This document shows, piece by piece, positions 1 to 64,000 of a stretch of 64,000 nucleotides of DNA. Location of the stretch: contig DDXR01000038.1 in the NCBI GenBank assembly GCA_002347565.1, positions 9,909 through 73,908 on the forward strand, given 5' to 3'. Below the pieces are notes generated by a model. That model was not told the DNA's origin. It ran no database searches and saw only the letters and a list, made by a program, of their open reading frames with translations. The position numbers and the translations under genes are program-made. The first letter of the stretch is position 1. Each line of letters opens with the position of its first letter. This DNA comes from a bacterium UBP2_UBA2255 (GTDB lineage: Bacteria > Edwardsbacteria > AC1 > EtOH8).

Positions 1-403
1 GCCCCACGTGCAACGGCCCGGTGGGATTGACCGAGACGAACTCGACCTGGACCCTCTTGCCGTTGCCGATGTCCGATCGGCCATATCGGGGACCGAGGGC
101 CAGCAGCCCCGCCAATTCCCTGTAGAGCCAGCGCTGCGACAGCCGGAAGTTGATGAACCCCGGCCCGGCGATCTCGGTTTTCTCGACCAGATCGGGATCG
201 AGTTCCATGCCGGCGACGATGGCCTCGGCCAGCTGGCGCGGGTTCTCCCTGCGCTGCTTGGCCAGCGCCAGGGCGACGTTGGTCGACCAGTCGCCGTGCG
301 CGGCCTGCTTGGGCCGCTCGAAGCCGACCAGCGCGGGGTCGGCCTGCGCGCCGGCCCTTTGCAGGGCCCGCAGCGTCTGCTGTCGGAGATAATCCTTGAT
401 CAT
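1..403 (-). CDS. argS: arginine--tRNA ligase, N-terminal part (gene runs off the left window edge)
   Basis: Reverse-complement translation from the ATG at 403..401 reads MIKDYLRQQTLRALQRAGAQADPALVGFERPKQAAHGDWSTNVALALAKQRRENPRQLAEAIVAGMELDPDLVEKTEIAGPGFINFRLSQRWL..., a typical ArgRS N-terminal (Arg_tRNA_synt_N) sequence. Not in the ORF track because it is incomplete. Confidence 0.8.
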   Translation of the reverse strand, partial: MIKDYLRQQTLRALQRAGAQADPALVGFERPKQAAHGDWSTNVALALAKQRRENPRQLAEAIVAGMELDPDLVEKTEIAGPGFINFRLSQRWLYRELAGLLALGPRYGRSDIGNGKRVQVEFVSVNPTGPLHVG

Positions 404-449
404 CAATGCTGCGGCGAGAACAAGCTGGCGCTCCGTGCGGCTGACACCG

Positions 450-971
450 TCAGTCCTTCACCTCCTCGCGCGGCGCGTCGGCCCACAGGCCCTCCAGGTC
501 GTAGTAGTCGCGCACCCGCGGCTGCATCACGTGGACCACCACGTCGATGTAGTCCAGCAGCAGCCAGGTGCAGGAGGACTCGCCCTCGCGGTGCAGGGGT
601 CTGGCCCCCTGGGCCCGCAGTCCGTCCTCGACGGCGCGGCCGATGGCCCGCACCTGGATCTCGGTGGCGCCGGACGCGATCACGAAGTAATCGGTGGCCG
701 ATGACACCTGCCGCACGTCCATGACCACCACGTCGAACGCCTTCTTGGACAGCGCCAGCTCTGCCGCCCGGCGCGCCAGGCGGCGCGACAGCTCCGGACC
801 GAGCTTCTTCGGCCGGGGGGCGGCCGTTTTCTTCCTGGCCGGGGCCTTGGCCCTGGCGGGCGCGGGCTTCGACCCGGCCTTAAAACGGGAGGCCGGGGAA
901 CCCTTTTTTCTTCGGAGCGAGGTAGTCGTTGCCAATGATGACTGTGACCTCCAATAGTGAAGTTGGCTCAA
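450..971 (-). CDS. rsfS: ribosomal silencing factor RsfS (Iojap) with a Lys/Ala/Pro-rich N-terminal extension; true start uncertain
   Basis: C-terminal 100 aa FDVVVMDVRQVSSATDYFVIASGATEIQVRAIGRAVEDGLR...VVHVMQPRVRDYYDLEGLW matches RsfS. No ATG/GTG/TTG lies between the end of the upstream gene (880) and the conserved core, so the 173-aa form overlapping the LytR_C gene by ~90 nt may be real. Confidence 0.75.
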   Translation of the reverse strand: MSQLHYWRSQSSLATTTSLRRKKGSPASRFKAGSKPAPARAKAPARKKTAAPRPKKLGPELSRRLARRAAELALSKKAFDVVVMDVRQVSSATDYFVIASGATEIQVRAIGRAVEDGLRAQGARPLHREGESSCTWLLLDYIDVVVHVMQPRVRDYYDLEGLWADAPREEVKD

Positions 972-1338
972 GTTGCGGCAGGATGTTCCTGCAGCCCAGC
1001 GCCCGGGCCACCAGGACGGCGTTCTCGCGGGCGTTGTCGGCCCGGTCCACCACCACGGTCTCGGGGAAGCTGTCGTTCTCGGCGTTGGCGATGTTGACCA
1101 CGTCGAACCCGGCCTTGCGCAGCCGGTCGGTCACCGCCTGGGCCAGCCCCTCCTTGCGGGTGCCGTTGAGCACCTCCACCCGGATCTGGCGGATCTTCAT
1201 CTGGCGTTCGATGTCGCGGTTCTCCCTCCACCGCAGGTAGACTGACCCGCCGGTCACGGCGCAGACCATGACCAGCAGCAGGACGGCCGGCACCAGCCAT
1301 CTGCCCGTCGCGGATTTTTGCGTGCGTCTCGTCGGCAT
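880..1338 (-). CDS. LytR_C domain (LytR/CpsA/Psr C-terminal) membrane-anchored protein
   Basis: N-terminal TM helix (WLVPAVLLLVMVCAVTG) followed by a LytR_C-like domain (IRVEVLNGTRKEGLAQAVTDRLRKAGFDVVNIANAE...TVVVDRADNARENAVLVARALG). Confidence 0.55.
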   Translation of the reverse strand: MPTRRTQKSATGRWLVPAVLLLVMVCAVTGGSVYLRWRENRDIERQMKIRQIRVEVLNGTRKEGLAQAVTDRLRKAGFDVVNIANAENDSFPETVVVDRADNARENAVLVARALGCRNILPQLEPTSLLEVTVIIGNDYLAPKKKGFPGLPF

Positions 1339-1359
1339 CGTGGATGGATCAACTTCTGT

Positions 1360-1971
1360 TCAGCGGCTCCACAGCTCAACGACCCGGCGGTCGCGCATGG
1401 CGGGCACCGAGTAGGTGGTCCGCACCACGATCGCCGGCCGCCGCACCGCCAAGGCGGTCACCCGCAGGGCGACGTCGCGGTCGGCGGGGACCTCGGCGAC
1501 GACGGCGCCGCTGGCGGCGTCGGCGAACCGCCGCCGGGAGGTGTCCGGCGGCGCGCTAGTGCGCGGCAGGACGACGCGGCGCACGCCGCCCACGCGCATC
1601 CCGGCCACGCAGGGGAAGAAGTACGGCGGCACCTCGCCCGAGGCCACCATGCAGGGGATGCCGCCCAGGCGCCCCGGGTTCAGCGGCGGGTAGAGGAAGC
1701 TGATGTCCCCGGATCGGACGACCGCGTCCCGGTCGCCCAGCACCTCGATCCGCATCGTGATCCGCCTCCCGTGCTGGACCACCCGGCCCTTCCCGACCGC
1801 CAGCTCGACCGGCCCGAACGATGCCGGCCCCTCCTCGCTCTCGGAGAACGCCACCGCCTGGCGGGGCCCGAGGTCGCCGATGTCGGGCCAGCCGTCGACG
1901 CGGGACACGCTGCAGCCGGCACCCAGCAGGGCCGCGGCCAGCAGCAGGGGGATCATCGCCATCCTCGGCAT
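1360..1971 (-). CDS. FKBP-type peptidyl-prolyl cis-trans isomerase lipoprotein
   Basis: Signal peptide plus lipobox (LLGAGCS). The FKBP motif SGDISFLYPP...VAGMRVGGVRRVVLP matches FKBP V-x-GW-EG-LxGMKVGxKRxLxIP. Confidence 0.6.
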   Translation of the reverse strand: MPRMAMIPLLLAAALLGAGCSVSRVDGWPDIGDLGPRQAVAFSESEEGPASFGPVELAVGKGRVVQHGRRITMRIEVLGDRDAVVRSGDISFLYPPLNPGRLGGIPCMVASGEVPPYFFPCVAGMRVGGVRRVVLPRTSAPPDTSRRRFADAASGAVVAEVPADRDVALRVTALAVRRPAIVVRTTYSVPAMRDRRVVELWSR

Positions 1972-1975
1972 CAGA

Positions 1976-2887
1976 TCAGCCCCACAGCCGAGCCGGGTAC
2001 GCGCCCGCCGCCACCAGCCGGGCGATGGCCGCGGCCACCGCCGCCCTGTCCTGTTGGTAGGTGACGCCGAACCAGCGGTCGTCAGTGGGCAGCACCGCCA
2101 CCGCGGCCTTGTCCTCGCGCACCAGCCCGTCGACCACGCCGGGAAGGTAGTATTCGGGCTTGAGCGGGTCGGGCATCGTCCGCAGGAACTCGGGAAACCG
2201 CCGCTCCAACTCGTGCATGAACCCGGGGGTGAAGCCCCACAGGTTCATCGATACCGGCGTTCCGCGGGGGATGGCATGCCAGGACTCGCCGTCCTCGGTG
2301 TAGCGGGCCTCGCCGTCGAAGGACTGGATCCTGGTGCGCTCGGTGATGCCCGCCAGGTTGCCGTCCGCGTCGACCGTGCAGACACCGCGGGCCACGTGGC
2401 CGTGCTCGGTCAGGGTGTTCTCCACCGGGTAGCCCACCATGGCGTAGCGGCATTTCGCGTCGTCGCGCGCGTCGCGCAGGAAGCCCGCGATCGCCTGGAA
2501 CGACCGCCGGCCGTAGAAGTCGTCGCCGTTGATCACCGCGAACGGGCCGTCGACGTCATGTCGTGCCGCCAAGGCGGCATGGCCCGTGCCCCACGGCCTG
2601 GTCCGGCCGGCCGGGACCGCGAACCCGGCGGGCAGGTCGGCCAGCTCCTGGAAGGCGTAGCGCACCTCGACCGCCCGCTCCGCCTTGGCGCCGACCCGCT
2701 CCCGGAAGACGGATTCGATCTGGCGGGTGATCACGAACACCACCCGGCCGAACCCCGCGCGCACCGCGTCGTACAGCGAGTACTCGATCAGGATCTCGCC
2801 GGCCGGCCCCACCGGGTCGACCTGCTTGAGGCCCCCGTAGCGGCTGCCGATGCCGGCCGCCATCACCACCAGGGCCGGGGCGCTCAC
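1976..2887 (-). CDS. sugar-phosphate nucleotidyltransferase (NTP_transferase family)
   Basis: N-terminal MAAGIGSRYGG is the G-x-G-t-R nucleotide-binding loop. GTG start overlaps the panD stop (GTGA). Confidence 0.6.
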   Translation of the reverse strand: MSAPALVVMAAGIGSRYGGLKQVDPVGPAGEILIEYSLYDAVRAGFGRVVFVITRQIESVFRERVGAKAERAVEVRYAFQELADLPAGFAVPAGRTRPWGTGHAALAARHDVDGPFAVINGDDFYGRRSFQAIAGFLRDARDDAKCRYAMVGYPVENTLTEHGHVARGVCTVDADGNLAGITERTRIQSFDGEARYTEDGESWHAIPRGTPVSMNLWGFTPGFMHELERRFPEFLRTMPDPLKPEYYLPGVVDGLVREDKAAVAVLPTDDRWFGVTYQQDRAAVAAAIARLVAAGAYPARLWG

Positions 2888-3246
2888 AGCTTGGTCTTCT
2901 TGCTGATGCGGTTGCGCTCGTCCACGCAGACGATCCTGGGTTTGTGCCGCTTCGCCTGGGCGGTGGACAGCCAGCAGGACGAGATGATGATCACCTTGTC
3001 GCCCGGCATCCCCAGCCGCGCCGCCGCGCCGTTGAGGGTGATCACGCCCGACCCGGCCCGGCCCCGGATGGCGTAGGTCTCGAAGCGGTTCCCGTTGTTG
3101 ACGTTCACCACCTGCACGATCTCGTTGGGGAAGATGTCGGCCGCGGCCAGCAGCTTCTCGTCGACCGAGATCGAGCCCTCGTAGTGCAGGTTGACGTCGG
3201 TCAGCGTGGCCCGGTGGATCTTGGACTTGCAGAGGATTCTAAGCAT
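2884..3246 (-). CDS. panD: aspartate 1-decarboxylase
   Basis: MLRILCKSKIHRATLTDVNLHYEGSISVD...FETYAIRGRAGSGVITLNGAAARL closely matches PanD, including the YEGS pyruvoyl-forming serine. Confidence 0.93.
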   Translation of the reverse strand: MLRILCKSKIHRATLTDVNLHYEGSISVDEKLLAAADIFPNEIVQVVNVNNGNRFETYAIRGRAGSGVITLNGAAARLGMPGDKVIIISSCWLSTAQAKRHKPRIVCVDERNRISKKTKL

Positions 3247-3827
3247 TATCTGTTCCTACTAGCGATTACTACTTTCCAGTTCTTTATAAAATCATCTTCT
3301 ACCGAGTCGTTACTATAATGCCGAAGAATCATCATTGCGATAAAATATATAACTGCAAAAGAATAATGAATGTTCCATCCAACCAGATAGATCAAAGACA
3401 GTTTATAACAGCATAGTAAAACTAAAGGGTATATTGAAATTATTATCCCTAAAATCAGAAACAGCGCGGTCTGAGAATATGTGTACATTTTGATCGTGAA
3501 TTTACTTCTGTAGTTTCTCCAATCAATCTCCCAATTCGATTTTCTTGCAGCAATGAGGTACGAACTAAGTATACGTAAGTTAATCTTCATATTACAACTT
3601 AACCAATATATCATGCCGAGAAGTATGTATAAAAAAGTCGTGACAAAGAAAACATAGTTGTGTATTGATTGGTTTTCATTTATCAAAGCCTTCGGCGTTA
3701 CCCATGCTAGGACCACGCAGACAGCACTAATAGCAGCTGTAGATAATGCTACTCTCTGATTTACTAATTGAAGTATTTCCCCATGTACTTTCGCTATATC
3801 ACCAGCTTGTTTTGGATCTGTTGGCAT
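3246..3827 (-). CDS. hypothetical low-GC polytopic membrane protein (about 4 TM), embedded in the pan operon
   Basis: 582-nt ORF of ~30% GC in a ~68% GC genome, using AT-rich codons (AGA, ATA, TTA) and encoding several hydrophobic helices. It starts 8 nt after the panC stop and its stop overlaps the panD ATG by 1 nt (TAATG). I recognise no family. Confidence 0.55.
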   Translation of the reverse strand: MPTDPKQAGDIAKVHGEILQLVNQRVALSTAAISAVCVVLAWVTPKALINENQSIHNYVFFVTTFLYILLGMIYWLSCNMKINLRILSSYLIAARKSNWEIDWRNYRSKFTIKMYTYSQTALFLILGIIISIYPLVLLCCYKLSLIYLVGWNIHYSFAVIYFIAMMILRHYSNDSVEDDFIKNWKVVIASRNR

Positions 3828-3835
3828 TGAAACAC

Positions 3836-4678
3836 CTAAATAATAATATTGTCTATCAACCGTGCGCTGGAGAACCTCACCGCCAGCGCGACTAGTGTAT
3901 CGCCCGTGATCTTCTTGACAGGTTCGAGCGTCCGGTTGTCCACGATCCCGATGTAGTCGACCTCGCCCAGAGGCGCCTCGCGTGCGAGCATTTTCGTCAT
4001 TTCACGTTTCACCATTCCCGCTTCACGCCGGCCCGACCGCGCCAGCCATTTCGCCAGGTTGAGCGCATGATAGAGCGCCGGGGCCTGGGCCCGCTCGGCC
4101 GGCGTCAAGTAGGCGTTGCGCGAGCTCATCGCCAGGCCGTCCTTCTCCCGCACGATCGGGCCGACCACGAACTTCACCGGGAAGTCCAGGTCCCGCGCCA
4201 TCTGCCTGATCACCGCGGCCTGCTGGGCGTCCTTCTGGCCGAACACGGCGACGTCCGGACGCACCATGTTGAACAATTTCGAGACGACGGTGGCCACGCC
4301 CCGGAAATGCCCGGGCCGCGATGCGCCGCACAGCCCATCGGTCAGTCGTTCGACCGTGACGTACGTGCGGTAATCGTCGGGATAGACGTCCTGGACCCGG
4401 GGCGCGAAAATGAGGTCCGCGCCGGCGGTGCTGCACAGCGCCGCATCGCGCTGCAGCTCGCGCGGGTATTTCTTGAGATCCTCCTTGGGCCCGAACTGGG
4501 CCGGGTTGACGAAGATCGAGACCACGACGAACTCCGACGTGCGCTTCGCCAGCCGGATCAGCGAGAGGTGCCCCTGGTGCAGCGCGCCCATGGTCGGCAC
4601 CAAGCCGATGCCGCGGCCCTTTATTCGCTGCGCGGCGACCAGTTGTCGGAGCCGGGGGATCGTCTTAACGATCTTCAT
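3836..4678 (-). CDS. panC: pantoate--beta-alanine ligase
   Basis: LVPTMGALHQGHLSLIRLAK (HxGH), FVNPAQFGP, GHFRGVATVVSKLFN and VFGQKDAQQ are PanC signatures. Confidence 0.93.
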   Translation of the reverse strand: MKIVKTIPRLRQLVAAQRIKGRGIGLVPTMGALHQGHLSLIRLAKRTSEFVVVSIFVNPAQFGPKEDLKKYPRELQRDAALCSTAGADLIFAPRVQDVYPDDYRTYVTVERLTDGLCGASRPGHFRGVATVVSKLFNMVRPDVAVFGQKDAQQAAVIRQMARDLDFPVKFVVGPIVREKDGLAMSSRNAYLTPAERAQAPALYHALNLAKWLARSGRREAGMVKREMTKMLAREAPLGEVDYIGIVDNRTLEPVKKITGDTLVALAVRFSSARLIDNIII

Positions 4679-4756
4679 TTTCTTCACACAAAGACACTGA
4701 GACACAAAGGAAAACCCGTGATGGTCTTGGCGTCTTCGCGTCTTGGCGTTCGGTGG

Positions 4757-5569
4757 TTATTCCTCGTCGGAGAAGCTCTCGGCCATCGACGGGAACGCGC
4801 CCTGGCGCACATCGTCGATGTACGACGTGTAGGCACCGCGCATGGCCTTGGCGATGTCGGCGTACTTGCGCACGAACTTGGGCGTGAAGTCCTCGAACCG
4901 GCCGTCCATGTCGTCCACCACCAGGATCTGCCCGTCGCAGTGCGGCCCGGCGCCGATGCCGATGGTGGGGATGGCCAGCGCCTCTGTCACCTTTTTCGCG
5001 ACCTGGTGCGGGATCTTCTCCAGCACGATGGCGAAGCAGCCCGCCGCCTCCAGCGCCTTGGCCGCGGTCAGCAGGCGCTCGGCCGACTCCTTGTCGCGGG
5101 CCTGCAGCTTGTATCCGCCGAACTTGTGCACCGACTGCGGGGTCAGGCCCAGGTGGCCCATCACCGGGATGCCGCGCTCCACCAGGTTCTTGACGATCGG
5201 CGCCGCCACCCGGCCGCCCTCCAGCTTGACCGCCTCGGCCCCGGACTCCTTGAGGAATTTTCCGGCGTTGAGCGCGGCGTCGGCGATCGAGGTCTGGTAC
5301 GACAGGAACGGCATGTCGGCCACCACCAGCGCCCGCTTGACGCCCCGCTTGACGGCCGCGGTGTGGTAGAGCATGGCCTCCATGGTGATCGGCAGGGTGT
5401 TCTCGTAGCCGGCGAACACCATCGCCGCCGAGTCGCCCACCAGGATCATGTCGATGCCGCACTGGTCCAGCATCCGGGCGGTGAGGTAGTCGTACGCGGT
5501 CAGGGAGGCGATCTTCCGCCCCTGTTGCTTCATCCTGATCAGCGTGCTGGTGGTGACCTTGTCGCTCAT
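4757..5569 (-). CDS. panB: 3-methyl-2-oxobutanoate hydroxymethyltransferase
   Basis: KIASLTAYDYLTARMLDQCGIDMILVGDSAAMV...GIPVMGHLGLTPQS...AGCFAIVLEKIP matches PanB; start taken at MSDKV. Confidence 0.93.
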   Translation of the reverse strand: MSDKVTTSTLIRMKQQGRKIASLTAYDYLTARMLDQCGIDMILVGDSAAMVFAGYENTLPITMEAMLYHTAAVKRGVKRALVVADMPFLSYQTSIADAALNAGKFLKESGAEAVKLEGGRVAAPIVKNLVERGIPVMGHLGLTPQSVHKFGGYKLQARDKESAERLLTAAKALEAAGCFAIVLEKIPHQVAKKVTEALAIPTIGIGAGPHCDGQILVVDDMDGRFEDFTPKFVRKYADIAKAMRGAYTSYIDDVRQGAFPSMAESFSDEE

Positions 5570-5729
5570 GGTCTGATCCGATCTTCTTTCGGACAAATGC
5601 ACGGCTGCACATCAGCGCGGGACGATGTTTACTGACGCCCCGCCATTCATAACCGATAAAGGATACACTAAAAACCGCGAAAAATCAAGCGAAAACGGGG
5701 AGTCCAAGTCCCGACGGATGAAGTGTTTA

Positions 5730-5758
5730 TTGACATTCCGACCGACATTGTGTATCAT
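5730..5758 (+). promoter_or_regulatory. sigma70-like promoter for trxB: TTGACA, 17-nt spacer, TATCAT
   Basis: ttgaca (5730-5735), ttccgaccgacattgtg, tatcat (5753-5758), about 30 nt upstream of the trxB ATG at 5790. Confidence 0.5.
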
Positions 5759-5789
5759 ACGATTCACATCAACACCCGAAAAGGCGATA

Positions 5790-6803
5790 ATGGAACTCAC
5801 CTCCCTCAACCTCTCGCTGGACGCGCTGCGGCAGACGGACTTCCCGGCCGTCGCGCCCGGCGGCGCGTACGACCTGGCCATCGTCGGCGGCGGGCCGGCC
5901 GGCCTGACCGCGGGCATCTACGCGGCCCGCAAGCGGGTCCCCGCGATCATGGTGACGCACGACCTGGGCGGCCAGGTGCTGTGGACATCGTCGGTGGAGA
6001 ACTACCCGGGCTACAACCTGGTGCAGGGCCGCGACCTGGTGGAGAAGTTCAAGGCCCAGGTGGCGCAGTTCCCCATCGCGGTGGCCCAGGGCCAGCGGGT
6101 GGCGCGGATCGAACCGCAGAACGGCCGCTTTCGGATCGTCACGGAATCAGGCGTGGAGCACTTCTCCCAAGCGGTATTGCTGGCGACGGGCAAGCGCTAC
6201 CGCAGCCTGGGCGTGCCCGGGGAGAAGGAACTGATCGGCCGCGGCGTGGCCTACTGCGCCACCTGCGACGCGCCGCTGTTCCAGGACAAAACCGCCGCCG
6301 TGGTCGGCGGCGGCAACTCGGCGCTGACTTCGGCGGGCGACCTCTTGAAGTACGCGGCCAAGGTCTACGTCATCAGCAACATGGCGGCGCTGAGCGGCGA
6401 CGCGGTGCTGCAGGAGCCGCTACGGAAATCCGGCAAGGTCGAGTTCCTGATGAGCACCACGGTGCTGGAGATCCACGGCACGGACAAGGTCGAGTCGATC
6501 ACCGTTTCGAACGGCGCGAACGACGGACAACGAACAATAGCCGTATCGGGCGTGTTCGTGGAGATCGGGCTGATCCCGAACAGCGAGCCGTTCCGGGACC
6601 TGGTCGACCTCAACCAGCGCGGGGAGATCGTCGTCGACTGCGCCTGTCGCACCTCGCGTCCCGGCGTGTTCGCGGCCGGGGACGTCACCACCGTGCCGGC
6701 CAAGCAGATCGTGGTGGCGGCCGGCGAGGGCGCCAAGGCCGCGCTGACGGCGTTCGACTGGCTGGCGCGGGGCGGGCCGCCGCAGGCCGCGGGCGAGCCG
6801 TGA
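5790..6803 (+). CDS. trxB: thioredoxin-disulfide reductase-like flavoprotein
   Basis: GGGPAG FAD motif, CATCDAPLF redox-active CxxC, second NAD(P)-binding GGGNSA and C-terminal GDVT. Start moved to MELTS at 5790 behind the predicted promoter. Confidence 0.85.
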   Translation: MELTSLNLSLDALRQTDFPAVAPGGAYDLAIVGGGPAGLTAGIYAARKRVPAIMVTHDLGGQVLWTSSVENYPGYNLVQGRDLVEKFKAQVAQFPIAVAQGQRVARIEPQNGRFRIVTESGVEHFSQAVLLATGKRYRSLGVPGEKELIGRGVAYCATCDAPLFQDKTAAVVGGGNSALTSAGDLLKYAAKVYVISNMAALSGDAVLQEPLRKSGKVEFLMSTTVLEIHGTDKVESITVSNGANDGQRTIAVSGVFVEIGLIPNSEPFRDLVDLNQRGEIVVDCACRTSRPGVFAAGDVTTVPAKQIVVAAGEGAKAALTAFDWLARGGPPQAAGEP

Positions 6804-6816
6804 CCGTCCCAGAATT

Positions 6817-6850
6817 AAAGTGGGGACATGGCGCGCCATGTCCCCACTTT
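6817..6850. terminator. bidirectional rho-independent terminator between convergent trxB and asnS
   Basis: Perfect palindrome AAAGTGGGGACATGGCGCGCCATGTCCCCACTTT (15-bp stem) followed by tcgttt on the plus strand. Confidence 0.6.
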
Positions 6851-6882
6851 TCGTTTCCAGACCCGTCGGGTCCGGCGGCATG

Positions 6883-8181
<1,299 letters not shown>

Positions 8182-8230
8182 GATGCGCTCGCTTTCGGAT
8201 GTCGGTTCGATGGCACCGCACGACGCCGGG

Positions 8231-8944
8231 CTACCGCAGGAACTTCCACACCAGGTAGATCGTGGCCCCCCAGGCGCCCAGGCCGTGGCAGATGGCCGCG
8301 GCCCACACGTTCCCGGTCCGGTGGGTCAGCCCGGCGAACAGCAGGCCGCCGAGGAACACGCTGGCCACCAGCGGAACACCGGCCGCCGACGGCATCAGGT
8401 AGCCGACCGTCGTGCAATGGTAGGCCGTGAACAGCAGCGAGGACAGCGCCACCTTCCGTCCCGGGCCGTACCGCTGCTCCAGCAGGCCCTGCAGGCCGCC
8501 CCGCCAGTACATCTCCTCGCCCGCCGGCAGCACCACGGCCACGAACAGGAAGAACAGCCAGAAGTTGTACCGCAGCGCCTGGCTGTCGCGCAGCCGCTGG
8601 GCACAGACCTGCAGCATGTTGCCCGGCATCGCCTGCTGGAAAAAGATGTGGCCGGCGCCGACGATGGCGATGGCGACCGCGGCGGCAGCGGCCAGCCCCC
8701 AACCGGCGGTTTTGAGCCAGGATCCCGGGCGGACCTTGACCCGGCGCCACAGCCCGAACGCCGTCAGCGACCAATAGGCCCCGCCGTAGAACACGATCGC
8801 CGACAGCGCGATCGCCGCCCAGCTGTCGTGGAGGATCCACAGCGCGACCCAGTTGACCAGCGCCGGCGCCAGTGTCAGCGCGGCCAGCAGGGCGGCCAGG
8901 GCCGGACCGGACGGCGCGCGCCGCCTACTCGCCGGCGGCTTCAT
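8231..8944 (-). CDS. CPBP family intramembrane glutamic endopeptidase (CAAX protease-like)
   Basis: EEMYWRG (EExxxR), FTAYH (FxxxH) and ICHG motifs in a polytopic membrane protein. Confidence 0.75.
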
Positions 8945-9560
8945 GCCAGCGCGCCTCCAGCAGGGCCCGGGGATCGAAGTAATGCCGCTCCAGCAGGGCG
9001 CGGTCGTGGCACTCCAGGGCCCTGGTGGCGAACCGCCGCCGGGGCAGTCCGGGGTCGGGCGGCAGCGCGGTCGGCGGGGTGCGCATTATCTCGAAATGCA
9101 GGTGGTCGAACTGGTGGCCATGGCGGTCGAGTTCCCCAAGGTTCAGGAAGCGGGCGATCGGCACCAGCGGCGACACCGTGTCGCCCGGTGCGACCGCGAT
9201 CCCTGCCACGTGCTCGTAGACAGACCACACCCCCCGCCCGTCCGGCAGCCGGTGTTCGACGATCACCTGGGCGAATGGACCGTCGTCTCGCACGCTGACG
9301 ACCACGCCCGGCGCCGCGGGAAAAACCGGCTCCTCCCCGCCGGAGCCCCGCGGACGGCGGATGTCCACCCCGGTGTGGAGGTGCGCCGGTATCTTCGGTC
9401 GGGCTCGGCGCTCGATGCCGAACCGTCCGATGGGCGTCAGCCGCACCTCGCTCCAGCACCGGCGGTCGGCCGCGTTGATCGGCAGCAGCCACCCGTCGCC
9501 CGCGGCGGCGGCGGCCAGGGATGCCAGCGCGGCAGCAGCCGCGATGCGGCGCGTATTCAT
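8925..9560 (-). CDS. M23 family metallopeptidase (secreted)
   Basis: HLHTGVDI (HxxxD) and HLHFEI (HxH) motifs plus a signal peptide. The ATG at 9560 overlaps the dusB stop (ATGA); the upstream part of the 501-aa listed ORF is a read-through artefact. Confidence 0.75.
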   Translation of the reverse strand: MNTRRIAAAAALASLAAAAAGDGWLLPINAADRRCWSEVRLTPIGRFGIERRARPKIPAHLHTGVDIRRPRGSGGEEPVFPAAPGVVVSVRDDGPFAQVIVEHRLPDGRGVWSVYEHVAGIAVAPGDTVSPLVPIARFLNLGELDRHGHQFDHLHFEIMRTPPTALPPDPGLPRRRFATRALECHDRALLERHYFDPRALLEARWHEAAGE

Positions 9561-10516
9561 CCGGCCAGGCGCTCCAGCAATTCGAACACCTGCCGCCGCG
9601 TCGCCGCCGACATGATGTCGCGGCGGGCGTGGGCCGCGCCATCGATCCCCCTGATGTACCAGCCCAGGTGCTTCCGCATCTCGCGGACGGCCCTGGTCTC
9701 GCCCTTGTCGGCGATCATCAGGTCGAAATGCTCCCGGATGGCGTCCAGCCGCAGCGGCCAGGGAACCGGCACGCCCGGCGCCGCGCGTTCCGCCGCGGCA
9801 GCGACCTCGGTGAACAGCCAGGGGTTGCCCAGCGCTGCCCGGCCGGCCATCACCAGGTCGCACCCGGTCTCGGCGAGCATTCGCCGGGCGTCGGCGCCGG
9901 AGCGGACATCGCCGTTGCCGATCACCGGGATGGACAACGCCCGCTTGACCCGGGCGATCACCCCCCAGTCGGCCGTGCCGGAGAATTTTTGCGAGGCGGC
10001 CCTGCCGTGGACCGTGACCGCCGCAACGCCGCACTGCTCCAGCAGCCGGGCGATCTCCGCAGCGTTCTCGGCGCCCACCTCCCACCCGGAGCGGATCTTG
10101 GCCAGCACCGGCCGGCCGGCGGCCGCGACCGCGGCCCGGGCGATGGCCTCGACCGCTCTCGGCTCCCGCAGCAGGGCCGACCCGCCGCCGTGCTTGACGA
10201 TCTTGGGCGCCGGACATCCGAAGTTCAGGTCGTAGCAGTCGGCGGCCAGCGGCTCCAGCCGGGCGATGGCGTCGGCGAAGGCCCCCGGTCTGGTGCCAAA
10301 CAGCTGGAGGACCACCGGCCGTTCTTCCTCCCGGAACGCCGCCATTCGCAGGGTCTTGCCATGGTCGCGGACCAGGGCCTCTGCCGCCAGCATCTCGGAC
10401 CACACCATCGCCGCGCCGCGCCGGCGGCACACCAGGCGGAACGGCGAGTCGGTGATGCCGGCCATGGGGGCCAGCACCGCCCGGCCGGAACCCGGGGGAG
10501 GGAACCGGCTACCCAT
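9557..10516 (-). CDS. dusB: tRNA-dihydrouridine synthase
   Basis: LAPMAGITDSPFR, CYDLNFGCPAPKIV and GNGDV are Dus family motifs. Confidence 0.88.
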   Translation of the reverse strand: MGSRFPPPGSGRAVLAPMAGITDSPFRLVCRRRGAAMVWSEMLAAEALVRDHGKTLRMAAFREEERPVVLQLFGTRPGAFADAIARLEPLAADCYDLNFGCPAPKIVKHGGGSALLREPRAVEAIARAAVAAAGRPVLAKIRSGWEVGAENAAEIARLLEQCGVAAVTVHGRAASQKFSGTADWGVIARVKRALSIPVIGNGDVRSGADARRMLAETGCDLVMAGRAALGNPWLFTEVAAAAERAAPGVPVPWPLRLDAIREHFDLMIADKGETRAVREMRKHLGWYIRGIDGAAHARRDIMSAATRRQVFELLERLAG

Positions 10517-11062
10517 CCGCCTCCAGCAACAGGGCCACCGGCTGCTGCACCACGAACAGCATTGCCGCAGCGATCTGCCGCAGCCGCCCGGACGTTACCT
10601 GGCGCAGCCAGAGACCGACGCGTCCGTGGCGTTGAACGGCGACAATGCGGAAACCGCATTCCGCGGAGATCCGCCGCAATGATCGCATGGTAAAGGAGGC
10701 CGGGTGCCGCTCGTCGATCCGAAGCAGCTCCGCGGCACGCCTGACCGACCACCCCCAGGCGTTGAACACGCTGACCCGCAAGTAAAGCAGCCCGCCGGGC
10801 CGCAGCGCCCGGTTGATCTGCACCAATGCCCGAGACGGATCTTCGCAATGGTCCAGCACGTTGTCACAGACAGCCAGGGAGAATGTCCGGGGGCGGCAGG
10901 GGAGCTCCTCGGCACGAGCGGCAGCGTAGCAGACGCCCGGATCTATCCTCCCGGACCGTGCCCGCCACCACGCAAGCTCGCCGTATTGCGCCTGCTGCCA
11001 GCGCCCCTGGGCCCGTTCCGTGCGGCCAGCGTCCCGCGCGGACGGGGCTGCGACGGTCACTC
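10509..11062 (-). CDS. class I SAM-dependent methyltransferase-like protein, degenerate paralog of the gene at 40737-41471 (likely non-functional)
   Basis: Motif post-II/III (FSLAVCDNVLDHCEDPSRALVQINRALRPGGLLYL) is conserved. Motif I is IDPGVCYAA versus VLDAGCSDGYV in the paralog, and ~35 aa including motif II are missing. There is no room for a longer N-terminus because the GT4 gene ends at 11057. The listed 465-aa ORF is a read-through artefact. Confidence 0.45.
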
Positions 11063-12085
11063 TCGGCCCCCGTGGCGCTTCTTCAGGAAGATCCACACCA
11101 GCGCCGAGAACAGGATCACCAGGATGGAGATCAAACGGCGGTCGGCCGAGGACAGCAGGATGGCCAGGATGCCGAAGAACCCCGACACGCCGTAAAGGAA
11201 CGCGACCGCTCCCTGGTGGGTGAAGCCCATGGTGATCAGCAGATGGTGGACGTGCTCCTTGTCGGCCAGGTAGAACTTCTGGCCGCGCCAGGTGCGCCGG
11301 ATCACGGCGCCCACCGTATCGGCTATCGGCACGCCCAGGGCCGCGATCGGGATCAGCAGGGCGATGGTGGCGATGCTCTTCATGGTCCCCAGCGCGGTCA
11401 TCGCGCCCAGGGCGTACCCCAGGAAGGTGGCGCCGGAATCGCCCATGAAGATCCGCGCCGGATGGAAATTGAAGGGCAGGAACCCCAGCATGCAACCGGC
11501 GGTCACCAGGGCCAGCAGCGAAATGAACGCCTCGCCGTGGGATCCTGCGGAGAAGAAGATGGTGAGCCCGGCGATGGCGGTGATGCCGCCGGCCAGACCG
11601 TCCAGGCCGTCGATGAAGTTGATGGCATTGATGAAGAAAACTATCCAGACCATGGTGAAGGGATAGCTTAACAGGCCCAGCTCGAACACGCCGCCGAACG
11701 GGCTGGGCAGGACCCGGATGTTGAACCCGGCAAACACCAGGATGGCGGCCGCCACGAACTGGGCCAGGAACCGGACGCCCACCGAAGCGTCCCGCAGGTC
11801 GTCGTACAGCCCGATGCCGAACACCACCAGGCCGCCGGCGGTGAATGCCAGCATTTTCACCGTGTCCTGGCCCAGCGCGGCGGGCCAGGTCAGGCGCGCC
11901 AGCCACATGCCTCCCAGCACCGACAGCACGATGGCCACCCCGCCCAGCACCGGGACGGCCTTGTCATGGACCTTGCGCAGGCCGGGCCGGTCGAACGCGC
12001 GGTACCTCATGGCCAGCGCCAGCGCCAGTGGCGTGACGGCCAGGGCCAGCACCGACGATCCGAAGAACGATATCAGGTAGAGCAT
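11057..12085 (-). CDS. glycosyltransferase family 4 (MraY/WecA-like polyprenyl-phosphate sugar-1-phosphate transferase)
   Basis: Polytopic protein with DDxxD-like LYDDLRD, NAINFIDGLDGLAGG and FMGDSGATFLGY motifs. Confidence 0.8.
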   Translation of the reverse strand: MLYLISFFGSSVLALAVTPLALALAMRYRAFDRPGLRKVHDKAVPVLGGVAIVLSVLGGMWLARLTWPAALGQDTVKMLAFTAGGLVVFGIGLYDDLRDASVGVRFLAQFVAAAILVFAGFNIRVLPSPFGGVFELGLLSYPFTMVWIVFFINAINFIDGLDGLAGGITAIAGLTIFFSAGSHGEAFISLLALVTAGCMLGFLPFNFHPARIFMGDSGATFLGYALGAMTALGTMKSIATIALLIPIAALGVPIADTVGAVIRRTWRGQKFYLADKEHVHHLLITMGFTHQGAVAFLYGVSGFFGILAILLSSADRRLISILVILFSALVWIFLKKRHGGRE

Positions 12086-12096
12086 CGCGTGCCTCT

Positions 12097-12121
12097 ATGC
12101 GACAATGCCGCCCCGGCGACC
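12097..12121 (-). terminator. GC-rich hairpin downstream of gcvPA (possible terminator or attenuator)
   Basis: GCCGCCCCGG-CGA-CCGGGGCGGC palindrome in the 62-nt gcvPA/GT4 spacer; no clear U tract. Confidence 0.3.
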
Positions 12122-12147
12122 GGGGCGGCGTCGCCGGTTGCGCCGTC

Positions 12148-13464
12148 TCACGGGGCGATCTCGCCCGCCAGCCGGTCGATCTCCTCCCGGGTGCGCTTCT
12201 CGGTGACTGCCACCAGCAGGCGGCCGGACAGCTCGGGATAGAAGCGGCCCAGGTCGAGGCCGGGGCAGATCCCCTGGCGCCCGAGCTCCTCGATCAGCCG
12301 TGCCGGCGGGATTCCGGTCTCCACCGCGAACTCCTTGAAGAACGGCGCCCCGAAGGACGGCTTGACCCTTTCCGCCAAATAGTGGCTCTTCTGCAGGCAC
12401 AGCTCGGCCACGCGCTTCAGGCCCTCCCGGCCCAGCAGGGTCAGGTAGACCGTGGCCGCCAGCGCGCACAACGCCTCGTTGGAGCAGATGTTGGAGGTGG
12501 CCTTTTCCCGCCGGATGTGCTGTTCGCGCGCCTGCATGGTCAGCACCGCCCCCTCGCGGCCCTGAGCGTCGGTGGTCAGTCCGGCAATCCGGCCGGGCAT
12601 CAGCCTCAGGAAGTCCTTCCTGACGGCGAACAACCCCAGGCAAGGCCCGCCGAATCCCTGCGCCAACCCCAGCGGCTGGCCCTCGCCGGTGGCGACATCG
12701 GCCCCGTACCAGCCGGGCGTCGTGAGGATGCCCAGCGAGACCGGGTCGACCGAGACGCAGAACAGCGCCCCCCGCCGGTGGGCGATCTCCCCGATCTGCT
12801 CCACCGGTTCCAGGCAGCCGAAGAAGTTCGGGTGCTGCGCCAGCACGCCGGCGGTGCCGTCCGTGACCGCGGTCGCCAGCGCGTCCAAGTCGGCCTGGCC
12901 GTCGCGCCACCCGATCTCCTTGATCTCGACGCCCAGCCCCCGGCAGTATGTCCCCAGGACTTCCCGATAGTGGGGGTGCACCGAGCGCAGCACGACCAGC
13001 CGCTTCCGCCTGGTATGGTTGCAGGCCAGCGTCCCGGCCTCGGCCAGCGCGGTGGCGCCGTCGTACATCGAGGCGTTGGCCGCGTCCATGCCGGTGAGGG
13101 CGCAGACCAGGCTCTGGAACTCGTAGATCGCCTGCAGCGTTCCCTGGCTGACCTCCGCCTGGTAGGGCGTGTAGGCGGTGTAGAACTCGGAGCGCAGCAG
13201 GATATGGTCGACGGCAGCCGGGACGTAGTGGTCGTAGATCCCGCCGCCCAGGAACGAGACCGCGGACGACGCCGGCGCGTTCTGCGCCGCCAGCGCTCCC
13301 AGGTGCTTGACCGCCTCCATCTCGGACAGCGCTGCCGGGAGCCGAAGCTCGGCCTTGCACCGGATCTCCGGCGGGATGTCGGCGATCAGCTCGTCGAAGG
13401 ACTTGACGCCGATCTTCTTGAGCATGTCCGCGCGGTTGCTGTCAGTATTCGGTATGAAAGCCAT
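12148..13464 (-). CDS. gcvPA: glycine dehydrogenase (decarboxylating) subunit 1
   Basis: AYTPYQAEVSQGTLQAIYEFQSLVCALTGMDAANASMYDGATA and overall length match GcvPA; no gcvPB follows. Confidence 0.88.
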   Translation of the reverse strand: MAFIPNTDSNRADMLKKIGVKSFDELIADIPPEIRCKAELRLPAALSEMEAVKHLGALAAQNAPASSAVSFLGGGIYDHYVPAAVDHILLRSEFYTAYTPYQAEVSQGTLQAIYEFQSLVCALTGMDAANASMYDGATALAEAGTLACNHTRRKRLVVLRSVHPHYREVLGTYCRGLGVEIKEIGWRDGQADLDALATAVTDGTAGVLAQHPNFFGCLEPVEQIGEIAHRRGALFCVSVDPVSLGILTTPGWYGADVATGEGQPLGLAQGFGGPCLGLFAVRKDFLRLMPGRIAGLTTDAQGREGAVLTMQAREQHIRREKATSNICSNEALCALAATVYLTLLGREGLKRVAELCLQKSHYLAERVKPSFGAPFFKEFAVETGIPPARLIEELGRQGICPGLDLGRFYPELSGRLLVAVTEKRTREEIDRLAGEIAP

Positions 13465-13477
13465 TCTTCGTCCTCAA

Positions 13478-13515
13478 CATCTAAACGTTGTAAACGTTAC
13501 AAACGTTTACACGTC
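13478..13515. repeat. AT-rich tandem array of AAACGTT units (9-nt period, 3-4 copies) between gcvPA and gcvH
   Basis: ctAAACGTTgtAAACGTTacAAACGTTtacACGTc; same core as the arrays flanking the four-helix-bundle gene at 57.6-58.1 kb. Confidence 0.6.
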
Positions 13516-13520
13516 CGGGA

Positions 13521-13907
13521 TCAGTGGCCGTGCTTCTCCATCTTATCGTAGGCGTCGGCGTCCATCAGCTTTGCGGCCTCGGCCGGGTCCGACAGCTTGA
13601 TCTTGACCATCCAGCCCTTGCCGTAGGCGTCCTTGTTGACCGCGTCGGGCGAGCCCTGCAGGTCGCCGTTGGTCGCGACCACCTCGCCGGAGAGCGGGGC
13701 GTTGAGATCGGAGACCGCCTTGACCGCCTCCACCGTGCCGAACGGCTTGCCCGCGCCGACCGTGGCGCCCACCGCCGGCAGCTCGACGAACACGATGTCG
13801 CCCAGCTCGCCCTGCGCGAAGTCGGTGATGCCCACCGTGGCCACGCCGTTTTCTATCCGCACCCACTCGTGGCTGGCCGTGTACTTCAGGTCCTTGGGGA
13901 AGTTCAT
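13521..13907 (-). CDS. gcvH: glycine cleavage system H protein
   Basis: YTASHEWV...GITDFAQGELGDIVFVELP...GTVEAVKAVSDLNAPLSGEV carries the lipoyl-lysine motif; ATG at 13907. The listed 419-aa ORF is over-extended. Confidence 0.9.
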   Translation of the reverse strand: MNFPKDLKYTASHEWVRIENGVATVGITDFAQGELGDIVFVELPAVGATVGAGKPFGTVEAVKAVSDLNAPLSGEVVATNGDLQGSPDAVNKDAYGKGWMVKIKLSDPAEAAKLMDADAYDKMEKHGH

Positions 13908-13942
13908 GACCGGAACTCCTATTCTATTGTGCGATTGATGGC

Positions 13943-15043
13943 CTACTTGTGCGTCCCGTGCTTGTAGAAGGGCGTCTCCACCACCTTCGCGGGCACGCCC
14001 TTGCCGCGGATCTCGACCTCGAACGAATCGCCGGTTTTGGAGAACTCGGTCGCGACGTAGGCCGTGCCGATGCCCTTGGCCACCGAGGGCGAGAACACGC
14101 CGCTGGTCACTTCGCCGATCTGTTTGCCGTCCTTCATCACCTTGTAGTGCTGGCGCGGGAAGGCGTTGCCCTCGACCTCGAAGCCGACCAGCTTGCGCTT
14201 GACGCCGCCGGCCTTCTGCTTGAGCAGCACGTCCTTGCCGTTGAAATCGCCCTGCTTCTTGAGCTTGGTGATCCAGCCCAGGCCCGCCTCCAGCGGCGTG
14301 GTGGTCTGGTCGATGTCGTTCCCGTACAGGCAGTACTTCATCTCCAAGCGCAGGCTGTCGCGCGCCCCCAGCCCGATGGGCTTCAGGTCGAACTCGGCGC
14401 CGGCCTTGAACAGCGCGTCCCAGATTTGATCGGCATACTTGACGTCGAAGTACAGCTCGAACCCGTCCTCGCCGGTGTAGCCGGTGCGCGACACGATCAT
14501 CTCGATCCCGTCCACCTTGCCGACCTTGAACCAGTAGAACTTCATCTCGGACAGCTTCAGGTCGCAGATCTTCTGCAGCAATTGCTCGGCCGTGGGCCCC
14601 TGCAAGGCCAATTGCGCGACCTGATCGCTGGTGTTCTTCAATGTGACATTGAAACCTTTCGCCTGCTCCTGCAGCCAGGCGAAGTCCTTGTCGACGTTGG
14701 AGGCGTTGACCACCAGGAAGAAGTGGTCGGGGAACCGGTAGACCAGCAGGTCGTCGACGATGCCGGCGTCCCGGTAGCACATGGCGGAGTACTGCACCTG
14801 GTCCACCGCCAGCGCCGCCGGGTCGTTGACCGTGACGAACGAGACGAACTTCAGCGCGTCCGGGCCCCGCACCTCGATCTCGCCCATGTGCGAGACGTCG
14901 AACAGCCCGGCCCTGGCGCGGACGTGGCGGTGCTCGTCGATGATCCCGAAGAACTGCACCGGCATCAGGAAGCCGGCGAACGGCACGACCTTGCCGCCGT
15001 GCTTCAGGTGCTGGTCGTAGAACGGTGTCTTCTTCTCCATCGT
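13943..15043 (-). CDS. gcvT: glycine cleavage system aminomethyltransferase T
   Basis: TPFYDQHLKHGGKVVPFAGFLMPVQF...GLFDVSHMGEIEVRG matches GcvT; start taken at MEKKTPFYD (alternative at 15121). Confidence 0.88.
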   Translation of the reverse strand, partial: TMEKKTPFYDQHLKHGGKVVPFAGFLMPVQFFGIIDEHRHVRARAGLFDVSHMGEIEVRGPDALKFVSFVTVNDPAALAVDQVQYSAMCYRDAGIVDDLLVYRFPDHFFLVVNASNVDKDFAWLQEQAKGFNVTLKNTSDQVAQLALQGPTAEQLLQKICDLKLSEMKFYWFKVGKVDGIEMIVSRTGYTGEDGFELYFDVKYADQIWDALFKAGAEFDLKPIGLGARDSLRLEMKYCLYGNDIDQTTTPLEAGLGWITKLKKQGDFNGKDVLLKQKAGGVKRKLVGFEVEGNAFPRQHYKVMKDGKQIGEVTSGVFSPSVAKGIGTAYVATEFSKTGDSFEVEIRGKGVPAKVVETPFYKHGTHK

Positions 15044-15133
15044 CTTCCCTTTATCTGTACTCTGCGACAATGTTTGCACGACCCTGTCGCGGGCATCGGA
15101 CCGCCAATCGCGAACGACCAACAGCCGTTCGGC

Positions 15134-15496
15134 TCAGCCGACCAGCTCCCGGATCTTCTCCAGCAGCTCGGCGATCTTGAACGGCTTGGTGAAATAGGCG
15201 TCGGCCCCGGCCGCGATCCCGGCCTGGATGTCCGCGCTCTCGATCTTGGCGGTCAGCAGGATGATCTTGACCGCGGCCAGCCCCGGGTCGGCCTTGATGG
15301 CGCGGCAGACCTCGAAGCCGTCGATGCCGGGCATCATGATGTCCAGCACCACCAGCTCGGGCCGATGGTTCTTCACCAGCTCCAGGGCGCTGGCGCCGCT
15401 GTATGCCATCAGCGGCTCGTAGCCGTTGCGGGTCAGCACCTCGGAGATCAGGAACAGAATGTTGGCGTCGTCGTCGACGATCAGAATCTTCTTCAT
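15134..15496 (-). CDS. single-domain response regulator (CheY-like receiver)
   Basis: KILIVDDD...LVVLDIMMPGIDGFEVCR...LLTAK, 120 aa with no output domain. Confidence 0.8.
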   Translation of the reverse strand: MKKILIVDDDANILFLISEVLTRNGYEPLMAYSGASALELVKNHRPELVVLDIMMPGIDGFEVCRAIKADPGLAAVKIILLTAKIESADIQAGIAAGADAYFTKPFKIAELLEKIRELVG

Positions 15497-15556
15497 TGCC
15501 GCCTCTGCGTTGCGTCGCCGGTGCCGCCGGGATTATACCCCAACCGCCGGAAAAAG

Positions 15557-17677
15557 TTAAGCGTTTTCTTGGCGGACGGCCGGGGTCGGCCAGCCGGCGA
15601 TCCGAGACCGCAGCAGCACCGCCAGGGCGTCGATGGCGCAGCGCTCCTGGGCCATGGTGTCGCGGTCGCGCACGGTCGCCGTGCCGTCCTGCAGGGTCTG
15701 GAAATCGACCGTGACGCAGAACGGCGTGCCGATCTCGTCCTGCCGCCGGTAGAGCTTGCCAATGCCGGCGGTGTCGTCGTACACGGCGCGGAAATCCGCC
15801 TGCAGCCGCTTCTTGACGCGCTGGGCCGTCTCGACGATGGCCGGCTCGTTCTTCTTGAGCGGCAGCACCGCCACGGTCACCGGGGCCAGCACCGGGTGCA
15901 GCCGCAGCACCACCCGGGTGTGCTCGTCGCACAGCCTGGCGCACGCCGCCCTGGCCTTCTTGACCAGGTCGAGCCGGTCGGCGCCGGGCAGGCCGCAGGC
16001 GCCGTCGACCTGCAGCAGCGAGTCCGGCAGCCCGGCCACGGCGGCGGCCAGCGCCGACTCGATGGTCCGCAGCTGCCCCGGCGTCGGGACGGCTTCGGCC
16101 GGCCGCTTCTCCGCCTCGGCGATCCGCTTGGCGATGTTCTTGAGGGCCGCCGCGGCGGCCTCGCGCAGCGGCGCCAGGGCCGCTTCCGCCGGCGCCGAGA
16201 GCTGCTCCTCCCCGTAGGCCTCGCACAGAAAAGCCAGCGTGGCCCGGGTGGCGCCGGCCGACGGCTCGATCACGAACGGGACGTACTTGGCGCCCTTCTT
16301 GCCGGTCTGCGGATCGGCGTAGGACTCGTCGAAGTACTCCAGCTTCTCCGTGGAGTGCCCGTTCCTGGCCAGCTTCAGCCGCGCCAGGGCGTCATCTGGC
16401 ACGTCCCGGCTGTGGGCCGTCAGGTCGTAGTCCTGGCGGTTGGCCACGCCCTCGATCTCGCTCCAGCCCAGGCTGCCCGGGAACAGGTACTCGATGTCCA
16501 CCGTGCGCTTGGCGTAGTGGGCCAGCTCCTTCGGCTCCTGCTCCCGCTGCCGCAGCCTGGCCGGGTCGATCCCCAGGCCGACGTACCAGCGGAACCGCGC
16601 CTGCAGCCACTCCTCGTGGAGCTGCTCGTCGTTCTTCTCGCCATCCTTCAGGAACCGCGGCGGCTTGCAGAAGTACTCGATCTCCATCTGCTCGAACTCG
16701 CGGGTGCGGAAGGTGAAGTTGCCGGGCGTGATCTCGTTGCGGAAGGCCTTGCCCACCTGGGCCACGCCGAACGGCAGCTTGCGCCGCGAGGACTGCAGGA
16801 TGTTGAGGAAATTGACGAAGATGCCCTGGGCGGTTTCGGGCCGCAGGTAGGTGAGGCCGGACTCGTCCTCCACCGGCCCGACATGGGTCCGGAACATGCC
16901 GTTGAACATCCGGGGCGCGGTCAGCTCGCCCCCGCACTCCGGGCATGTTTTTTCTAGGTATAACTCTAATTGTTCTACTTGATATGCTTTGACTTCGATG
17001 TTGAATTTCTTACCCCCTACAACCAAACATAAAGTCCCTCGACTATACAATGGCATTGATAGATGGTTAAAAGCAAAAAATATTGGGCCAGATGACGACT
17101 CTAGCTCCATGCCTACTGCTGGATCATAATAAGGGAATTCACCCGGTCTAGCTTTCCGTGTGATTGGAATCACAACATCGTTGTTAATGCAAAGTTTAAC
17201 GTCTTCGATCCTAACAACAGAGCCGGTTGCATTTGTTATGTCGATAAGACCTACTTTTAAGTACTTGTCATTGTTCTCATCAACGATTCGCACTACTCTT
17301 GATATCGCCTTGACACATATACCCTCACTACTGAATTCTCTGACAGAGTTGTAGGTAACTTGATCAGCACGATACCGCTTCTTACAATTTTTACAATCTT
17401 GAAGCGGGTCGGTGAAGGTGGCCTCGTGGCCGGAGTACTGCCAGACCAAACGGTTCATCAGGATGGCCGAGTCCAGGCCGTCCATGTCATCGCGGTCGTA
17501 GACCACGGCCTGCCACCAGGCGCGGATGACGTTGTTCTTCAGCTCCACGCCCAGCGGGCCGTAGTCCCAGGTGGAGCCCACGCCGCCGTAGATCTCGGAG
17601 GACTGGAACACGAAACCGCGCCGCTTGCAGAGCGAGACCAGTTTGTCGAAGGTGTTGTCGGGCTTATAGGGCTGCAT
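15557..17677 (-). CDS. glyQS: glycine--tRNA ligase (alpha2 type) carrying a ~150-aa low-GC in-frame insertion
   Basis: N-terminus MQPYKPDNTFDKLVSLCKRRGFVFQSSEIYGG, FRNEITPGNFTFRTREFEQMEIEYF and the C-terminal anticodon-binding domain match GlyRS. Residues ~93-246 are encoded by AT-rich DNA. Confidence 0.88.
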   Translation of the reverse strand: MQPYKPDNTFDKLVSLCKRRGFVFQSSEIYGGVGSTWDYGPLGVELKNNVIRAWWQAVVYDRDDMDGLDSAILMNRLVWQYSGHEATFTDPLQDCKNCKKRYRADQVTYNSVREFSSEGICVKAISRVVRIVDENNDKYLKVGLIDITNATGSVVRIEDVKLCINNDVVIPITRKARPGEFPYYDPAVGMELESSSGPIFFAFNHLSMPLYSRGTLCLVVGGKKFNIEVKAYQVEQLELYLEKTCPECGGELTAPRMFNGMFRTHVGPVEDESGLTYLRPETAQGIFVNFLNILQSSRRKLPFGVAQVGKAFRNEITPGNFTFRTREFEQMEIEYFCKPPRFLKDGEKNDEQLHEEWLQARFRWYVGLGIDPARLRQREQEPKELAHYAKRTVDIEYLFPGSLGWSEIEGVANRQDYDLTAHSRDVPDDALARLKLARNGHSTEKLEYFDESYADPQTGKKGAKYVPFVIEPSAGATRATLAFLCEAYGEEQLSAPAEAALAPLREAAAAALKNIAKRIAEAEKRPAEAVPTPGQLRTIESALAAAVAGLPDSLLQVDGACGLPGADRLDLVKKARAACARLCDEHTRVVLRLHPVLAPVTVAVLPLKKNEPAIVETAQRVKKRLQADFRAVYDDTAGIGKLYRRQDEIGTPFCVTVDFQTLQDGTATVRDRDTMAQERCAIDALAVLLRSRIAGWPTPAVRQENA
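16955..17395 (-). other. low-GC in-frame insertion inside the glyQS zinc ribbon (candidate intein-like or horizontally acquired insertion domain)
   Basis: ~440 nt of ~35% GC with AGA/ATA/TTA codons and no stop in frame. It separates the two CxxC knuckles (DCKNCKK ... CPECGG) by ~150 aa; without residues C121-T246 the knuckles would sit ~25 aa apart, as in typical GlyRS. Confidence 0.6.
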
Positions 17678-17760
17678 GATCGCATCGTTTCGCTGGAATG
17701 GTAATTATACTCCCAATAAATGAGGAAAATCAAGGATAAATAGCTGCGACCGGCCAAAGA

Positions 17761-17786
17761 GCGAGCCGCCCTGCCGGGCGGCTCGC
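17761..17786 (-). terminator. rho-independent terminator after the small T9SS gene
   Basis: GCGAGCCGCCC-TGCC-GGGCGGCTCGC hairpin; on the minus transcript it is followed by UCUUUGG. Confidence 0.5.
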
Positions 17787-17817
17787 TGCGGGGACTATCG
17801 CTGGACTGTCGCGGGAC

Positions 17818-18360
17818 CTACCTGACCACGGTCAGCTTCTGGGTCAGGCTCCGTCCCGCTGCGGTCAGCCGCAGCAGGTAGACGCCGGTGGCCACGGTCC
17901 GGCCGCGCTCGTCCCGGCCGTTCCAGCGCACCGAGTGCCACCCCGCCGGCCGGTCGCCGTCGAGCAGCACCGAGACCTCCTGCCCGATGATGTTGTAGAC
18001 CCGCAGCAAAACGCGATCGTTGCGCGGCAGGCCGAACCTGATGGTGGGCTGCAGACCGGGGTTGGGCCAGGGGCGGTCCAAGGTCAGGTTTTTGGGGAGA
18101 GGTTGCGCAGTCCCGCCCTGTTGGTTCGCCGCCACGCCGGCGGGTCCGGCGCCGATGGGATAGAACCCGCCGGCCTCGTGGTAGCTCGCGCTGGCGGCCA
18201 TTCCGCCGAAGGGGAAGCCGGTCGAATGCTCGAGAAAATAGGACGCGGACGCCGCCTTGGCGGAGCCGCCGGACAAGCCGTCCTGCAGCAAGAGGAACTG
18301 CGCGGCCCCCGGCGAGGCCGCCAGCAGCGCCAGCAACATCACTGGTAGTATTATCTTCAT
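17818..18360 (-). CDS. small secreted protein with T9SS (Por) C-terminal sorting domain
   Basis: Signal peptide MKIILPVMLLALLAASPGAAQ. C-terminus RVYNIIGQEVSVLLDG...WNGRDERGRTVATGVYLLRLTAAGRSLTQKLTVVR is a type A T9SS CTD. Confidence 0.7.
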   Translation of the reverse strand: MKIILPVMLLALLAASPGAAQFLLLQDGLSGGSAKAASASYFLEHSTGFPFGGMAASASYHEAGGFYPIGAGPAGVAANQQGGTAQPLPKNLTLDRPWPNPGLQPTIRFGLPRNDRVLLRVYNIIGQEVSVLLDGDRPAGWHSVRWNGRDERGRTVATGVYLLRLTAAGRSLTQKLTVVR

Positions 18361-18368
18361 TGTTACAC

Positions 18369-19526
18369 TCACTTCCCGGGTATGGCAGTAAGTGGAATCC
18401 ACTTCCAGCCGGATGCAGTCTTGATGTAGAGGTAGTTATTGTCGTAGGTGACGTCTCCCACCTCGCCCCCGGGATAACTTCCCGAGGGAGGCGCTATGGT
18501 TGATTTGAAATTCAGTTTCCCGTCTATCTTGACGTTGCCCTCGAAAAATCCGGCGTAGTTTGTGCCATAACCAGAAGCGGTGGCGTACACGCCGTACTTG
18601 GTCGACGAACTGGTGCCACCATCGGCCGAGAAATGTCCGCCGTATACCAACCCGGCGTAGTTATCCACATTGGTTGTGGCCCATGATTTCACGCCATAAA
18701 CAGGTCCGCCATTGTAGAATAAATACGCATAGGCATTCACGCCCCGCCGTTCACCCGTGCCGGAACTGCTGCCATTCGTCTGGAAATCGCCGGCATATGC
18801 CGCACCCGCGCCGCCGTTGTCGGCCAACCCATAGATGGCCCGGCGCAGGCCGGTGGCATTGTTGCCATAAACGTTCGCGGCAATGCCGTTGGCCGTCCCG
18901 GCGCCGGTGTTGTAGACCGTATCGACATAGCCGTACACCGCCGAGCCGCTGGCGGCGTCGACCCGCAGCGACAGGCCCAGCGATCCGGGATTGACCGACC
19001 AGCGCTGGCCGATGTGGTTGTGCGCAGCCAGCGGTGCGCTGCCGGCGGTGGTGGCATAGGTGGCACTGTCGGCCCGGGTGGCATGACCGGCATTCGTGGC
19101 ATTGGTTGCGTTGGTCGCGTTGGTGGCATTCGTCGCGCTGGTGGCCAAGGCAGCCTGGTACGACCATACCGAACGGGCCGCGTGGGTGATCAGCTTGCGC
19201 GGAGACAACGTCTCGCCATTGACCGTCACTTCCAGGAACAACTGCTCCAGCTCGAAGAGATCCGGATCGAGGAGCTCCGACTGTCCCAGTACGATGTTGT
19301 AGAAACCCTTGGTGACCGGAACGGCGGCATGCACCTCCTGCCACAGCGGCGAGGCGCCGACCGCGACATCATAGATCCGCACGGCCATGTCGACCGCCTC
19401 GTTGAGGGGCAGGGTATCGGCCGCTCCCGCCAGGTAGCCTTGGTAGTTCAGGTAGATCAGCGGCGGGGCTGCCTGGGCCGTTCCCGCCAGGGCCAACGCG
19501 ACAATGGCCAACAATGTGAAGCGCAT
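18369..19526 (-). CDS. secreted Gly/Tyr/Asn-rich repeat protein with an (ATN)5 tandem repeat
   Basis: Signal peptide MRFTLLAIVALALAGTAQA, a central SATNATNATNATNATNA repeat, and a YG-rich C-terminal half ending ...YDNNYLYIKTASGWKWIPL. Confidence 0.55.
   Translation of the reverse strand: MRFTLLAIVALALAGTAQAAPPLIYLNYQGYLAGAADTLPLNEAVDMAVRIYDVAVGASPLWQEVHAAVPVTKGFYNIVLGQSELLDPDLFELEQLFLEVTVNGETLSPRKLITHAARSVWSYQAALATSATNATNATNATNATNAGHATRADSATYATTAGSAPLAAHNHIGQRWSVNPGSLGLSLRVDAASGSAVYGYVDTVYNTGAGTANGIAANVYGNNATGLRRAIYGLADNGGAGAAYAGDFQTNGSSSGTGERRGVNAYAYLFYNGGPVYGVKSWATTNVDNYAGLVYGGHFSADGGTSSSTKYGVYATASGYGTNYAGFFEGNVKIDGKLNFKSTIAPPSGSYPGGEVGDVTYDNNYLYIKTASGWKWIPLTAIPGK
19086..19130 (-). repeat. 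five tandem 9-nt repeats (GCNACNAAY) encoding (Ala-Thr-Asn)5
   Basis: gcattcgtggcattggttgcgttggtcgcgttggtggcattcgtcgc seen in sequence; creates five N-A-T sequons. Confidence 0.7.
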
Positions 19527-19799
19527 GGTGGTGCTCCCGTGTTGTGTTGGTGACGGTTTCGTGCGGGCGACATGGCAAGAAAAACCTCTGCGGAGCGTGA
19601 TCGCGACAGCGCTCCTCCGGAAATCCCAGGACCATCGATTGCCGACGTTCAGTCGCATATGATCTCCCGGAAAGCCACGGACCCTGCCGGTCATGCCGTG
19701 TCTCTTTCCGGGGAAATACTAGCAGAATGCCGGTTGCATATCAAGCGATCGCCGGAAAAGATTAATGGGATACCGGGAACTGGCGCCCGTTCACTGCTG

Positions 19800-20630
19800 C
19801 TACGGCAGGCCCGGCGGGCCGGGGATGTTGGTCGGCCCGCCGCCGCTCGGCGGATCGCCCTTCTTGGTGGCGATGGCGATGGCGGTCGCCGTGCCTGCGG
19901 CCACGGCGACCGCCGAGGCCGCGACCAGCGCCGGGGCCGAGGCGTACCAGGCGGTCGAGGCGGCCGCGCCCAGGCTGCCGACCTTGATGGCCGCGCCGCC
20001 CCACAGCATCATGAACCCGACCTGGGCGGCGGTCATGGCCGACGGCTTCCTGGCCGCGCCGCCCCGCGGGACGGTGGTCATCATCTTTTCGCCCACCAGC
20101 ACCTCGGCGCCCCGCTCGCCGGCGATCGCCACCTCGCCCTTGAGCACGTCGAGCTCGGTGGAATCGCCCTCCACAAAGATGCCGAACACCGTGCCCCGCA
20201 CACCGGCCACAGCCGTCGGCGTGGTCACCGTGAACTTGCTGTCCTTGGACGCCAGCTTGCGGACGCACCCCAGCACCTTGCCGTTCATGGCCCGCATCGA
20301 GGTGACCGCCGCGGCCGGCTTCCGCTGCCGCTCCATCCGGTCAAGCACCAGCAGGCTCTTGTCCTTGAGCTTGACGATGCTGCCGTCATCCAGTGTGATC
20401 TCGGCCTCGGCCTCGGCTTCCGAGGATATCTTGTCGCCGGGATACAGCCGGGACCTCAGCGCCGCCGGGATCCAGTCGTTGGAGCCCCGGCGCTGGATCT
20501 CCACCCTGCCCTTGACGAAGCTGAGCTTGGCCTGGGTCGGCTTGAACTCGGCCAGGGCCGGGCCGGCCTGCGACAGCAGCATCGCGGCCAGCAGCATCAC
20601 GGCGGCCGGCCGGCTGGGGGTCATCTTCAT
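19800..20630 (-). CDS. FecR domain protein (anti-sigma/regulator-like) with signal peptide and C-terminal Ala-rich hydrophobic tail
   Basis: AKLSFVKGRVEIQRRGSNDWIPAALRSRLYPGDKISSEAEAEAEITLDDGSIVKLKDKSLLVL is a FecR-family signature; no ECF sigma gene is adjacent. Confidence 0.6.
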   Translation of the reverse strand: MKMTPSRPAAVMLLAAMLLSQAGPALAEFKPTQAKLSFVKGRVEIQRRGSNDWIPAALRSRLYPGDKISSEAEAEAEITLDDGSIVKLKDKSLLVLDRMERQRKPAAAVTSMRAMNGKVLGCVRKLASKDSKFTVTTPTAVAGVRGTVFGIFVEGDSTELDVLKGEVAIAGERGAEVLVGEKMMTTVPRGGAARKPSAMTAAQVGFMMLWGGAAIKVGSLGAAASTAWYASAPALVAASAVAVAAGTATAIAIATKKGDPPSGGGPTNIPGPPGLP

Positions 20631-20692
20631 GGTCCACCTCGCGTCTGCGTGTCGGGTCGTGGGTCCGTTCTTGGTCGTCATGGCGGCGCCTC

Positions 20693-23600
20693 CTATCTCA
20701 CCCGGACCAGCTTCTGGGTGCGGGCCTGATCATCGAACTCCAGCCGGACGAAGTACAGGCCGGCCGCGGCCGCCATCCGGCCGTTGTCGGTCCCGTCCCA
20801 GCGCGCGGCATAGTACCCCGCCTCCTGGCGCCCCTCGGCCAGGGTCCGCACCAGCTGGCCGGCCACATTGTAGACCTTCAGGCCGACCCTTCCGGTGCGC
20901 GGCAGCTGATAGCTGATGACCGCGCTGCCGGCGCAGGGATTGGGCGAGACCCGTTCCAGGCCGAAGGCCAGCGGCCTGAGGTCCAGGCTGCCGATCGGCC
21001 GGTCGCTGCAGATCACCGCGAACTCGCGCGATCCAGTCAGGGTGACCGCGACCGGTCCGGAGATCTCGGTGGCCGTGCCCAGCTTGCGGTCGACCAGGTA
21101 CGCGCGCTGGCCGGCGGCCAGGGCGCCGCTGGGCTCGAGCCGGATGGTCGCCCGGGCCTCGGGATCGGACTGCCGCACGACCAGCGGCCACTCCAGGTGC
21201 GCGGCCGGCGGCCGGAAATCGTAGTGGTAGGCCGCGCAGGGCCCCTGACCCCACTCGGGGTGCGGGATCTCGGCCGAGACGGCGTCCGACACCAGCGGCG
21301 GCTTCTCGGCATCCAGCCGGTCGTAGCCTGCGGCGGCCTGGGGAGAGACGCCCATCACCAGCCCGCGGTCCGCTCCGGCGTTGGACTCGACGTCGATCCG
21401 CACCTGCCACAGCTGATCAGCCGCTGGCGGCGATCCCACCCCCGGCTGCGCCTTGGCCGCCAAGAAACGCAGGTAGCAGCTTCCCACCGCGTATACCGCG
21501 TAGCCGCCCCAGGGCTGGATCTGCGAGCTCTCGTTGAACGGCGTCAGCGTGTCCCAAACGCCGTTGTTGTAGAGGTCGGGGCTGTTGTCGGTGTACGTCC
21601 ACACCCGCTGGCGCAGCATGGTGTTGTTGACGGCGCCGCTGTTGTCGTCGAACCGGTACGACGGTCCGGTGTCGCGGCTGACCTCGAGCCCGCCCAGCTG
21701 CAGCGCCGACAGGTAGGGATCCCCGAACAGGTTCCAGCCTGGCTCCATGGCCAGCACCGTCTGGGGATTGGTGTTCGGGGTGCAGCTGACGCTGAGCGTG
21801 GCGGTGTCGACCGTCGCCAGCCAGTAGCCGCGGCCGTTATGGACGGCCGGACGCTCGACATACCGGGCCTGCTGGGCACTGTAGCCGAACATCCGCCAGC
21901 TGGCGCTGCCGTATGAGCCCAGCGAAGGTCCGAGCGCCCCCACCGCGGTCGACTCGGCCGGGATGGCCGGGATCGACATCAGCTGGTAGCGGCGTCCCGG
22001 CCAAAGGGTCGTGACCGCCTGCGGGCTGGCCGTCGTGAATATGGCACCGGCGACCCCCGCCAGCGGGTTCCCGGAACTGTCGCGGGCGCCGGTGACGGTG
22101 AACGAGTACTCGGTCGCCGGGGCGAACCGGGCGTGGGACAGCGTCAGGTAGGTGCCGGCCGCGTTCCAGCTGCGGGACCATCCGGACACCGCCGGGCTGC
22201 AGACGAAGGTGACGCTGGTGTCCGTCACGCCCTTGGAGAACCCGATCACCACGTCCTGCGTCAGTCCGACGCCGGTGTCGCCGTTGGCGGGCGAGAGGGA
22301 TACGACCGCGGGTGCGCCGCTGTCGAAGGGCGCCCATATCGCAAATGAATCGCGGCCCAGCGTGAAGTCGAAGGAGTCCGCGAAGGCGCCGGCGTGGCCG
22401 AGCACGATCGCTCCGCCGTCGGCGGCGGCGCCGGGGTTGCGCTGCGCGACGGCCGGGCCGGACCAGCCCGGCAGGGCTCCGCGCCGGTAGCGGCCGGCGG
22501 CCATGGCCGCCTCGTGCGCCGCTTCGGTGAAGCCGGGAGGGTTGAAGTCGGCCGGGGTATAGGACAACCGGAGATCGAACCCGCCCAGCGCGATGCCGGT
22601 GGAGGCGAACGTCCAATGCTTGCGCAGGCAGGCCGCGGCGTTGGACACCATGGGATGGGGCTGGCCGCTGACGCCGGCGCTGACGTAGCCCGGTGCGCTG
22701 GGGCTGAATGGCTGCAGCTGGACCGGCGAGTAGCCGGCGGCCACGGTGCCAAGGTCGTAGGCCACCAGGGTGTCGCTGGTCCGGATGTACCGCCGCAGGG
22801 TGCCGTCGATATATCCGCCGGCCCGGGTGACAGAACCCGTACTGTCGACGGTCAGCGTGCGGCCGCCGGTGACCAACGCGCCCTGGGCCAGGGACAGGTT
22901 CCCGGCGACCGTCCGGTCGGCGTGCAGCGTCAGCGGCCCGCCGGTGCTGACCGAGACGTTGCGGGGCCCGTCGCTGACCGGGAACTCGCCTTCGCCGGTG
23001 ATGCCGGCGCCGGCCAGCTCATAGACCAGGCTGGCCGCCGGCCGGTACTGCAGCCAGTTGCTGTTGACCGCCCCGCTCCGCCGGACGCAGGCGCCCCTGA
23101 TCGGCAGCGGGGCGCCCAGGTTGACGCCGGCAGTGCGATCCAGCACCAGGGTGTCGAGGCCGGAGACCGTTGCCGGGATCAGGATGGGCGCGGGATCGTT
23201 GCCGGCCACGGCCAGCCGCGATGTGCTGTCCGCCAGCAGGTCGCCGCCGAAGTAGCCGATCTGCCCCAGCAGCGCCAGGCGGCGGGCGCCGACCCGCAGG
23301 GCTCCGGCGTTCAGCTTCAGCGTATCCCGCACCGCAAGGTTCCGCGTCAGGATGACGTTGTCACCGGAGCTCTCGACCACCAGCTGTCGCACCGTGTCCG
23401 GGAAGCCGGGGCCGGTCGGATACGGGCCGGTCGACAGCGAATAGAAGAAGTAGTCGGCGTCCTGGCTGTACTGCCGGGCGCCTCCGACCCGCACCGGTCC
23501 CAGGTCCTGGCCGGGCGGATGCAGTCCCTCGACGTCGGTCATCCCCAGCGCGGCGCCAGGCAGCAGCTGGAACCAGCCCAGGCTGTTCTGCCCGACGTTG

Positions 23601-25642
23601 CTCCATTGCTCGATCACCAGGAAGGCGCCGGGATCGACCCGGTAGTTGACGTGGCCGGTCAACATCTCGCCGCTGGCGGAGTAGCGCTGCATGGCGGCAC
23701 CGCAGAAGACGATGGTGGTCGAGTCCGGCCCGCCGCCGGCGATTCCGGCCACAAGGTGATAGTAATCGCCCCGCAGGAAGAGCGTGGAGATGCCGGGGCT
23801 GGACGTGTCCGTCAGGTGGAGCCAGGCGGGATCGTAGACGGTGAAGCTTCCGTTGACCGTGACCGAGCGCATCCCGCCGCCGCCCAGGACGACTTCGTTG
23901 CCGCTCCCCTGGAGCAGGAGATCGCCGTTGATGGTCAGATCCGGCACCGCCGGGCTGGTCAGGAACAGCCGGCTTCCCCCCGTCGACATCACCTCGAGCC
24001 CGCGCAGGGCGAATGCCGGCCCGCCGGGTAGAACGATGTCGCCGGACTGGTCGGGGCAGTACCAGCGGATTTCGCCGAAGGACTGGTTCATCCCCGCGGG
24101 AGCCAGGTTCTGGACATCCGCAATGTAGAGCGTGGAGAAGGGGCTCCAGTCTGCCGTCGGGATCGCGCCGCCGTTGACGGCATGGGTGTACTGGCTGTAG
24201 GCGTCGAACACCAGCGTCGCGCCCGGCGACTGGGTGAAGCTCCCGCCGGAGAACTGGTAGACGCCGCTGACGAACAGATCGTCTCCCAGGCCGTCGGCGA
24301 TCGTCAGGTCGGATCCCAGCTGCGCCAGCGTGCCCTCGACGCGCAGCTGGTCGATCGTGATGGCCGGGCCGCCGATGTCAAGGATGATGGCATGGCCGGC
24401 CTGGATGGTGACGATGCTGTCGCCGACGCCCGATGGGCAGAGGCTGTCCGGGTTGCCCCAGGTCAGGCCGCCGTTGTCCGAGTACTCCCACGAGGAGGGC
24501 GCCAGCCACTGCCCGCTCGCCGTCGCGCTGCGCCAAATGCGGCCTGGCACCTTGCCGATCACCGGCACCCAATCCAGGCCGCTGGCCGCCACGTAGACGT
24601 CGCCGCCGTTGTCCACCTTCAGGTCCACCGGGCGGGCATAGGCGGCACCCAGGTAAACGCTGGCCGCCAGCAGCGGGCTGGCGCCCCGGGGGTCGACGAT
24701 CCGGACATAGCCGTTGTTGCAGTCGGCGCAGTAGATCAGCGAGTCGGACGGGTTGTAGACGATGGCGGCGATCGAGTCGCCCACGGCCACCGAGTCGGCG
24801 TTCCCCAGCTCGTCGATGGCGTACAACGAGCGGCTGCTGGCCCCGTTGCAGGCGACGAACATCTTGTTATTGAGCGGGCACAGCGCGAACCCGGCCGGGT
24901 TATCACCGACGATGGGGCTGGCCAGCAGCATGTTGCTGGCGGTGTTGATGATCGCCACGCGGTCGACCAGGGAGAGGGCCGCGTACAGGCGGCTGATTGC
25001 CGGGTTCGCCCCCATCCGCTTGTTGCCGGAGGCCAGGCCCGAGATCTCGAGGGCCGCGACCTTGGCGTTGGTCGCGCCGCTGAACACGCCCAGCGAGTCG
25101 CCGCTGTACCAGGGGATGTAGACGCTGTTGGTCGGCTGGTAGTACAGCATCGGGCCGGCGAAGCCGTTGATGGCGGCGTTGTAGGTGTAGCCCGCGGAGT
25201 TGTAGACGTGGGTCTGCCCCGAGAAGTCGTCGAACAGGTAGATCTTGCCGTTGTCCGGGTTGTACTCCACCGCCAGCCCGCCCTGGAACCCGCCCACGGT
25301 CGTGTCCTCGGTGTTGGCAGCGCAGTCGATGGCGCACAGCTCGTCATTGCCTTTCATGTAAAGCAGATTGGCGGCAGCGTTGTACACCATCGGGCCGGTC
25401 ATGAACGAACCAGGCAGCTGCCCCAGCGACGAATCGTTGGCGCAATTCACCGCCAGCACCATGTTGTAAGCGTTGGCGGCGCAGTACATCCGGTTGCTGG
25501 CCGGGCTGAAGCCGAGATTCAGCAGCTGCGGTCCGGTGGCGCCCACGATGATCTGCTTCTTGACGCCATAACTGGCTGCCGACAACAACGTGGCGGGAAT
25601 GAGCAAACAAACCGCCATGATGCCGATCGTCCGATTTCTCAT
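20693..25642 (-). CDS. giant (1649 aa) T9SS-secreted surface protein: N-terminal YVTN/NHL-type beta-propeller repeats, beta-helix-like region, Ig-like (SbsA/Big_5-like) domain, C-terminal Por sorting domain
   Basis: Signal peptide MAVCLLIPATLLSAASYG. Repeated NP-x-x-x-LY/VYV propeller blades (YNPSDSLIYCADCNNGYVRIVD and similar). Ig-like VVSLSPANGDTGV...VTFVCSPA. T9SS CTD GLKVYNVAGQLVRTL...GLYFVRLEFDDQARTQKLVRVR. Confidence 0.7.
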   Translation of the reverse strand: MRNRTIGIMAVCLLIPATLLSAASYGVKKQIIVGATGPQLLNLGFSPASNRMYCAANAYNMVLAVNCANDSSLGQLPGSFMTGPMVYNAAANLLYMKGNDELCAIDCAANTEDTTVGGFQGGLAVEYNPDNGKIYLFDDFSGQTHVYNSAGYTYNAAINGFAGPMLYYQPTNSVYIPWYSGDSLGVFSGATNAKVAALEISGLASGNKRMGANPAISRLYAALSLVDRVAIINTASNMLLASPIVGDNPAGFALCPLNNKMFVACNGASSRSLYAIDELGNADSVAVGDSIAAIVYNPSDSLIYCADCNNGYVRIVDPRGASPLLAASVYLGAAYARPVDLKVDNGGDVYVAASGLDWVPVIGKVPGRIWRSATASGQWLAPSSWEYSDNGGLTWGNPDSLCPSGVGDSIVTIQAGHAIILDIGGPAITIDQLRVEGTLAQLGSDLTIADGLGDDLFVSGVYQFSGGSFTQSPGATLVFDAYSQYTHAVNGGAIPTADWSPFSTLYIADVQNLAPAGMNQSFGEIRWYCPDQSGDIVLPGGPAFALRGLEVMSTGGSRLFLTSPAVPDLTINGDLLLQGSGNEVVLGGGGMRSVTVNGSFTVYDPAWLHLTDTSSPGISTLFLRGDYYHLVAGIAGGGPDSTTIVFCGAAMQRYSASGEMLTGHVNYRVDPGAFLVIEQWSNVGQNSLGWFQLLPGAALGMTDVEGLHPPGQDLGPVRVGGARQYSQDADYFFYSLSTGPYPTGPGFPDTVRQLVVESSGDNVILTRNLAVRDTLKLNAGALRVGARRLALLGQIGYFGGDLLADSTSRLAVAGNDPAPILIPATVSGLDTLVLDRTAGVNLGAPLPIRGACVRRSGAVNSNWLQYRPAASLVYELAGAGITGEGEFPVSDGPRNVSVSTGGPLTLHADRTVAGNLSLAQGALVTGGRTLTVDSTGSVTRAGGYIDGTLRRYIRTSDTLVAYDLGTVAAGYSPVQLQPFSPSAPGYVSAGVSGQPHPMVSNAAACLRKHWTFASTGIALGGFDLRLSYTPADFNPPGFTEAAHEAAMAAGRYRRGALPGWSGPAVAQRNPGAAADGGAIVLGHAGAFADSFDFTLGRDSFAIWAPFDSGAPAVVSLSPANGDTGVGLTQDVVIGFSKGVTDTSVTFVCSPAVSGWSRSWNAAGTYLTLSHARFAPATEYSFTVTGARDSSGNPLAGVAGAIFTTASPQAVTTLWPGRRYQLMSIPAIPAESTAVGALGPSLGSYGSASWRMFGYSAQQARYVERPAVHNGRGYWLATVDTATLSVSCTPNTNPQTVLAMEPGWNLFGDPYLSALQLGGLEVSRDTGPSYRFDDNSGAVNNTMLRQRVWTYTDNSPDLYNNGVWDTLTPFNESSQIQPWGGYAVYAVGSCYLRFLAAKAQPGVGSPPAADQLWQVRIDVESNAGADRGLVMGVSPQAAAGYDRLDAEKPPLVSDAVSAEIPHPEWGQGPCAAYHYDFRPPAAHLEWPLVVRQSDPEARATIRLEPSGALAAGQRAYLVDRKLGTATEISGPVAVTLTGSREFAVICSDRPIGSLDLRPLAFGLERVSPNPCAGSAVISYQLPRTGRVGLKVYNVAGQLVRTLAEGRQEAGYYAARWDGTDNGRMAAAAGLYFVRLEFDDQARTQKLVRVR

Positions 25643-25824
25643 GGTTGCTCCCTTTCTAGGAGATGTGTATAACGACTAAATCTTGCAATAGCCATGCCAA
25701 ACACACCGATATCTATAATTCATTATTTATCAAATGGTTGACTAATGATATCTTTATGGAAACAACCAATGACATTATGATTTTTCATATCTATTACTGT
25801 CTAGCATTGCTGTTTTTTATATCA

Positions 25825-26250
25825 TCAGTCTGTCTCCACTTCAATATCGATCTCATCGATTTCCAAAGGATTATTCGGCAATGGAACAGTGATGGCGTCT
25901 TGCATATCGAACAACCGGGAAGCTTGTTGTTTTTTCCTCGCTCGCCTGGTGATTGGCATGGCCCCCGCGCTGGCGGCTTCGTTCTCCGGGGCCCGCTTCC
26001 CGCTGGCGGTCCTCTGCCGGAGCAGCGCCGCGGGGTTCAGCGAGATGCCGCTCTGCGACAGGCGCTGGTCCAGGCCGGTGGCGAAATTGCCGCCCTCGTC
26101 CAGCGCGGCCATCAGCTCGGCCAACGCCTCGTCTGACAGATTCAGCCCCAGCGTTCCGACGGTGCCCTCCAGGTCGGATTCCAGCCGGCGGCGGAACTCG
26201 TCGTCCGCGAGCGCGCGGTCGAGGATCAGCTGGACGTCTTTATCCGTCAT
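25825..26250 (-). CDS. Nif11/NHLP-like leader-domain protein (leader ends in GG) with an 85-aa Cys-free acidic C-terminal region
   Basis: MTDKDVQLILDRALADDEFRRRLESDLEGTVGTLGLNLSDEALAELMAALDEGG resembles Nif11/nitrile-hydratase-leader-peptide type RiPP leaders, including the terminal GG. GGAGGAG RBS 7 nt upstream. Assignment by pattern only. Confidence 0.35.
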   Translation of the reverse strand: MTDKDVQLILDRALADDEFRRRLESDLEGTVGTLGLNLSDEALAELMAALDEGGNFATGLDQRLSQSGISLNPAALLRQRTASGKRAPENEAASAGAMPITRRARKKQQASRLFDMQDAITVPLPNNPLEIDEIDIEVETD

Positions 26251-26333
26251 GGCTGAATCTCCTCCCCGCCAAAAACGCTACGTACGCTAAACCGTTTTCG
26301 CGCAGTTCGCGTCCTTCGCGGGGATACGGTTGA

Positions 26334-26546
26334 TCAGTCCAGCTCCTCCAGCTCCACCGGCTCGTTCTTGGGATGGCAGACGCCGCAGAACACCGCGTCC
26401 GCCGTGGCGATGCCCTTGAGCTTCTGGTCCCTCGTCCGGTAGACCGTGATCAGGTTGGGCAGCTTGCGGGCGTGCTCCTTGCACACCGCCCGGCCGCAGA
26501 AGCTGCAGACGGCGTTGGCCGGCCGTTCGCAATGCCAGCATTCCAT
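26334..26546 (-). CDS. small zinc-ribbon protein (DUF2180-like; CxxC-CxxC-CxxH-CxxCH)
   Basis: MECWHCERPANAVCSFCGRAVCKEHAR...FCGVCHP carries four Cys/His pairs. Confidence 0.5.
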   Translation of the reverse strand: MECWHCERPANAVCSFCGRAVCKEHARKLPNLITVYRTRDQKLKGIATADAVFCGVCHPKNEPVELEELD

Positions 26547-26638
26547 GTGGTTCTCTCCTGTCGTGGTATGTGGCGATTTCCAGACGATGGAACGGGAACA
26601 GCGCCAGCGCTGCCGCTACACGCCGGAACCCACAGTCA

Positions 26639-28429
26639 TTATACCTGCAGCAGCTCATCCCGGCGCGTCTGGTAACGGATCCTGGGGGTCGCGGCGAACA
26701 GCCCGGCATACAATCCCGCTGCACGCTGCCGCTGGTCTTTCGACTTGGTGATCTGGAACATTTCATACGCGATATCGGCGATATTTTCCGGTCGCTGGTG
26801 CCGCTGCGAGAGCTTTTTCAGTTGCGCCACTGCGGCGCCGGCATCGCACCGCGCCTTGAGCCGAGCGTCCAGCAAGCCGCAGCGCAACTGCATCTCGATC
26901 CGGCCCATTCCATCAGCGATGGCCAAGGCTTCGGTGTTGAGGGCGCGGGCCTGATCGCAGCGGCCCAGTCTGAAGCAGAGGTCGGCGCTGTCATGCAAGG
27001 CGTCGGCCAACAGGTGCTGGAAGCCGATCTCCCGGCTGCCGGCGATTGCCCGATCAAAGTGCCGTTGCGCCACCGCGGGATCGCCCGTTTCCCGGGACAG
27101 CCTGCCCAGGCAATTCTCGATCGTCGCGGTCATGACCGGATCGCGCAGCCGCTCCGCGGCGGCCGCGACCCGCTGATAGATCTCGCGGGCCGCACCATAT
27201 TCGCCCGTGTTGTAATGATAGTTCCCCAGCATGCCCTCGATCGTTGCCATGCCCCGTTCGTCCCCCAGCGACCGGAAGGTCGCCAACGCTTCGTCCAGCA
27301 GAGCCTTTGCCTGATGGTAGCGGCCCAGTTCCAGATCGATGGTGCCCAGGTTTCCCGTGGCGTTGGCCGCGGTATAGCCGTCCCCATATTCTTTCGCGAT
27401 CTCCGCCGACTCGCCGGCCAAGGCCGTCGCCTGCTCGAACCGCTCCTGAAAGATCAAGACATTGCTTTTATTGACCAGGGTGATGCCCGTATACAGCGGG
27501 TGGACCGACCGGGCGACCGCGAGCCCCTGTTCGCAGAATGCGAGTGCTCCGTCCGCATCGCCCCGGTAGAGGGTCGCCACGCTGTTGCTGTTGAGTGCGC
27601 TGATCTGGAGCAGGCGATCGCCGGTGCGGAGCCCCACCTCCAGCGCCCTGCTGCCGCGCACCACCGCTGCGGCGAACCGTCCCTCGACGAACTCGATGTT
27701 GGCCAGCATCAGGCAGGTCTGGCCCTCCAGTATCGGGCTGTTGACGGTCCGGTTTTCTTCCAGTATCTCCTGGCACAGCCGCCGTGCCTGTGCGTAGCGC
27801 GAACGGAAAAAATGCGCGTTGACCTGCCCCAACTTGGCATTGAGACGGGTATCCCGTTTGCCCAGGCCGTCGAACAGCTCGATGGATCGGAGATAGGCCT
27901 CGTCCGCGCCCTCGTATTCCTTGAGCTGAATGCGGGTGTTCGCCGAATTGAGCAGCGCCTTGCCGATCCCTTCCAAGTCCCCGCATTCCTCCGCCACCAT
28001 GCGCTGCTGCTGGTAGTAGTAGAGCGCTTGGTCGAACGCCCGGGCATTAAAGCTGACGATGCCCAGGTTATTGAGCGCCCGCCACACGCATTCCTTGGCG
28101 TCCAGCTCGTGCGCCAATGCCAGGGCCTCGGTGAGCAGCGCAACGCCCTTGGCCGGGTCTCCAACGACGCCAGTGCAATACCCCGACCGCATCTTGAATT
28201 TGGCGGTTTCCAGCCCCGCCGGAGCCGTGCTCAGCCACGCCAGGGCATCGTCGTAGATCGCGGCTGCCTCATCGAACCTGTTGCCGCCTTCCAGCAGGTA
28301 GCCTTTTTCATAGAGGATGCCGGTCGGCAGGAACGCCACGCCCGCGGCTGAGGCCTTCGACACCCACAGCCTTCTCAGCGCGAAAGCCTTCCTCGGGCAG
28401 GGGGCGGCCGACTGCGGCGCAACGGGCAC
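26639..28429 (-). CDS. TPR repeat protein (about 12 TPR-like repeats)
   Basis: Repeated A-x-x-x-Y/L-x-x-A-L motifs throughout; 6-nt gap to the upstream membrane protease gene. Confidence 0.6.
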   Translation of the reverse strand: MPVAPQSAAPCPRKAFALRRLWVSKASAAGVAFLPTGILYEKGYLLEGGNRFDEAAAIYDDALAWLSTAPAGLETAKFKMRSGYCTGVVGDPAKGVALLTEALALAHELDAKECVWRALNNLGIVSFNARAFDQALYYYQQQRMVAEECGDLEGIGKALLNSANTRIQLKEYEGADEAYLRSIELFDGLGKRDTRLNAKLGQVNAHFFRSRYAQARRLCQEILEENRTVNSPILEGQTCLMLANIEFVEGRFAAAVVRGSRALEVGLRTGDRLLQISALNSNSVATLYRGDADGALAFCEQGLAVARSVHPLYTGITLVNKSNVLIFQERFEQATALAGESAEIAKEYGDGYTAANATGNLGTIDLELGRYHQAKALLDEALATFRSLGDERGMATIEGMLGNYHYNTGEYGAAREIYQRVAAAAERLRDPVMTATIENCLGRLSRETGDPAVAQRHFDRAIAGSREIGFQHLLADALHDSADLCFRLGRCDQARALNTEALAIADGMGRIEMQLRCGLLDARLKARCDAGAAVAQLKKLSQRHQRPENIADIAYEMFQITKSKDQRQRAAGLYAGLFAATPRIRYQTRRDELLQV

Positions 28430-28435
28430 GGCGGT

Positions 28436-31400
28436 TCACTCCGCGTTGATCTTGTACCGGGTGTCCTTCATCCGCCGGCTGGAGGCCTGCTCCAGGCTCT
28501 TGGAGAAATACAGCTGCTCGCCCAGCAGCTCCATGAAGTCCCCCTGCATCAGGCGGAGCACCAGGCAGTCGCTCCGCGCCGTCACGCCGGCGGTGCGGGG
28601 CACGTCCAGCAGCAGGGCGATCTCGCCGAAATACTCGCCCGGCCCCAGCTCGGCCACCCTGCTTTCCTGCCCGTCCTTCGCCACAAGGATGTCGACCCGG
28701 CCCTGCTTGATGATGTAGAAGCTGTCGCCGGGGTCGCCCTGCGAGAAGATGCGCTGCCCGGCCTGGTAGCGTTCGGGGATCAGCCGCGATGCCACCATCG
28801 CCATCTGTCCCGGCGCGAACTCGGCGAACAGCGGCAGCTTGGCCAGAAACCCCCGGTTCTCGATCAGCCGGTCGATGCGCGAGGCCAGATCGATCTTCTG
28901 CGACAGCAGCATCGCGAAGTCGGCCCGGTTCAGGGTCAGCAGCGAGCAGTCGGCCACGGCCTTGACCGTGGCGGTGCGCGGCACGTTCTTGACCAGCGCG
29001 ATCTCGCCGAAGTAGTCACCCTGGGACAGCGTGGCCGCCAGGTGCTCGACGCCGTCGGGCATCCGGATCCAGACCTCGACTCGGCCGGACTTGATCAGGT
29101 AGAAGGTGTCGCCCTGCTCCCCCTGGCGGATGATGGTCTCGCCGGCCCGGCGCCGCTCCTCCTTGAGGCGGGAGGACAGGGCCTGTTTTTCCGGTTCGGC
29201 CAGCTCCCAGAATTTCGCCACGCCCTCGATCACGTCCTGTGCGGCCCGGCGCTCCCGCCCCAGGCGGGACAGCGCCAGGCCGGGCGCCCAGCTGGCGCCC
29301 GGCATCAAGTACTGCTGCGCGATCTCCCGCTCCTCCCAGTACAGGCTCTCGTAGGCGGCCCTGAACGCGTTGCCGGCAAAGTAGTGCCCTCCCTCGGCGC
29401 CCAGGTAGGCGTGCATGGCGTCCAGCAGACCACGGAAGGCGGCCGCCCGCTCCACGATCCCCGCGCTCCGCTCGAAGCGCTCCTCGCTGCGGTCGCCGTA
29501 CAGCCGGATCGGCCATTCCCGCGCTATCAGGATCAAGTTCAGCCGGTCGTCCATGGCCCGGGCCGCGGCGTCGCCGAAGAAAGCGGTGAAGTAGGCCCGG
29601 GCCGTCTTGTAAATCCTGACCGCGGCCTGGCGCATCCGCCGCCGTTCTGAGGCGGCCGGCTCGTAGGCCGACGCCCCGGGCGACCACGAGGTGCTCTTGA
29701 TCACCAGGTACAGCCACAGCATGGCCGTCAGCTCCAGCAGCGCCGCTGCGGCGCCCCACACCCGGGACCCGGGATCGATGACGCACAGGCCCCAGGCGGC
29801 TCCGCCCAGCAGGAACAGCACCCAGAAGTACTGCAGGCTCGATCCGCGGTTGTTCCAGACCAGCGACAGCAGCATCAGGAAGTTGGCCGCCGCCAGGAGC
29901 AGGGCCAGGTTTTGGTAGGTCGCCAGATGGGCGGTCAGGCCGATCACCGCCAGCGAGCCGAACCACAGCAGGCCCCACAGCAGGCGCTGCCACGAGCGCC
30001 AGCGGCGCAGGCTGGTGAACGAGAACTGGCTGTAGCCGGCCAGGAACGCCGCCGCCGAGCCGGCCAGCAGGGGGTAGACGCGCGCCGGACCGGGGAACAG
30101 CCGCAGTCCGGCTGCGCACAGCATGGCCGCAAGCAGGCTGGCCAATGTCAGCGACAGGTGCGAGCCGCGGTAGTAGCGGTTGACCCGCATGAACAGGGCA
30201 ATCCCGGCCGTCGCGGCCAGGGCGGCGACCATCCAGTATGCCCATCCGCGGGCGGCGGCTGCCGGCCACGGCGCCGCCAATGCCAGCACGGTGAGCGCAA
30301 TACCGGCGGCCTGCGGCCGGCGGTCCACGAACCGCAGCGCCGCCTGCCAGCCCGCAGCCAGCGCCGCGGCGATCCGTCGGCGGGCCGTCGCGGCCGAGGC
30401 GACCGCTGCCGCCGCCAGGGCCATCGGCAGCGCCGCCATGACCCCGGGCGGCAACGCCTGCGCCAGGCGGCGCAGCGCCGCCAGGGCCTGCTCACGGTAC
30501 AACAGAAAGGCGATGCCCAAGGCCAGTGCCGACCAGGCGAACGCCGCCAGCCCGAACCAGGCGTAGACGCGTTCCTCGCCCGACAGCGTCTGGCCGCGCC
30601 GCAGGCGGGCCCACAATTCGCGGCGCACAAACCTGGTGGCCTTTTCGCGCAAGCCGGGCATGTCCAGCCAGTCGACCAGGACGTAGTACCCGTCCAACGG
30701 CAGCAGCGGGTTGACGTTCAGGAACACCGACAGGTAGGACAGCGCTGCGAACTTGTAGAGCAGGGGGCTGAGGAACGGCAGGGGCGACCACCACACCACC
30801 AGCGATGCTGCGCCGGCCAGGAAGAACTGGGTGTAGGGCCCGACCATGGTGACCAGGATCCGCTGGCGGCGGGGCAGCAGCCAGGTATCGGTGGTGTCGA
30901 CGTAGAATGCGGGGAAACCGAGGCGGAAAATGGTGCCGCCGCTGTTGACCGACCGGCCGAACCGCTTGCAGGCCAGCGCGTGCGACAGTTCGTGGGTGAT
31001 CACCGCCAGATAGTTCAACAGAACCAGGATCAGCAGGCCCCACAGGTAGGAGCCGGACGATTTCAGGACCGAGTAGTGTCCCGACCGCATCACCACGGCG
31101 AAGGCCGCCGCGCCGCCCAGGGCCAGCAGGGCGGTGACCGCGATCACGGCCGGCGAGAAGAACAGGGCAAAGCCGTTCCGGTAGAGGGTTCCCGCCAGTG
31201 CGTCGAAACCGGGGATCGGCCACTGCCGCTGGGGCAGGCGGCGAATGAAGTCCGCCGCCCGCGCCGCCGGCCGCGCCAGGGCCAGCTTGCGCGCCAGCCG
31301 GCGGTACAGTCCGACCGGTCGCCGCGTCAGGAAACCGCCGGCGGACAGCTGCTGCACCAGCGATCCCACCCGGGAGAACGCCAGCGCGCCGTAGCGGCGA

Positions 31401-31663
31401 AAATACTCCACCAGCGCCTGCTGCACGGTGCGGCTGCCGTCGAACAGCGAAAACAGGAAACGGTCGTTGTCGCCCAGCTTGATGTATCCGGCGCCGCCCG
31501 GGGCTTTCAGCACGTGGTAGGGCCTGCCGGCGGCGTCCTCGAACCGCGCCTCCTCGAAACCGGGCCTGACCTGGGGACGGGCCCGGGAGAAGTCGAGTTT
31601 CTCCCCCAGCAGTTCCCACACCGGGCGCCGCCCGGCGCCGCTGTCGCCGGTAGCTCCGTTCAC
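28436..31663 (-). CDS. polytopic membrane protein: PqqD/RRE-like N-terminal domain, M50 (site-2 protease) HExxH...LDG core, additional multi-TM region, tandem C-terminal cyclic-nucleotide-binding domains
   Basis: YIKLGDNDRFLFSLFDGSRTVQQALVEY is PqqD-like; ITHELSHALACKRFG is HExxH; NVNPLLPLDGYYVL is the M50 LDG motif. Two cNMP-binding modules (GEQGDTFYLIKSGRVEV...GDYFGEIAL and GDPGDSFYIIKQGRVDI...GEYFGEIAL). The GTG start at 31663 overlaps the nadD stop (GTGA). Confidence 0.6.
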   Translation of the reverse strand: MNGATGDSGAGRRPVWELLGEKLDFSRARPQVRPGFEEARFEDAAGRPYHVLKAPGGAGYIKLGDNDRFLFSLFDGSRTVQQALVEYFRRYGALAFSRVGSLVQQLSAGGFLTRRPVGLYRRLARKLALARPAARAADFIRRLPQRQWPIPGFDALAGTLYRNGFALFFSPAVIAVTALLALGGAAAFAVVMRSGHYSVLKSSGSYLWGLLILVLLNYLAVITHELSHALACKRFGRSVNSGGTIFRLGFPAFYVDTTDTWLLPRRQRILVTMVGPYTQFFLAGAASLVVWWSPLPFLSPLLYKFAALSYLSVFLNVNPLLPLDGYYVLVDWLDMPGLREKATRFVRRELWARLRRGQTLSGEERVYAWFGLAAFAWSALALGIAFLLYREQALAALRRLAQALPPGVMAALPMALAAAAVASAATARRRIAAALAAGWQAALRFVDRRPQAAGIALTVLALAAPWPAAAARGWAYWMVAALAATAGIALFMRVNRYYRGSHLSLTLASLLAAMLCAAGLRLFPGPARVYPLLAGSAAAFLAGYSQFSFTSLRRWRSWQRLLWGLLWFGSLAVIGLTAHLATYQNLALLLAAANFLMLLSLVWNNRGSSLQYFWVLFLLGGAAWGLCVIDPGSRVWGAAAALLELTAMLWLYLVIKSTSWSPGASAYEPAASERRRMRQAAVRIYKTARAYFTAFFGDAAARAMDDRLNLILIAREWPIRLYGDRSEERFERSAGIVERAAAFRGLLDAMHAYLGAEGGHYFAGNAFRAAYESLYWEEREIAQQYLMPGASWAPGLALSRLGRERRAAQDVIEGVAKFWELAEPEKQALSSRLKEERRRAGETIIRQGEQGDTFYLIKSGRVEVWIRMPDGVEHLAATLSQGDYFGEIALVKNVPRTATVKAVADCSLLTLNRADFAMLLSQKIDLASRIDRLIENRGFLAKLPLFAEFAPGQMAMVASRLIPERYQAGQRIFSQGDPGDSFYIIKQGRVDILVAKDGQESRVAELGPGEYFGEIALLLDVPRTAGVTARSDCLVLRLMQGDFMELLGEQLYFSKSLEQASSRRMKDTRYKINAE

Positions 31664-32298
31664 CTTCTGTATAATCCGTGCTGCATGATGTAGCGTTCGA
31701 CGGCCGGCGGGACCAAGTGGCGGATCTCCCGTCCCCGCCCGACCCGCCGCCGGATGTCGCTGGCGCTGATCTCGATGGCGGGCACCGGGACCAACCGCAG
31801 GCGCCGCCGCCACCGCGGATGGATCCACTCAGGCTGGTAGCCCGGCCGGGACAGCGCGCAGACCGCGGCCAGCCGGAACAACCGCGCCGGGTCCCGCCAG
31901 GTGCCCAACAGCGCAGCCTGATCGGCCCCGATCAGAAGATAGAGCCGCGGCCGCCGATCGTCCTGGCGCAGCCGCTGCAGCGTTTCTGCGGTGTAGGAGA
32001 CGCAGCGGGCATCGACCTCGATCCGGGACACGCGGAACAGCGGATCCCCCCGCACCGCCAGCGCCGCCATCCGGATCCGGTCGGCAGCCGGCGCCAGGCG
32101 CCGCCGGCATTTATGCGGCGGCCGGCCGGCCGGCACCAGCAGCACCAGGTCCAGTCCCAATCGCTCCGCCGCCTCCCGGGCGGCGATCAGGTGGCCGACA
32201 TGGATGGGATCGAACGTGCCGCCGAAGACGCCTATCCGTCGGCGCCGCGGCGGTGCCACTTGGCCGTCAGGCTGCCGCCAAATCCCCATGGCAGCCAT
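31660..32298 (-). CDS. nadD: nicotinate-nucleotide adenylyltransferase
   Basis: GVFGGTFDPIHVGHL (HxGH), ISASDIRRRV and overall length match NadD. Confidence 0.85.
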   Translation of the reverse strand: MAAMGIWRQPDGQVAPPRRRRIGVFGGTFDPIHVGHLIAAREAAERLGLDLVLLVPAGRPPHKCRRRLAPAADRIRMAALAVRGDPLFRVSRIEVDARCVSYTAETLQRLRQDDRRPRLYLLIGADQAALLGTWRDPARLFRLAAVCALSRPGYQPEWIHPRWRRRLRLVPVPAIEISASDIRRRVGRGREIRHLVPPAVERYIMQHGLYRR

Positions 32299-32331
32299 GG
32301 GTTTCGTTGCGGCGCGGGACGGCGGACGCGC

Positions 32332-33033
32332 TCAGTTCCGTCCCCCGGGAACGGCCCGCATCGTATCGGCCGTCCCCGGCAACGGCGCGGCCGCGGGCAA
32401 TCCCGCCAGCAGCGTTCTGGCCTCGGCGGCCCACTTGGTGTCTGGGTACTCGTTGACGATGCCCTCGAGATAGATCCTGGCCGAGCGGAACAACTTGCGC
32501 TTGGCGTAGAACTTACCGGCCTCGAACTCCTTCCGGGCCAGCTTCTCCTGGATCTCCACCCGCACCGACCGGGCACGGTCGGCCAGCTTGCTGTCCGGAA
32601 ACCTATCGAAGAACCGGTCGATGGCCTCCAGCGCCCGTTCCCCGGTCTCGCGCTGGTCCAGGGCGTGGTGCGGGGACAGCTTGAGATAGGCTTGGGCCAG
32701 GCGGATCTGGGCCTCATCGGCCCGGGCGGCGTCCGGGTAATCGGCCAGGAACAGCTGGTAGTCCTCGGCCGCAGTCTCGTACTCCTTCATCTTGAAGTGG
32801 CACTCTCCCAGCAAAAAGCCGGCCTCGGCGGCGATCCGAGTGCCGGAGTAGTTGTAAAGCACCTCCTTGAAGTCATCCGCCGCCCGCGAGTACTTCCCTG
32901 CCTCATACCGGGTCCTGCCGCGGCCGAGCAGGTCCTCGGCGTCAAGCTTGATCAGGCCCTGCTTGGTCCCGCAGGACGAAAGCGCCAGCAGCGTCCCGGC
33001 GATCAACGCCACGGCGGGTATCCTCTTGAACAT
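32332..33033 (-). CDS. bamD: outer membrane protein assembly factor BamD-like TPR lipoprotein
   Basis: Lipoprotein signal (LALSSCG) and TPR repeats with YxxAxxxF / YPDxxxA motifs typical of BamD/YfiO. Confidence 0.65.
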   Translation of the reverse strand: MFKRIPAVALIAGTLLALSSCGTKQGLIKLDAEDLLGRGRTRYEAGKYSRAADDFKEVLYNYSGTRIAAEAGFLLGECHFKMKEYETAAEDYQLFLADYPDAARADEAQIRLAQAYLKLSPHHALDQRETGERALEAIDRFFDRFPDSKLADRARSVRVEIQEKLARKEFEAGKFYAKRKLFRSARIYLEGIVNEYPDTKWAAEARTLLAGLPAAAPLPGTADTMRAVPGGRN

Positions 33034-33148
33034 GTCCGCTCCTTCATCACTTCGTTGTTCTGGTACGATGGCGGGGTGCGCCGTTCTATTGTAACGTGGA
33101 ATGGAGGAAAAATCAACTTTTTTCGGCGGCGGCCGCCTGCCGCGGCGG

Positions 33149-34258
33149 TCACGCCAGCCGTTTGATGGCCCGGATCACGGTCTGCTGGTCCGCCACGGTC
33201 AGCCGATGGTGGAACGGTATCGCCAGGCTGCGGTCGGCGATGCCCTCGGCCACCGGGAAATCACCCCGGCGATGGCCCAGCAGCTTCCGGGCGTAGGGCT
33301 GCAGGTGCAGGGCCGGGAAGTAGTGCGCGCATTGGATGCCGCGACGGTTGAGGGCGGCGATCAACCGGTCTCGCGCTTTGCCCGCCAACGGTTCGGGGAC
33401 GAGCACGACGAACACGAACCAGCTGCGGCTGGTCCCGGGGACCTCCGGCAGCACCGTGAACCCCGGCAGCGCTCGAGCGAACAGGGTCCGGTACGACTCC
33501 GCCAGCCGGCGGCGGCGCGCCAGCAGCTGGCGGAGCCGCGACAGCTGCACCCGGCCCAGCGCCGCCGCCATCTCCGACATCCGGTAGTTGTAGCCCAGCT
33601 GATGGTGGGCCAGCCAGCCGCCCATCGCTGTCCGGCCCTGGTTGCGCAGGCTGCGGATGCGTGCCGCCAGGGCGTCGCCATCGCACACCGCCATCCCCCC
33701 CTCGCCGGTGGTGATCTGTTTGTTGGGGTAGAACCCGAAGGCGGCCGCATCCCCGAACGACCCGGCCGCGCGGCCGGCGCGCGACGCCCCCAGCGCCTCG
33801 CAGGAGTCCTCGATCAGTCGCAGGCCGCGGCGGCCGCAGATCCCCTCCAGCGCCGGGTAATCGGCCGGCACGCCGAACACATCCACCGCCAGCACCGCTT
33901 TGGTGCGCCGGGTCAGGCGGCGCCGGACCTCGTCGGGGTCGATGTTGAAGCTGACCGGATCGACGTCGGCCAGCACCGGCCGCGCCCCGGCGTACAGGAT
34001 GCAGTTGAGCGAGGAGGCGAACGAGTAGGGCGTGGTGATCACCTCGTCCCCGGGCCCCAGGCCCAGCGTCCTCGCGATCAGGTGCAGCGCCGCCGTCCCC
34101 GACGAGACCGCCACGGCATGCTTCCGGCCGACGCTGCGGGCGAAGGCGCGCTCGAACCCCACGATCTCCGGGCCGAGGCTGAGAGTCCCCGACCGCATCA
34201 CCGACGCGACCGCGGCGATCTCGCGGGCCGTGATGTCCGGATGGGCGAGCTTGATCAT
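33149..34258 (-). CDS. DegT/DnrJ/EryC1/StrS family sugar aminotransferase (PLP-dependent)
   Basis: AVSSGTAALHL, DEVITTPYSF, FYPNKQITTGEGG and the SxxK region match nucleotide-sugar aminotransferases. Confidence 0.85.
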   Translation of the reverse strand: MIKLAHPDITAREIAAVASVMRSGTLSLGPEIVGFERAFARSVGRKHAVAVSSGTAALHLIARTLGLGPGDEVITTPYSFASSLNCILYAGARPVLADVDPVSFNIDPDEVRRRLTRRTKAVLAVDVFGVPADYPALEGICGRRGLRLIEDSCEALGASRAGRAAGSFGDAAAFGFYPNKQITTGEGGMAVCDGDALAARIRSLRNQGRTAMGGWLAHHQLGYNYRMSEMAAALGRVQLSRLRQLLARRRRLAESYRTLFARALPGFTVLPEVPGTSRSWFVFVVLVPEPLAGKARDRLIAALNRRGIQCAHYFPALHLQPYARKLLGHRRGDFPVAEGIADRSLAIPFHHRLTVADQQTVIRAIKRLA

Positions 34259-34265
34259 GGTTCAA

Positions 34266-35285
34266 CTACGTTCCGTTGCGCTGGTTGGTTACCGGGGAAA
34301 ACATGCCCAGCCGGACCGCCCACGCCGACACTGCCAGCCAGCCGGCGGCGGCCAAGGATGCGACGGCCCAGGGGTCGAGGAACGGCGCGGCCGCCCCCAA
34401 TCCGGCGAAGCACAGGCCCAGCAGGTACATCGATATGTCCGTCTTCCAGACCGACCGGGTGCGCAGGTAGACCAGGTCGTACAAGTGGCGCCGGTCTCCG
34501 GTGAAGACATCGCGGTGCAGCAGCAGGCGCCGCACGATCGCCAGACCGGTGTCCAGGATCAGCGGCGAGAGGATGATCGCCCCGGCCATCAGCCGGACCG
34601 GATGGCCGGCTCCGACGGTCAGCAGCAGGCCGGACAGGCTGAATCCCAGCACCAGGCTGCCGCAGTCCCCCATAAAGATCCGGGCCGGCGGCATGTTGGC
34701 AAGCCAGAACGCGGCGCAGGCGCCAGCCAGCGCCAGCGCCCAGGATCCCTCCAGCGCCAGTCCGGCTGTCCGGGACAGGGCGCAGAAACCGAGGGCGGCG
34801 ATGGCGGCCATGCCGGCGGCCAGGCCGTCCAGCCCGTCCATAAAGTTCAGGGCGTTGGCCCCGCCCACCAGCGCCAGCACGGCGATCATGACGTCCAACC
34901 GCTCGAAGCCGGTCATCCTGGCGTACGGCGACAGCATGGCGAACAGCAGCGCGGCCAGCACCAGGCCGATGGCCTTGAGATATGGCCGGATCTCGTGCAG
35001 GTCGTCGAGCAGCCCCACCAGAAAGAACGCCAGCGTGCCGATGGTGACGGCCGCGGACTGCCGGGCGGAGCCGCCGGTTCCCGGCAGCAGCTTCATCGTT
35101 TCCAGAGACAGCACCACTCCCAGCAGGATGGCTATCCCGCCGCTGCGGGGCACCGGCGCCCGGTGCATGCCCAGCTCGTCCGGAGTATCCCAGGCGCCCA
35201 GGCGGCGGCCCAGCAGACGGGCCAGCGGCAGCGAGGCCAGGACTGCTGCAAACGCGACGACCGTCACGATGATGTCATGGTGCAT
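34266..35285 (-). CDS. glycosyltransferase family 4 (WecA/MraY-like initiating phosphotransferase)
   Basis: LLDDLHEI, NALNFMDGLDGLAAG and FMGDCGSLVLGF motifs. Confidence 0.8.
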   Translation of the reverse strand: MHHDIIVTVVAFAAVLASLPLARLLGRRLGAWDTPDELGMHRAPVPRSGGIAILLGVVLSLETMKLLPGTGGSARQSAAVTIGTLAFFLVGLLDDLHEIRPYLKAIGLVLAALLFAMLSPYARMTGFERLDVMIAVLALVGGANALNFMDGLDGLAAGMAAIAALGFCALSRTAGLALEGSWALALAGACAAFWLANMPPARIFMGDCGSLVLGFSLSGLLLTVGAGHPVRLMAGAIILSPLILDTGLAIVRRLLLHRDVFTGDRRHLYDLVYLRTRSVWKTDISMYLLGLCFAGLGAAAPFLDPWAVASLAAAGWLAVSAWAVRLGMFSPVTNQRNGT

Positions 35286-35309
35286 GGTCCATCCTCCTGT
35301 TGCCGCCCG

Positions 35310-36497
35310 CTACCGCCGCGTTCCCAGAAATCCGGCGATGGCGGCGGCCATCCGTTGCGCCGCCCGGCCGTCCCACCTCGGAATGCGGCAGGGGGCGGCC
35401 GGCCGGCCGGCGCTCGTGGCGCCCAGGGTCGCGCCCCTGCGCCACGCCCGCCAGGCCCCGAGGATCTGCGCCCGGTCGGTCCCGGCCAACCGGTTGGTGC
35501 CGTGCGCGATCGTCACCGGCCGTTCGGTATTGGTCCGGACCGTGAAGCAGGGGACGCCCAGGTACGTGGTCTCCTCCTGCACCCCGCCGGAATCGGTGAA
35601 GACGCAGGCCGCGCAGGATTCGGCCCTGATGAAGTCGAGGTATCCCATCGGTGGCATCAGGTGCAGGCCGGCCGCGCGGATCTTCGACCCATCGTGCCCG
35701 ATCCGAACGAACCTCCCGAGCGAGCCGAAACGCTCGAGGCTGGCCAGCGACCTCGGGTGCGCCGGCCACAGCACGGGAAGCTCCTGGGCGATATCGGCCA
35801 GCGCCGACAGGATCCCGGCCAGCGCGGCGCGGTCGTCGACATTGGCCGGCCGGTGCAGGGTGGCCAGGGCGTAGGGCCGCACCGTGCCGCCGCGTTCCAG
35901 CCCCAGCCGGCGCAGCACCGGCCGGCGCCGCGCCTTGGCCAATCCGGTCCGCAGCGAGTCGATCATCACGTTGCCGGCGAAGACGACCTTCGCTCCCGCA
36001 ATTCCCTCGCGCCGCAGGTTCCGGTCGGCGTCGGCGCAGTGCGTGAACAGCAGGCCGGACAGGTGGTCGGTGGCGATGCGGTTGATCTCCTCCGGCATCG
36101 ACCGGTCGCGGCTGCGCAGCCCGGCCTCGACGTGGGCCACGGGAATCCCCAGCTTGGCCGCCGCCAGCGCGCCGGCCAGGGTCGAGTTGACGTCGCCCAC
36201 CACCACGACCAGGTCGGGCCGCTCGCGGAACAGCACCCGCTCGAATGCCTCCAATACCGCCGCTGTCTGCGCCGCATGGCTGCCCGAGCCCGCGCCCAGG
36301 CAGTGGTCCGGCCCCGGCATCCCCAGCTCGCGGAGGAACACACGGGACATCAGGGCATCGTAGTGCTGCCCGGTGTGGACGGTCACCACCTGCGGCCGCC
36401 GGCCCGGCGGGAGCGCTCGCAACGCCCTGACCAGCGGCGCCACCTTGGGGAAGTTGGGGCGCGCGCCGGCGACGATGATCACCTTCTTCGCGCTCAT
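35310..36497 (-). CDS. wecB: UDP-N-acetylglucosamine 2-epimerase (non-hydrolysing)
   Basis: KVIIVAGARPNFPKVAPL...HTGQHYD...VVVGDVNSTLAGALAA...DSGGVQEE match WecB/MnaA. Start at MSAKK (36497) overlaps the GT2 stop (ATGA). The listed 587-aa ORF is over-extended. Confidence 0.88.
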   Translation of the reverse strand: MSAKKVIIVAGARPNFPKVAPLVRALRALPPGRRPQVVTVHTGQHYDALMSRVFLRELGMPGPDHCLGAGSGSHAAQTAAVLEAFERVLFRERPDLVVVVGDVNSTLAGALAAAKLGIPVAHVEAGLRSRDRSMPEEINRIATDHLSGLLFTHCADADRNLRREGIAGAKVVFAGNVMIDSLRTGLAKARRRPVLRRLGLERGGTVRPYALATLHRPANVDDRAALAGILSALADIAQELPVLWPAHPRSLASLERFGSLGRFVRIGHDGSKIRAAGLHLMPPMGYLDFIRAESCAACVFTDSGGVQEETTYLGVPCFTVRTNTERPVTIAHGTNRLAGTDRAQILGAWRAWRRGATLGATSAGRPAAPCRIPRWDGRAAQRMAAAIAGFLGTRR

Positions 36498-37561
36498 GGC
36501 AGCACCGGGGGTTTCCGCCGGCGGAAGGGCATGGCCAGCAAGCCCCAGGCCGAACCCAATCCGTAGGAGAGGTGCAGCGTGGCGAACACGAACGGCAGCA
36601 GCGCCAGGGCCCGCAGCGACGGTCGCCGGGGATCGTCGGTCGCTGGGCCCGGATCCCCTGTGCCGGCGCGAAGCGTGAAGAACAATGCTGCCAAGAGGTA
36701 AGCGGCGACGGTCGTCCAGAAGACGGCCGACGCCAGGCGCGCCCAGGGCGATTGCCCCGGCAACACCAGCGCCGAGGCTCCGAACAGCAGCAGGCCCGAC
36801 ACGAAGACCAACGGGACATAATGCCTGGGTTTCGGCGCGGACGGGTTGTCCGGCAGGAAGTGCGCGATCTCGTACCCGTCGGCCCAGCGCTGGCGCCAGG
36901 TCCCGCCCAGCGTCGTACGGCAATAGTACCACGCCCTGATCAGAGGCGACAAGTAAATGGTGAATCCCGCGGCCCGCAGCCTGGCGTTGAACTCCAGGTC
37001 CTCGGTGCGCGACCGCCGCTCGTCCAGCGGGCCGGTCCTGGCGAACACGTCGCGCCGGTAGCAGCCAGGCCACACCGTCTCGACGAACCCCTCGGCGCCG
37101 GGGTTCCGGAACCGTCCGCCGCCCAGCCCGAACGGACTGTGATGGGCCAGCGCCACGGCCCGGGCCACGGCCGTCCCGCGGGCCGGCAGGGCCACCGCCG
37201 GGCCGCCCACGTTGGCGGCGCCGGTCCGCTCCATCACCTCCAGGCAGCGCTTGACGTAGTCGGGCTGATAGCGGGCATGGGCGTCCAGCATCACCAGCAC
37301 GTCGCCCCGCGCCGCCTTGATGCCGATGTTCCTGCCCGCCGCCACGCCTTTTCCTGGATTGAGTATAATCCTACAATTTGGAATTTTGAATTTGGAAGAT
37401 TGAATTTGATCGATGGTCCCGTCATCGGACATCCCGTCGACCACCAGCACTTCGCTGTCGATGCCGTGCAGGTCCAGCGCCAGCACCGACTCCAGGCAGC
37501 GGCCGATGTGCGCGGCCTCGTTGCGCACGGGCACGATGATCGAGACGGAGGGACTAGCCAT
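36494..37561 (-). CDS. glycosyltransferase family 2 with C-terminal TM segments
   Basis: SIIVPVRNEAAHIGRCLESVL...VVDGMSDDGT...DAH match GT2 (DxD/DAH). Confidence 0.8.
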   Translation of the reverse strand: MASPSVSIIVPVRNEAAHIGRCLESVLALDLHGIDSEVLVVDGMSDDGTIDQIQSSKFKIPNCRIILNPGKGVAAGRNIGIKAARGDVLVMLDAHARYQPDYVKRCLEVMERTGAANVGGPAVALPARGTAVARAVALAHHSPFGLGGGRFRNPGAEGFVETVWPGCYRRDVFARTGPLDERRSRTEDLEFNARLRAAGFTIYLSPLIRAWYYCRTTLGGTWRQRWADGYEIAHFLPDNPSAPKPRHYVPLVFVSGLLLFGASALVLPGQSPWARLASAVFWTTVAAYLLAALFFTLRAGTGDPGPATDDPRRPSLRALALLPFVFATLHLSYGLGSAWGLLAMPFRRRKPPVLP

Positions 37562-38783
37562 TGGCTGCGTTCGGCCGTTGATGCGGGAGCAACCTGTCAG
37601 CCAGGGTCCCGGCCAGCGCGGCGATCAGGAACGACGCCGGCATCATGTAGCGCAGGATCGAAAACGTGGCGAAAGCCATCAGCCAGTGGCACAAGGCGAT
37701 CGCAAGCAGCGCCGGCACCAGGATGCCGCCCCTCCTTTCCCTGCGCCAGACGGCAAACCCGGCGGCGGCCAGCAGGAGATAGAACGCCTGCACCATCGCG
37801 ATGGCCGGCTCATGCCACTGCTCATCCGTGGCGTACCAGGGCCTGAGCAGTTTGAGCGCCGCCAGCTTGGCCAGCGCCGCCGGCCGCCCGGCCCCCGCGC
37901 GGGCGATGGCATGGTAGAGCCGTGTCGCCGAAACCCCGCTTCCCTCGCGCGCCACCTGCTGCATCAGCGCGATGACGTCGCCGGGCAGTCTCGCCCTGTC
38001 GCCGCCGGCGCCCGTCGACAGCCCGTAGGTCCAGCCTTCGCGTGCCGTGCCGCTGCCCAGGGAAGAAAGCACCACCGGGCGAACGATGCGGGACGAAAGG
38101 TAGATCTGCCACGGCAGGATCGTCATGCAGGAAGCGGAGATCAGCAGCGCCGGCCGCAGCAGCCGCGACCCCGGCGGCCGCTGCCCCTGCCGGCCGGCCG
38201 CGTACGCCGCGGCGTAGAAGAACGGCAGCAGGATGCCGATCGGCTTGACCAGCATCGAATAGCCGGCCAGCGCACCCGCCGCCGCCGCCCACCATGGATT
38301 CCGCCCCATGGTGGCGACGATCAGCCATGCGGTGAGCGCCAGGCTGAACAGGTACAGCGGCTCCGGTCCCGGCGCCAGGCCGAGATAGACCGCGAAGGGG
38401 TAGGTGGCGAACGCCAGCCCGGCGAACAGCGCGGCCCGTCCCCCCATCGCGCGGCGCACCGCCGCCGTCAGTAGCGCGGCGGCCAGCGCCATCAGGACCA
38501 GATTGAGCAGCCGTGCCGCGCCATCGGGCCCGATGCCGTGCCCGCGGGACAGGGCGATGGCGCCGGCCAATGCCAGCGGATAGGCCGGCGGCGTGCGCGG
38601 CTCGCCGTTCAGCAGCATCCCGCCGCCGGCCAGGATCGTCTCGGCCTGCGGCCGGTAGCGGTTCAGATAATCGAGCGGCACCGAACGCGGCTCGAACTCG
38701 CCGAGCAGTCGCCCCGCCGCCAGCTGCACCAGCAGGGAGACGCCGATGACGACCGGCACGCAATGGCGGGAGACGCGGCTCAT
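37554..38783 (-). CDS. polytopic membrane glycosyltransferase, GT39/GT83-like (ArnT/PMT_2 family)
   Basis: About 12 TM helices and the overall topology typical of PMT_2 family glycosyltransferases; assignment by architecture. Confidence 0.45.
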   Translation of the reverse strand: MSRVSRHCVPVVIGVSLLVQLAAGRLLGEFEPRSVPLDYLNRYRPQAETILAGGGMLLNGEPRTPPAYPLALAGAIALSRGHGIGPDGAARLLNLVLMALAAALLTAAVRRAMGGRAALFAGLAFATYPFAVYLGLAPGPEPLYLFSLALTAWLIVATMGRNPWWAAAAGALAGYSMLVKPIGILLPFFYAAAYAAGRQGQRPPGSRLLRPALLISASCMTILPWQIYLSSRIVRPVVLSSLGSGTAREGWTYGLSTGAGGDRARLPGDVIALMQQVAREGSGVSATRLYHAIARAGAGRPAALAKLAALKLLRPWYATDEQWHEPAIAMVQAFYLLLAAAGFAVWRRERRGGILVPALLAIALCHWLMAFATFSILRYMMPASFLIAALAGTLADRLLPHQRPNAANG

Positions 38784-39973
38784 CCCGACCCTGCCTTGCG
38801 CGCCAGCGCCGCTTCTACCAGCCGCCCGAACTCCGCCGCCCGGGCGTCCCAACCTTCCCCGGCCACGCGCGCACTGAGTTTCGGCGCCAATGTTGTGCGG
38901 TCCGATTTCAACAACTTCTCGATAGCCTTGATGTATTCCTCAGCTGTAGTCGCGAACTTGACCGCGTCGCCGTACGGTTCCACCTCGGGCAGCCGCGCCG
39001 ACACCACCGGCACGCCGGCCGCCAAGTATTCGCGCAGCTTGAGTGGATTGACCGAGCGGGTCAGTTCGTTCAGCTTCATCGGGATCAGCGCGACGTCGAA
39101 GGCCGCGCAATACGCCGGCAGTTCCCGATACCGCTTGTGCCCCAGCCAACGGACATTGGGCAGCTTCAGTAAATGATCAAGATTGCCCGCCTCGGCCGCG
39201 ATCCGCCCCAATAGCACGAGCGACCAATCGGGCCTCAGCCTGGCCAGGGCGGCCAGCATGTCGGTGTCGATCCAATCGTTGATCTCGCCATAGAACCCGA
39301 TCACCGGGCGCCCGATCCCCCTGACGTCATCCGGGAACTGCCCCGCCCGGATCTTCAGCGCGGCCGAGAAATGCGAATGGTCGACCCCGTGGGGAATGAC
39401 CGTGATCGGCTTGCCATGGCGGGATTTCACCGCGGCCAGCTCGCTCGCGCTGGCGATCACGACATCGGCGTGGCGGATCAGGTCGCCCTCCATCCGCTCG
39501 ATAGCTGCCGCGGGGTGCCCGGTGAACTTGGTGAATTCGTCGGTGATGTAGTAGACGGCCAAACACTCGCCCAGCCGGCCGCAGACGCCCGCCATGCTGG
39601 GCAGAAACGTCAGCAGGACCGGCCGGCCGAACCCCAGCCCGGCGACCGCTCGGTTCACCTGGCGCGACAGCCACCGGGCATTGAACCGGTCGAGCACGGG
39701 GTTCCCATGGTACGGCAACACCAGCGGGTCGAGCACAATGATGCCGGGGGCAACGGCCCGGGTCCGCCGCCCGCAGAACCGCCCCAGCTTGGCCAGCGCC
39801 CGCTGCGCGTCGCGGCTATTGACTGCCGGACGCCTCAAGCCGATGGAGTTGACCCACAGCACCCGGTTGCCCGCCGCCAGCCGCCGGATGATATGGTGCT
39901 TGGACAGCGGGTCCTGGTCCCAGTCGGACGAGAAGCAGACGATGTCGGTCCCTTGCAGCACGCGAAATGTCAC
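38780..39973 (-). CDS. glycosyltransferase family 1 (GT4)
   Basis: The C-terminal E-x7-E region (EYLAAGVPVV) and length fit GT1. Confidence 0.7.
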   Translation of the reverse strand: MTFRVLQGTDIVCFSSDWDQDPLSKHHIIRRLAAGNRVLWVNSIGLRRPAVNSRDAQRALAKLGRFCGRRTRAVAPGIIVLDPLVLPYHGNPVLDRFNARWLSRQVNRAVAGLGFGRPVLLTFLPSMAGVCGRLGECLAVYYITDEFTKFTGHPAAAIERMEGDLIRHADVVIASASELAAVKSRHGKPITVIPHGVDHSHFSAALKIRAGQFPDDVRGIGRPVIGFYGEINDWIDTDMLAALARLRPDWSLVLLGRIAAEAGNLDHLLKLPNVRWLGHKRYRELPAYCAAFDVALIPMKLNELTRSVNPLKLREYLAAGVPVVSARLPEVEPYGDAVKFATTAEEYIKAIEKLLKSDRTTLAPKLSARVAGEGWDARAAEFGRLVEAALARKAGSG

Positions 39974-40740
39974 CCTTCCCGATACGCTCCAAAAAACACC
40001 ATCATCATCCGATCATAGGATCGTCGGCCGAGCACTCGCACCAGAACATCGCGGAGGCGTTTCTGCATCTGCAGTCGCTGTAACGCGGCAGGGGTCGGCG
40101 TCATCCGTTCGGCCAGCTGTCGCGCCGTCATGTTCTTCGTGACGAGAATCCGCTTCAACTGGTACCGATCGGCAGCACCGTCATTGACTCCGAAATCGCT
40201 GGTCCATAACGCCCGATACCCGGCGTCCTGCGCGGCCCGGACCAGTCGCCGGTCGACCATGCCGAACGGTGCGGAAAAATGCGTCACCGGCTTGCCGGTG
40301 ATCTCCTCGAGGATCGCCCTCGATTCCCGTAACTCGTCCCGCATCGTTCGGTCATCAACGCATGACAGGTCGATGTGGGTCAGCCCGTGCGACTGGATCG
40401 AAAAACCCCGCCGCGCCAAGTCAGCTATCTGCGGCCGATCCATCTTGCCACCCGCCCCGATCCTGCCGGCGATAACGAAGAACGTGGCGGTCATGCCGTA
40501 CCGTTCCAGCAGGGGCGCGGCGTGGTCGAAATTCGTCCGGCTGCCGTCGTCGAAGGTGATCACGACTTGATCCGTCCGGTCGTCGTTCCCCGAGATGCTT
40601 TCCTCGACCGTTAATGTCCGGCACCCCCGGGCGGCGATGGAACGCAGGTGCTCCTCCAGTCTGGCGGGCGTAACCGAATAGAGATTCCCCGAGCGGGGAG
40701 GACAGACCGCATGGAAGAGGACGCAGGGGGTCCCGTTCAT
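39970..40740 (-). CDS. polysaccharide deacetylase (CE4/NodB homology)
   Basis: VITFDDGSRTNFDHAAPLLERYGMTATFFV and HGLTH motifs. Confidence 0.85.
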   Translation of the reverse strand: MNGTPCVLFHAVCPPRSGNLYSVTPARLEEHLRSIAARGCRTLTVEESISGNDDRTDQVVITFDDGSRTNFDHAAPLLERYGMTATFFVIAGRIGAGGKMDRPQIADLARRGFSIQSHGLTHIDLSCVDDRTMRDELRESRAILEEITGKPVTHFSAPFGMVDRRLVRAAQDAGYRALWTSDFGVNDGAADRYQLKRILVTKNMTARQLAERMTPTPAALQRLQMQKRLRDVLVRVLGRRSYDRMMMVFFGAYREG

Positions 40741-41471
40741 CGTGGATGGGCCCTCACAGCGATGGTGTTGCTCTTTCCCTGGATGAAGGGCACGGCATCA
40801 GCCCCCGCCAATAATCGCAGCATGATTGCCGGGATCCAGTATGCCCGCAGCAGCATGATATATTTGCGGCTGACGGCGAAGGCCCGTGTCTTCGAGAAGT
40901 CATCGACGACCGGGCCGCTGCGCCGGCGGGAGTACCCGATCGAAAAGAACGCCCGTTGGATGCGATTCGCCAGGTCGAACGACGGTGAATAATAGATCTT
41001 TTGCATCTTGTCGATCCTCCAGCCGCTGCGTCGGCATGCAGCCTGGACTTCCTCTGCCGTGGCCCAACGGCAGCCGGCGTATTCACCGAGCACAATCGTC
41101 ATGTAGAGCGACCCATCGGGCCGAATCAGCCGCCGCAGTGCCCGCAATCCGGCCTCGGGATCATCGAGGTGCATCAGGACATCGAGCGAGACGATGGCGT
41201 CGAACGTCGAGACCTGCTCCGGCGTTAACCGCTCGATCGGGATCGACAGGAAACGCTGGTGCCGCTCCCCCGCGCAGCGCCTGTTGTTCTGCTCGATCAC
41301 CTTGGCCGCGACATCGATCCCCAGCACATCGCATCCGGACTTCGCCAGCTCCTGACTGACGTAGCCGTCGGAGCAGCCGGCATCCAGCACCCGCTGTCCG
41401 GGGCGGAGCGGCAGGAAACGCCTGAGCACCGCCCACCGCCAGTAAGGCCCGATGTGCAAACGCGAGATCAT
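40737..41471 (-). CDS. class I SAM-dependent methyltransferase
   Basis: Motif I VLDAGCSDG and motif post-II FDAIVSLDVLMHLDDP...IRPDGSLY. Confidence 0.8.
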   Translation of the reverse strand: MISRLHIGPYWRWAVLRRFLPLRPGQRVLDAGCSDGYVSQELAKSGCDVLGIDVAAKVIEQNNRRCAGERHQRFLSIPIERLTPEQVSTFDAIVSLDVLMHLDDPEAGLRALRRLIRPDGSLYMTIVLGEYAGCRWATAEEVQAACRRSGWRIDKMQKIYYSPSFDLANRIQRAFFSIGYSRRRSGPVVDDFSKTRAFAVSRKYIMLLRAYWIPAIMLRLLAGADAVPFIQGKSNTIAVRAHPR

Positions 41472-41480
41472 CGGAATCTC

Positions 41481-42254
41481 CTATTTTACCGCCCGGACCA
41501 CGGTGATGCGGGCGAAGCGGCGCAACGGCGGGAAAGCGGCCAGCAGGGCCGCGTCCAGCCGCAGCAGGGCGCCGCGCACGGTGCGATGGTGGACCAGCCT
41601 GTCCAGGCGCGAGAACAACTGGAACTCCCGGTGTTCGATCCGGCTGAAGCCGTGGCAGGCATCGAGCAGTTCCGCCAACCGCAGGCCGCGTTCCGTCTCG
41701 GTCCCCATCCGCCGTACCGGCACGATCCCCTTCGCCCATTCGACCGTGCGGCTGTCGGCCAGCGGATCGCTGATCACGGCGATGCCGCCCGGCCGCAGCC
41801 ACCCATGGATCCTGTGAACAGCGTTCCCGACGTCGGTATGGTGCAGGACATCGACGCAGGCCACGACATCGAAGCTGCCGGCCGGGAACTCCGCCGTCTC
41901 GATCGCGGTCGCCCGGGTCCTGATGCGACCGGTGACACCGTTCTCCCGGGCCAGGTCCCGCAGCAGTTCCAACATCCTGTCGGAGACGTCGATGGCGGTC
42001 ACCTCCGCTGCGCCCCGCCGGGCCATCACGATCGACAACCATCCCGTTCCGGCGCCGCAATCCAGCACCCGCTTCCCGGCCACATCGCCGATCTGCCGAT
42101 AAATGAAGGCCCTGCTGTCGGCCCACGGGTGCCCCAGCGGAATGTAGCCCTCGTCCACCTTGTTCCCGAACGCCGTCGCCGCGTATCGGCGGCTGGTCGC
42201 GGAGAATTCGTTCCAGAAATCGCGTTCGTGCGCGTATCGATCGTTGCGCGCCAT
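41481..42254 (-). CDS. class I SAM-dependent methyltransferase
   Basis: VLDCGAGTGWLS ... FDVVACVDVLHH ... LRPGGIAV; start at MARNDRY overlaps the upstream GT2 stop. Confidence 0.8.
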   Translation of the reverse strand: MARNDRYAHERDFWNEFSATSRRYAATAFGNKVDEGYIPLGHPWADSRAFIYRQIGDVAGKRVLDCGAGTGWLSIVMARRGAAEVTAIDVSDRMLELLRDLARENGVTGRIRTRATAIETAEFPAGSFDVVACVDVLHHTDVGNAVHRIHGWLRPGGIAVISDPLADSRTVEWAKGIVPVRRMGTETERGLRLAELLDACHGFSRIEHREFQLFSRLDRLVHHRTVRGALLRLDAALLAAFPPLRRFARITVVRAVK

Positions 42255-42256
42255 CG

Positions 42257-43207
42257 TCAGCTCGCGCTCGCGCTCCCGGGGGCCGTGACGGAACGGCAGA
42301 CACGGGCCGCCAGCAGGGGATATCGCACTGCCGATGCCAGAAACAGGGCGAACCGCTGCCGTCCGTGCTGGGAGAACACCGTGAATGCCGATGCCAGGGT
42401 CGTGGCCGCCAGGAACAGACCGTACAGGATGATCAGGGAAGCCCGCTCTGCGCCGGAATGGTGCAGGCAGAAATACGTCACTTGGCTCCGGTGCAGTACC
42501 AGGAAGTTGTCCAACGGCCTTGCCTCGGTGCTCTTGCCACCGAGATGGACGACGTCGCCGCACGGCACGTAGTAGCAGCGGTACCCGTTTCGCGACAATC
42601 GCCGGGCGAGGTCCTTCTCCTCGGCGTACATGAAGTACGTCTCCCGCAGCAGTTCCGGGCCTGGCACCGCGGCGCGCCGCACCATCATGAAGGCGCCTCT
42701 CAGGTAATCGACCGGGCGGGCAATGCCAGCGCTATAATGTGCCCGCCGGTACCCCGGCAGCACCCAGCGGTCGATCAGCAGCGCCTGCAGCACCATCCGG
42801 CCGAGAGTGGGAAAATATCCGATCGACGGTTGCGGCCGTCCATCGGCCTCGATCAGCCGGCAGGCGGCCATCCCGGCGTCGGGCGTCCGTTCCATGAACT
42901 CCCGGACGTAACGGATGGCTCCCAGCCGCACCACGGTATCGGGATTCAGCAGCAGCAGGTAGGGCGCGGTGGCGACCGCGGCGCCCTGGTTGCAGGCCTT
43001 GGCGAACCCAGCGTTGACCTGGTTCGCGACCATGGTCACGCCAGGGAACTCCTGCCGCACCGCCTCGGCGCTGCCATCGCCGGAGTCGTTGTCGACCACG
43101 ATCACTTCGGCGGCCATGCCGCGGCACTCGTCGATCACCGACCGCAGGCAGTCCAGCAGCAGCGTGCGCACGTTGTAGCTGACGATGACGACTGCGAGAT
43201 CAGCCAT
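42257..43207 (-). CDS. glycosyltransferase family 2
   Basis: AVVIVSYNVRTLLLDCLRSV...VVDNDSGDGS match GT2. Confidence 0.8.
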   Translation of the reverse strand: MADLAVVIVSYNVRTLLLDCLRSVIDECRGMAAEVIVVDNDSGDGSAEAVRQEFPGVTMVANQVNAGFAKACNQGAAVATAPYLLLLNPDTVVRLGAIRYVREFMERTPDAGMAACRLIEADGRPQPSIGYFPTLGRMVLQALLIDRWVLPGYRRAHYSAGIARPVDYLRGAFMMVRRAAVPGPELLRETYFMYAEEKDLARRLSRNGYRCYYVPCGDVVHLGGKSTEARPLDNFLVLHRSQVTYFCLHHSGAERASLIILYGLFLAATTLASAFTVFSQHGRQRFALFLASAVRYPLLAARVCRSVTAPGSASAS

Positions 43208-44597
43208 GGCCACCACCGCCACCTTCGCCGCCGTAGCCCAAGCCCAGGGCGATTACCACCGCCAGAATAAAAACTGCCTCCCTGGTCTGCAGCACCGGTG
43301 TGGACAGCCCGACGAATAGCCCCAAGTAGCAGGCAATCATCGCCACCACCGCCCAAGCCCCCGTCGCATGCTCGGCGTTTGTCGCGGCCCTGATCCGCAG
43401 CCGCAGCAGCAGACCGCGGAATACCATCGCCATCAGGAATAGGCCGGCCAGCCCGCCCTTGGCGGCGACATTAATCAGGTCGTTGTGGGTGAAGTTCGTC
43501 CTGAGGTGCCCCATCCCTATCCCGGCGATGAACCGGTAGAACCTGTACTGGAACCCGTATCCGACTCCCAGCAGCGGAGCCTCGAGGAACAGCCTTCCCG
43601 CCTGCGCGAACTCGGCGCTGCGGTTCTGGAACGAGATGTCGTGCTGGTAATCTACTAGACTGCGGAACCGCTCCTCCTGCTGGCTCAGCACCTGTTCGGT
43701 CGCCTTGGTGTTGTACAGCGCGATCAGCGTGCCGATGACCAGCAACACCATCAGCACCACTGCCTGGGCTCGGTACCTGGTGAAGAAAAACAATATCATC
43801 GGCACGGCCAGCGCCATTGCCAGCCATACGGTGCGGGTCTGGGTCAGGCCGGCAGCCAGCAGGGCCAGCAGGGCCAGCAGCAGCCAGCGGTTGCGCCGGG
43901 GTGCTCGACTGGCGAACAGCGCCAGCCCTGCCATGAACATCAGCGGCGGGTGCAGGGTCGACAACCGGACAGGAACGCCGGCCACCCAGCCCATGCCCAG
44001 ACCGAGATGCCGGTTGAGAATGAATACGATATCGCGCAGCAATCCGGCGGCCACCGGCACAACAACCAGATAGATCAGCCAGCGCGATCCCTTCTCCCCG
44101 AAGTGGTCGACCAACACTGGGATCATCAGCAGCATCAGCAGCGGGGCGATGTCGCGCAGCCAGTCGGACAGCGTGAAGCCGTACTTCATGCCCAGCAGCG
44201 GTGACACCCCCAGGTAAATCGTGAACACGAAAATCCACCGGTATTCCGGGAGAGCCCAGGGATGCCGCCCGCGTCGGGCGTTTGTCCACAGCCATAGCGC
44301 CAGGTTGTAGCCGAGCAGCAGCGCCACGCCGACCTTGACGATGCCGATGCCGCCGGACGGCGGCACGAACGGATAGGTCAGTAACAGCAGGGCCGTGCCG
44401 TACACCGGCCGCCACAGGATCATCACGCCGCCGAACGCCAGCGCGATCATCGGCGCCAGGCTGGAGGTCGGGTAGAACAGGTACCGGTAGAGATAGCTGC
44501 TGCCCAGATAGATGGCGACCCCGGCGATCAGCAGGTCGCGCAACAGCGATGAACTGCGGAGCACCCGGTGGAATCGCTGTCCCGGTTCTACCGGCAT
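43200..44597 (-). CDS. O-antigen ligase/polymerase-like polytopic membrane protein (Wzy_C family)
   Basis: About 10-12 TM helices with a periplasmic loop containing LTQTRTVWLAMALAV...; architecture typical of WaaL/Wzy_C. Confidence 0.55.
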   Translation of the reverse strand: MPVEPGQRFHRVLRSSSLLRDLLIAGVAIYLGSSYLYRYLFYPTSSLAPMIALAFGGVMILWRPVYGTALLLLTYPFVPPSGGIGIVKVGVALLLGYNLALWLWTNARRGRHPWALPEYRWIFVFTIYLGVSPLLGMKYGFTLSDWLRDIAPLLMLLMIPVLVDHFGEKGSRWLIYLVVVPVAAGLLRDIVFILNRHLGLGMGWVAGVPVRLSTLHPPLMFMAGLALFASRAPRRNRWLLLALLALLAAGLTQTRTVWLAMALAVPMILFFFTRYRAQAVVLMVLLVIGTLIALYNTKATEQVLSQQEERFRSLVDYQHDISFQNRSAEFAQAGRLFLEAPLLGVGYGFQYRFYRFIAGIGMGHLRTNFTHNDLINVAAKGGLAGLFLMAMVFRGLLLRLRIRAATNAEHATGAWAVVAMIACYLGLFVGLSTPVLQTREAVFILAVVIALGLGYGGEGGGGGHG

Positions 44598-45682
44598 GAG
44601 GCCTCCATCAGCAGCTGATAGGTTCTCTCCCCCGCTTCGTCCCACGAAAACCGGATCGCGCGGTCGCGCCCCTTGTTGCCCAGGCTCAGTCTCAGGCCCG
44701 CATCATTGAGCAGGTGCGTCACCTTCCGGGCGATGTCGGCGGCATCGAGGGGATCGAAGTACCTGACCGCATCCCCGCCCACCTCCGGAAGCGACACCAC
44801 GTTGCTGCAGACCACGGGACACCCGCAGGCCATGGCCTCCAGCACCGGCAGGCCGAATCCCTCGACCAGGCTGGGGAACACGAACAGGGCCGCCGTGCGG
44901 TACAGGCGGATCACGTCATCATCGGACGGGTTCTCGATGATCTCCACGCTTCCCTCCAGATGTTTCGACATCACCAATGCCCGGATGTCGATGTAGAGGC
45001 CCCCGGGGCTGGCCGGCCGGCTTTGTCCCGCCAGGACCAGTTTCCCGGCGAACCCCTGCTGCCGCAGGATGGCATGGGCGTCGAGCAATCGTTCCAGGTT
45101 CTTGCGCCGGTCGAAAGCGCCGACGAAGAGCAGGAACGTGTCCCTCGGCTCGCCGGGCGGCGGCGGCGCGTACCCGGCGGAAACGCCGCACGGGATCACG
45201 CTGATCCTGGCGGCCGGGATGCCAGACAACCGCTGGATCTGGCCGGCAGAATACCTGGATATCGTGATGACCCTCGATGCCACCTTTTCCATCCTGGCCA
45301 TTTGCATCCTGTTCTGGATCCGGTCGGCCCACGAACGGCGGATCCCGCGCAACGCCGTCGCCGGGGCGACATCCAGGACCGTCGCCACGGTCGTCACGTG
45401 CGGCCATAGCCAGATATCATTGGCCGGGAAGTACATCAGGTCTATCGCGTCCCTTCGAACCGCCCGCGGCAGGGTCCAGTTCAGCCAGGGACGGCCGCGC
45501 TGCGGCGGGACATGGCGGGCGATGAGCCCGGTCCGGTCCATCGCCGCTTCGCGGGACGGGCTGTAGAGAAAGAACGCGTCACGCGCCAGGTCCAACCTCG
45601 CCAGGGCCGACACGATCTCGGTGACGTACCGGCCCGGTCCCCGGCCGCCGGACCTCGCCGTGATGTCAATGCCGATCCGCAT
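44588..45682 (-). CDS. glycosyltransferase family 1 (GT4)
   Basis: FVFPSLVEGFGLPVLEAMACGCPVV (E-x7-E) is the GT1 signature. Confidence 0.82.
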   Translation of the reverse strand: MRIGIDITARSGGRGPGRYVTEIVSALARLDLARDAFFLYSPSREAAMDRTGLIARHVPPQRGRPWLNWTLPRAVRRDAIDLMYFPANDIWLWPHVTTVATVLDVAPATALRGIRRSWADRIQNRMQMARMEKVASRVITISRYSAGQIQRLSGIPAARISVIPCGVSAGYAPPPPGEPRDTFLLFVGAFDRRKNLERLLDAHAILRQQGFAGKLVLAGQSRPASPGGLYIDIRALVMSKHLEGSVEIIENPSDDDVIRLYRTAALFVFPSLVEGFGLPVLEAMACGCPVVCSNVVSLPEVGGDAVRYFDPLDAADIARKVTHLLNDAGLRLSLGNKGRDRAIRFSWDEAGERTYQLLMEASCR

Positions 45683-45685
45683 GCA

Positions 45686-46657
45686 TCACCCGCTCCCCAG
45701 TTCCCGGTTCATGCCCGCCAGCGTGTGGTGCCAAAGCACCAGCGATATCAGGGAGAACCTGGCGGCATCGGGGATGAGCAGGAACGGGCTGGCGGCCGCG
45801 GCTTTGATCATGGACATGACCGGATCATTGTACAGCACCCGCTTCATCGCGTGCCAGGCCCGCGGGGCCCGGTCCGGGCCGTGATAGTTTCCGGCGGAGC
45901 GGATGGACAGCGTCCCGGCCAGCTCGGGATGCTTGCGCCAGAAGATGACCGCCGACCGGCCCGACTGGAACGCCCGGGCGCACAGGTCATCGAACGAAAG
46001 GATGACATGGTGCCCGGCCCGCGCTGCCTGCGCGAACAGGACCCGCACCCCCCGCTGGCACAGCCGGTACCCCAGCTCGCTGTCCTCGTAGTTCGGGCTG
46101 GGCAGCGTCTCGTCGAACATCCCCGCCGCGACGACCAGCGAGCGGCGCAACGACAGGTTATTGGAGATGAACAGCCCCCACCGATCGCGGCGGGCCGGGC
46201 TGGCCGCCCGGCGGTACACCCGCTCCCAAAAATCGTCAAGATATCTCATGACGGGCCCGCCGCCCCTGTCGTCGACGATGGGCGTGTACCCCAGCACCGC
46301 GATCATGCGGTCCTTCGCCTCGGCATGGGCCTTCAGGTGCGCCGCGATCAGCCCCTGCCCGGCCTCCACGTCGTCGTCGATGAACAGGACTATCTCGCCC
46401 GACGCGGCCCCGATGGCGATGTTGCGGTTGGCGGCCGGGCCCACGTTCTGGTGCGTCACGTACCGGACCGCCGGCAGGCCGCCCGGGAACGCACGCATCA
46501 TCTCGTCCGTGCCGTCGGTGGAGCCGTCGTCGCTGACGATGATCTCGTACCGCGTCCGGTCGAAATCCTGTTCCCGCAACGCCCGCAGGCACCGTTCAAG
46601 CTGGTCACGGCGATTATACGTCGGTACCACGACGCTGACGGCGAAACGGTCAGCCAT
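45686..46657 (-). CDS. glycosyltransferase family 2
   Basis: VSVVVPTYNRRDQLERCL...IVSDDGSTDGT...FIDDD. Confidence 0.82.
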   Translation of the reverse strand: MADRFAVSVVVPTYNRRDQLERCLRALREQDFDRTRYEIIVSDDGSTDGTDEMMRAFPGGLPAVRYVTHQNVGPAANRNIAIGAASGEIVLFIDDDVEAGQGLIAAHLKAHAEAKDRMIAVLGYTPIVDDRGGGPVMRYLDDFWERVYRRAASPARRDRWGLFISNNLSLRRSLVVAAGMFDETLPSPNYEDSELGYRLCQRGVRVLFAQAARAGHHVILSFDDLCARAFQSGRSAVIFWRKHPELAGTLSIRSAGNYHGPDRAPRAWHAMKRVLYNDPVMSMIKAAAASPFLLIPDAARFSLISLVLWHHTLAGMNRELGSG

Positions 46658-47720
46658 CGCTCAGAATCTCCTGGTGCAGGTCGTCAAAGCGTTGGATCCA
46701 CTTGTCCAGTGAAAAGCGCTGTTCGACGTCGATCCTGGCCTTTCGCCCCATTAACTTCACCTGTTCGCGCCTCTCGAACAGTTGCTGGATGGCGTCGGCC
46801 AGCGCGACGGCATCACCGGGCTCGACCAACAGGCCGGTCTCGCCATGCCGCACTATTTCCGGCAAACCGCCGGCCCGGGTCGCGATCACCGGCAGGCCGC
46901 AGGCCATGGCCTCGATGGCGGCCTTGCCGAACGGCTCGGCCCACGCCGAGGGCACCACGGCCAGGGTCGAGCGCGACAGCGCCGCTGCCAGGTCGTTCTG
47001 GCCGATCTTTCCCAGCAGCTCAACGTCGGATAGACCGCCGAGCAATGATCCAATTTCCTCCTGCGAAAAACCCGACCGCCCCGGCCAAAGGTCGCCGCCA
47101 CCGGCCAGCCGCAGCACGAACCGCACTCCCCGCTGCTGCAGCAGCCGCTTGGCCGCCAGCAGGACGTCAAAGCCTTTCTTGGCGCTCCATTGGCCAGCGA
47201 AGGTCACGACCGGCATGGGATCGCTTGTCCCCCGTGGGCCGGGCGTGAACAGGCCCGTATCGACCGCGTTGTGGACCACCAGGCAGCGGCGCGGCCTGAT
47301 CCCGGGATGCCGCGCCAGCACCGCGTTCTTCAGGTATTCCGACACGAACACGAACGTGGCCCGGTTGTACCTGCCCGGCACGATCCGGTGATAGTCCAGG
47401 TGCAGTTCATTTTGGAACACCGCCACCGACCGCTCCGGCCGGTACAGCGCGCCCTGCGGGCAATTGTGAAAGTGGCAGACGTCGGCGTCCCGGTTGCGCC
47501 GCATGAAACCACGGTAGTAGCGGTCCGGACCGATGTACGGCAGGGAGGAATACGGGACGTTCCGGAACTCGGCGCTGCCGCCCTCAACCCGGCCGAACAG
47601 GGACACATCATGCCCGTGCCGGGCCAGGCCTTTCTTCAGGTCGACCAGCGATGTTTCCAGCCCGCCGTAAAGGTCGCCTTTGACGATAGCGACCGGCCAG
47701 TTCAGGAGCGCGATCTTCAT
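46650..47720 (-). CDS. glycosyltransferase family 1 (GT4)
   Basis: VVPSAWAEPFGKAAIEAMACGLPVIATRAGGLPE. ATG at 47720 overlaps the upstream stop (ATGA); the listed 447-aa ORF is over-extended. Confidence 0.82.
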   Translation of the reverse strand: MKIALLNWPVAIVKGDLYGGLETSLVDLKKGLARHGHDVSLFGRVEGGSAEFRNVPYSSLPYIGPDRYYRGFMRRNRDADVCHFHNCPQGALYRPERSVAVFQNELHLDYHRIVPGRYNRATFVFVSEYLKNAVLARHPGIRPRRCLVVHNAVDTGLFTPGPRGTSDPMPVVTFAGQWSAKKGFDVLLAAKRLLQQRGVRFVLRLAGGGDLWPGRSGFSQEEIGSLLGGLSDVELLGKIGQNDLAAALSRSTLAVVPSAWAEPFGKAAIEAMACGLPVIATRAGGLPEIVRHGETGLLVEPGDAVALADAIQQLFERREQVKLMGRKARIDVEQRFSLDKWIQRFDDLHQEILSDG

Positions 47721-48865
47721 ACGGCCATCAGCACCTTCTCGACCTGTGCCACCATGACGGACAGCCGGAAACTGCCGCGAACATGTTCCCGGGCTTTTTC
47801 CCGGCGTTCCTGTTTCTCCTGCTGCGTCAGCCCTATGGCGCTCCGGATCGCGCCGGCGAAGGCCTGCGCTGTCGGCTCGGCCACGAACCCGTTGTCCCCC
47901 ACCACCTCGGGCAGCGCGCCGCGGTCGGAGACGACCGGGATCGCGCCGCAGGCCATGGCCTCGGCCGCGGCCAGGCCGAAGGCCTCCAGGCACAGCGAAG
48001 GGACCAGGACGATCTCCGCCGTGCGCATCCTCGCCCAGACGTCCCGCCGCAGCAGGGCCCCGGCGTACGTCACCTGCTTGCCCAGTTTTTCGCGGCGGAT
48101 GAACGTCACCAGCTGGCCCTGGTAGCGGGCGGAGCGCCCGGTGCCGATGATCTCCAGCGGCAGGACCAGCCCCTGGTCGCGCAGCAGGGCCAGCGCCTCC
48201 AGCGCGACATGCGTCCCCTTGTGCCGCGAGACCGCCCCGACGAACAGCAGCTTGCGCTCCCGCTGTGCCGGGACGGCGCCGTCAAGAATTTCATCAGGCA
48301 GTCCGTTGTAGACCACCTGCAGCCGGTCCGGGGGGAATCCGTGCCCCGCCAGCGGCCGGGCGATGGCCTGTGAGACGGCGATCATACGCGCACGTTCCAG
48401 GGCGGGTTCGGTGTGGGACAGCCGCTGGACCAGCGACGGCGAATGGCGGTGATGCTTCCAGTAATGGCCGTAGTAATGGTTGTGGCAATGGACCGCGGTG
48501 CGGACCCCCATGTCGAGGGCCGCGGCCAGCGGGGACAGGGTCGTCCATTCCAGGTTGTGGACGTAGACCACGTCGGGCCGGTGCTTGCGCACGGCCTGCT
48601 GCACGATGCGATAGTTGCGGCGCGCCACTCCCATCCACCGCAACTTGGCCAGCAGGGTCCGCATCTGGCGGCGTTGCTCCACGCGCGGGTTCGAGGACAT
48701 CAGCGGCTCGACGCGGTACCGTTCCTCGTACTTCGCGGTCCCGGCCGTCAGCACGTCCACGGAGTGCCCCATCCGGGCCAGGCCGGTGAAGATGTCGTGG
48801 CACAGCAGCTCGGCGCCGCCCGTGTCGCGCTGGCGCATGAAGTTCTGGATGGCGAGGATTTTCAT
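47717..48865 (-). CDS. glycosyltransferase family 1 (GT4)
   Basis: LVPSLCLEAFGLAAAEAMACGAIPVVSDRGALPE; start at MKILAIQ (48865). Confidence 0.82.
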   Translation of the reverse strand: MKILAIQNFMRQRDTGGAELLCHDIFTGLARMGHSVDVLTAGTAKYEERYRVEPLMSSNPRVEQRRQMRTLLAKLRWMGVARRNYRIVQQAVRKHRPDVVYVHNLEWTTLSPLAAALDMGVRTAVHCHNHYYGHYWKHHRHSPSLVQRLSHTEPALERARMIAVSQAIARPLAGHGFPPDRLQVVYNGLPDEILDGAVPAQRERKLLFVGAVSRHKGTHVALEALALLRDQGLVLPLEIIGTGRSARYQGQLVTFIRREKLGKQVTYAGALLRRDVWARMRTAEIVLVPSLCLEAFGLAAAEAMACGAIPVVSDRGALPEVVGDNGFVAEPTAQAFAGAIRSAIGLTQQEKQERREKAREHVRGSFRLSVMVAQVEKVLMAV

Positions 48866-48887
48866 GAGATGTACGGCAGTTCGGACA

Positions 48888-49421
48888 TCAGATCCTTCGC
48901 CCGATTTTCTTCGCTGGCACACCACCAACAATAACATAGGGTTCTACATCCCTTGTCACAACGGCACCAGCACCGACAACTGCGCCATCCCCAATATTCA
49001 CGCCAGCAAGAATGATCACACCTGCGCCGATCCAAACATCATTCCCTATCTTGACGGGCTTATTGATCAGGGGCTGCTGCAAGATCATTTTTGTGCTTCT
49101 CTTGATGCCATGCTCATTCGTAAAAACCATCAACCCTGGGCCGATCATCACGTCGTGGCCTATTTCTATTTTTTCATCGGCGTTCAAGATCGCATTCAAA
49201 CCGATGCTTGAGTTATCGCCGATAAAAATGTTCCAGTAGTAGTTCAATTGGGCGCCTGGCTGTATGTTCACATTTCTCCCCATCTTCCCGACAAAATAGC
49301 GCAGAAAAGCGACCCGAGCTCTGGAACCAAAAGATTTGGCATCACGGGGTGCCGGTAAATCCTTCAGGAAAAGTGCGTAGAATAGCATGATCGCCTTTTC
49401 CAGATTATACTTGAGGCTCAT
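48888..49421 (-). CDS. hexapeptide-repeat sugar O-acetyltransferase (LbH family; WbbJ/MAT-like)
   Basis: IGDNSSIG...[10 protein letters not shown]...[31 protein letters not shown] hexapeptide repeats; ~47% GC, lower than the flanks. Confidence 0.8.
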
Positions 49422-50590
49422 TTCGCAACGTACCTTTCGATGATGTCGCATAGTTCCTCCACTCTCGCACCCCAGCTCCAACCAGACACCTGCCCGGTAA
49501 TGCGGGCCTGTATTGCTGCCCGATCGACCGGTGTCAGACATGCGTCGATGTACCGCGAAAAGACGGCTCGATCCTGCGATACCATAACATGTTCCTTCAA
49601 TGAATCATCCACTGGTACTGTTGAAACCACCATTTTCCCGGAAGCTTTATATTCAAGCAGTTTCAGTGGAAATCTGGAGCGCACAAATTCCTTATATCGG
49701 CCATCACATATCCATGGTATCAAACAGACAGCGAACGGCTTCAAGTAGGCTGGCAATGAGGTCCATGGCTTTGCCCCAAGGTAATGCATGTTTGTATTGC
49801 CATCAATCAGAAGCTTCAAACGCTCTCGACAGTCGTCCGTAACCGGTCCGATAAACACAAAACTCCTCCCCGCGTTTTGCGAGACTACGTATTCTAGTAA
49901 ATTGTAATCCAAGCCGGCATCGATCATGCCAACATAACCGATAATGGGGGGTGATATTCGCGAGATATCCTCTGGCACAGATAGCGGTTGTTGATTCTGC
50001 AAGTAAAAATGTTCGTCAACACCATGCTTAAACAACACGGCATTGGTGTTCATCGATTTGCATTTATCAAACAATGCCTCGGTAATAGCCAATGGTACGG
50101 TTACATTCGTGATCATTGCCTTTTCCCTGTTCTCCATCACTGAACGGAATTGACCGGAGTAGATTTCGGGGAAATTATCCGAGCAATGATAGACCGTGCA
50201 GGCAGCATCGGGGAAGGCGTCCAGCAAAAACGTATTCCAGGGGTTGCCCAGGAACAGTATCAGCTTGCTCGGGTCATACCGGCCCAGGGCGTGTTTGATC
50301 TGTGCGACAAAATACTTCGGATCGGCCGTGTTCATGACGAAATCGAACTTGTTCTTCCACGGCAGTTCCGAGGGCGACAGCACGGTCAGGCTTTCGTTCC
50401 CGGGCCGCCAGGCGCGCCCGGCCAGCGCCGCCAGCCCGTATTCCCCGACCTGCGCGTCAAGCGGCCGCGGGGGGTCGACAAAAATGACCCGGTTCTTTTT
50501 GGCCAGCCGGGACATGATGTGGTGCTTGCTGTAGCGGTTGCGGTTCCAGGGGATATTGGAGTCGCAAACTATGGTGTATCCCTCGATCAT
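49418..50590 (-). CDS. glycosyltransferase-like protein (GT1-related fold, weakly supported)
   Basis: 390-aa soluble protein in the glycan locus whose stop overlaps the acetyltransferase ATG; lower GC. Fold assignment is tentative. Confidence 0.4.
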
Positions 50591-51578
50591 CCCTTTTCCA
50601 TCAGCTCTTCCATGACGGACTGGACGGCGGCCCGCCTCTTATCCAGCGAATAGTTGTTCCCGATCCAAGAGCGGTACCGGCCGCCGTCCTCACATTCCAG
50701 CGCCTGCCTGATCTTGGCGGCGGCGGCTTCCGCTTCGCCGTACTCCGCATAGAACGCGTCGGGGCCGGCGACTTCCGGCAACGACCCCCGGCCGGTGACC
50801 ACCGGCACGCAGCCGCAGAGCATGGCCTCGGCCAGGGCGCAGCCGAACCCCTCGTGGGCCGAGAGCTGGGCGTAGACCTTTGCTTTGCCCATCAGTTCCA
50901 GGAGCCGGGGTTCCTCAAGGTACCCGGTGATCTCCAGGTTGGCCGGAGCCTCGCGCCTCAGCTTTTCGGCCGTGCCGTCGACGTCGCGGCCGGCGATGAC
51001 AAACCGAACTGGCGGCAGCAGCCGGGCCGCGGCGATGAAGGTATCCAGCCCCTTGCGGCTGACATTGTCGCGTTTCAGGTGGCAGACCGTCAGCACCAGC
51101 GGTTCCTTGGCCGCTCCGGCCGGGTATCGTGCCGGGTCGAATCCCATGGGGACCGCCACGACCCTCGCGCCGGGCGACGCCCGCAGGACCTCGCTCGCGC
51201 TGAATCCCGAGAAGGCCAGCACCCGGCCGGCGTGGCCCAGCGCCCAGTAGGCACGGCGCCATGGTCCACCCTCGGCGCGCAGGCCGTAGCCGATCTCCGG
51301 CATATGCGCCACGTCGTAGCCGCCGGCCGCGATCGCCGTCTTCCTGCCCATCAGCCTTGCCAGCGCCACCACCCAGAACGCATGCGCGCCGGAGAACCAG
51401 ACATAGGCCAGGTCCGCGTTCATCAGGTGCCGGAACGCGCGCAAGGGGAAAAGCGGGTCGCCGGCGCGGTAGCTGAGGTCGGCCAGCCGATGCCGTGTCG
51501 CCAGCATCTCGCGGTCCCTGCCCACGAACGACGCGCCTGAGGCCCATACCGGCTTGACGAAGAGTATCCTGCGCACTA
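50587..51578 (-). CDS. glycosyltransferase family 1 (GT4)
   Basis: YAQLSAHEGFGCALAEAMLCGCVPVVTGRGSLPE. Probable GTG start (VRRILFVKPVW) overlaps the upstream stop; the listed 461-aa N-terminus overlaps the methyltransferase gene. Confidence 0.7.
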
Positions 51579-52304
51579 CCGCCCCTTGGTGAGGACCATC
51601 GCCAGGCAATCCCCGCAGGTGCCGTGCAACGTCCGCCGCTGCAGCCAGTGGGCCAGGGCCGTCATCCCGTGCCGTTTCATGAGATCGTCCCCGGGGAACG
51701 AATTGCTGCCCACCCAAACCGACGTGACCTGCAGGCCCGCCCGTTCTGCCAGCGCGCGCAGCCGCTTGACCGAGAAGACATGCAGGTGCGTTTCGTCGAT
51801 CTGCCGCAGCTGCCCGAGCGCGGTCTCTCCGCGCATCATCCGCCGCCACCGCTGCTGCAGGGACGACGCGATAGGCACCGTGATGAAGATGAACCCGCCG
51901 CCGTGCAGGGCTCCCGCCATCCGTTGCAGGGCCAGCGCTGGATCGTCCAGGTGCTCCAGCACCTCGCAGCACAGCACCGCGTCAAATGCCCCGTCTCCCG
52001 GAAGCAGATAGACGCTGCCCTGCCCGACGTCGAGCCCCTTGGACCGGCAGATGTCGACAAATGGCTGCGACGCGTCGATGCCGTGGATGTCGGTGAAACC
52101 CAGGTTCCTGAGGTGCTCCAGGAAGAACCCGTCGCCGCAGCCGGCGTCGAGCACCTTGAGGCCGGTCGGCAGGCGATGGAAATACGACAGGAAGTATTCC
52201 ATCACCAGCCGGTGATGGTAGAAGATCAAACGGTTGCGGGACAGCAGCCGCCCGGCGCCGTACTGATCCCACATGTTCGAGCAAGCGGTGTTCCTGTCTT
52301 TCAT
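51576..52304 (-). CDS. class I SAM-dependent methyltransferase
   Basis: VLDAGCGDGFFLEHL ... FDAVLCCEVLEHLDDP ... LHGGGFIFI. Confidence 0.82.
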   Translation of the reverse strand: MKDRNTACSNMWDQYGAGRLLSRNRLIFYHHRLVMEYFLSYFHRLPTGLKVLDAGCGDGFFLEHLRNLGFTDIHGIDASQPFVDICRSKGLDVGQGSVYLLPGDGAFDAVLCCEVLEHLDDPALALQRMAGALHGGGFIFITVPIASSLQQRWRRMMRGETALGQLRQIDETHLHVFSVKRLRALAERAGLQVTSVWVGSNSFPGDDLMKRHGMTALAHWLQRRTLHGTCGDCLAMVLTKGR

Positions 52305-53242
52305 CGCGGGACGATCATCCGAGACATGAAGTACGCGGCCTCAGCGCCGTCGCCGATCCGCAAGCACTCCAGCGCCATGCTGCCGGCGGCCCGGCGCAGG
52401 ATCGGTCCCCGTCGGGCCGCCAGCGGGGCCGGGACCGCCGGGTCGGCCAGGGTCTTGCCCTTCAGCGCCAGCCGCTCCCTGCGGAACTTCCTGGTCCATG
52501 CCGCGCGCGATCCCGTCGTCTTGGAACTCTCGTGCGTTCGCATCGCCGCCAGGGCCTGTGGCAGGCGCGCCAGCCGGTGCCGCATCCCCAGCCGCAGCCA
52601 CAGGTCGTAGTCCATCACGTAGTGCAGCGACTCGTCGAACCACCCCAGCTCCCGCGCCGCGCCGGCCCTGAAGAAGGCCGCGGCCTGCGGAATGCCGTGG
52701 AACCAGCGGAGCATCGCCTCGAGGTCGAAGTCGGCCGCGTGCATCACCCCGGTCCGCTTCCCGCCCTCGTCGACGCCGTCGCAGTCGCCGTAGGCCATCG
52801 CGGCGTTGGGTTCCTTTCGCAATGCCTCGGCCGCTGTTCGGAGCGCGCCGGGCAGGTAGTAGTCGTCGGAGTTGATGTAGGCCGCGACCGCGCCCGTCGC
52901 CCGCCGCATCCCCTTGTTGATGGCGTGGCTCTGTCCGTTGTCCTTCTCACTCACCCAGAACGCCAGCCACGGCGCGTATTTCTTGATGATCGCAACGGTC
53001 CCGTCCGTGCTGCCGCCGTCGATCACGAGGTACTCCAGGTCCGGGTAGCCCTGCAGCAGCACCGAGCGGATCGTCTGCTCGATGAATTGCCCCTGGTTGA
53101 AGGACGGCGTGACGATGGTGATGCGCGGCCAGGGCGAACCGTCCGCCATGGCCGGCGGCGGCGAATCACAGCCCTCGGTCCAGGGCCAGCCGGTCCTGCC
53201 CGGCGGCGGGGCCGGCAGGTCGGATACGCTGGCCATCACCAT
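52301..53242 (-). CDS. glycosyltransferase family 2
   Basis: ITIVTPSFNQGQFIEQTIRSVLLQGYPDLEYLVIDGGSTDGT. ATG at 53242 (MVM) overlaps the upstream gene; the listed 449-aa ORF is over-extended. Confidence 0.82.
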   Translation of the reverse strand: MVMASVSDLPAPPPGRTGWPWTEGCDSPPPAMADGSPWPRITIVTPSFNQGQFIEQTIRSVLLQGYPDLEYLVIDGGSTDGTVAIIKKYAPWLAFWVSEKDNGQSHAINKGMRRATGAVAAYINSDDYYLPGALRTAAEALRKEPNAAMAYGDCDGVDEGGKRTGVMHAADFDLEAMLRWFHGIPQAAAFFRAGAARELGWFDESLHYVMDYDLWLRLGMRHRLARLPQALAAMRTHESSKTTGSRAAWTRKFRRERLALKGKTLADPAVPAPLAARRGPILRRAAGSMALECLRIGDGAEAAYFMSRMIVPR

Positions 53243-54234
53243 CCCGCCGCCTTCAGCAATCGGTCGCCCAACCTGACCAGCGGATGATAGGTCCTTGTCT
53301 GCGTGGATCTCAGCCACAGGTGCGTCAGTTTCTCCAGCGCGTTCCGAGGATCGCTGAACGTTCCGGTCTGGCCGGTCTTGCGGGCGATCGCGTCCCAGTC
53401 GACGTCCCAAATCGCCTGCTGGGAGAAATGCCCGGCCCCGTGCTTCCCGAACCAGCCAAGCACCTCGCGGTCGAACCAGTAGACATCGTCCTTTGTCACC
53501 GTCCGCATGTCGATCCCGGCTGCCTCGTAGGCGGCGAACCAGACGGGCCCGACCGGCTTGATCTGCCCGGCGGCGACGGCGTCCATGTGGTGGTACTGGC
53601 GGTAGAGGTCGACCGCGGACCGGCGCGGGTCGCGCAGCTGTTCCAGGCACACGTACCAGCGGTGCTTGCTTTTCATTCGGTCCCAGTCGGCGTACTGGTA
53701 ATGCAGCACCGCCCCGCGGTCGATCGTCACGATCGGACGATCAGGGTTCTTGGGCAGCCGGTCGCCATGCTGGAGTCCGCCCTGATACGGTCGGCCGTCG
53801 TCTGAATAGAAAATCCCTTTGTTGTTCGCGGCCCGCCAAAACGTTGCCAGGCCCGGCATCAGGTTCACCCAGGGCAGCGCGACCGTCGTCCCCGGCGCGG
53901 CGCCCAGCACGCCCTTCCAGATATCCGTGCCGAACACTTCGGCAGACAGGACTTCGTCGGCATCAAGCTGCGCCAGGATGCGCGGGCCGGACTGTTTCCG
54001 GGCCTCGTCGATCAGCAGCGACATCCGGGCGTGCTCGTTGTACAGGCTGGTGTCCGGGTTGTCCAGCACAGTGACCTTGGGGAACCCGCTCGCGATGGCG
54101 ACGGTATCATCGCTGGAATTCTGGTCGGCGACGATGATGCGGTCGGCCCACAAGCTGGCGCAGGCGAGGAAGCGCCCGATGATCCAGGCCTCGTTGCGGA
54201 CGGGCGTCAGGCAAATGACGGCGGGTTTCGCCAT
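53236..54234 (-). CDS. glycosyltransferase family 2-like protein
   Basis: AVICLTPVRNEAWIIGRFLACASLWADRIIVADQNSSDDT is a GT-A fold N-terminus. Confidence 0.6.
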   Translation of the reverse strand: MAKPAVICLTPVRNEAWIIGRFLACASLWADRIIVADQNSSDDTVAIASGFPKVTVLDNPDTSLYNEHARMSLLIDEARKQSGPRILAQLDADEVLSAEVFGTDIWKGVLGAAPGTTVALPWVNLMPGLATFWRAANNKGIFYSDDGRPYQGGLQHGDRLPKNPDRPIVTIDRGAVLHYQYADWDRMKSKHRWYVCLEQLRDPRRSAVDLYRQYHHMDAVAAGQIKPVGPVWFAAYEAAGIDMRTVTKDDVYWFDREVLGWFGKHGAGHFSQQAIWDVDWDAIARKTGQTGTFSDPRNALEKLTHLWLRSTQTRTYHPLVRLGDRLLKAAGW

Positions 54235-54252
54235 CTCAGATAACTGGGCCTA

Positions 54253-55401
54253 TCAAATGCTCTCCTGAATGACCGATTCATAAACCCGCTGCATTGACTT
54301 GGCGGCCTTTTCCCAGGCATATTGCATCGATCGCGCCTTGCCCATCTCTATCAATTCATCCCGTTTGTGCTGATTGTGTAACACTGTATTAACTGCACTT
54401 CGCAGTGCGCTAGGGTCCTTGGGCGGGAAGAAGACAGCCGCATCACCCGCAACTTCCCTATGGCAGCTTGTTTCGCTCGCAACAACTGGGCATTCGCACC
54501 GGAATGCTTCAGCGATGGGGAGAGAGAAACCTTCGTACAACGAAGGCACGATCAATAACTCAGCATTGGTGTAGAGATCTGCAAGCATGTGGTCGTTTGC
54601 AGCAACCTGAATGACATTCTCGGCGATTCCAAGCCCGGAAAAATAGGATCGTTCTATCCCTGAAAAAGGATTTTCGTTCGCGCATACCAATAGATACGGC
54701 TTGCTGCCGGACAGGAGCGGTCGTATCGCTTGGCATAGGAAATGAAAATTCTTGTATCCCGATCTTCTTCCGACATACAAGAAATACTTGCGTGGATATT
54801 GAGAACCTGTCGGCGCATTTCCTCTCCGACTCTGCAAGGATACCCCATGGTGTATCACGGTTATCTTTTGATGGGGGACACACAGAAAATCTATAATTTG
54901 CTTTTTAGTATTCTCCGAAACGGCAACAATATGGTTGGCCCTGTTGATTAAATCCCGTTTATAGAACAATAACGGGTCTTGGAGTGAATATTCAGGGTAC
55001 GTTTCTTGGAACATATCATGAACCGTGAGGACGAAAGGCTTCCTTCCGATCGCTGGCAGGAAGTAGGGGTCGTGGTAGGTTGGATGGAAGAGGTCATAGC
55101 GGTGCCGGTTGTTTGCCAACCACCGGTTAGCAAGTCGGCGGTTTTCGGCAAGCCGATCACTCACATATCTCGGTCCGCCAAACACAGCACGGATCCTGTT
55201 CCTGAAAGATGGATAGGGAATCTCCATCTGCAACCGTCCCAGTGCGCCATCGTCAGCCGCATATTGGTTCTGTCCGTAATAACGGGGAATCTGGATATCC
55301 ACGCCCAGCAATCGCATATGGCTGATGATCTCGAAAAAATAGCGACTTATCCCGCCATACCGTTGCATGCCGAAAATCTGGCCGTCGTATGCGACCTTCA
55401 T
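54253..55401 (-). CDS. glycosyltransferase family 1 (GT4)
   Basis: LIVPSLYEGFSLPIAEAFRCECPVVAS; ~45% GC. Confidence 0.8.
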   Translation of the reverse strand: MKVAYDGQIFGMQRYGGISRYFFEIISHMRLLGVDIQIPRYYGQNQYAADDGALGRLQMEIPYPSFRNRIRAVFGGPRYVSDRLAENRRLANRWLANNRHRYDLFHPTYHDPYFLPAIGRKPFVLTVHDMFQETYPEYSLQDPLLFYKRDLINRANHIVAVSENTKKQIIDFLCVPHQKITVIHHGVSLQSRRGNAPTGSQYPRKYFLYVGRRSGYKNFHFLCQAIRPLLSGSKPYLLVCANENPFSGIERSYFSGLGIAENVIQVAANDHMLADLYTNAELLIVPSLYEGFSLPIAEAFRCECPVVASETSCHREVAGDAAVFFPPKDPSALRSAVNTVLHNQHKRDELIEMGKARSMQYAWEKAAKSMQRVYESVIQESI

Positions 55402-56357
55402 CTGAACACTCTCGAGAGCCTGTTCGCGATTCGTGAAAGACAGCGCGCGATCATCATTTTACAGTTTTCCGCGCCTCTGGGTGTATAATACTTGAATAGC
55501 CCGCCGACATTATCCAGATTATAGTTGCAGTCCCTGCAAAGGCCGGGGAAAATACCGCGGTTGTGCTTACCGATCAATGCCATCCGTTTGGGTTCCCTGA
55601 GGACATCCTCCAAACTCTCCTTCCCAATGTTCCCAAAGACGACGCTTCCCTGAAAATCGTGTGAGCATAGAACAATATCGCCATTAGGATAGAGCACGAT
55701 CATGTTGGTGAGGTAGTCGCAGGCCGCTCGCGACGTACGTTTCACCAATCCCCGGTCAATTGTCTTGCCTTGCTGGTTATCGAATTTATAGCTCACCCTG
55801 AGGGTGATGCCTTCGATCTCGGAAAAGGTATTGATGAAATCGATCACCTCCTGCTGGTTGGCTTCAAAAGCCAGCATGTGTATTTGCGCGTTCTTCGCCT
55901 TGCGGAACTCCCCCTCGTCGCCCAGCTGCTTGATTCTCGCCACAACATTGTCGAACGACAGTCCGGTAATTCTCTCGTACGTATCCTTCCTGCCGGCGTT
56001 GAAGCTGATGAAGAAATTATCTATGCCTTTGGGCACCTTCGTAACCGCGGAGCCGTTCGTTACTATGGTCGTGGCAATGTGACGTTCGCGGCACAGCGGC
56101 AGCGCCCATTCGACCATTTCAATAAAATGCGGGTGAAGGTAGCTTTCACCGATGGAGTAAAAATTGATGTTCTTCAGTTGTTCCACATTCAAGATCTGTG
56201 CTATGAACGCTTGGAAAGCGTCCCACCCCAGGTCCAGTGGCTGCCTGATGGTGTGATTCAGGCATGTTGTACAGCGAGCCGTGCACCTCGTCGTGAAGGT
56301 GATTTTTGCTTCGACGCCGCCCGGATTGAAGAGTACCATTGGTCGGGATCGCCTCAT
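55398..56357 (-). CDS. radical SAM enzyme with SPASM/twitch-like C-terminal Cys cluster
   Basis: TTRCTARCTTC is the CxxxCxxC radical SAM motif. C-terminal CSHDFQGSVVFGN...GLCRDCNYN resembles a SPASM/twitch auxiliary cluster. ~45% GC. Confidence 0.7.
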   Translation of the reverse strand: MRRSRPMVLFNPGGVEAKITFTTRCTARCTTCLNHTIRQPLDLGWDAFQAFIAQILNVEQLKNINFYSIGESYLHPHFIEMVEWALPLCRERHIATTIVTNGSAVTKVPKGIDNFFISFNAGRKDTYERITGLSFDNVVARIKQLGDEGEFRKAKNAQIHMLAFEANQQEVIDFINTFSEIEGITLRVSYKFDNQQGKTIDRGLVKRTSRAACDYLTNMIVLYPNGDIVLCSHDFQGSVVFGNIGKESLEDVLREPKRMALIGKHNRGIFPGLCRDCNYNLDNVGGLFKYYTPRGAENCKMMIARCLSRIANRLSRVFR

Positions 56358-57595
56358 GATCCAACGCTCCAGAACGGGCGGAAAAGCGACGTCCAGCCCT
56401 TTCGGTTGACCAGCGGGTACCGTCTGCCCAGTCCGTCTGTGTTGTCCAGGTTGAACAATAGGCTCCCGTCCTGTTTTATGATCCTGCGGTCCATGTGAAT
56501 CCCGATGTCGAATTCAATCCGGTACATGCCGGCTGCCAATGTATTTGACGGGATTACCCATTTGAAGGTGTATGTTCCCGGTAACGCTTCCAGCGCTGGT
56601 GGTAACTTGTCGTCGTCATGGACTACATATGCAATTTCGTAATCATATTCGGAAAAGAGCGTAAAACCGGCAATCAAGCCGTGTATCTTCTGGTGCACGT
56701 ATACTTCGCAGCCAATTTCCAGCGGGCTTGAAGTGTGGAAGGTCCGCTGGGCGTCTTTGGGCTGAATCCATGTCCGAAGCAACGACAGATGTCCGTCGCC
56801 GGCCTGACCGCTCCATGCCTGCTTGATTTCGCCGGCATTCAGGATCAGATATCTGGAAATGACCTCTTCGATCTCGCCGGTGGCTGTCAACGTGCCATTT
56901 TCGAGGAGAATGCCTTTGGTGCAGAGGCTGGACACCGCGCCCATGTTATGGCTGACAAAAATGACTGTGCGGCCCTGCCGCGAGACCTCGCTCATTTTCC
57001 CCAAGCATTTCTTTTGAAACAGTGCGTCGCCGACGGACAGCACCTCGTCCACCAGCAGTATCTCGGGCTCCAAATGCGCCGCCACCGCGAACGCCAGCCG
57101 CATGTACATGCCCGACGAGTAGTGCTTCACCGGCGTGTCGATGAACTTTTCCACCTCGGCGAAGGCCACCATCTCGTCGAACCGCCGCCGGATCTCGGCC
57201 CGGCCCATGCCCAGGATGGCGCCGTTGAGGAAGATGTTCTCGCGGCCGGTCAGCTCCGGATGGAACCCGGTGCCCACCTCCAGCAGCGACCCCACCCGGC
57301 CCCGCAGCTCCACCCGGCCCGCGGTGGGCTCGGTGATCTTGGAGAGGATCTTCAGCAGCGTGCTCTTGCCCGCGCCGTTGCGGCCGATGACGCCCACCAC
57401 CTCGCCCTGCTTGACCTCGAACGAGACGTCCTTGAGGGCCCAGAATTCATTGTCCGTTGAACATTGCCTTGTTTGAACGTTCGGACGCTTGAACGCCGAA
57501 GCGATGGAATCGCGGAGGGTGTCGTGCTTTTTATGCAGCGCCCCGATGCGGTATTTCTTGCCAAGGCTCTCGGCCCTGATCACGGTATCTGACAT
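56354..57595 (-). CDS. wzt: polysaccharide ABC transporter ATP-binding protein Wzt with C-terminal glycan-binding (Wzt_C-like) domain
   Basis: Walker A GRNGAGKST, signature YSSGMYMRL, Walker B LLVDEVLSVGD, plus a ~160-aa C-terminal beta-rich extension. Start taken at MSDTVIRAESLGKKY. Confidence 0.85.
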   Translation of the reverse strand: MSDTVIRAESLGKKYRIGALHKKHDTLRDSIASAFKRPNVQTRQCSTDNEFWALKDVSFEVKQGEVVGVIGRNGAGKSTLLKILSKITEPTAGRVELRGRVGSLLEVGTGFHPELTGRENIFLNGAILGMGRAEIRRRFDEMVAFAEVEKFIDTPVKHYSSGMYMRLAFAVAAHLEPEILLVDEVLSVGDALFQKKCLGKMSEVSRQGRTVIFVSHNMGAVSSLCTKGILLENGTLTATGEIEEVISRYLILNAGEIKQAWSGQAGDGHLSLLRTWIQPKDAQRTFHTSSPLEIGCEVYVHQKIHGLIAGFTLFSEYDYEIAYVVHDDDKLPPALEALPGTYTFKWVIPSNTLAAGMYRIEFDIGIHMDRRIIKQDGSLLFNLDNTDGLGRRYPLVNRKGWTSLFRPFWSVGS

Positions 57596-57600
57596 TACTT

Positions 57601-57657
57601 CCGTTTGCACGTTGGAGCGTTGAGACGTTATCACGTTCGAACGCGTTGACGTTATTG
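57601..57657. repeat. tandem array of six ACGTT-core units with 8-nt period, abutting the 3' end of the four-helix-bundle gene
   Basis: gcACGTTggagCGTTgagACGTTatcACGTTcgaACGCGTTgACGTTatt; unit starts at 57609, 57617, 57625, 57633, 57641 and 57649. Confidence 0.7.
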
Positions 57658-58017
57658 GTTTTTAAGGTACGTTATCAATTTGCTGATCTGGCTGCTGCAC
57701 TTTTCGGCCTTGTCGAACAGGACCGCGAAATCGTCGCGGCTGATGTACTCCTGGTCGAGCACGGCATACAACTGGGACCGGAACTCTCCCGAGGAGGCCT
57801 TGGCGATGCCGAGATAGCGGATGAACCCCGGCTTCGTCTGGCTCTCGAAACCCTCGGCGATGTTCGACATGATCGAGACCGCGGAACGGCAGATCTGGTC
57901 GCGCAGTCCAAAATCACGCTTGAACGCCTTGCTGCCGGAGATCGCATACGCCGCCCTGGTCAGTTCCCGCGCCGTCTTCCAGGCTTCGATGTCCTCGAAC
58001 CGCTTGAAGGTGCCCAT
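57652..58017 (-). CDS. four-helix-bundle protein (23S rRNA intervening-sequence protein family)
   Basis: MGTFKRFEDIEAWKTARELTRAAYAISG...DQICRSAVSIMSNIAEGF...YLGIAKASSGEFRSQLYAV is characteristic of this family; it sits between wzm and wzt. Confidence 0.8.
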   Translation of the reverse strand: MGTFKRFEDIEAWKTARELTRAAYAISGSKAFKRDFGLRDQICRSAVSIMSNIAEGFESQTKPGFIRYLGIAKASSGEFRSQLYAVLDQEYISRDDFAVLFDKAEKCSSQISKLITYLKNQ

Positions 58018-58045
58018 TTCTATTAACCCTTGATTGTTGAATCCT

Positions 58046-58091
58046 GTCGTTCGAACGTTCTAACGTTCCAACGTTACAACGTTAAAACGTC
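58046..58091. repeat. tandem array of six AACGTT units with 8-nt period, ~30 nt upstream of the four-helix-bundle gene
   Basis: tcgTTCGAACGTTctAACGTTccAACGTTacAACGTTaaAACGTcgg; unit starts at 58054, 58062, 58070, 58078 and 58086. Confidence 0.7.
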
Positions 58092-58096
58092 GGTGA

Positions 58097-58930
58097 TCAG
58101 GCCTCGTCCGCGAAGGTCTTCTCCATCCGCCGGAAATAGAAGGCGCCGCTCACCAGGATCGCCAGCCCCGCGCACAGCGAGACCAGCATGGTGTTCAGCG
58201 GCATCAGGCCGGTGCCCAGGAACGCCCAGCGGAACCCGTTGATCACGCCCACCATCGGGTTGAGCGCGTAGAGCGGCTGCCACTGGGCCGGGATCAGCAT
58301 CAGCGAGTAGGCCACCGGCGAGGCGAACATCCAGGCCTGGATCATGAACGGAATGGCGTGGCCCACGTCGCGGTAGCGGACGTTCAGCGCCGACAGCCAC
58401 AGCCCCGCCCCCAGCGCCACCGACAGCGTCACCAGCACCAGCAACGGCAGCAGCAGCAGCCCCCAGCCGAACGGCATGCGGTACCAGGCCATCAGGGCGA
58501 ACAGCACCAGCAGCGAGATGGCGAAGTCCACCAGCGGGGACAGGGTGCTGGAGACCGGGATCAGCAGGCGAGGGAAGTAGACCTTCTTGACCATGCCGGA
58601 ACTGCCCACCACGCTATTGGTGGCGCGGGTCAGCGCGGCGGCGAACAGGTTCCACGGCAGCAGGGCGCAGAAGGTGAACACCGGGTAGGGCACACCGCCC
58701 GAGGGCAGCTTGCCGAACCTGCCGAACACCAGGCTGAAGATCACCATCGTCACCACCGGTTGGATCACCGCCCACAGCACGCCCAGCGCGGTCTGCTTGT
58801 AGCGCACCAGGATGTCGCGCCAGGTCAGGAAGTACAGCAGCTCCCGGTAGCGCCACAGCTCCCGGACGTCGATCGGAATCCAGCCCCTGCGGGGCTCGAT
58901 GATGGTGACGGGTGCGTCGGCGTCCATCAA
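58097..58930 (-). CDS. wzm: polysaccharide ABC transporter permease Wzm (ABC-2 type)
   Basis: Six-TM ABC-2 permease with N-terminal ELWRYRELLYFLTWRDILVRYKQTALGVLWAVIQP, typical of Wzm/TagG. Confidence 0.85.
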   Translation of the reverse strand: MMDADAPVTIIEPRRGWIPIDVRELWRYRELLYFLTWRDILVRYKQTALGVLWAVIQPVVTMVIFSLVFGRFGKLPSGGVPYPVFTFCALLPWNLFAAALTRATNSVVGSSGMVKKVYFPRLLIPVSSTLSPLVDFAISLLVLFALMAWYRMPFGWGLLLLPLLVLVTLSVALGAGLWLSALNVRYRDVGHAIPFMIQAWMFASPVAYSLMLIPAQWQPLYALNPMVGVINGFRWAFLGTGLMPLNTMLVSLCAGLAILVSGAFYFRRMEKTFADEA

Positions 58931-58979
58931 ACCAAGCAGCCGGTATCGCTACCGGCCGCCGTCGTCCATCGGTCAGTGG

Positions 58980-59201
58980 TTACTTGCAGCAGGGCCCGCC
59001 GTCCTTGTGCGCCTGTGCCTTGACGAGGCAGAGTTTCACGGCGATGGCCGCTAGCAGGAACAACTGGGCCATGTCGACATACGTGTTGTGCCTGATGTCC
59101 AGGAACTCCCGGGGTAGTATCCCAACCTTGGATATGATCCCGGTCAGAAAACTGGCCGCCGCCATCAGGATGAGCAGCGTTGTCAGGCGGATCTTCGGCA
59201 T
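58980..59201 (-). CDS. hypothetical small membrane protein (73 aa, 2 TM, C-terminal GGPCCK)
   Basis: ORF immediately downstream of thrS with two hydrophobic helices; no family recognised. Confidence 0.3.
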   Translation of the reverse strand: MPKIRLTTLLILMAAASFLTGIISKVGILPREFLDIRHNTYVDMAQLFLLAAIAVKLCLVKAQAHKDGGPCCK

Positions 59202-59363
59202 CGTCCTTCCTCCCTGTTTTGATTGTCGGTTGGTTTGGGCGTCCGTGTTCGGTATCCGTTCTCAGGCCGTCCCTGCGAGCCGACTATTCCGTCTGGATTC
59301 CCGATTTCTCGGGAATGACACACAGCAACGTCCCTCCGTGCCTCAGTGTCTCCGTGGCAAAAA

Positions 59364-61298
59364 TCAGGCCCGCTCGGCCACTTCCTTATGCAGCAGCGCC
59401 ACCAGCTCGTCCACCGTCAGCTGCCCGACGTCGCCCCTGCCGTGGCGCCGCAGCGAAACCCTGTTGGTTTCGGCCTCCTTGGCGCCGACGATGGCCATGC
59501 AGGGCACCTTGGCGATCTCGGCGTCGCGGATCTTGGCGCCGATCTTCTCGCCGCCCGGGTTGAGCGTGACCCGGAACCCCTGGGCCGTCAGCACCCCCGC
59601 CAGCTTGCGGGCGTACTCCCCCTGGGCGCTGGTGATGTTCAGCACCGCCACCTGCACCGGCGCGAGCCACAGCGGGAAGTTGCCTGCGTAGTGCTCGATC
59701 AGGATGCCGAAGAACCGCTCCAGCGATCCCAGCAGCGCGCGGTGCACCATGTAGGGCCGGTGCTTGGCGCCGTCCTCGGCCACGTAGGTCATGTCGAACT
59801 TCTCGGGCATGTTGAAGTCGAACTGGATGGTGGTGCACTGCCACAGCCGGCCCAGCGAATCGCGGATCTTGATGTCGATCTTGGGCCCGTAGAACACCGC
59901 CTCGCCCTCCATCCGCTCGGCCGCGATGCCGCGCGCCTGCAGCGCCTTGACCAGCGACTGCTCGGCCTTGACCCACATCTCGTCGGCGCCGGCGTACTTG
60001 TCCAGGCGGGCCGGGTCCCGCACCGACAGCTCGATCTTGACGTCCGTGAAGCCGAAGTCGGACAGGATCGACAGGGAGAAGTCCAGCACTCTGAGTATTT
60101 CCTCGTCCATCTGGGCCGGCGTGCAGATGATGTGGGCGTCGTCCTGGGTGAACCCGCGGACGCGAAACAGGCCGGCCAGGGTGCCGCTGCGCTCGTAGCG
60201 GTAGACCGTGCCCAGCTCGGCCCAGCGCAGGGGCAGGTCGCGGTAGGAGTAGTGGCCCGACTTGTAGATCATGATCTGCATCGGGCAGTTGACCGGCTTG
60301 AGGTAGTACTTGTCGCCGTCGATGTCCACGGGCGAGTACATGTTCTCGTGATAGAACTTGAGGTGGCCCGAGGTCTGCCAGACCCACTCCCGGCCGAGGT
60401 GCGGGGTGTAGACGATGTCGTAGCCTCCGGCGAAGTGCCGCTTGCGCCAGTGGTCCTCGACGATCGACCGCATCCGCGCGCCCTTGGGGTGCCAGCACAC
60501 CAGGCCGGCCCCCAGCTCCTCGTGCAGGGAGAAGAGGTCGAGTTCCTTGCCCAGCCGGCGGTGGTCGCGCTTCTTGATCTCCTCCAGCTTGGCCAGGTGG
60601 GCGTCCAGCTGCTCCTTCTTGTCGAAGGCGGTGCCGTAGATGCGCTGCAGCATCTTGTTGCGCTCGTCGCCCCGCCAGTAGGCGCCGGCCACCGACAGCA
60701 GCTTGTAGTGCCTGATCCGGCCGGTGGAAGGCACGTGCGGCCCGCGGCAGAGGTCGATGAAGCCGCCCTGCCGGTAGCACGAGATGGTCTCGCCGGCCGG
60801 TAGCGCCTCGATCAGCTCGACCTTGTAGGTCTCGCCCAGCTGCTTGAAATGCTCGATCGCCTGGTCGCGCGGCATCTCCTGGCGGGTGACCGGCAGATCA
60901 CGGAGCACGATCTCCGCCATCCGCGCTTCGATTTTTTTCAGGTCCTCGGCGGCGAAGGGCGTTTCGCGGTCGAAGTCGTAGTAGTACCCGTCCTCGATGG
61001 CCGGGCCGATGGCCACCTTGGTGCCGGGGTAGAGCTCGGTGACCGCCTGGGCCATCAGATGGCTGGCCGAGTGGCGCAACACCTCCCTGCCCTGGTCGGA
61101 GTCGAAGGTCAGCGCCGCGAACCTCGCGTCATGGCCGATCGGCGTTCCGAGATCGACCGGCGTACCGTCCAGCGAGGCGGCGAGCGCGGCCCTGGCCAGG
61201 CCCGGGCCTATGGACTTGATCACCTCGGCCGCGGTGGTCCCGGCCGGGTACTCCCGGACGCTGTCGTCCGGGAGGGTCAGCTTGATGGTGGCGCTCAT
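59364..61298 (-). CDS. thrS: threonine--tRNA ligase
   Basis: TGS N-terminus MSATIKLTLPDDSVREYPAGTT, HSASHLMAQAV, class II core FRVRGFTQDDAHI and GPKIDIKIRDSLGR match ThrRS. Confidence 0.92.
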   Translation of the reverse strand: MSATIKLTLPDDSVREYPAGTTAAEVIKSIGPGLARAALAASLDGTPVDLGTPIGHDARFAALTFDSDQGREVLRHSASHLMAQAVTELYPGTKVAIGPAIEDGYYYDFDRETPFAAEDLKKIEARMAEIVLRDLPVTRQEMPRDQAIEHFKQLGETYKVELIEALPAGETISCYRQGGFIDLCRGPHVPSTGRIRHYKLLSVAGAYWRGDERNKMLQRIYGTAFDKKEQLDAHLAKLEEIKKRDHRRLGKELDLFSLHEELGAGLVCWHPKGARMRSIVEDHWRKRHFAGGYDIVYTPHLGREWVWQTSGHLKFYHENMYSPVDIDGDKYYLKPVNCPMQIMIYKSGHYSYRDLPLRWAELGTVYRYERSGTLAGLFRVRGFTQDDAHIICTPAQMDEEILRVLDFSLSILSDFGFTDVKIELSVRDPARLDKYAGADEMWVKAEQSLVKALQARGIAAERMEGEAVFYGPKIDIKIRDSLGRLWQCTTIQFDFNMPEKFDMTYVAEDGAKHRPYMVHRALLGSLERFFGILIEHYAGNFPLWLAPVQVAVLNITSAQGEYARKLAGVLTAQGFRVTLNPGGEKIGAKIRDAEIAKVPCMAIVGAKEAETNRVSLRRHGRGDVGQLTVDELVALLHKEVAERA

Positions 61299-61386
61299 GG
61301 GATTCCTTGTCCTGGCGATGTCCGGTTCTGCTCCTGGTTGGCGGGATCAGCCGGCGCCGGCACGGGCGCCATCCCGGTTAAAGCCT

Positions 61387-61415
61387 ATATTACCATTGAT
61401 TTATTGCCAATGCAA
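61387..61415 (-). promoter_or_regulatory. sigma70-like promoter for thrS (minus strand): TTGCAT, 17-nt spacer, TAATAT
   Basis: Reverse complement of 61387-61415 reads TTGCATtggcaataaatcaatggTAATAT, ~85 nt upstream of the thrS ATG. Confidence 0.5.
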
Positions 61416-61490
61416 GCCTTTTTCGGCGTTTGCCGGCGGCGTTCCGTGGCGCCGCCGGCGGCGGCGCGCTCATTTCCGGTTTTTCTTCTC

Positions 61491-61519
61491 TTGACAAAGC
61501 CCGCCGAATATACTATCAT
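61491..61519 (+). promoter_or_regulatory. sigma70-like promoter for the S8 peptidase: TTGACA, 17-nt spacer, TATCAT; AGGAGG RBS at 61546-61551
   Basis: ttgacaaagcccgccgaatatactatcat has the same -35/-10 hexamers as the trxB promoter; GGAGG lies 5 nt before the ATG at 61556. Confidence 0.5.
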
Positions 61520-61555
61520 ATTTGTTCGCACCAACAACCAATGCAAGGAGGTCCC

Positions 61556-64000
61556 ATGTCCCGTCCCATCCGCATCGCGGCCGTCGCCGCCGGTTGCCTG
61601 CTGTTGGCGGCAGCGCCCTGCCTGGCCGCGCCCTCCGGCGCCGCGCCGGCAGCCGGCCAGCCGGCATCCGCCCGGTCCGGCATGCCGTCCTCGTCCGGTT
61701 ACGAGACGCCGGCCGCCTACGGCGGCGCCGAGCTGATCACGTTCTCCAACGGCATCGTCATCAACACCGACCTGGGCCAGCCCGACCTGCCGGCGAGCCT
61801 GACCATCGACGGCGACGCCCAGCGCGGGGCCGGCTACTACATCGTGCAGTTCTCCGGGCCGGTGCAGCAGGATTGGAAGCGGGACCTGGAGGCCCGCGGC
61901 GCCAAGATCCTGTCCTACCTCCCGAACTACGCCTTCGTGGTGCGGATGGACGCCGCCTCCCGCAACGGCGTGCTGGCCCACTCGGCAGTGCGCTGGGTCG
62001 GACCCTACCAGCCCGCCTACAAGATCTCGGGACAGCCCGGGCTCAAGGCCACCTCGGGCCGCCTGACCGCGGTCATCGCCCTGCACTACGACGAGAGCCT
62101 GGAACAGGCCCGGGCCGACCTCGAGGCCCTGGGGGCCGAGGTGCTGGAGGCCACTGCCTCCGAGCACAGCAAGCTGATCAAGGCCGAGATCGACCTGGCC
62201 GCGCGGGACCGCATAGCCAGCCTGACCGCGGTGTCGTGGATCGAGCCCTGGCACCCGCTGCGGCTGATGAACGACCTGTGCCAGTACGTGGTGCAGGACG
62301 GCGTGGCCGGCAGCCGCACCATCTGGGCCAAGGGCATCCGCGGCGAGGGCCAGGTGCTGTCCTCCAGCGACTCGGGCGTGCGCGTGACGCACAACATGTT
62401 CAACGACCCGGCCGTCTCGCTGACCACCTGGGGCGACTACCCCACCCACCGCAAGATCGTCGCCTACAAGCAGATCGGCGAGGCCACCTTCGGCGACGAG
62501 TCGGTCAACTATTACCACGGCAGCCACACCGGCGGCACGCTGTGCGGCGACGACTCGGTCACCGGCGGCGCCAGCGCCTACGACGGCATGGCCATCAAGG
62601 CCCGGCTGTACTTCATGGACGGCGGCGGCTCCACCTCGGGCATCTGGGGCTGGAGCGACCTGTCCTACCTGTTCGGCCCACCCCACGGCGGCGTCGCCGG
62701 CTACCCCGAGACCCGGGCTTACATCATGTCCAACAGCTGGGGCTCGCAGCAGACCACCGGCCCCATGCCCTACGACACCAAGTGCCAGACCCTTGACCAG
62801 TACACCTGGAACAACAAGGATTTCCTGCCGTTCTTCTCGCAGGGCAACACCGACGGCGGCCAGTACGTCGGCTCGCCGGCGGTGGCCAAGAACTGCGTGT
62901 CGGTGGGCGCCACCATGAACGGCACCAGCGCGGCCACGCTGGCCTCGTTCAGCGTCTACGGGCCGACCCAAGACCAGCGCCGCAAGCCGATGCTGGTGGC
63001 CCCGGGCAACAACCTGAACTCGGCCTACGGCGCCAACAACACCGGCTACACCACGATGTCCGGCACCAGCATGTCCTGCCCGGCGGCCGCCGGCGCCGCG
63101 GTGCTGGCCCGCCAGTACTTCACCGAGGGCTGGTACCCGTCCGGCGTCAAGACCCCCGCCGACGCCTTCGTCCCATCGGGCGCGCTGCTCAAGGCCGTGC
63201 TGCTGGCCGGCGCCGACAAGGGTACGCCGGTGATCCCCGACACCCGCTACGGCTGGGGCCGGGTCGACCTCGACAGCTCGCTGTACTTCTCCGGCGACTA
63301 CCGCAAGCTGGCCGTGATCGACGACGCGGTGGGGCTGCAGACCGGTCAGTACAAGGAATACAGCATCTCCATCCCGGACAGCCTGTGCATCCTGCGCGCC
63401 GCGCTCTGCTGGACCGACTACCCGGGCATGCCGGGCGCCGGCCGGATGATCGTCAACGACCTCGACCTGACGGTGATCGACCCCTACGGCACCACCTACC
63501 GCGGCAACAACTTCACCTCCAGCCAGTCGAACACCAACGCCACGTTCGACACGGTCAACGTCGAGGAGAACGTCCGCCGCAACCGGGCCGCCTACCGCAC
63601 CGGCACCTGGACGCTGCGGGTCTCGGCCCGCAACACGCCGCAGGGCCCCCAGCCCTACGCCCTGGCCATCACCGGCCCGGTGTCCGGGCCGCTGTCCTGG
63701 ACCCCGGCGCCGCTGATCGGCATCCAGTCCAACACCGTGATCGACGCCGGCCAGTCGCGGCCCAACGCCAAGCTGGATCCGGGCGAGACCGACTCCATCC
63801 GGATCGTGCTGGTCAACAGCGGCCCGGTTGACGCCGCCGGCGTCACGGCCAAGCTGCGCACCGCCTCGGCCCACGTCACCAAGGTCGACACCACGGCCGA
63901 CTACGGCACCATCGTCGCCGGCGGCGGCAGCTCGGCCGGCGACAACTTCCTGGTGACGATGTCGGCCGCCACGCCCGAGGGCACCACCATCCCCTTCGTG
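61556..64000 (+). CDS. secreted subtilisin-like serine peptidase (S8 family), 3'-truncated by the window edge
   Basis: My own translation from the ATG at 61556 gives the signal peptide MSRPIRIAAVAAGCLLLAAAPCLAAPS, the catalytic His motif YYHGSHTGGT and the Ser motif SGTSMSCPAAAGAA with no stop to 64000. Not in the ORF track because it is incomplete; the listed 829-aa minus-strand ORF is its antisense artefact. Confidence 0.8.
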   Translation, partial: MSRPIRIAAVAAGCLLLAAAPCLAAPSGAAPAAGQPASARSGMPSSSGYETPAAYGGAELITFSNGIVINTDLGQPDLPASLTIDGDAQRGAGYYIVQFSGPVQQDWKRDLEARGAKILSYLPNYAFVVRMDAASRNGVLAHSAVRWVGPYQPAYKISGQPGLKATSGRLTAVIALHYDESLEQARADLEALGAEVLEATASEHSKLIKAEIDLAARDRIASLTAVSWIEPWHPLRLMNDLCQYVVQDGVAGSRTIWAKGIRGEGQVLSSSDSGVRVTHNMFNDPAVSLTTWGDYPTHRKIVAYKQIGEATFGDESVNYYHGSHTGGTLCGDDSVTGGASAYDGMAIKARLYFMDGGGSTSGIWGWSDLSYLFGPPHGGVAGYPETRAYIMSNSWGSQQTTGPMPYDTKCQTLDQYTWNNKDFLPFFSQGNTDGGQYVGSPAVAKNCVSVGATMNGTSAATLASFSVYGPTQDQRRKPMLVAPGNNLNSAYGANNTGYTTMSGTSMSCPAAAGAAVLARQYFTEGWYPSGVKTPADAFVPSGALLKAVLLAGADKGTPVIPDTRYGWGRVDLDSSLYFSGDYRKLAVIDDAVGLQTGQYKEYSISIPDSLCILRAALCWTDYPGMPGAGRMIVNDLDLTVIDPYGTTYRGNNFTSSQSNTNATFDTVNVEENVRRNRAAYRTGTWTLRVSARNTPQGPQPYALAITGPVSGPLSWTPAPLIGIQSNTVIDAGQSRPNAKLDPGETDSIRIVLVNSGPVDAAGVTAKLRTASAHVTKVDTTADYGTIVAGGGSSAGDNFLVTMSAATPEGTTIPFV

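Follow-up and report, generated by a model that had tools for sequence, protein, structure and literature searches.

Interval 54253–56357 of the window, by which we mean the whole 64-kb stretch of DNA analysed, is made up entirely of two overlapping open reading frames on the minus strand. The initial annotation had recognised a glycosyltransferase gene and a radical SAM gene here, and Pfam matches bear out both, the glycosyltransferase belonging to CAZy family GT4. The radical SAM protein, called rSAM below, is the core of the finding. ThrRS similarity places the source, an uncultured bacterium, in the FCB group as a relative of Candidatus Edwardsbacteria.

54253–55401, minus strand: GT4-family glycosyltransferase, 382 aa (Pfam Glycos_transf_1 80 bits, Glyco_transf_4 68 bits)
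55398–56357, minus strand: radical SAM / Twitch-domain enzyme (rSAM), 319 aa
54200–57100, no strand: low-GC patch, about 51% GC, spanning the GT4 and rSAM genes together with the 3′ portion of wzt

The interval had been described as a cassette of ~45% GC inside a ~68% GC cluster. The latter figure agrees with the measured background of 67.9 ± 3.0% (1-kb windows), and the low GC of the interval is real, but its value is 50.4% (GT4 gene 49.5%, rSAM gene 51.4%), and no 500-bp window other than the lowest (0.454, at 54500–54999) comes down to ~45%. At the GT4 and rSAM genes the dip has a z of −5.9, and it is therefore not due to chance. It extends beyond the two genes to which it had been assigned, since the patch of about 54200–57100 takes in the 3′ part of wzt. 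GC3 is 55–66% in the GT4 and rSAM genes versus 78–96% in the neighbouring genes, and within wzt it is 64% in the C-terminal half versus 83% in the ATPase half. Low-GC patches number five in the 64-kb window, this one included, and a second patch of the same glycan locus lies at 48.4–50.9 kb. An Rfam scan of the window returned no RNA elements, and the window has no tRNAs.

The surrounding genes of the operon are the following.

58097–58930, minus strand: wzm, ABC-2 type permease of the glycan exporter (Pfam ABC2_membrane 81 bits; 56% identical to Wzm of the related locus L001; GC3 96%, native-like)
57652–58017, minus strand: small gene of 121 aa between wzm and wzt, 23S_rRNA_IVP family (PF05635 label from the identical contig L014)
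56354–57634, minus strand: wzt, ATPase of the glycan exporter with a C-terminal extension, approximately residues 270–426 (ABC_tran 85.8 bits)
53236–54234, minus strand: GT2-like gene, 332 aa, native GC (Glyco_tranf_2_4 35 bits; GC3 86%)
52301–53650, minus strand: GT2 glycosyltransferase (Glycos_transf_2 91 bits), true start probably near 53242, 313 aa as called on L014
51576–52304, minus strand: class I SAM methyltransferase of the same operon (Methyltransf_23 87 bits)

Together, wzm and wzt are the pair of ABC-2 permease and ATPase genes found in ABC-transporter-dependent export. Wzt matches NCBIfam galactan/teichoic export ATPases at E values of 1e-55 to 1e-64, and its best PDB match is the full-length Wzt of Aquifex aeolicus (8dku/7k2t, E 1e-67), with residues 62–378 aligned, beyond the ATPase part, and the alignment reaching residue 351 of 404 in the A. 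aeolicus protein. The C-terminal extension of about 155 aa is putatively of the carbohydrate-binding-domain type, scoring 16.4 bits with Wzt_C, which is below the cut-off of 30.4. The wzt and rSAM genes, and likewise the rSAM and GT4 genes, are coupled through ATGA overlaps accompanied by Shine-Dalgarno-like sequences. A gene of the 23S_rRNA_IVP family occupies the equivalent spot in L001/L002. The GT2 gene at 52301–53650 is the orthologue of the GT2 that follows GT4 in L001 (12149–13228) and L019 (3412–4455), with 45–49% identity, and the GT2-like gene at 53236–54234 has no counterpart in the syntenic blocks of these two loci.

Domains, cysteines and characterised relatives of the radical SAM protein

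The CX3CX2C motif and the C-terminal cysteine cluster noted initially are both present in rSAM, at C25/C29/C32 and C213/C231/C274/C277, and the protein ends in a basic helix.

56262–56285, minus strand: CX3CX2C motif, CTARCTTC, C25/C29/C32, predicted ligands of the SAM-cleaving [4Fe-4S] cluster, at least 90% conserved in the family
55527–55721, minus strand: Twitch domain, C213-X12-G-X4-C231 ... C274-X2-C277, with an invariant H233-D234-F235; four predicted ligands of one auxiliary [4Fe-4S] cluster
55401–55472, minus strand: basic amphipathic C-terminal helix AENCKMMIARCLSRIANRLSRVFR, candidate membrane-surface anchor (helix 296–318 in the AF2 model)

The protein has the partial TIM-barrel fold of radical SAM enzymes (PF04055), scoring 39.4 bits with Pfam SPASM (cut-off 21.5) and 29.3 bits with Radical_SAM, marginally under the cut-off of 29.5. 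A SPASM motif comprises seven cysteines in the arrangement CX9-15GX4C...CX2CX5CX3C...C and holds two auxiliary clusters. Across the 24 members of the rSAM family only seven cysteines are conserved in all, three of the SAM cluster and the four auxiliary ones, and the CX5CX3C...C part is absent. Since only four of the seven SPASM cysteines are present, the domain is predicted to be a Twitch with one auxiliary cluster, and the cysteine count in the family rules out a full two-cluster SPASM enzyme. The SPASM label of the initial annotation thus stands as a Pfam match and has to be narrowed to a one-cluster Twitch; the Pfam model still gives 39 bits, a Twitch being a SPASM domain in truncated form (PMC9012708). 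The C-terminal helix has a hydrophobic moment of 0.98, compared to 0.54 ± 0.12 for shuffled sequences, and a net charge of +5. Most of the 24 family members carry a basic tail, which is clearly amphipathic in about half of those, and four have no tail.

Curated models place rSAM in none of the known families. Its scores in NCBIfam, in bits and with the cut-off in brackets, are 26 (284) for MoaA, 22 (349) for anSME, 70 (380) for W_rSAM_matur, 20 (232) for PFL-AE, 24 (650) for NirJ1 and 15 (318) for TYW1, and those of ten more distant relatives in NCBIfam and Pfam are likewise nowhere near the cut-offs of housekeeping or curated families, so that the housekeeping family considered at the outset did not materialise. 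A cobalamin-dependent C-methylase of the GenK/Fom3 type, which had been suggested as a candidate, is excluded because the protein has no B12-binding Pfam match; CX3CX2C is found already at residue 25.

The sequence profile of the rSAM family picks out BtrN at E 4.5e-15, with all four auxiliary cysteines aligned, and BtrN is the best PDB sequence match as well as the structure with the lowest rmsd to rSAM. By sequence, BtrN is the closest characterised relative. In Foldseek, the top match of the rSAM model was BlsE (7VOB, E 4.8e-13), and SpeY (7WZX) was among the structural matches. BtrN oxidises a secondary alcohol of a sugar-like ring by two electrons (PMC9012708), and its auxiliary cluster has Cys4 ligation (PMC10337720). 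In the rSAM family the four auxiliary cysteines are invariant or near-invariant, from which full Cys4 ligation with no open iron site is predicted. Identity to BtrN is only about 16–20%, so that transfer of function from this enzyme is weak. Given a closest characterised relative of this kind and a glycosyltransferase as companion, rSAM probably makes an unusual sugar modification.

Other reactions on a sugar would be redox-neutral epimerisation, as by HygY, NeoN and the avilamycin enzyme, or a decarboxylation of uronic acid to pentose in the manner of BlsE, which decarboxylates cytosylglucuronate (PMC3715490). A single residue change switches Twitch enzymes between epimerase and dehydrogenase, according to the HygY paper cited in PMC10991966. 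However, the 24-member family has no conserved non-ligand cysteine of the NeoN/HygY kind to give the hydrogen back, an absence that indirectly favours two-electron oxidation of an alcohol to a ketone. The BlsE model TIGR04466 (NCBIfam) does not match rSAM at E ≤ 0.01, BlsE itself was missed by the family profile at E ≤ 1, and there is no UDP-glucose dehydrogenase among the annotated genes of the locus. We regard these other reactions as unlikely.

Most SPASM/Twitch enzymes are peptide or protein maturases, and the Pfam SPASM match would allow rSAM to be one, acting on a small peptide or a neighbouring protein. Yet the rSAM gene overlaps with its neighbours on both sides, which leaves no room for the gene of a precursor peptide, and every annotated context is rich in glycosyltransferases, on which grounds this role was considered very unlikely. 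Moreover, the RiPP-maturase models of NCBIfam are all far from their cut-offs, and in the sequence-profile search BtrN outscores every peptide enzyme by about 35 bits.

Gene neighbourhoods, fusions and probable horizontal exchange

The rSAM family consists of 24 clusters among 5.8 billion proteins and is scattered over mostly uncultured lineages; at E ≤ 1e-30, 73 representatives were counted; a scan of viral_contigs found no relatives, leaving phage carriage unsupported. All relatives with annotated flanks sit among glycosyltransferase genes, most of them in recognisable glycan-assembly loci. Among the loci with annotated flanks, the window and 14 others have a GT4 gene next to that of rSAM, two of the 14 (L028 and L033) seeming to be duplicate samples of a single place. 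The neighbour in L025/L027 is a methyltransferase gene instead, with a GT4 further upstream in L027. Because GT4 genes are abundant in such loci, part of this adjacency is expected by chance. The two proteins are at times fused, P0157 being GT4–rSAM and P0169 GT4–methyltransferase–rSAM, the methyltransferase domain of the latter being of the class I SAM type also encoded in the window operon. TPR repeats occur in P0153 and P0154, and the rSAM gene of L009 adjoins the gene of a GT4–TPR protein. The GT4 of the window and those next to rSAM in L003, L001 and L019 are reciprocal best matches. A single orthologous partner was considered and fails, as the adjacent GT4s form at least two orthologous groups, recurring across different export systems, and those of L006 and L009 are not orthologous to the others.

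Near rSAM, an aminotransferase, reductase or other follow-up enzyme is not consistently present. Among the annotated contexts DegT occurs in two, L004 and the window, where it lies at 33149–34258, 21 kb from the rSAM gene; a conserved aminotransferase partner in the style of BtrN/BtrS was accordingly rejected. The window also encodes WecA, at 34266–35285.

It can be argued that rSAM acts on a soluble nucleotide sugar, providing an unusual donor for the partner GT4 alone. The characterised Twitch sugar enzymes BtrN, BlsE and SpeY use small soluble molecules, P0204, one of the more distant relatives, carries a fused cytidylyltransferase domain, and tight pairing with one GT4 would fit a donor-specific transferase. 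Against this, the annotated contexts have no conserved nucleotide-sugar pathway gene in common, the amphipathic C-terminal helix and the TPR fusions point instead to a membrane or a protein complex, and the rSAM gene is translationally coupled to that of the exporter ATPase. A soluble substrate is possible in our view, though on the unlikely side.

In nine contexts wzt lies directly upstream of the rSAM gene, and the order of the window, in which the two genes overlap, recurs in L001/L002, L019, L004 and L005 and on the contigs of P0017 and P0014. In E. coli O8/O9a, wbdD likewise follows wzt directly. By analogy with the role of WbdD/WbbB in enterobacterial O antigens, rSAM, alone or with GT4 and the methyltransferase, could put on the non-reducing end a cap that halts elongation and is recognised by the C-terminal carbohydrate-binding domain of Wzt. 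Besides gene order, this idea is supported by the alignment of the Wzt C-terminal extension with full-length A. aeolicus Wzt past the ATPase part, by the low-GC patch uniting 3′ wzt, rSAM and GT4, and by the GT4–methyltransferase–rSAM and TPR fusions, which are reminiscent of multidomain terminators. Identity to L001/L004 also runs in parallel for the Wzt C-terminus (53–54%) and rSAM (54–56%). Transporters of the Wzt type are described, in PMC9445017, as recognising a chemically modified chain terminus through their C-terminal domain. However, some relatives belong to Wzx-flippase or teichoic-acid-like loci that have no Wzt (L003, L006, L020, L024 and the contig of P0015), and the ordinary methyltransferases of the window locus could cap the chain unaided. 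In L005, where rSAM is 52% identical, the Wzt C-terminus cannot be aligned with that of the window, and strict co-evolution of the two is therefore not upheld. It seems doubtful, on the whole, that rSAM is a chain terminator. In its most specific and equally doubtful form, the cap would be an oxidised (keto or aldehyde) terminal sugar that stops growth and serves as export ticket for the carbohydrate-binding domain of Wzt, a radical, oxygen-independent terminator in anaerobes moving horizontally with the matching Wzt C-terminus. If rSAM were such a terminator, it would widen what is known of how chain length is controlled and export gated.

Whichever its role, the history of the locus is that of a mosaic. 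The genes wzm, wzt and rSAM and the downstream GT2 are common to the window and L001/L019 at 45–61% identity, and the GT4 of the window is only about 30% identical to the GT4s of these loci. Shared genes around a divergent GT4 point to a mosaic of an older wzm-to-GT2 block, which contradicts a clean two-gene cassette inserted in the locus. In relatives, the thrS-adjacent site is occupied by other glycan loci. Base composition, the patchy phylogenetic spread and the differing thrS-adjacent loci fit horizontal exchange, and the proposal of a horizontally acquired tailoring module can be retained to this extent, with the cassette given up.

Proposed role and comparison with known systems

Our preferred reading, for which we see about an even chance, is that rSAM is a carbohydrate-directed, BtrN-like Twitch enzyme forming a two-gene unit with GT4 inside a Wzm/Wzt surface-glycan operon, probably oxidising a sugar hydroxyl by two electrons during assembly of the glycan exported by the ABC transporter. 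In such a scheme, the CX3CX2C cluster would cleave SAM reductively, and the resulting 5′-deoxyadenosyl radical would take a hydrogen atom from the hydroxyl-bearing carbon of the sugar. The second electron would pass to the fully cysteine-ligated auxiliary cluster, giving a net conversion of alcohol to ketone (or aldehyde). The target sugar may be the residue that GT4 installs or is to extend, and rSAM would probably act on the lipid-linked glycan, rather than on a nucleotide sugar, at the inner face of the membrane, held there by its basic amphipathic C-terminal helix.

In our literature searches no description of the rSAM family was found, nor any paper assigning a radical SAM enzyme to polysaccharide assembly of the undecaprenyl-linked or Wzm/Wzt-dependent kind. 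A conserved rSAM–GT4 unit, at times a single fused protein, would bring radical chemistry to the diversification of bacterial surface glycans and could account for unusual sugars of uncultured anaerobes. As a small family of compact proteins (about 310 aa), rSAM and its relatives lend themselves to enzymological study.

Among characterised enzymes, BtrN is the 2-deoxy-scyllo-inosamine dehydrogenase of the butirosin pathway in Bacillus circulans (PDB 4M7S/4M7T), acting on a cyclitol/sugar. It has in common with rSAM the radical SAM core, a Twitch domain with four aligned cysteines and a D-F pair after the second of them. Against this, identity is 16–20%, rSAM is 70 residues longer and ends in a basic helix, and its gene lies near wzt and GT4 in a surface-glycan export operon instead of an aminoglycoside antibiotic cluster, with no partner aminotransferase adjacent. 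BlsE, the cytosylglucuronate decarboxylase of the blasticidin S pathway, is similar in size (327 aa, rSAM 319 aa) and has a sugar substrate, but the motif proposed for its second cluster, C317xC319xxC322 (PMC3715490), is unlike the C...C...CxxC of rSAM. HygY, NeoN and SpeY are, again, small radical SAM enzymes, epimerases and dehydrogenases of Twitch or related type, that belong to aminoglycoside pathways and abstract hydrogen from a sugar carbon; the epimerases HygY and NeoN need a cysteine as hydrogen donor (Cys249 in NeoN), for which the rSAM family has no conserved equivalent. Each of the characterised Twitch sugar enzymes BtrN, BlsE, SpeY and HygY belongs to an antibiotic pathway and has a soluble intermediate as substrate, as does NeoN; rSAM is found in a glycan locus. 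The peptide and protein enzymes anSME, SuiB, CteB and PqqE match rSAM in overall fold and over the initial half of the SPASM motif (CX9-15GX4C), yet they possess seven cysteines and two auxiliary clusters, in contrast to the four cysteines and one predicted cluster of the rSAM family.

Finally, WbdD/WbbB are encoded after wzt, operate with a Wzt that has a carbohydrate-binding domain, and combine methyltransferase and repeat or ruler domains with a C-terminal membrane-binding helix, their chemistry being that of a kinase/methyltransferase or a Kdo transferase. rSAM resembles them in the position of its gene after wzt, the C-terminal extension of Wzt, the relatives fused to methyltransferase and TPR domains and the candidate membrane helix, but it has no sequence or fold relationship to them, its chemistry is entirely different and its relatives occur also where there is no Wzt.

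Gene content and base composition of the glycan locus

The interval 54253-56357 is occupied by two overlapping ORFs on the minus strand, lying in a glycan-assembly locus (about 34-59 kb of the window) in which every gene is on the minus strand:

58097-58930, minus strand, wzm (permease of the ABC-type glycan exporter)
57652-58017, minus strand, small 23S_rRNA_IVP-family (PF05635) gene between wzm and wzt
56354-57634, minus strand, wzt (exporter ATPase)
55398-56357, minus strand, radical SAM protein (rSAM), 319 aa, with C25-X3-C29-X2-C32 and a C-terminal cysteine cluster
54253-55401, minus strand, glycosyltransferase, 382 aa, Pfam Glycos_transf_1 (80 bits) and Glyco_transf_4 (68 bits)
53236-54234, minus strand, GT2-like gene
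52301-53650, minus strand, GT2 gene
51576-52304, minus strand, SAM methyltransferase
about 44.6-51.6 kb, minus strand, further GT4 and GT2 genes and a hexapeptide acyltransferase
43200-44645, minus strand, Wzy_C/ligase-like membrane protein
39970-40740, minus strand, polysaccharide deacetylase
34266-35285, minus strand, WecA-like initiating transferase
33149-34258, minus strand, DegT aminotransferase

The Glycos_transf_1 and Glyco_transf_4 matches assign the product of 54253-55401 to CAZy family GT4, and rSAM scores 39.4 bits for SPASM (cut-off 21.5) and 29.3 bits for Radical_SAM (cut-off 29.5). Wzt best matches the full-length Aquifex aeolicus Wzt (E 1e-67), in an alignment that passes the ATPase part and enters the C-terminal domain. 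Since ATGA overlaps occur at both the wzt/rSAM and rSAM/GT4 junctions with GGAG-like sequences upstream, the three genes are probably translationally coupled.

The wzm-wzt spacer holds a 23S_rRNA_IVP-family gene not only in the window but also in two distantly related comparison loci, L001 (7499-7684) and L002 (2061-2252), where AbiEii-like and ParE/antitoxin genes have also entered this position; the spacer seems to be a favoured insertion site for small selfish genes.

Average GC of the interval is 50.4% (GT4 49.5%, rSAM gene 51.4%) against a background of 67.9 ± 3.0% in 1-kb windows (z = -5.9), which bears out the dip described in the initial annotation, although the 45% given there applies to no more than one 500-bp window, the lowest of all. 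At third codon positions GC amounts to 55% in GT4 and 66% in rSAM, compared to 78-96% in neighbouring genes, and the patch extends upstream into wzt, whose C-terminal half has a GC3 of 64% vs 83% in the ATPase half. It is one of five such patches in the window. A second island within the glycan locus (48401-50900, about 50% GC, z = -5.8) encodes an acyltransferase with hexapeptide repeats and a TuaH-like glycosyltransferase (ORFs 48888-49421 and 49418-50590, minus strand), which makes the locus a patchwork in composition rather than the product of one insertion. Three more patches lie outside it (2601-4500, 16301-18100 and 24901-26600; <58% in 1-kb windows), the first comprising, with names read from translations, a panD-like gene (2884-3246), a membrane ORF of very high AT content (3246-3827) and the beginning of a gene resembling panC.

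Enzyme class and proposed reaction

Only 24 relatives of rSAM were retrieved from 5.8 billion protein clusters, none above 58% identity apart from the self-hit, and their alignment has only seven conserved cysteines, the three of CX3CX2C together with C213, C231, C274 and C277. The SPASM domain carries two auxiliary clusters and the Twitch domain one (PMC9012708); four conserved auxiliary cysteines predict a single cluster and hence, by definition, a Twitch domain, so that the motif and cysteine cluster noted earlier are present while the SPASM domain type proposed with them has to be replaced. Compared with all PDB sequences, the family profile finds BtrN first, the radical SAM dehydrogenase of the butirosin pathway (E 4.5e-15), covering core and Twitch region with all four auxiliary cysteines lined up, followed by viperin-like enzymes and YydG at E about 1e-4. 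For the AlphaFold2 model (pLDDT 88.8), the two best Foldseek matches are BlsE, the cytosylglucuronate decarboxylase of the blasticidin S pathway, and BtrN; therefore fold alone does not separate sugar from peptide enzymes, and it is sequence that carries the link to BtrN. Membership in a housekeeping family, which would have refuted the initial reading, was checked against NCBIfam and is not supported, since no curated model was approached either by rSAM (W_rSAM_matur 70 vs 380 bits, MoaA 26 vs 284, anSME 22 vs 349) or by ten more distant relatives. A GenK/Fom3-type C-methylase, suggested earlier as a candidate, is ruled out because rSAM has no B12-binding domain.

In BtrN, the Cys4-ligated auxiliary cluster is the proposed acceptor of the second electron, leading to a ketone (PMC10337720, PMC9012708). 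Twitch radical SAM sugar epimerases require a cysteine for hydrogen-atom return (Cys249 in NeoN), and HygY with one cysteine mutated becomes a dehydrogenase (PMC10991966). Given that the 24 relatives have a Cys4 site as in BtrN and no further conserved cysteine, two-electron oxidation is favoured: rSAM would oxidise a sugar hydroxyl on the residue handled by its partner GT4. That it is specifically a dehydrogenase is put forward tentatively. An epimerase or BlsE-like decarboxylase is unlikely, with the donor cysteine missing, no TIGR04466 match and no uronic-acid pathway gene among the annotated locus genes.

At the far end of the locus, the DegT sugar aminotransferase gene adjoins that of the WecA-like transferase, and the annotated locus genes include no SDR-type dehydratase or dehydrogenase that would provide it with a keto-sugar. 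By the precedent of BtrN and an aminotransferase, a link between DegT and rSAM is conceivable, but relatives do not share this pairing.

Gene neighbourhood, partner glycosyltransferases and fusions

Flanking genes were read or annotated in the window and 16 further loci; a GT4 gene neighbours rSAM in 14 of these 16 as well as in the window. It lies immediately downstream in the window, L001/L002, L019, L004, L005, L007, L020, L024 and the contigs of P0017, P0014 and P0015, and upstream in L003, L008, L009, L028 and L033 (the last two apparently one place sampled twice); in L006 the rSAM gene follows those of a GT4 and a flippase. The exceptions are L025 and L027, where the rSAM gene begins within that of a 187-aa methyltransferase; a GT4 lies about 2 kb further upstream in L027, and none was identified in L025. 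These two, from one metagenome, carry a 40%-identical relative (5423-6855 and 5426-6879, respectively) and many small ORFs, with a tubulin/FtsZ-like ORF downstream in L025, and look like plasmid or phage. Their gene order mirrors the fusion P0169.

Directly upstream of rSAM, wzt is found in nine contexts including the window, amounting to about six to seven independent loci once the close relationship of L001, L002 and L019 and the common sample of the P0014 and P0017 contigs are taken into account; the remaining contexts employ a Wzx flippase or belong to a CDP-ribitol/LicD locus. Because flanking genes overlap the rSAM gene and its contexts are always rich in glycosyltransferase genes, a role as peptide or protein maturase is very improbable.

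A single orthologous partner GT4 was rejected, as the adjacent GT4s form at least two recurring groups, one in the window, L001, L019 and L003 (150-490 bits to each other) and another in L004, L020 and L024 (about 200-230 bits). Each spans different export systems, indicating that the rSAM-GT4 pair moves as a unit. The glycan locus of L003 also contains a second, unrelated radical SAM/SPASM gene (2958-3923, 23% identity to the family), whose neighbours encode a GT8 glycosyltransferase and an acyltransferase; in uncultured bacteria of low GC, loci of this kind may harbour several tailoring enzymes of the radical SAM type.

Among the longer proteins matched by the profile, Pfam identified fusions of GT4 with rSAM/Twitch (P0157, 681 aa), of GT4, class I methyltransferase and rSAM (P0169, 838 aa), of rSAM with TPR repeats (P0153, P0154) and, in a more distant relative, of cytidylyltransferase with rSAM (P0204). 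In P0157 and P0169 the rSAM part, about 35% identical to the window family, retains the full set of seven cysteines, and in L009 a TPR-extended rSAM protein adjoins a GT4–TPR protein. These fusions, the strongest evidence, suggest that rSAM and GT4, often with a methyltransferase, act in one step or complex, and rSAM is quite likely a sugar-tailoring enzyme working with GT4.

The attraction of rSAM as maker of a chain-end cap read by the Wzt C-terminal domain lies in its position right after wzt, the low-GC patch common to it and the 3' part of wzt, the parallel identities of both to L001/L004 and the multidomain fusions. Relatives also occur in Wzt-free loci, however, and the Wzt C-terminus of L005 is unalignable, leaving this role improbable. 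For the tailoring enzyme paired with GT4, a lipid-linked glycan is somewhat favoured as target, and action at the nucleotide-sugar level is rather unlikely. Taken whole, the proposal of a GT4-paired enzyme oxidising a hydroxyl on such a glycan is evenly balanced.

Distribution, exchange and comparison with known systems

An HMM search through all of 1.84 billion representatives gave about ten sequences >260 bits and 73 with E ≤ 1e-30, a scan of viral contigs found no relatives, and among 185,579 species (one genome each) only four clear relatives occur, in Lachnospiraceae, Endomicrobiia, Candidatus Levybacteria and Phycisphaerales MAGs. The family is therefore rare and patchily distributed in uncultured lineages, most of them presumably anaerobic. 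The threonyl-tRNA synthetase encoded nearby shares 78-79% identity with proteins annotated as Candidatus Edwardsbacteria or candidate division TA06, placing the host among uncultured FCB-group bacteria. L017 and L018 (thrS at 10001-11938 in each, ThrRS 79-80% identical) have downstream of thrS a different glycan locus, of Wzx-flippase type and lacking wzm, wzt and rSAM; the site is thus hypervariable in the lineage.

Identity to L001/L019 is 56% for Wzm (L001 only), 55-61% for Wzt, 56-58% for rSAM, about 30-32% for GT4 and 45-49% for the downstream GT2. The common block thus exceeds the rSAM-GT4 pair, and the window has an extra native-GC GT2-like gene (53236-54234) inserted; hence the low-GC patch is best seen as a mosaic piece within an older block running from wzm to GT2, rather than as a self-contained two-gene insertion. 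The broad idea of a horizontally mobile tailoring module survives, with revisions to its domain type and boundaries, to the GC value and to the chemistries considered.

The rSAM C-terminus is a predicted helix (residues 296-318, net charge +5) with a hydrophobic moment of 0.98 vs 0.54 ± 0.12 in shuffled tails. A basic tail is present in most of the 24 relatives and clearly amphipathic in about half of these; four relatives have no tail. The helix could possibly be an in-plane membrane anchor, placing the enzyme where lipid-linked glycans are built. BtrN, in contrast, has no basic C-terminal tail. Literature searches found no radical SAM enzyme placed in Wzm/Wzt or undecaprenyl-linked glycan assembly. 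To our knowledge, the characterised Twitch sugar enzymes all come from antibiotic pathways. The family described here is an uncurated one of Twitch radical SAM enzymes that, as one unit with a GT4, has been recruited to the assembly of surface polysaccharides.

Follow-up and report, generated by a model that had tools for sequence, protein, structure and literature searches.

In the window, i.e. the whole stretch of 64,000 nucleotides that was analysed, wzm and wzt are separated by a small gene encoding a four-helix-bundle (4HB) protein, and the gene order on the minus strand is wzm, 4HB gene, wzt (Table 1). This order, together with a score of 102 bits against the PF05635 HMM (cut-off 33.8), bears out an earlier reading of the sequence (the original prediction), according to which the wzm–wzt pair is interrupted by a 121-aa 4HB gene. 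The insertion lies exactly at the wzm/wzt cistron junction, and the 4HB gene has its own ribosome-binding site. The wzt gene, whose product is identical to protein P0121, is followed in the same operon by a radical SAM/SPASM gene and a GT4 glycosyltransferase gene; these two, wzm, wzt and thrS are the neighbours of the 4HB gene in the window. Gene and domain calls identified no transposase or recombinase gene within ~3 kb of the 4HB gene in the window or in its relatives, and neither a reverse transcriptase nor a template/variable repeat pair was found among the genes neighbouring 4HB genes. Within the element formed by the 4HB gene and its flanking arrays, a promoter and terminator scan detected neither a sigma-70-like promoter nor a terminator on the minus strand. 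No Rfam family, rRNA included, matched positions 57300–58200, and a PADLOC scan gave no relevant match.

Table 1. Genes and repeat arrays of the wzm–wzt region, and the solo array elsewhere in the window
Feature	Position	Strand	Description
wzm	58930..58097	minus	ABC-2 permease, PF01061, E 1.2e-22; upstream of the insert
wzm stop codon	58099-58097	minus	array A1 starts 5 nt later
Array A1 (5' arm)	58046-58091		six (A)ACGTTnn units, between the wzm stop codon and the 4HB ribosome-binding site
4HB gene	58017..57652	minus	121 aa; S23p / "23S rRNA IVS protein" family; putative cargo in the loop
Array A2 (3' arm)	57600-57653		seven degenerate 8-nt units
wzt	57595..56354	minus	ABC ATPase, PF00005 and NCBIfam Wzt/TagH-type models; downstream of the insert
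Array A3	57457-57500	minus	degenerate, in frame, in the N-terminal linker of wzt; peptide ...AFKRPNVQTRQCS...; repeat family D1
Solo gcvH/gcvPA array	13478-13515		no ORF; period 9, AAACGTTnn x3

Arrays of short tandem units flank the 4HB gene on both sides. The units of A1 are spaced exactly 8 nt apart; four of the six contain a perfect AACGTT (at 58054, 58062, 58070 and 58078) and the two end units carry one mismatch each. The TRF score of A1 was 46–51, and ACGTTNNNACGTT occurred 8 times in the window compared to 0.03 expected from shuffled sequences. The original prediction had placed a six-unit array with an exact 8-nt period on either side of the gene, which was correct for the right-hand array, A1. 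The left-hand array, A2, is degenerate and lies at the position given in Table 1 rather than at 57609–57656. Its CGTT motifs start at 57602, 57610, 57618, 57626, 57634, 57644 and 57650, i.e. with spacings of 8, 8, 8, 8, 10 and 6, which depart from a strict period. The array runs over the 4HB stop codon (57654–57652) and reaches the wzt ribosome-binding site. The repeats that had been noticed near the 5' end of wzt are real and in frame; this further degenerate array of the window, A3, has cleaner copies in the relatives L002 and L004. The single terminator-like match of the promoter and terminator scan also lay inside wzt, on the plus strand.

A1 and A2 contain the arms of an inverted repeat (57602–57643 and 58048–58089; 42 nt, 81% complementary, 404 nt apart), and for transcripts of 531 and 681 nt both the MFE and the centroid fold predict pairing of A1 with A2. 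Several results for the window count against the interpretation of these arms as an RNA stem: taken alone, folds of the whole region did not reach significance (z −1.64 and −1.31), each arm could instead fold locally on itself (−20.7 and −14.2 kcal/mol), and the left arm is degenerate. An apparent extension of the stem, in which CUGAUCAC at the wzm stop codon would pair with GUGAUCAG in wzt codons 5–8, was rejected as a chance match; by eye, it is absent from L002. The solo array between gcvH and gcvPA, which had also been predicted, is real. It is situated between the gcvH stop codon and the gcvPA ribosome-binding site, and folds as a hairpin (−14.9 kcal/mol, z −2.7).

The 4HB protein also matched the TIGR02436 HMM ("four helix bundle protein"; 96.2 bits, cut-off 24). 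Its closest relatives of solved structure are XCC0516 (2gsc, E 1.5e-10) and BT_0352 (2rld), each of which has five chains in the deposited crystal structure. An AlphaFold model of the monomer (pLDDT 94.7) superposed on 2gsc with a TM-score of 0.88–0.93 and on 2rld with 0.75–0.87. The next-best fold was that of Avd from the DGR of a Bordetella phage (4dwl; TM-score 0.75–0.84, rmsd 1.9–2.5, identity 10%), a protein that the 4HB sequence profile did not detect. Comparison of the 4HB genes of the window and L002 yielded a dN of 0.073 and a dS of 0.433 (dN/dS ~0.17), and this substitution pattern indicates that the protein is under purifying selection and functional. The GC3 of the 4HB gene (0.84) is near that of the host (0.95), which fits a long residence of the gene. 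The S23p/IVS family to which the protein belongs is very large, with at least 8000 scored candidates in the homolog search. The family takes its name from intervening sequences (IVSs); structures have been solved since 2006, yet no function is assigned to it.

Insertion sites in relatives

Comparison of the wzm–wzt junction among relatives, which had been suggested as a check of the original prediction, revealed both filled and empty sites. The wzm–4HB–wzt order is kept in L001, L212, L002/L003 and L004/L005, in which the 4HB proteins are 99%, 98%, 89% and 75% identical, respectively, to that of the window. All of these relatives contain arrays at the same three positions, i.e. on either side of the 4HB gene and inside wzt, and the genes farther downstream vary among them. 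A1 of L212 has one unit more than A1 of the window, indicating that the arrays change by slippage. At the empty sites, which belong to more distant relatives, the gap between wzm and wzt is 3 nt (L211) or 13 nt (L213/L214), and the 4HB gene and the arrays are both absent. The Wzt and Wzm proteins of L211 are 61% and 57% identical to those of the window, and Wzt of L213/L214 is 60% identical. As relatives have empty junctions, the 4HB unit is an insertion, and the comparison of these sequences shows that the gene and its arrays form a discrete, repeat-bounded one.

The 4HB unit recurs at other operon junctions, in other phyla and in many uncultured bacteria. Among the loci listed, and with junction labels assigned by eye from the flanking translations, it occurs between genes for a periplasmic adaptor and an ABC ATPase (8 loci), between gmd-like and fcl-like epimerase genes (9 loci) and between exbB and exbD (5 loci), as well as between wzm and wzt. 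In the examples that were read, the upstream array begins at the stop codon of the upstream gene or a few bases from it, and the downstream array either stops at the ribosome-binding site of the next gene or falls in its first codons. The genes beside the 4HB gene are mostly co-oriented with it. Identity between 4HB proteins is 69% within junction classes compared to 54% between them, and this clustering by junction class suggests that each insertion is old and was inherited with its operon. The unit varies within a class while the arms stay complementary; ACGTT, AAGGTC, AACGTC and CCGTTAT are all found as units in the adaptor|ABC class. Purifying selection and clustering by site would be more in keeping with a function that is retained than with a purely selfish passenger.

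A copy in the cyanobacterium L033 is situated at kdpA|kdpB, with the 4HB gene antisense to the operon, and AACGTTnn arrays are also present upstream of kdpA and just downstream of kdpB in this genome. The protein encoded by this copy nests in one subclade of the wzm|wzt proteins (68–71% identity), implying at least one change of site. No relatives of the element were found in viral contigs. The suggestion that the 4HB gene is part of a small mobile cassette thus holds in so far as a discrete repeat-bounded insert, with empty sites in L211 and L213/L214, recurs at other junctions and in other phyla. The insert does not appear to have been recently mobile at wzm|wzt, since it occupies the same site at 4HB identities from 99 to 75% and the proteins cluster by site.

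Complementary flanks

Other copies of the gene were collected by searching metagenome contigs with aligned 4HB homologs; the best 80 loci (47–63% identity) were taken. Nearly all of these 80 loci are bracketed by tandem arrays, mostly of 7- or 8-nt units; in a lenient scan the commonest period among relatives was 7, followed by 8. The units are specific to the locus and include GTTTCAA, GGTTGAA, AGTTTCG, GTTCCAAG, AGTTCCAG, GGTCCAAG, CGGTTATC and AAGTCTTAC, among others. In the listed loci that were read, the upstream array reappears downstream as its reverse complement. Under strict scoring of tandem arrays, only 17 loci had clean arrays both upstream and downstream, since the units have 2–3 free positions. 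In 15 of these 17, representing 10 distinct units, the upstream unit is the reverse complement of the downstream unit.

Complementarity of the flanks was assessed by aligning the upstream 150 nt with the reverse complement of the downstream 200 nt, using 50 shuffles per locus, for 79 loci comprising the homolog loci, the window, L002, L004 and L033. The alignment beat all 50 shuffles at 67 of the 79 loci. The median score was 19.5 for the inverted orientation, compared to 8.0 for the direct orientation and 7.7 for the shuffles. When flanks were swapped between loci the median fell to 8.5, and a score of 15 was reached by 10% of the pairs. As swapped flanks score low, the complementarity is locus-specific, i.e. 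the two flanks covary. This local alignment replaced RNAduplex, which was uninformative on 140 × 200-nt flanks as long flanks pair non-specifically. The median arm is 34 nt long (~4–5 units). When whole elements were folded, the ORF of L194 was enclosed by a perfect 40-bp stem (z −8.0), and L160 had a stem of 25 bp (z −5.6).

The AACGTT arrays had been proposed to act as protein-binding or recombination sites. In the loci examined here AACGTT is not a specific recognition site: related elements use many different 7–8-nt units, and the conserved feature is the complementarity of the two flanks, not the AACGTT sequence. Judged from the units, AACGTTnn is a special case in which the core is its own complement, i.e. 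palindromic; elsewhere the corresponding pair is AAGGTT and AACCTT.

The mismatches within the arms show no wobble bias (115 G·U compared to 111 A·C, p = 0.84). Complementarity could therefore be kept at the DNA level, e.g. by gene conversion between the inverted arms, and such homogenisation would be equally compatible with the mismatch data. The arms also differ between strands in that upstream arms are G-rich and C-poor (G 800 compared to C 404; 56 of 70 loci, which are not phylogenetically independent).

Arrays without a 4HB gene

A genome-wide pattern scan for three AACGTTnn units, a search suggested by the original prediction, returned at least 120 loci. Among the matches listed, solo arrays are found mainly in Chloroflexota, Acidobacteriota (Thermoanaerobaculia, Sulfomarinibacteraceae) and filamentous cyanobacteria, often at several loci per genome. 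Most of these arrays are intergenic, and a minority are apparently inside open reading frames. Arrays occur at successive gene junctions of one cluster in L085 and L092, as they do in L033. Among the at least 120 loci listed, 96 arrays had at least 700 nt of sequence on each side, and a 4HB gene was present within 150 nt of only 3 of these, leaving ~97% without one. Solo AACGTTnn arrays are a common repeat in their own right. As solo arrays are common, the gcvH/gcvPA array need not be the footprint that it had been suggested it might be. The possibility that solo arrays are 5'-UTR elements was not supported by a crude test, in which 19 of 115 arrays were close to a start codon compared to 15.9% of random positions, i.e. 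without enrichment.

Arrays are also found within wzt. In-frame arrays of 7- or 8-nt units are present in the N-terminal linker of many Wzt homologs, as A3 is in the window, with or without an upstream 4HB gene. The linker of L209 carries six near-perfect units, and that of L210 contains an inverted pair of heptamer arrays, which amounts to an ORF-less hairpin (−20.2 kcal/mol). These linker hairpins and the other ORF-less arrays suggest that hairpins built from arrays exist alone and that the 4HB gene is the cargo of a subset of them.

Short repeats with comparable properties are known. Cyanobacterial STRR heptamers are likewise intergenic tandem repeats of ~7 nt, and the REP/BIME elements and MITEs are short, hairpin-forming extragenic repeats found between the genes of operons. 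A pairing of autonomous with non-autonomous forms is conceivable for the element described here as it is for REP/BIME elements and MITEs, but these have a conserved palindrome, whereas the arrays of the element consist of tandem, locus-specific units and have no linked RAYT or transposase. In Beggiatoaceae and cyanobacteria, intergenic heptanucleotide direct repeats of unassigned function occur without a linked gene (PMC4679880). The TAACTGA repeats of marine Beggiatoaceae resemble the arrays of the element in being tandem repeats of ~7 nt in 2–9 copies, mostly intergenic, often just upstream of genes and phylogenetically patchy (PMC4679880). They differ in being direct repeats of a fixed unit with no linked gene (PMC4679880), whereas the arrays of the element form complementary pairs around a gene family or have a palindromic core. 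The period of the heptanucleotide and STRR type is 7, compared to 8 in the window (9 at gcvH/gcvPA) and mostly 7 in the relatives.

Comparison with rRNA intervening sequences and alternative explanations

The closest parallel to the element is found in the 23S rRNA. The IVS of Coxiella burnetii is a 428-nt insert in helix 45 of 23S rRNA that carries an S23p ORF and has a 28-bp terminal stem, and it is excised by RNase III; 2–4 tandem GACAGAT heptamers, in a copy number that varies between strains, are present upstream of the ORF (PMC4990558). Like the IVSs of C. burnetii, Leptospira, Brucella and Xanthomonas (PMC4990558), the element contains a PF05635 gene in the loop, complementary termini whose pairing (predicted, in the element) encloses the ORF in a stem, and short tandem repeats of variable copy number beside the ORF. 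Both are promoterless inserts, and the element, like the IVSs, would be transcribed as part of the host RNA. They differ in site: the rRNA IVSs lie in helix 25 or 45, whereas the element lies in a protein-coding operon at wzm|wzt and other cistron junctions, and so lacks the rRNA location that defines an IVS. In the element, unlike in the 23S rRNA IVSs, both arms are almost wholly made up of tandem 7–8-nt units. In addition, the ORF of the element is intact and under purifying selection, whereas that of the Coxiella IVS is decaying and apparently untranslated.

We favour, with moderate confidence, the explanation that the element is of the IVS type and resides in the operon's mRNA, where its arms would pair and be cut by RNase III. 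The layout is shared by many uncultured bacteria, so that the element is probably an insert of wide distribution, looped out of messenger RNA. According to this proposal, a promoterless S23p/PF05635 gene was inserted at the wzm/wzt junction, bracketed by complementary arms built from repeats. Within the polycistronic transcript these arms would pair over ~42 nt at 81% in the window and over perfect stems of up to 40 bp in relatives, looping out the 4HB ORF, so that the stop codon of wzm would come to lie next to the start codon of wzt. The stem would most likely be a substrate of RNase III, by analogy with the 23S rRNA IVSs carrying the same gene family. Cleavage would release the 4HB message and leave the host cistrons wzm and wzt separated and functional, and we propose that the insert is tolerated for this reason. 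The proximity of stop and start codons could moreover keep the translational coupling implied by the 3-nt gap at the empty site.

The arms would behave as simple-sequence repeats in which the unit and its copy number drift by slippage while complementarity is maintained, AACGTTnn being the variant of the lineage represented by the window. As the core of this variant is palindromic, each arm could fold on itself and ORF-less arrays could stand alone. We infer RNA pairing of the arms, RNase III cleavage and any benefit to the host alike.

An IVS-type element outside rRNA would provide a general, apparently undescribed architecture for a large protein family. In the part of the literature that was covered, no account was found of PF05635 genes that lie at cistron junctions between complementary tandem arrays; searches for the AACGTT repeat, PF05635, TIGR02436 and S23p led only to papers on the Coxiella IVS, DGRs and TAACTGA repeats, none with this architecture. 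One clade of S23p/IVS proteins is systematically bracketed by covarying, complementary tandem-repeat arms. The elements occupy exact cistron junctions in operons unrelated to one another (O-antigen export, efflux, GDP-sugar synthesis, ExbBD and Kdp), and ORF-less versions are scattered in the same lineages. What had been a scattered gene becomes a defined element with directly testable predictions, and bacterial intergenic heptamer and octamer repeats of unassigned function (PMC4679880) become tied to a specific gene family.

Alternatively, the element could be a mobile or recombinogenic cassette at the DNA level, with the arrays serving as terminal inverted repeats for transposition, inversion or excision in trans and with ORF-less arrays as MITE-like derivatives or deletion footprints. 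The existence of both filled and empty sites argues for such a cassette, as does the kdpA|kdpB copy of L033, which is antisense and nested in a wzm|wzt subclade, and would require the element to have both moved to another site and been inverted at least once. The arms lack the G·U bias expected of RNA, and arms made of palindromic units are also direct repeats, between which recombination could delete the gene and leave one array. We nevertheless consider a cassette of this kind unlikely, given the lack of a transposase or recombinase within ~3 kb, the long vertical retention at each site and the lack of relatives in viral contigs. The variation of arm sequence from locus to locus also argues against a single sequence-specific enzyme.

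The arrays could also be candidate binding sites of a 4HB pentamer on RNA or DNA, with one 7–8-nt unit per subunit, for autoregulation or RNP formation; this function could coexist with pairing in RNA or with a DNA cassette. Tandem operator arrays of 7- and 8-bp units, some palindromic and in 2–10 copies, are known for the omega repressor (heptads) and MetJ (8-bp metboxes), which favours binding here as well. Those arrays are operators upstream of promoters and are bound by ribbon-helix-helix proteins, whereas the arrays of the element are found between cistrons as complementary pairs, and the element encodes no ribbon-helix-helix protein. The five chains of the 2gsc and 2rld crystals and the description of X. 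campestris S23p as a homopentameric toroid (PMC4990558) agree with a pentamer. PF05635 resembles or is related to Avd in the CDD classification (PMC10053308), and the 4HB model shares the four-helix-bundle fold of Avd (4dwl, TM-score 0.75–0.84). Avd forms a pentameric, positively charged barrel that specifically protects ~30 nt of DGR RNA (PMC6182149), similar to the median arm length of 34 nt found here. Unlike Avd, the 4HB gene has no DGR context, and the two proteins are only ~10% identical.

Other results argue against binding. The protein is 50–60% conserved while the repeat units differ widely, and, unless the target were double-stranded, the same protein would need to recognise a unit as well as its complement. 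Shared ancestry can account for the association of unit type with protein clade. Recognition of the arrays by the 4HB pentamer is an improbable reading. An equally improbable extension is that arm-bracketed PF05635 genes are the autonomous members of an undescribed class of intercistronic elements. The pentamer would bind its own ~34-nt arms, one 7–8-nt unit to each subunit, in a way similar to that of Avd on its ~30-nt RNA site, the resulting RNP would maintain or copy the element, and ORF-less arrays and hairpins, whether intergenic or in frame as in wzt, would be non-autonomous derivatives. If true, this would explain both the origin and spread of rRNA IVSs and the role of S23p proteins.

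A separate possibility concerns A3 only. This array could be a contingency locus, at which the gain or loss of one 8-nt unit would frameshift wzt and so toggle glycan export. In-frame 7- and 8-nt arrays are present in many Wzt linkers, including the six near-perfect units of L209; the unit length is never a multiple of 3, and a change in copy number is seen in A1 of L212. Against this, slippage is unlikely at A3 of the window, which is degenerate; frameshifted alleles were not observed; and L210 has an inverted pair that forms a hairpin rather than a direct array. Phase variation by A3 appears very doubtful.

Finally, AACGTTnn could be a generic intergenic repeat of the lineage, similar to REP or cyanobacterial STRR sequences, with the 4HB gene situated between two arrays by chance; arrays are indeed plentiful without the gene, which adjoins only 3 of 96 among the at least 120 genome loci, and occur at successive gene junctions in L033, L085 and L092, but such a coincidence is barely credible and largely refuted by the mutually complementary, locus-specific flanks of 67 of 79 4HB loci, by the presence of arrays at the same three positions even where the 4HB proteins are only 75% identical, and by empty sites lacking both gene and arrays.

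Arrays of this type also matter for annotation, since their translation gives rise to unusual duplicated peptides in proteins such as Wzt.

AACGTTnn arrays at gene boundaries

Arrays of the AACGTTnn unit were found at successive gene boundaries in several lineages. The kdp operon of the filamentous cyanobacterium CCP5 (locus L033) contains a four-helix-bundle (4HB) gene antisense between kdpA and kdpB, and arrays occupy all four boundaries within the locus: upstream of kdpA, on both sides of the 4HB gene and immediately downstream of kdpB. In the acidobacteriotal locus L085 they lie at consecutive gene junctions of a polysaccharide cluster, and in the Anaerolineales locus L092 they stand on either side of a short-chain dehydrogenase gene.

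Coordinates of the repeat arrays and associated features
Feature	Locus	Coordinates
kdp operon with AACGTTnn arrays	L033	3191-7691
AACGTTnn arrays in a polysaccharide cluster	L085	2385-5891
Short-chain dehydrogenase gene with arrays	L092	989-1883
4HB gene with both flanks	L127	2860-3560
In-frame wzt-linker array	L206	2600-2640
In-frame wzt-linker array	L209	1415-1465
In-frame wzt-linker array	L210	2590-2680
In-frame heptamer array, units AATTTGG/AATTTGA, ~5 copies	window, inside GT2 glycosyltransferase gene 36494-37561 (-)	37375-37408
73-aa ORF directly upstream of wzm	window	58980-59201
Region of lower GC3	window	54253-57000

Arm composition and self-pairing

Base composition was determined for the arms flanking 4HB genes at 72 loci with aligned arms, drawn from the best 80 4HB-homolog loci (L126-L205), the window, the wzm-4HB-wzt relatives L002 and L004, and L033. 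The sense strand of the upstream arms was G-rich and C-poor (800 G vs 404 C, over loci that are not phylogenetically independent), with G exceeding C at 56 of 70 of these non-independent loci. Downstream arms of the same loci had the converse bias, being C-rich and G-poor. At the 4HB homolog L127, both flanks each contain a CGGTTATC-type array plus its complement, so that each flank can be predicted to form a local hairpin, besides pairing with the other.

In-frame arrays and the wzm-4HB-wzt region

In-frame 7- or 8-nt arrays were also identified in the N-terminal linker of Wzt homologs from several lineages, directly ahead of FWALKDVSF. Three such homologs (L206, L209 and L210) lack an upstream 4HB gene. 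The L209 array reads (AGCGTTCC)x3(AACGTTCC)x3, and the L210 linker contains an inverted heptamer hairpin. Adding or dropping a single unit would shift the wzt reading frame, so these arrays may be phase-variation sites. The heptamer array in the GT2 gene of the window, a low-GC island within the reading frame whose encoded peptide contains DQIQSSKFKIPN, looks similar in kind to the wzt in-gene array.

GC3 in the window was 0.95-0.96 in wzm and thrS and lower past mid-wzt (the wzt 3' half and the radical SAM gene both at 0.66, GT4 at 0.55). The relative L212 is near-identical to the window across wzm, the 4HB gene and the 5' part of wzt, and its downstream genes differ. From the drop in GC3 together with these different genes, a serotype-type module seems to have been exchanged, with the breakpoint inside wzt. 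The small ORF preceding wzm had no Pfam match; the relatives L001 and L002 have counterparts called at the matching position, 73 and 77 aa long.
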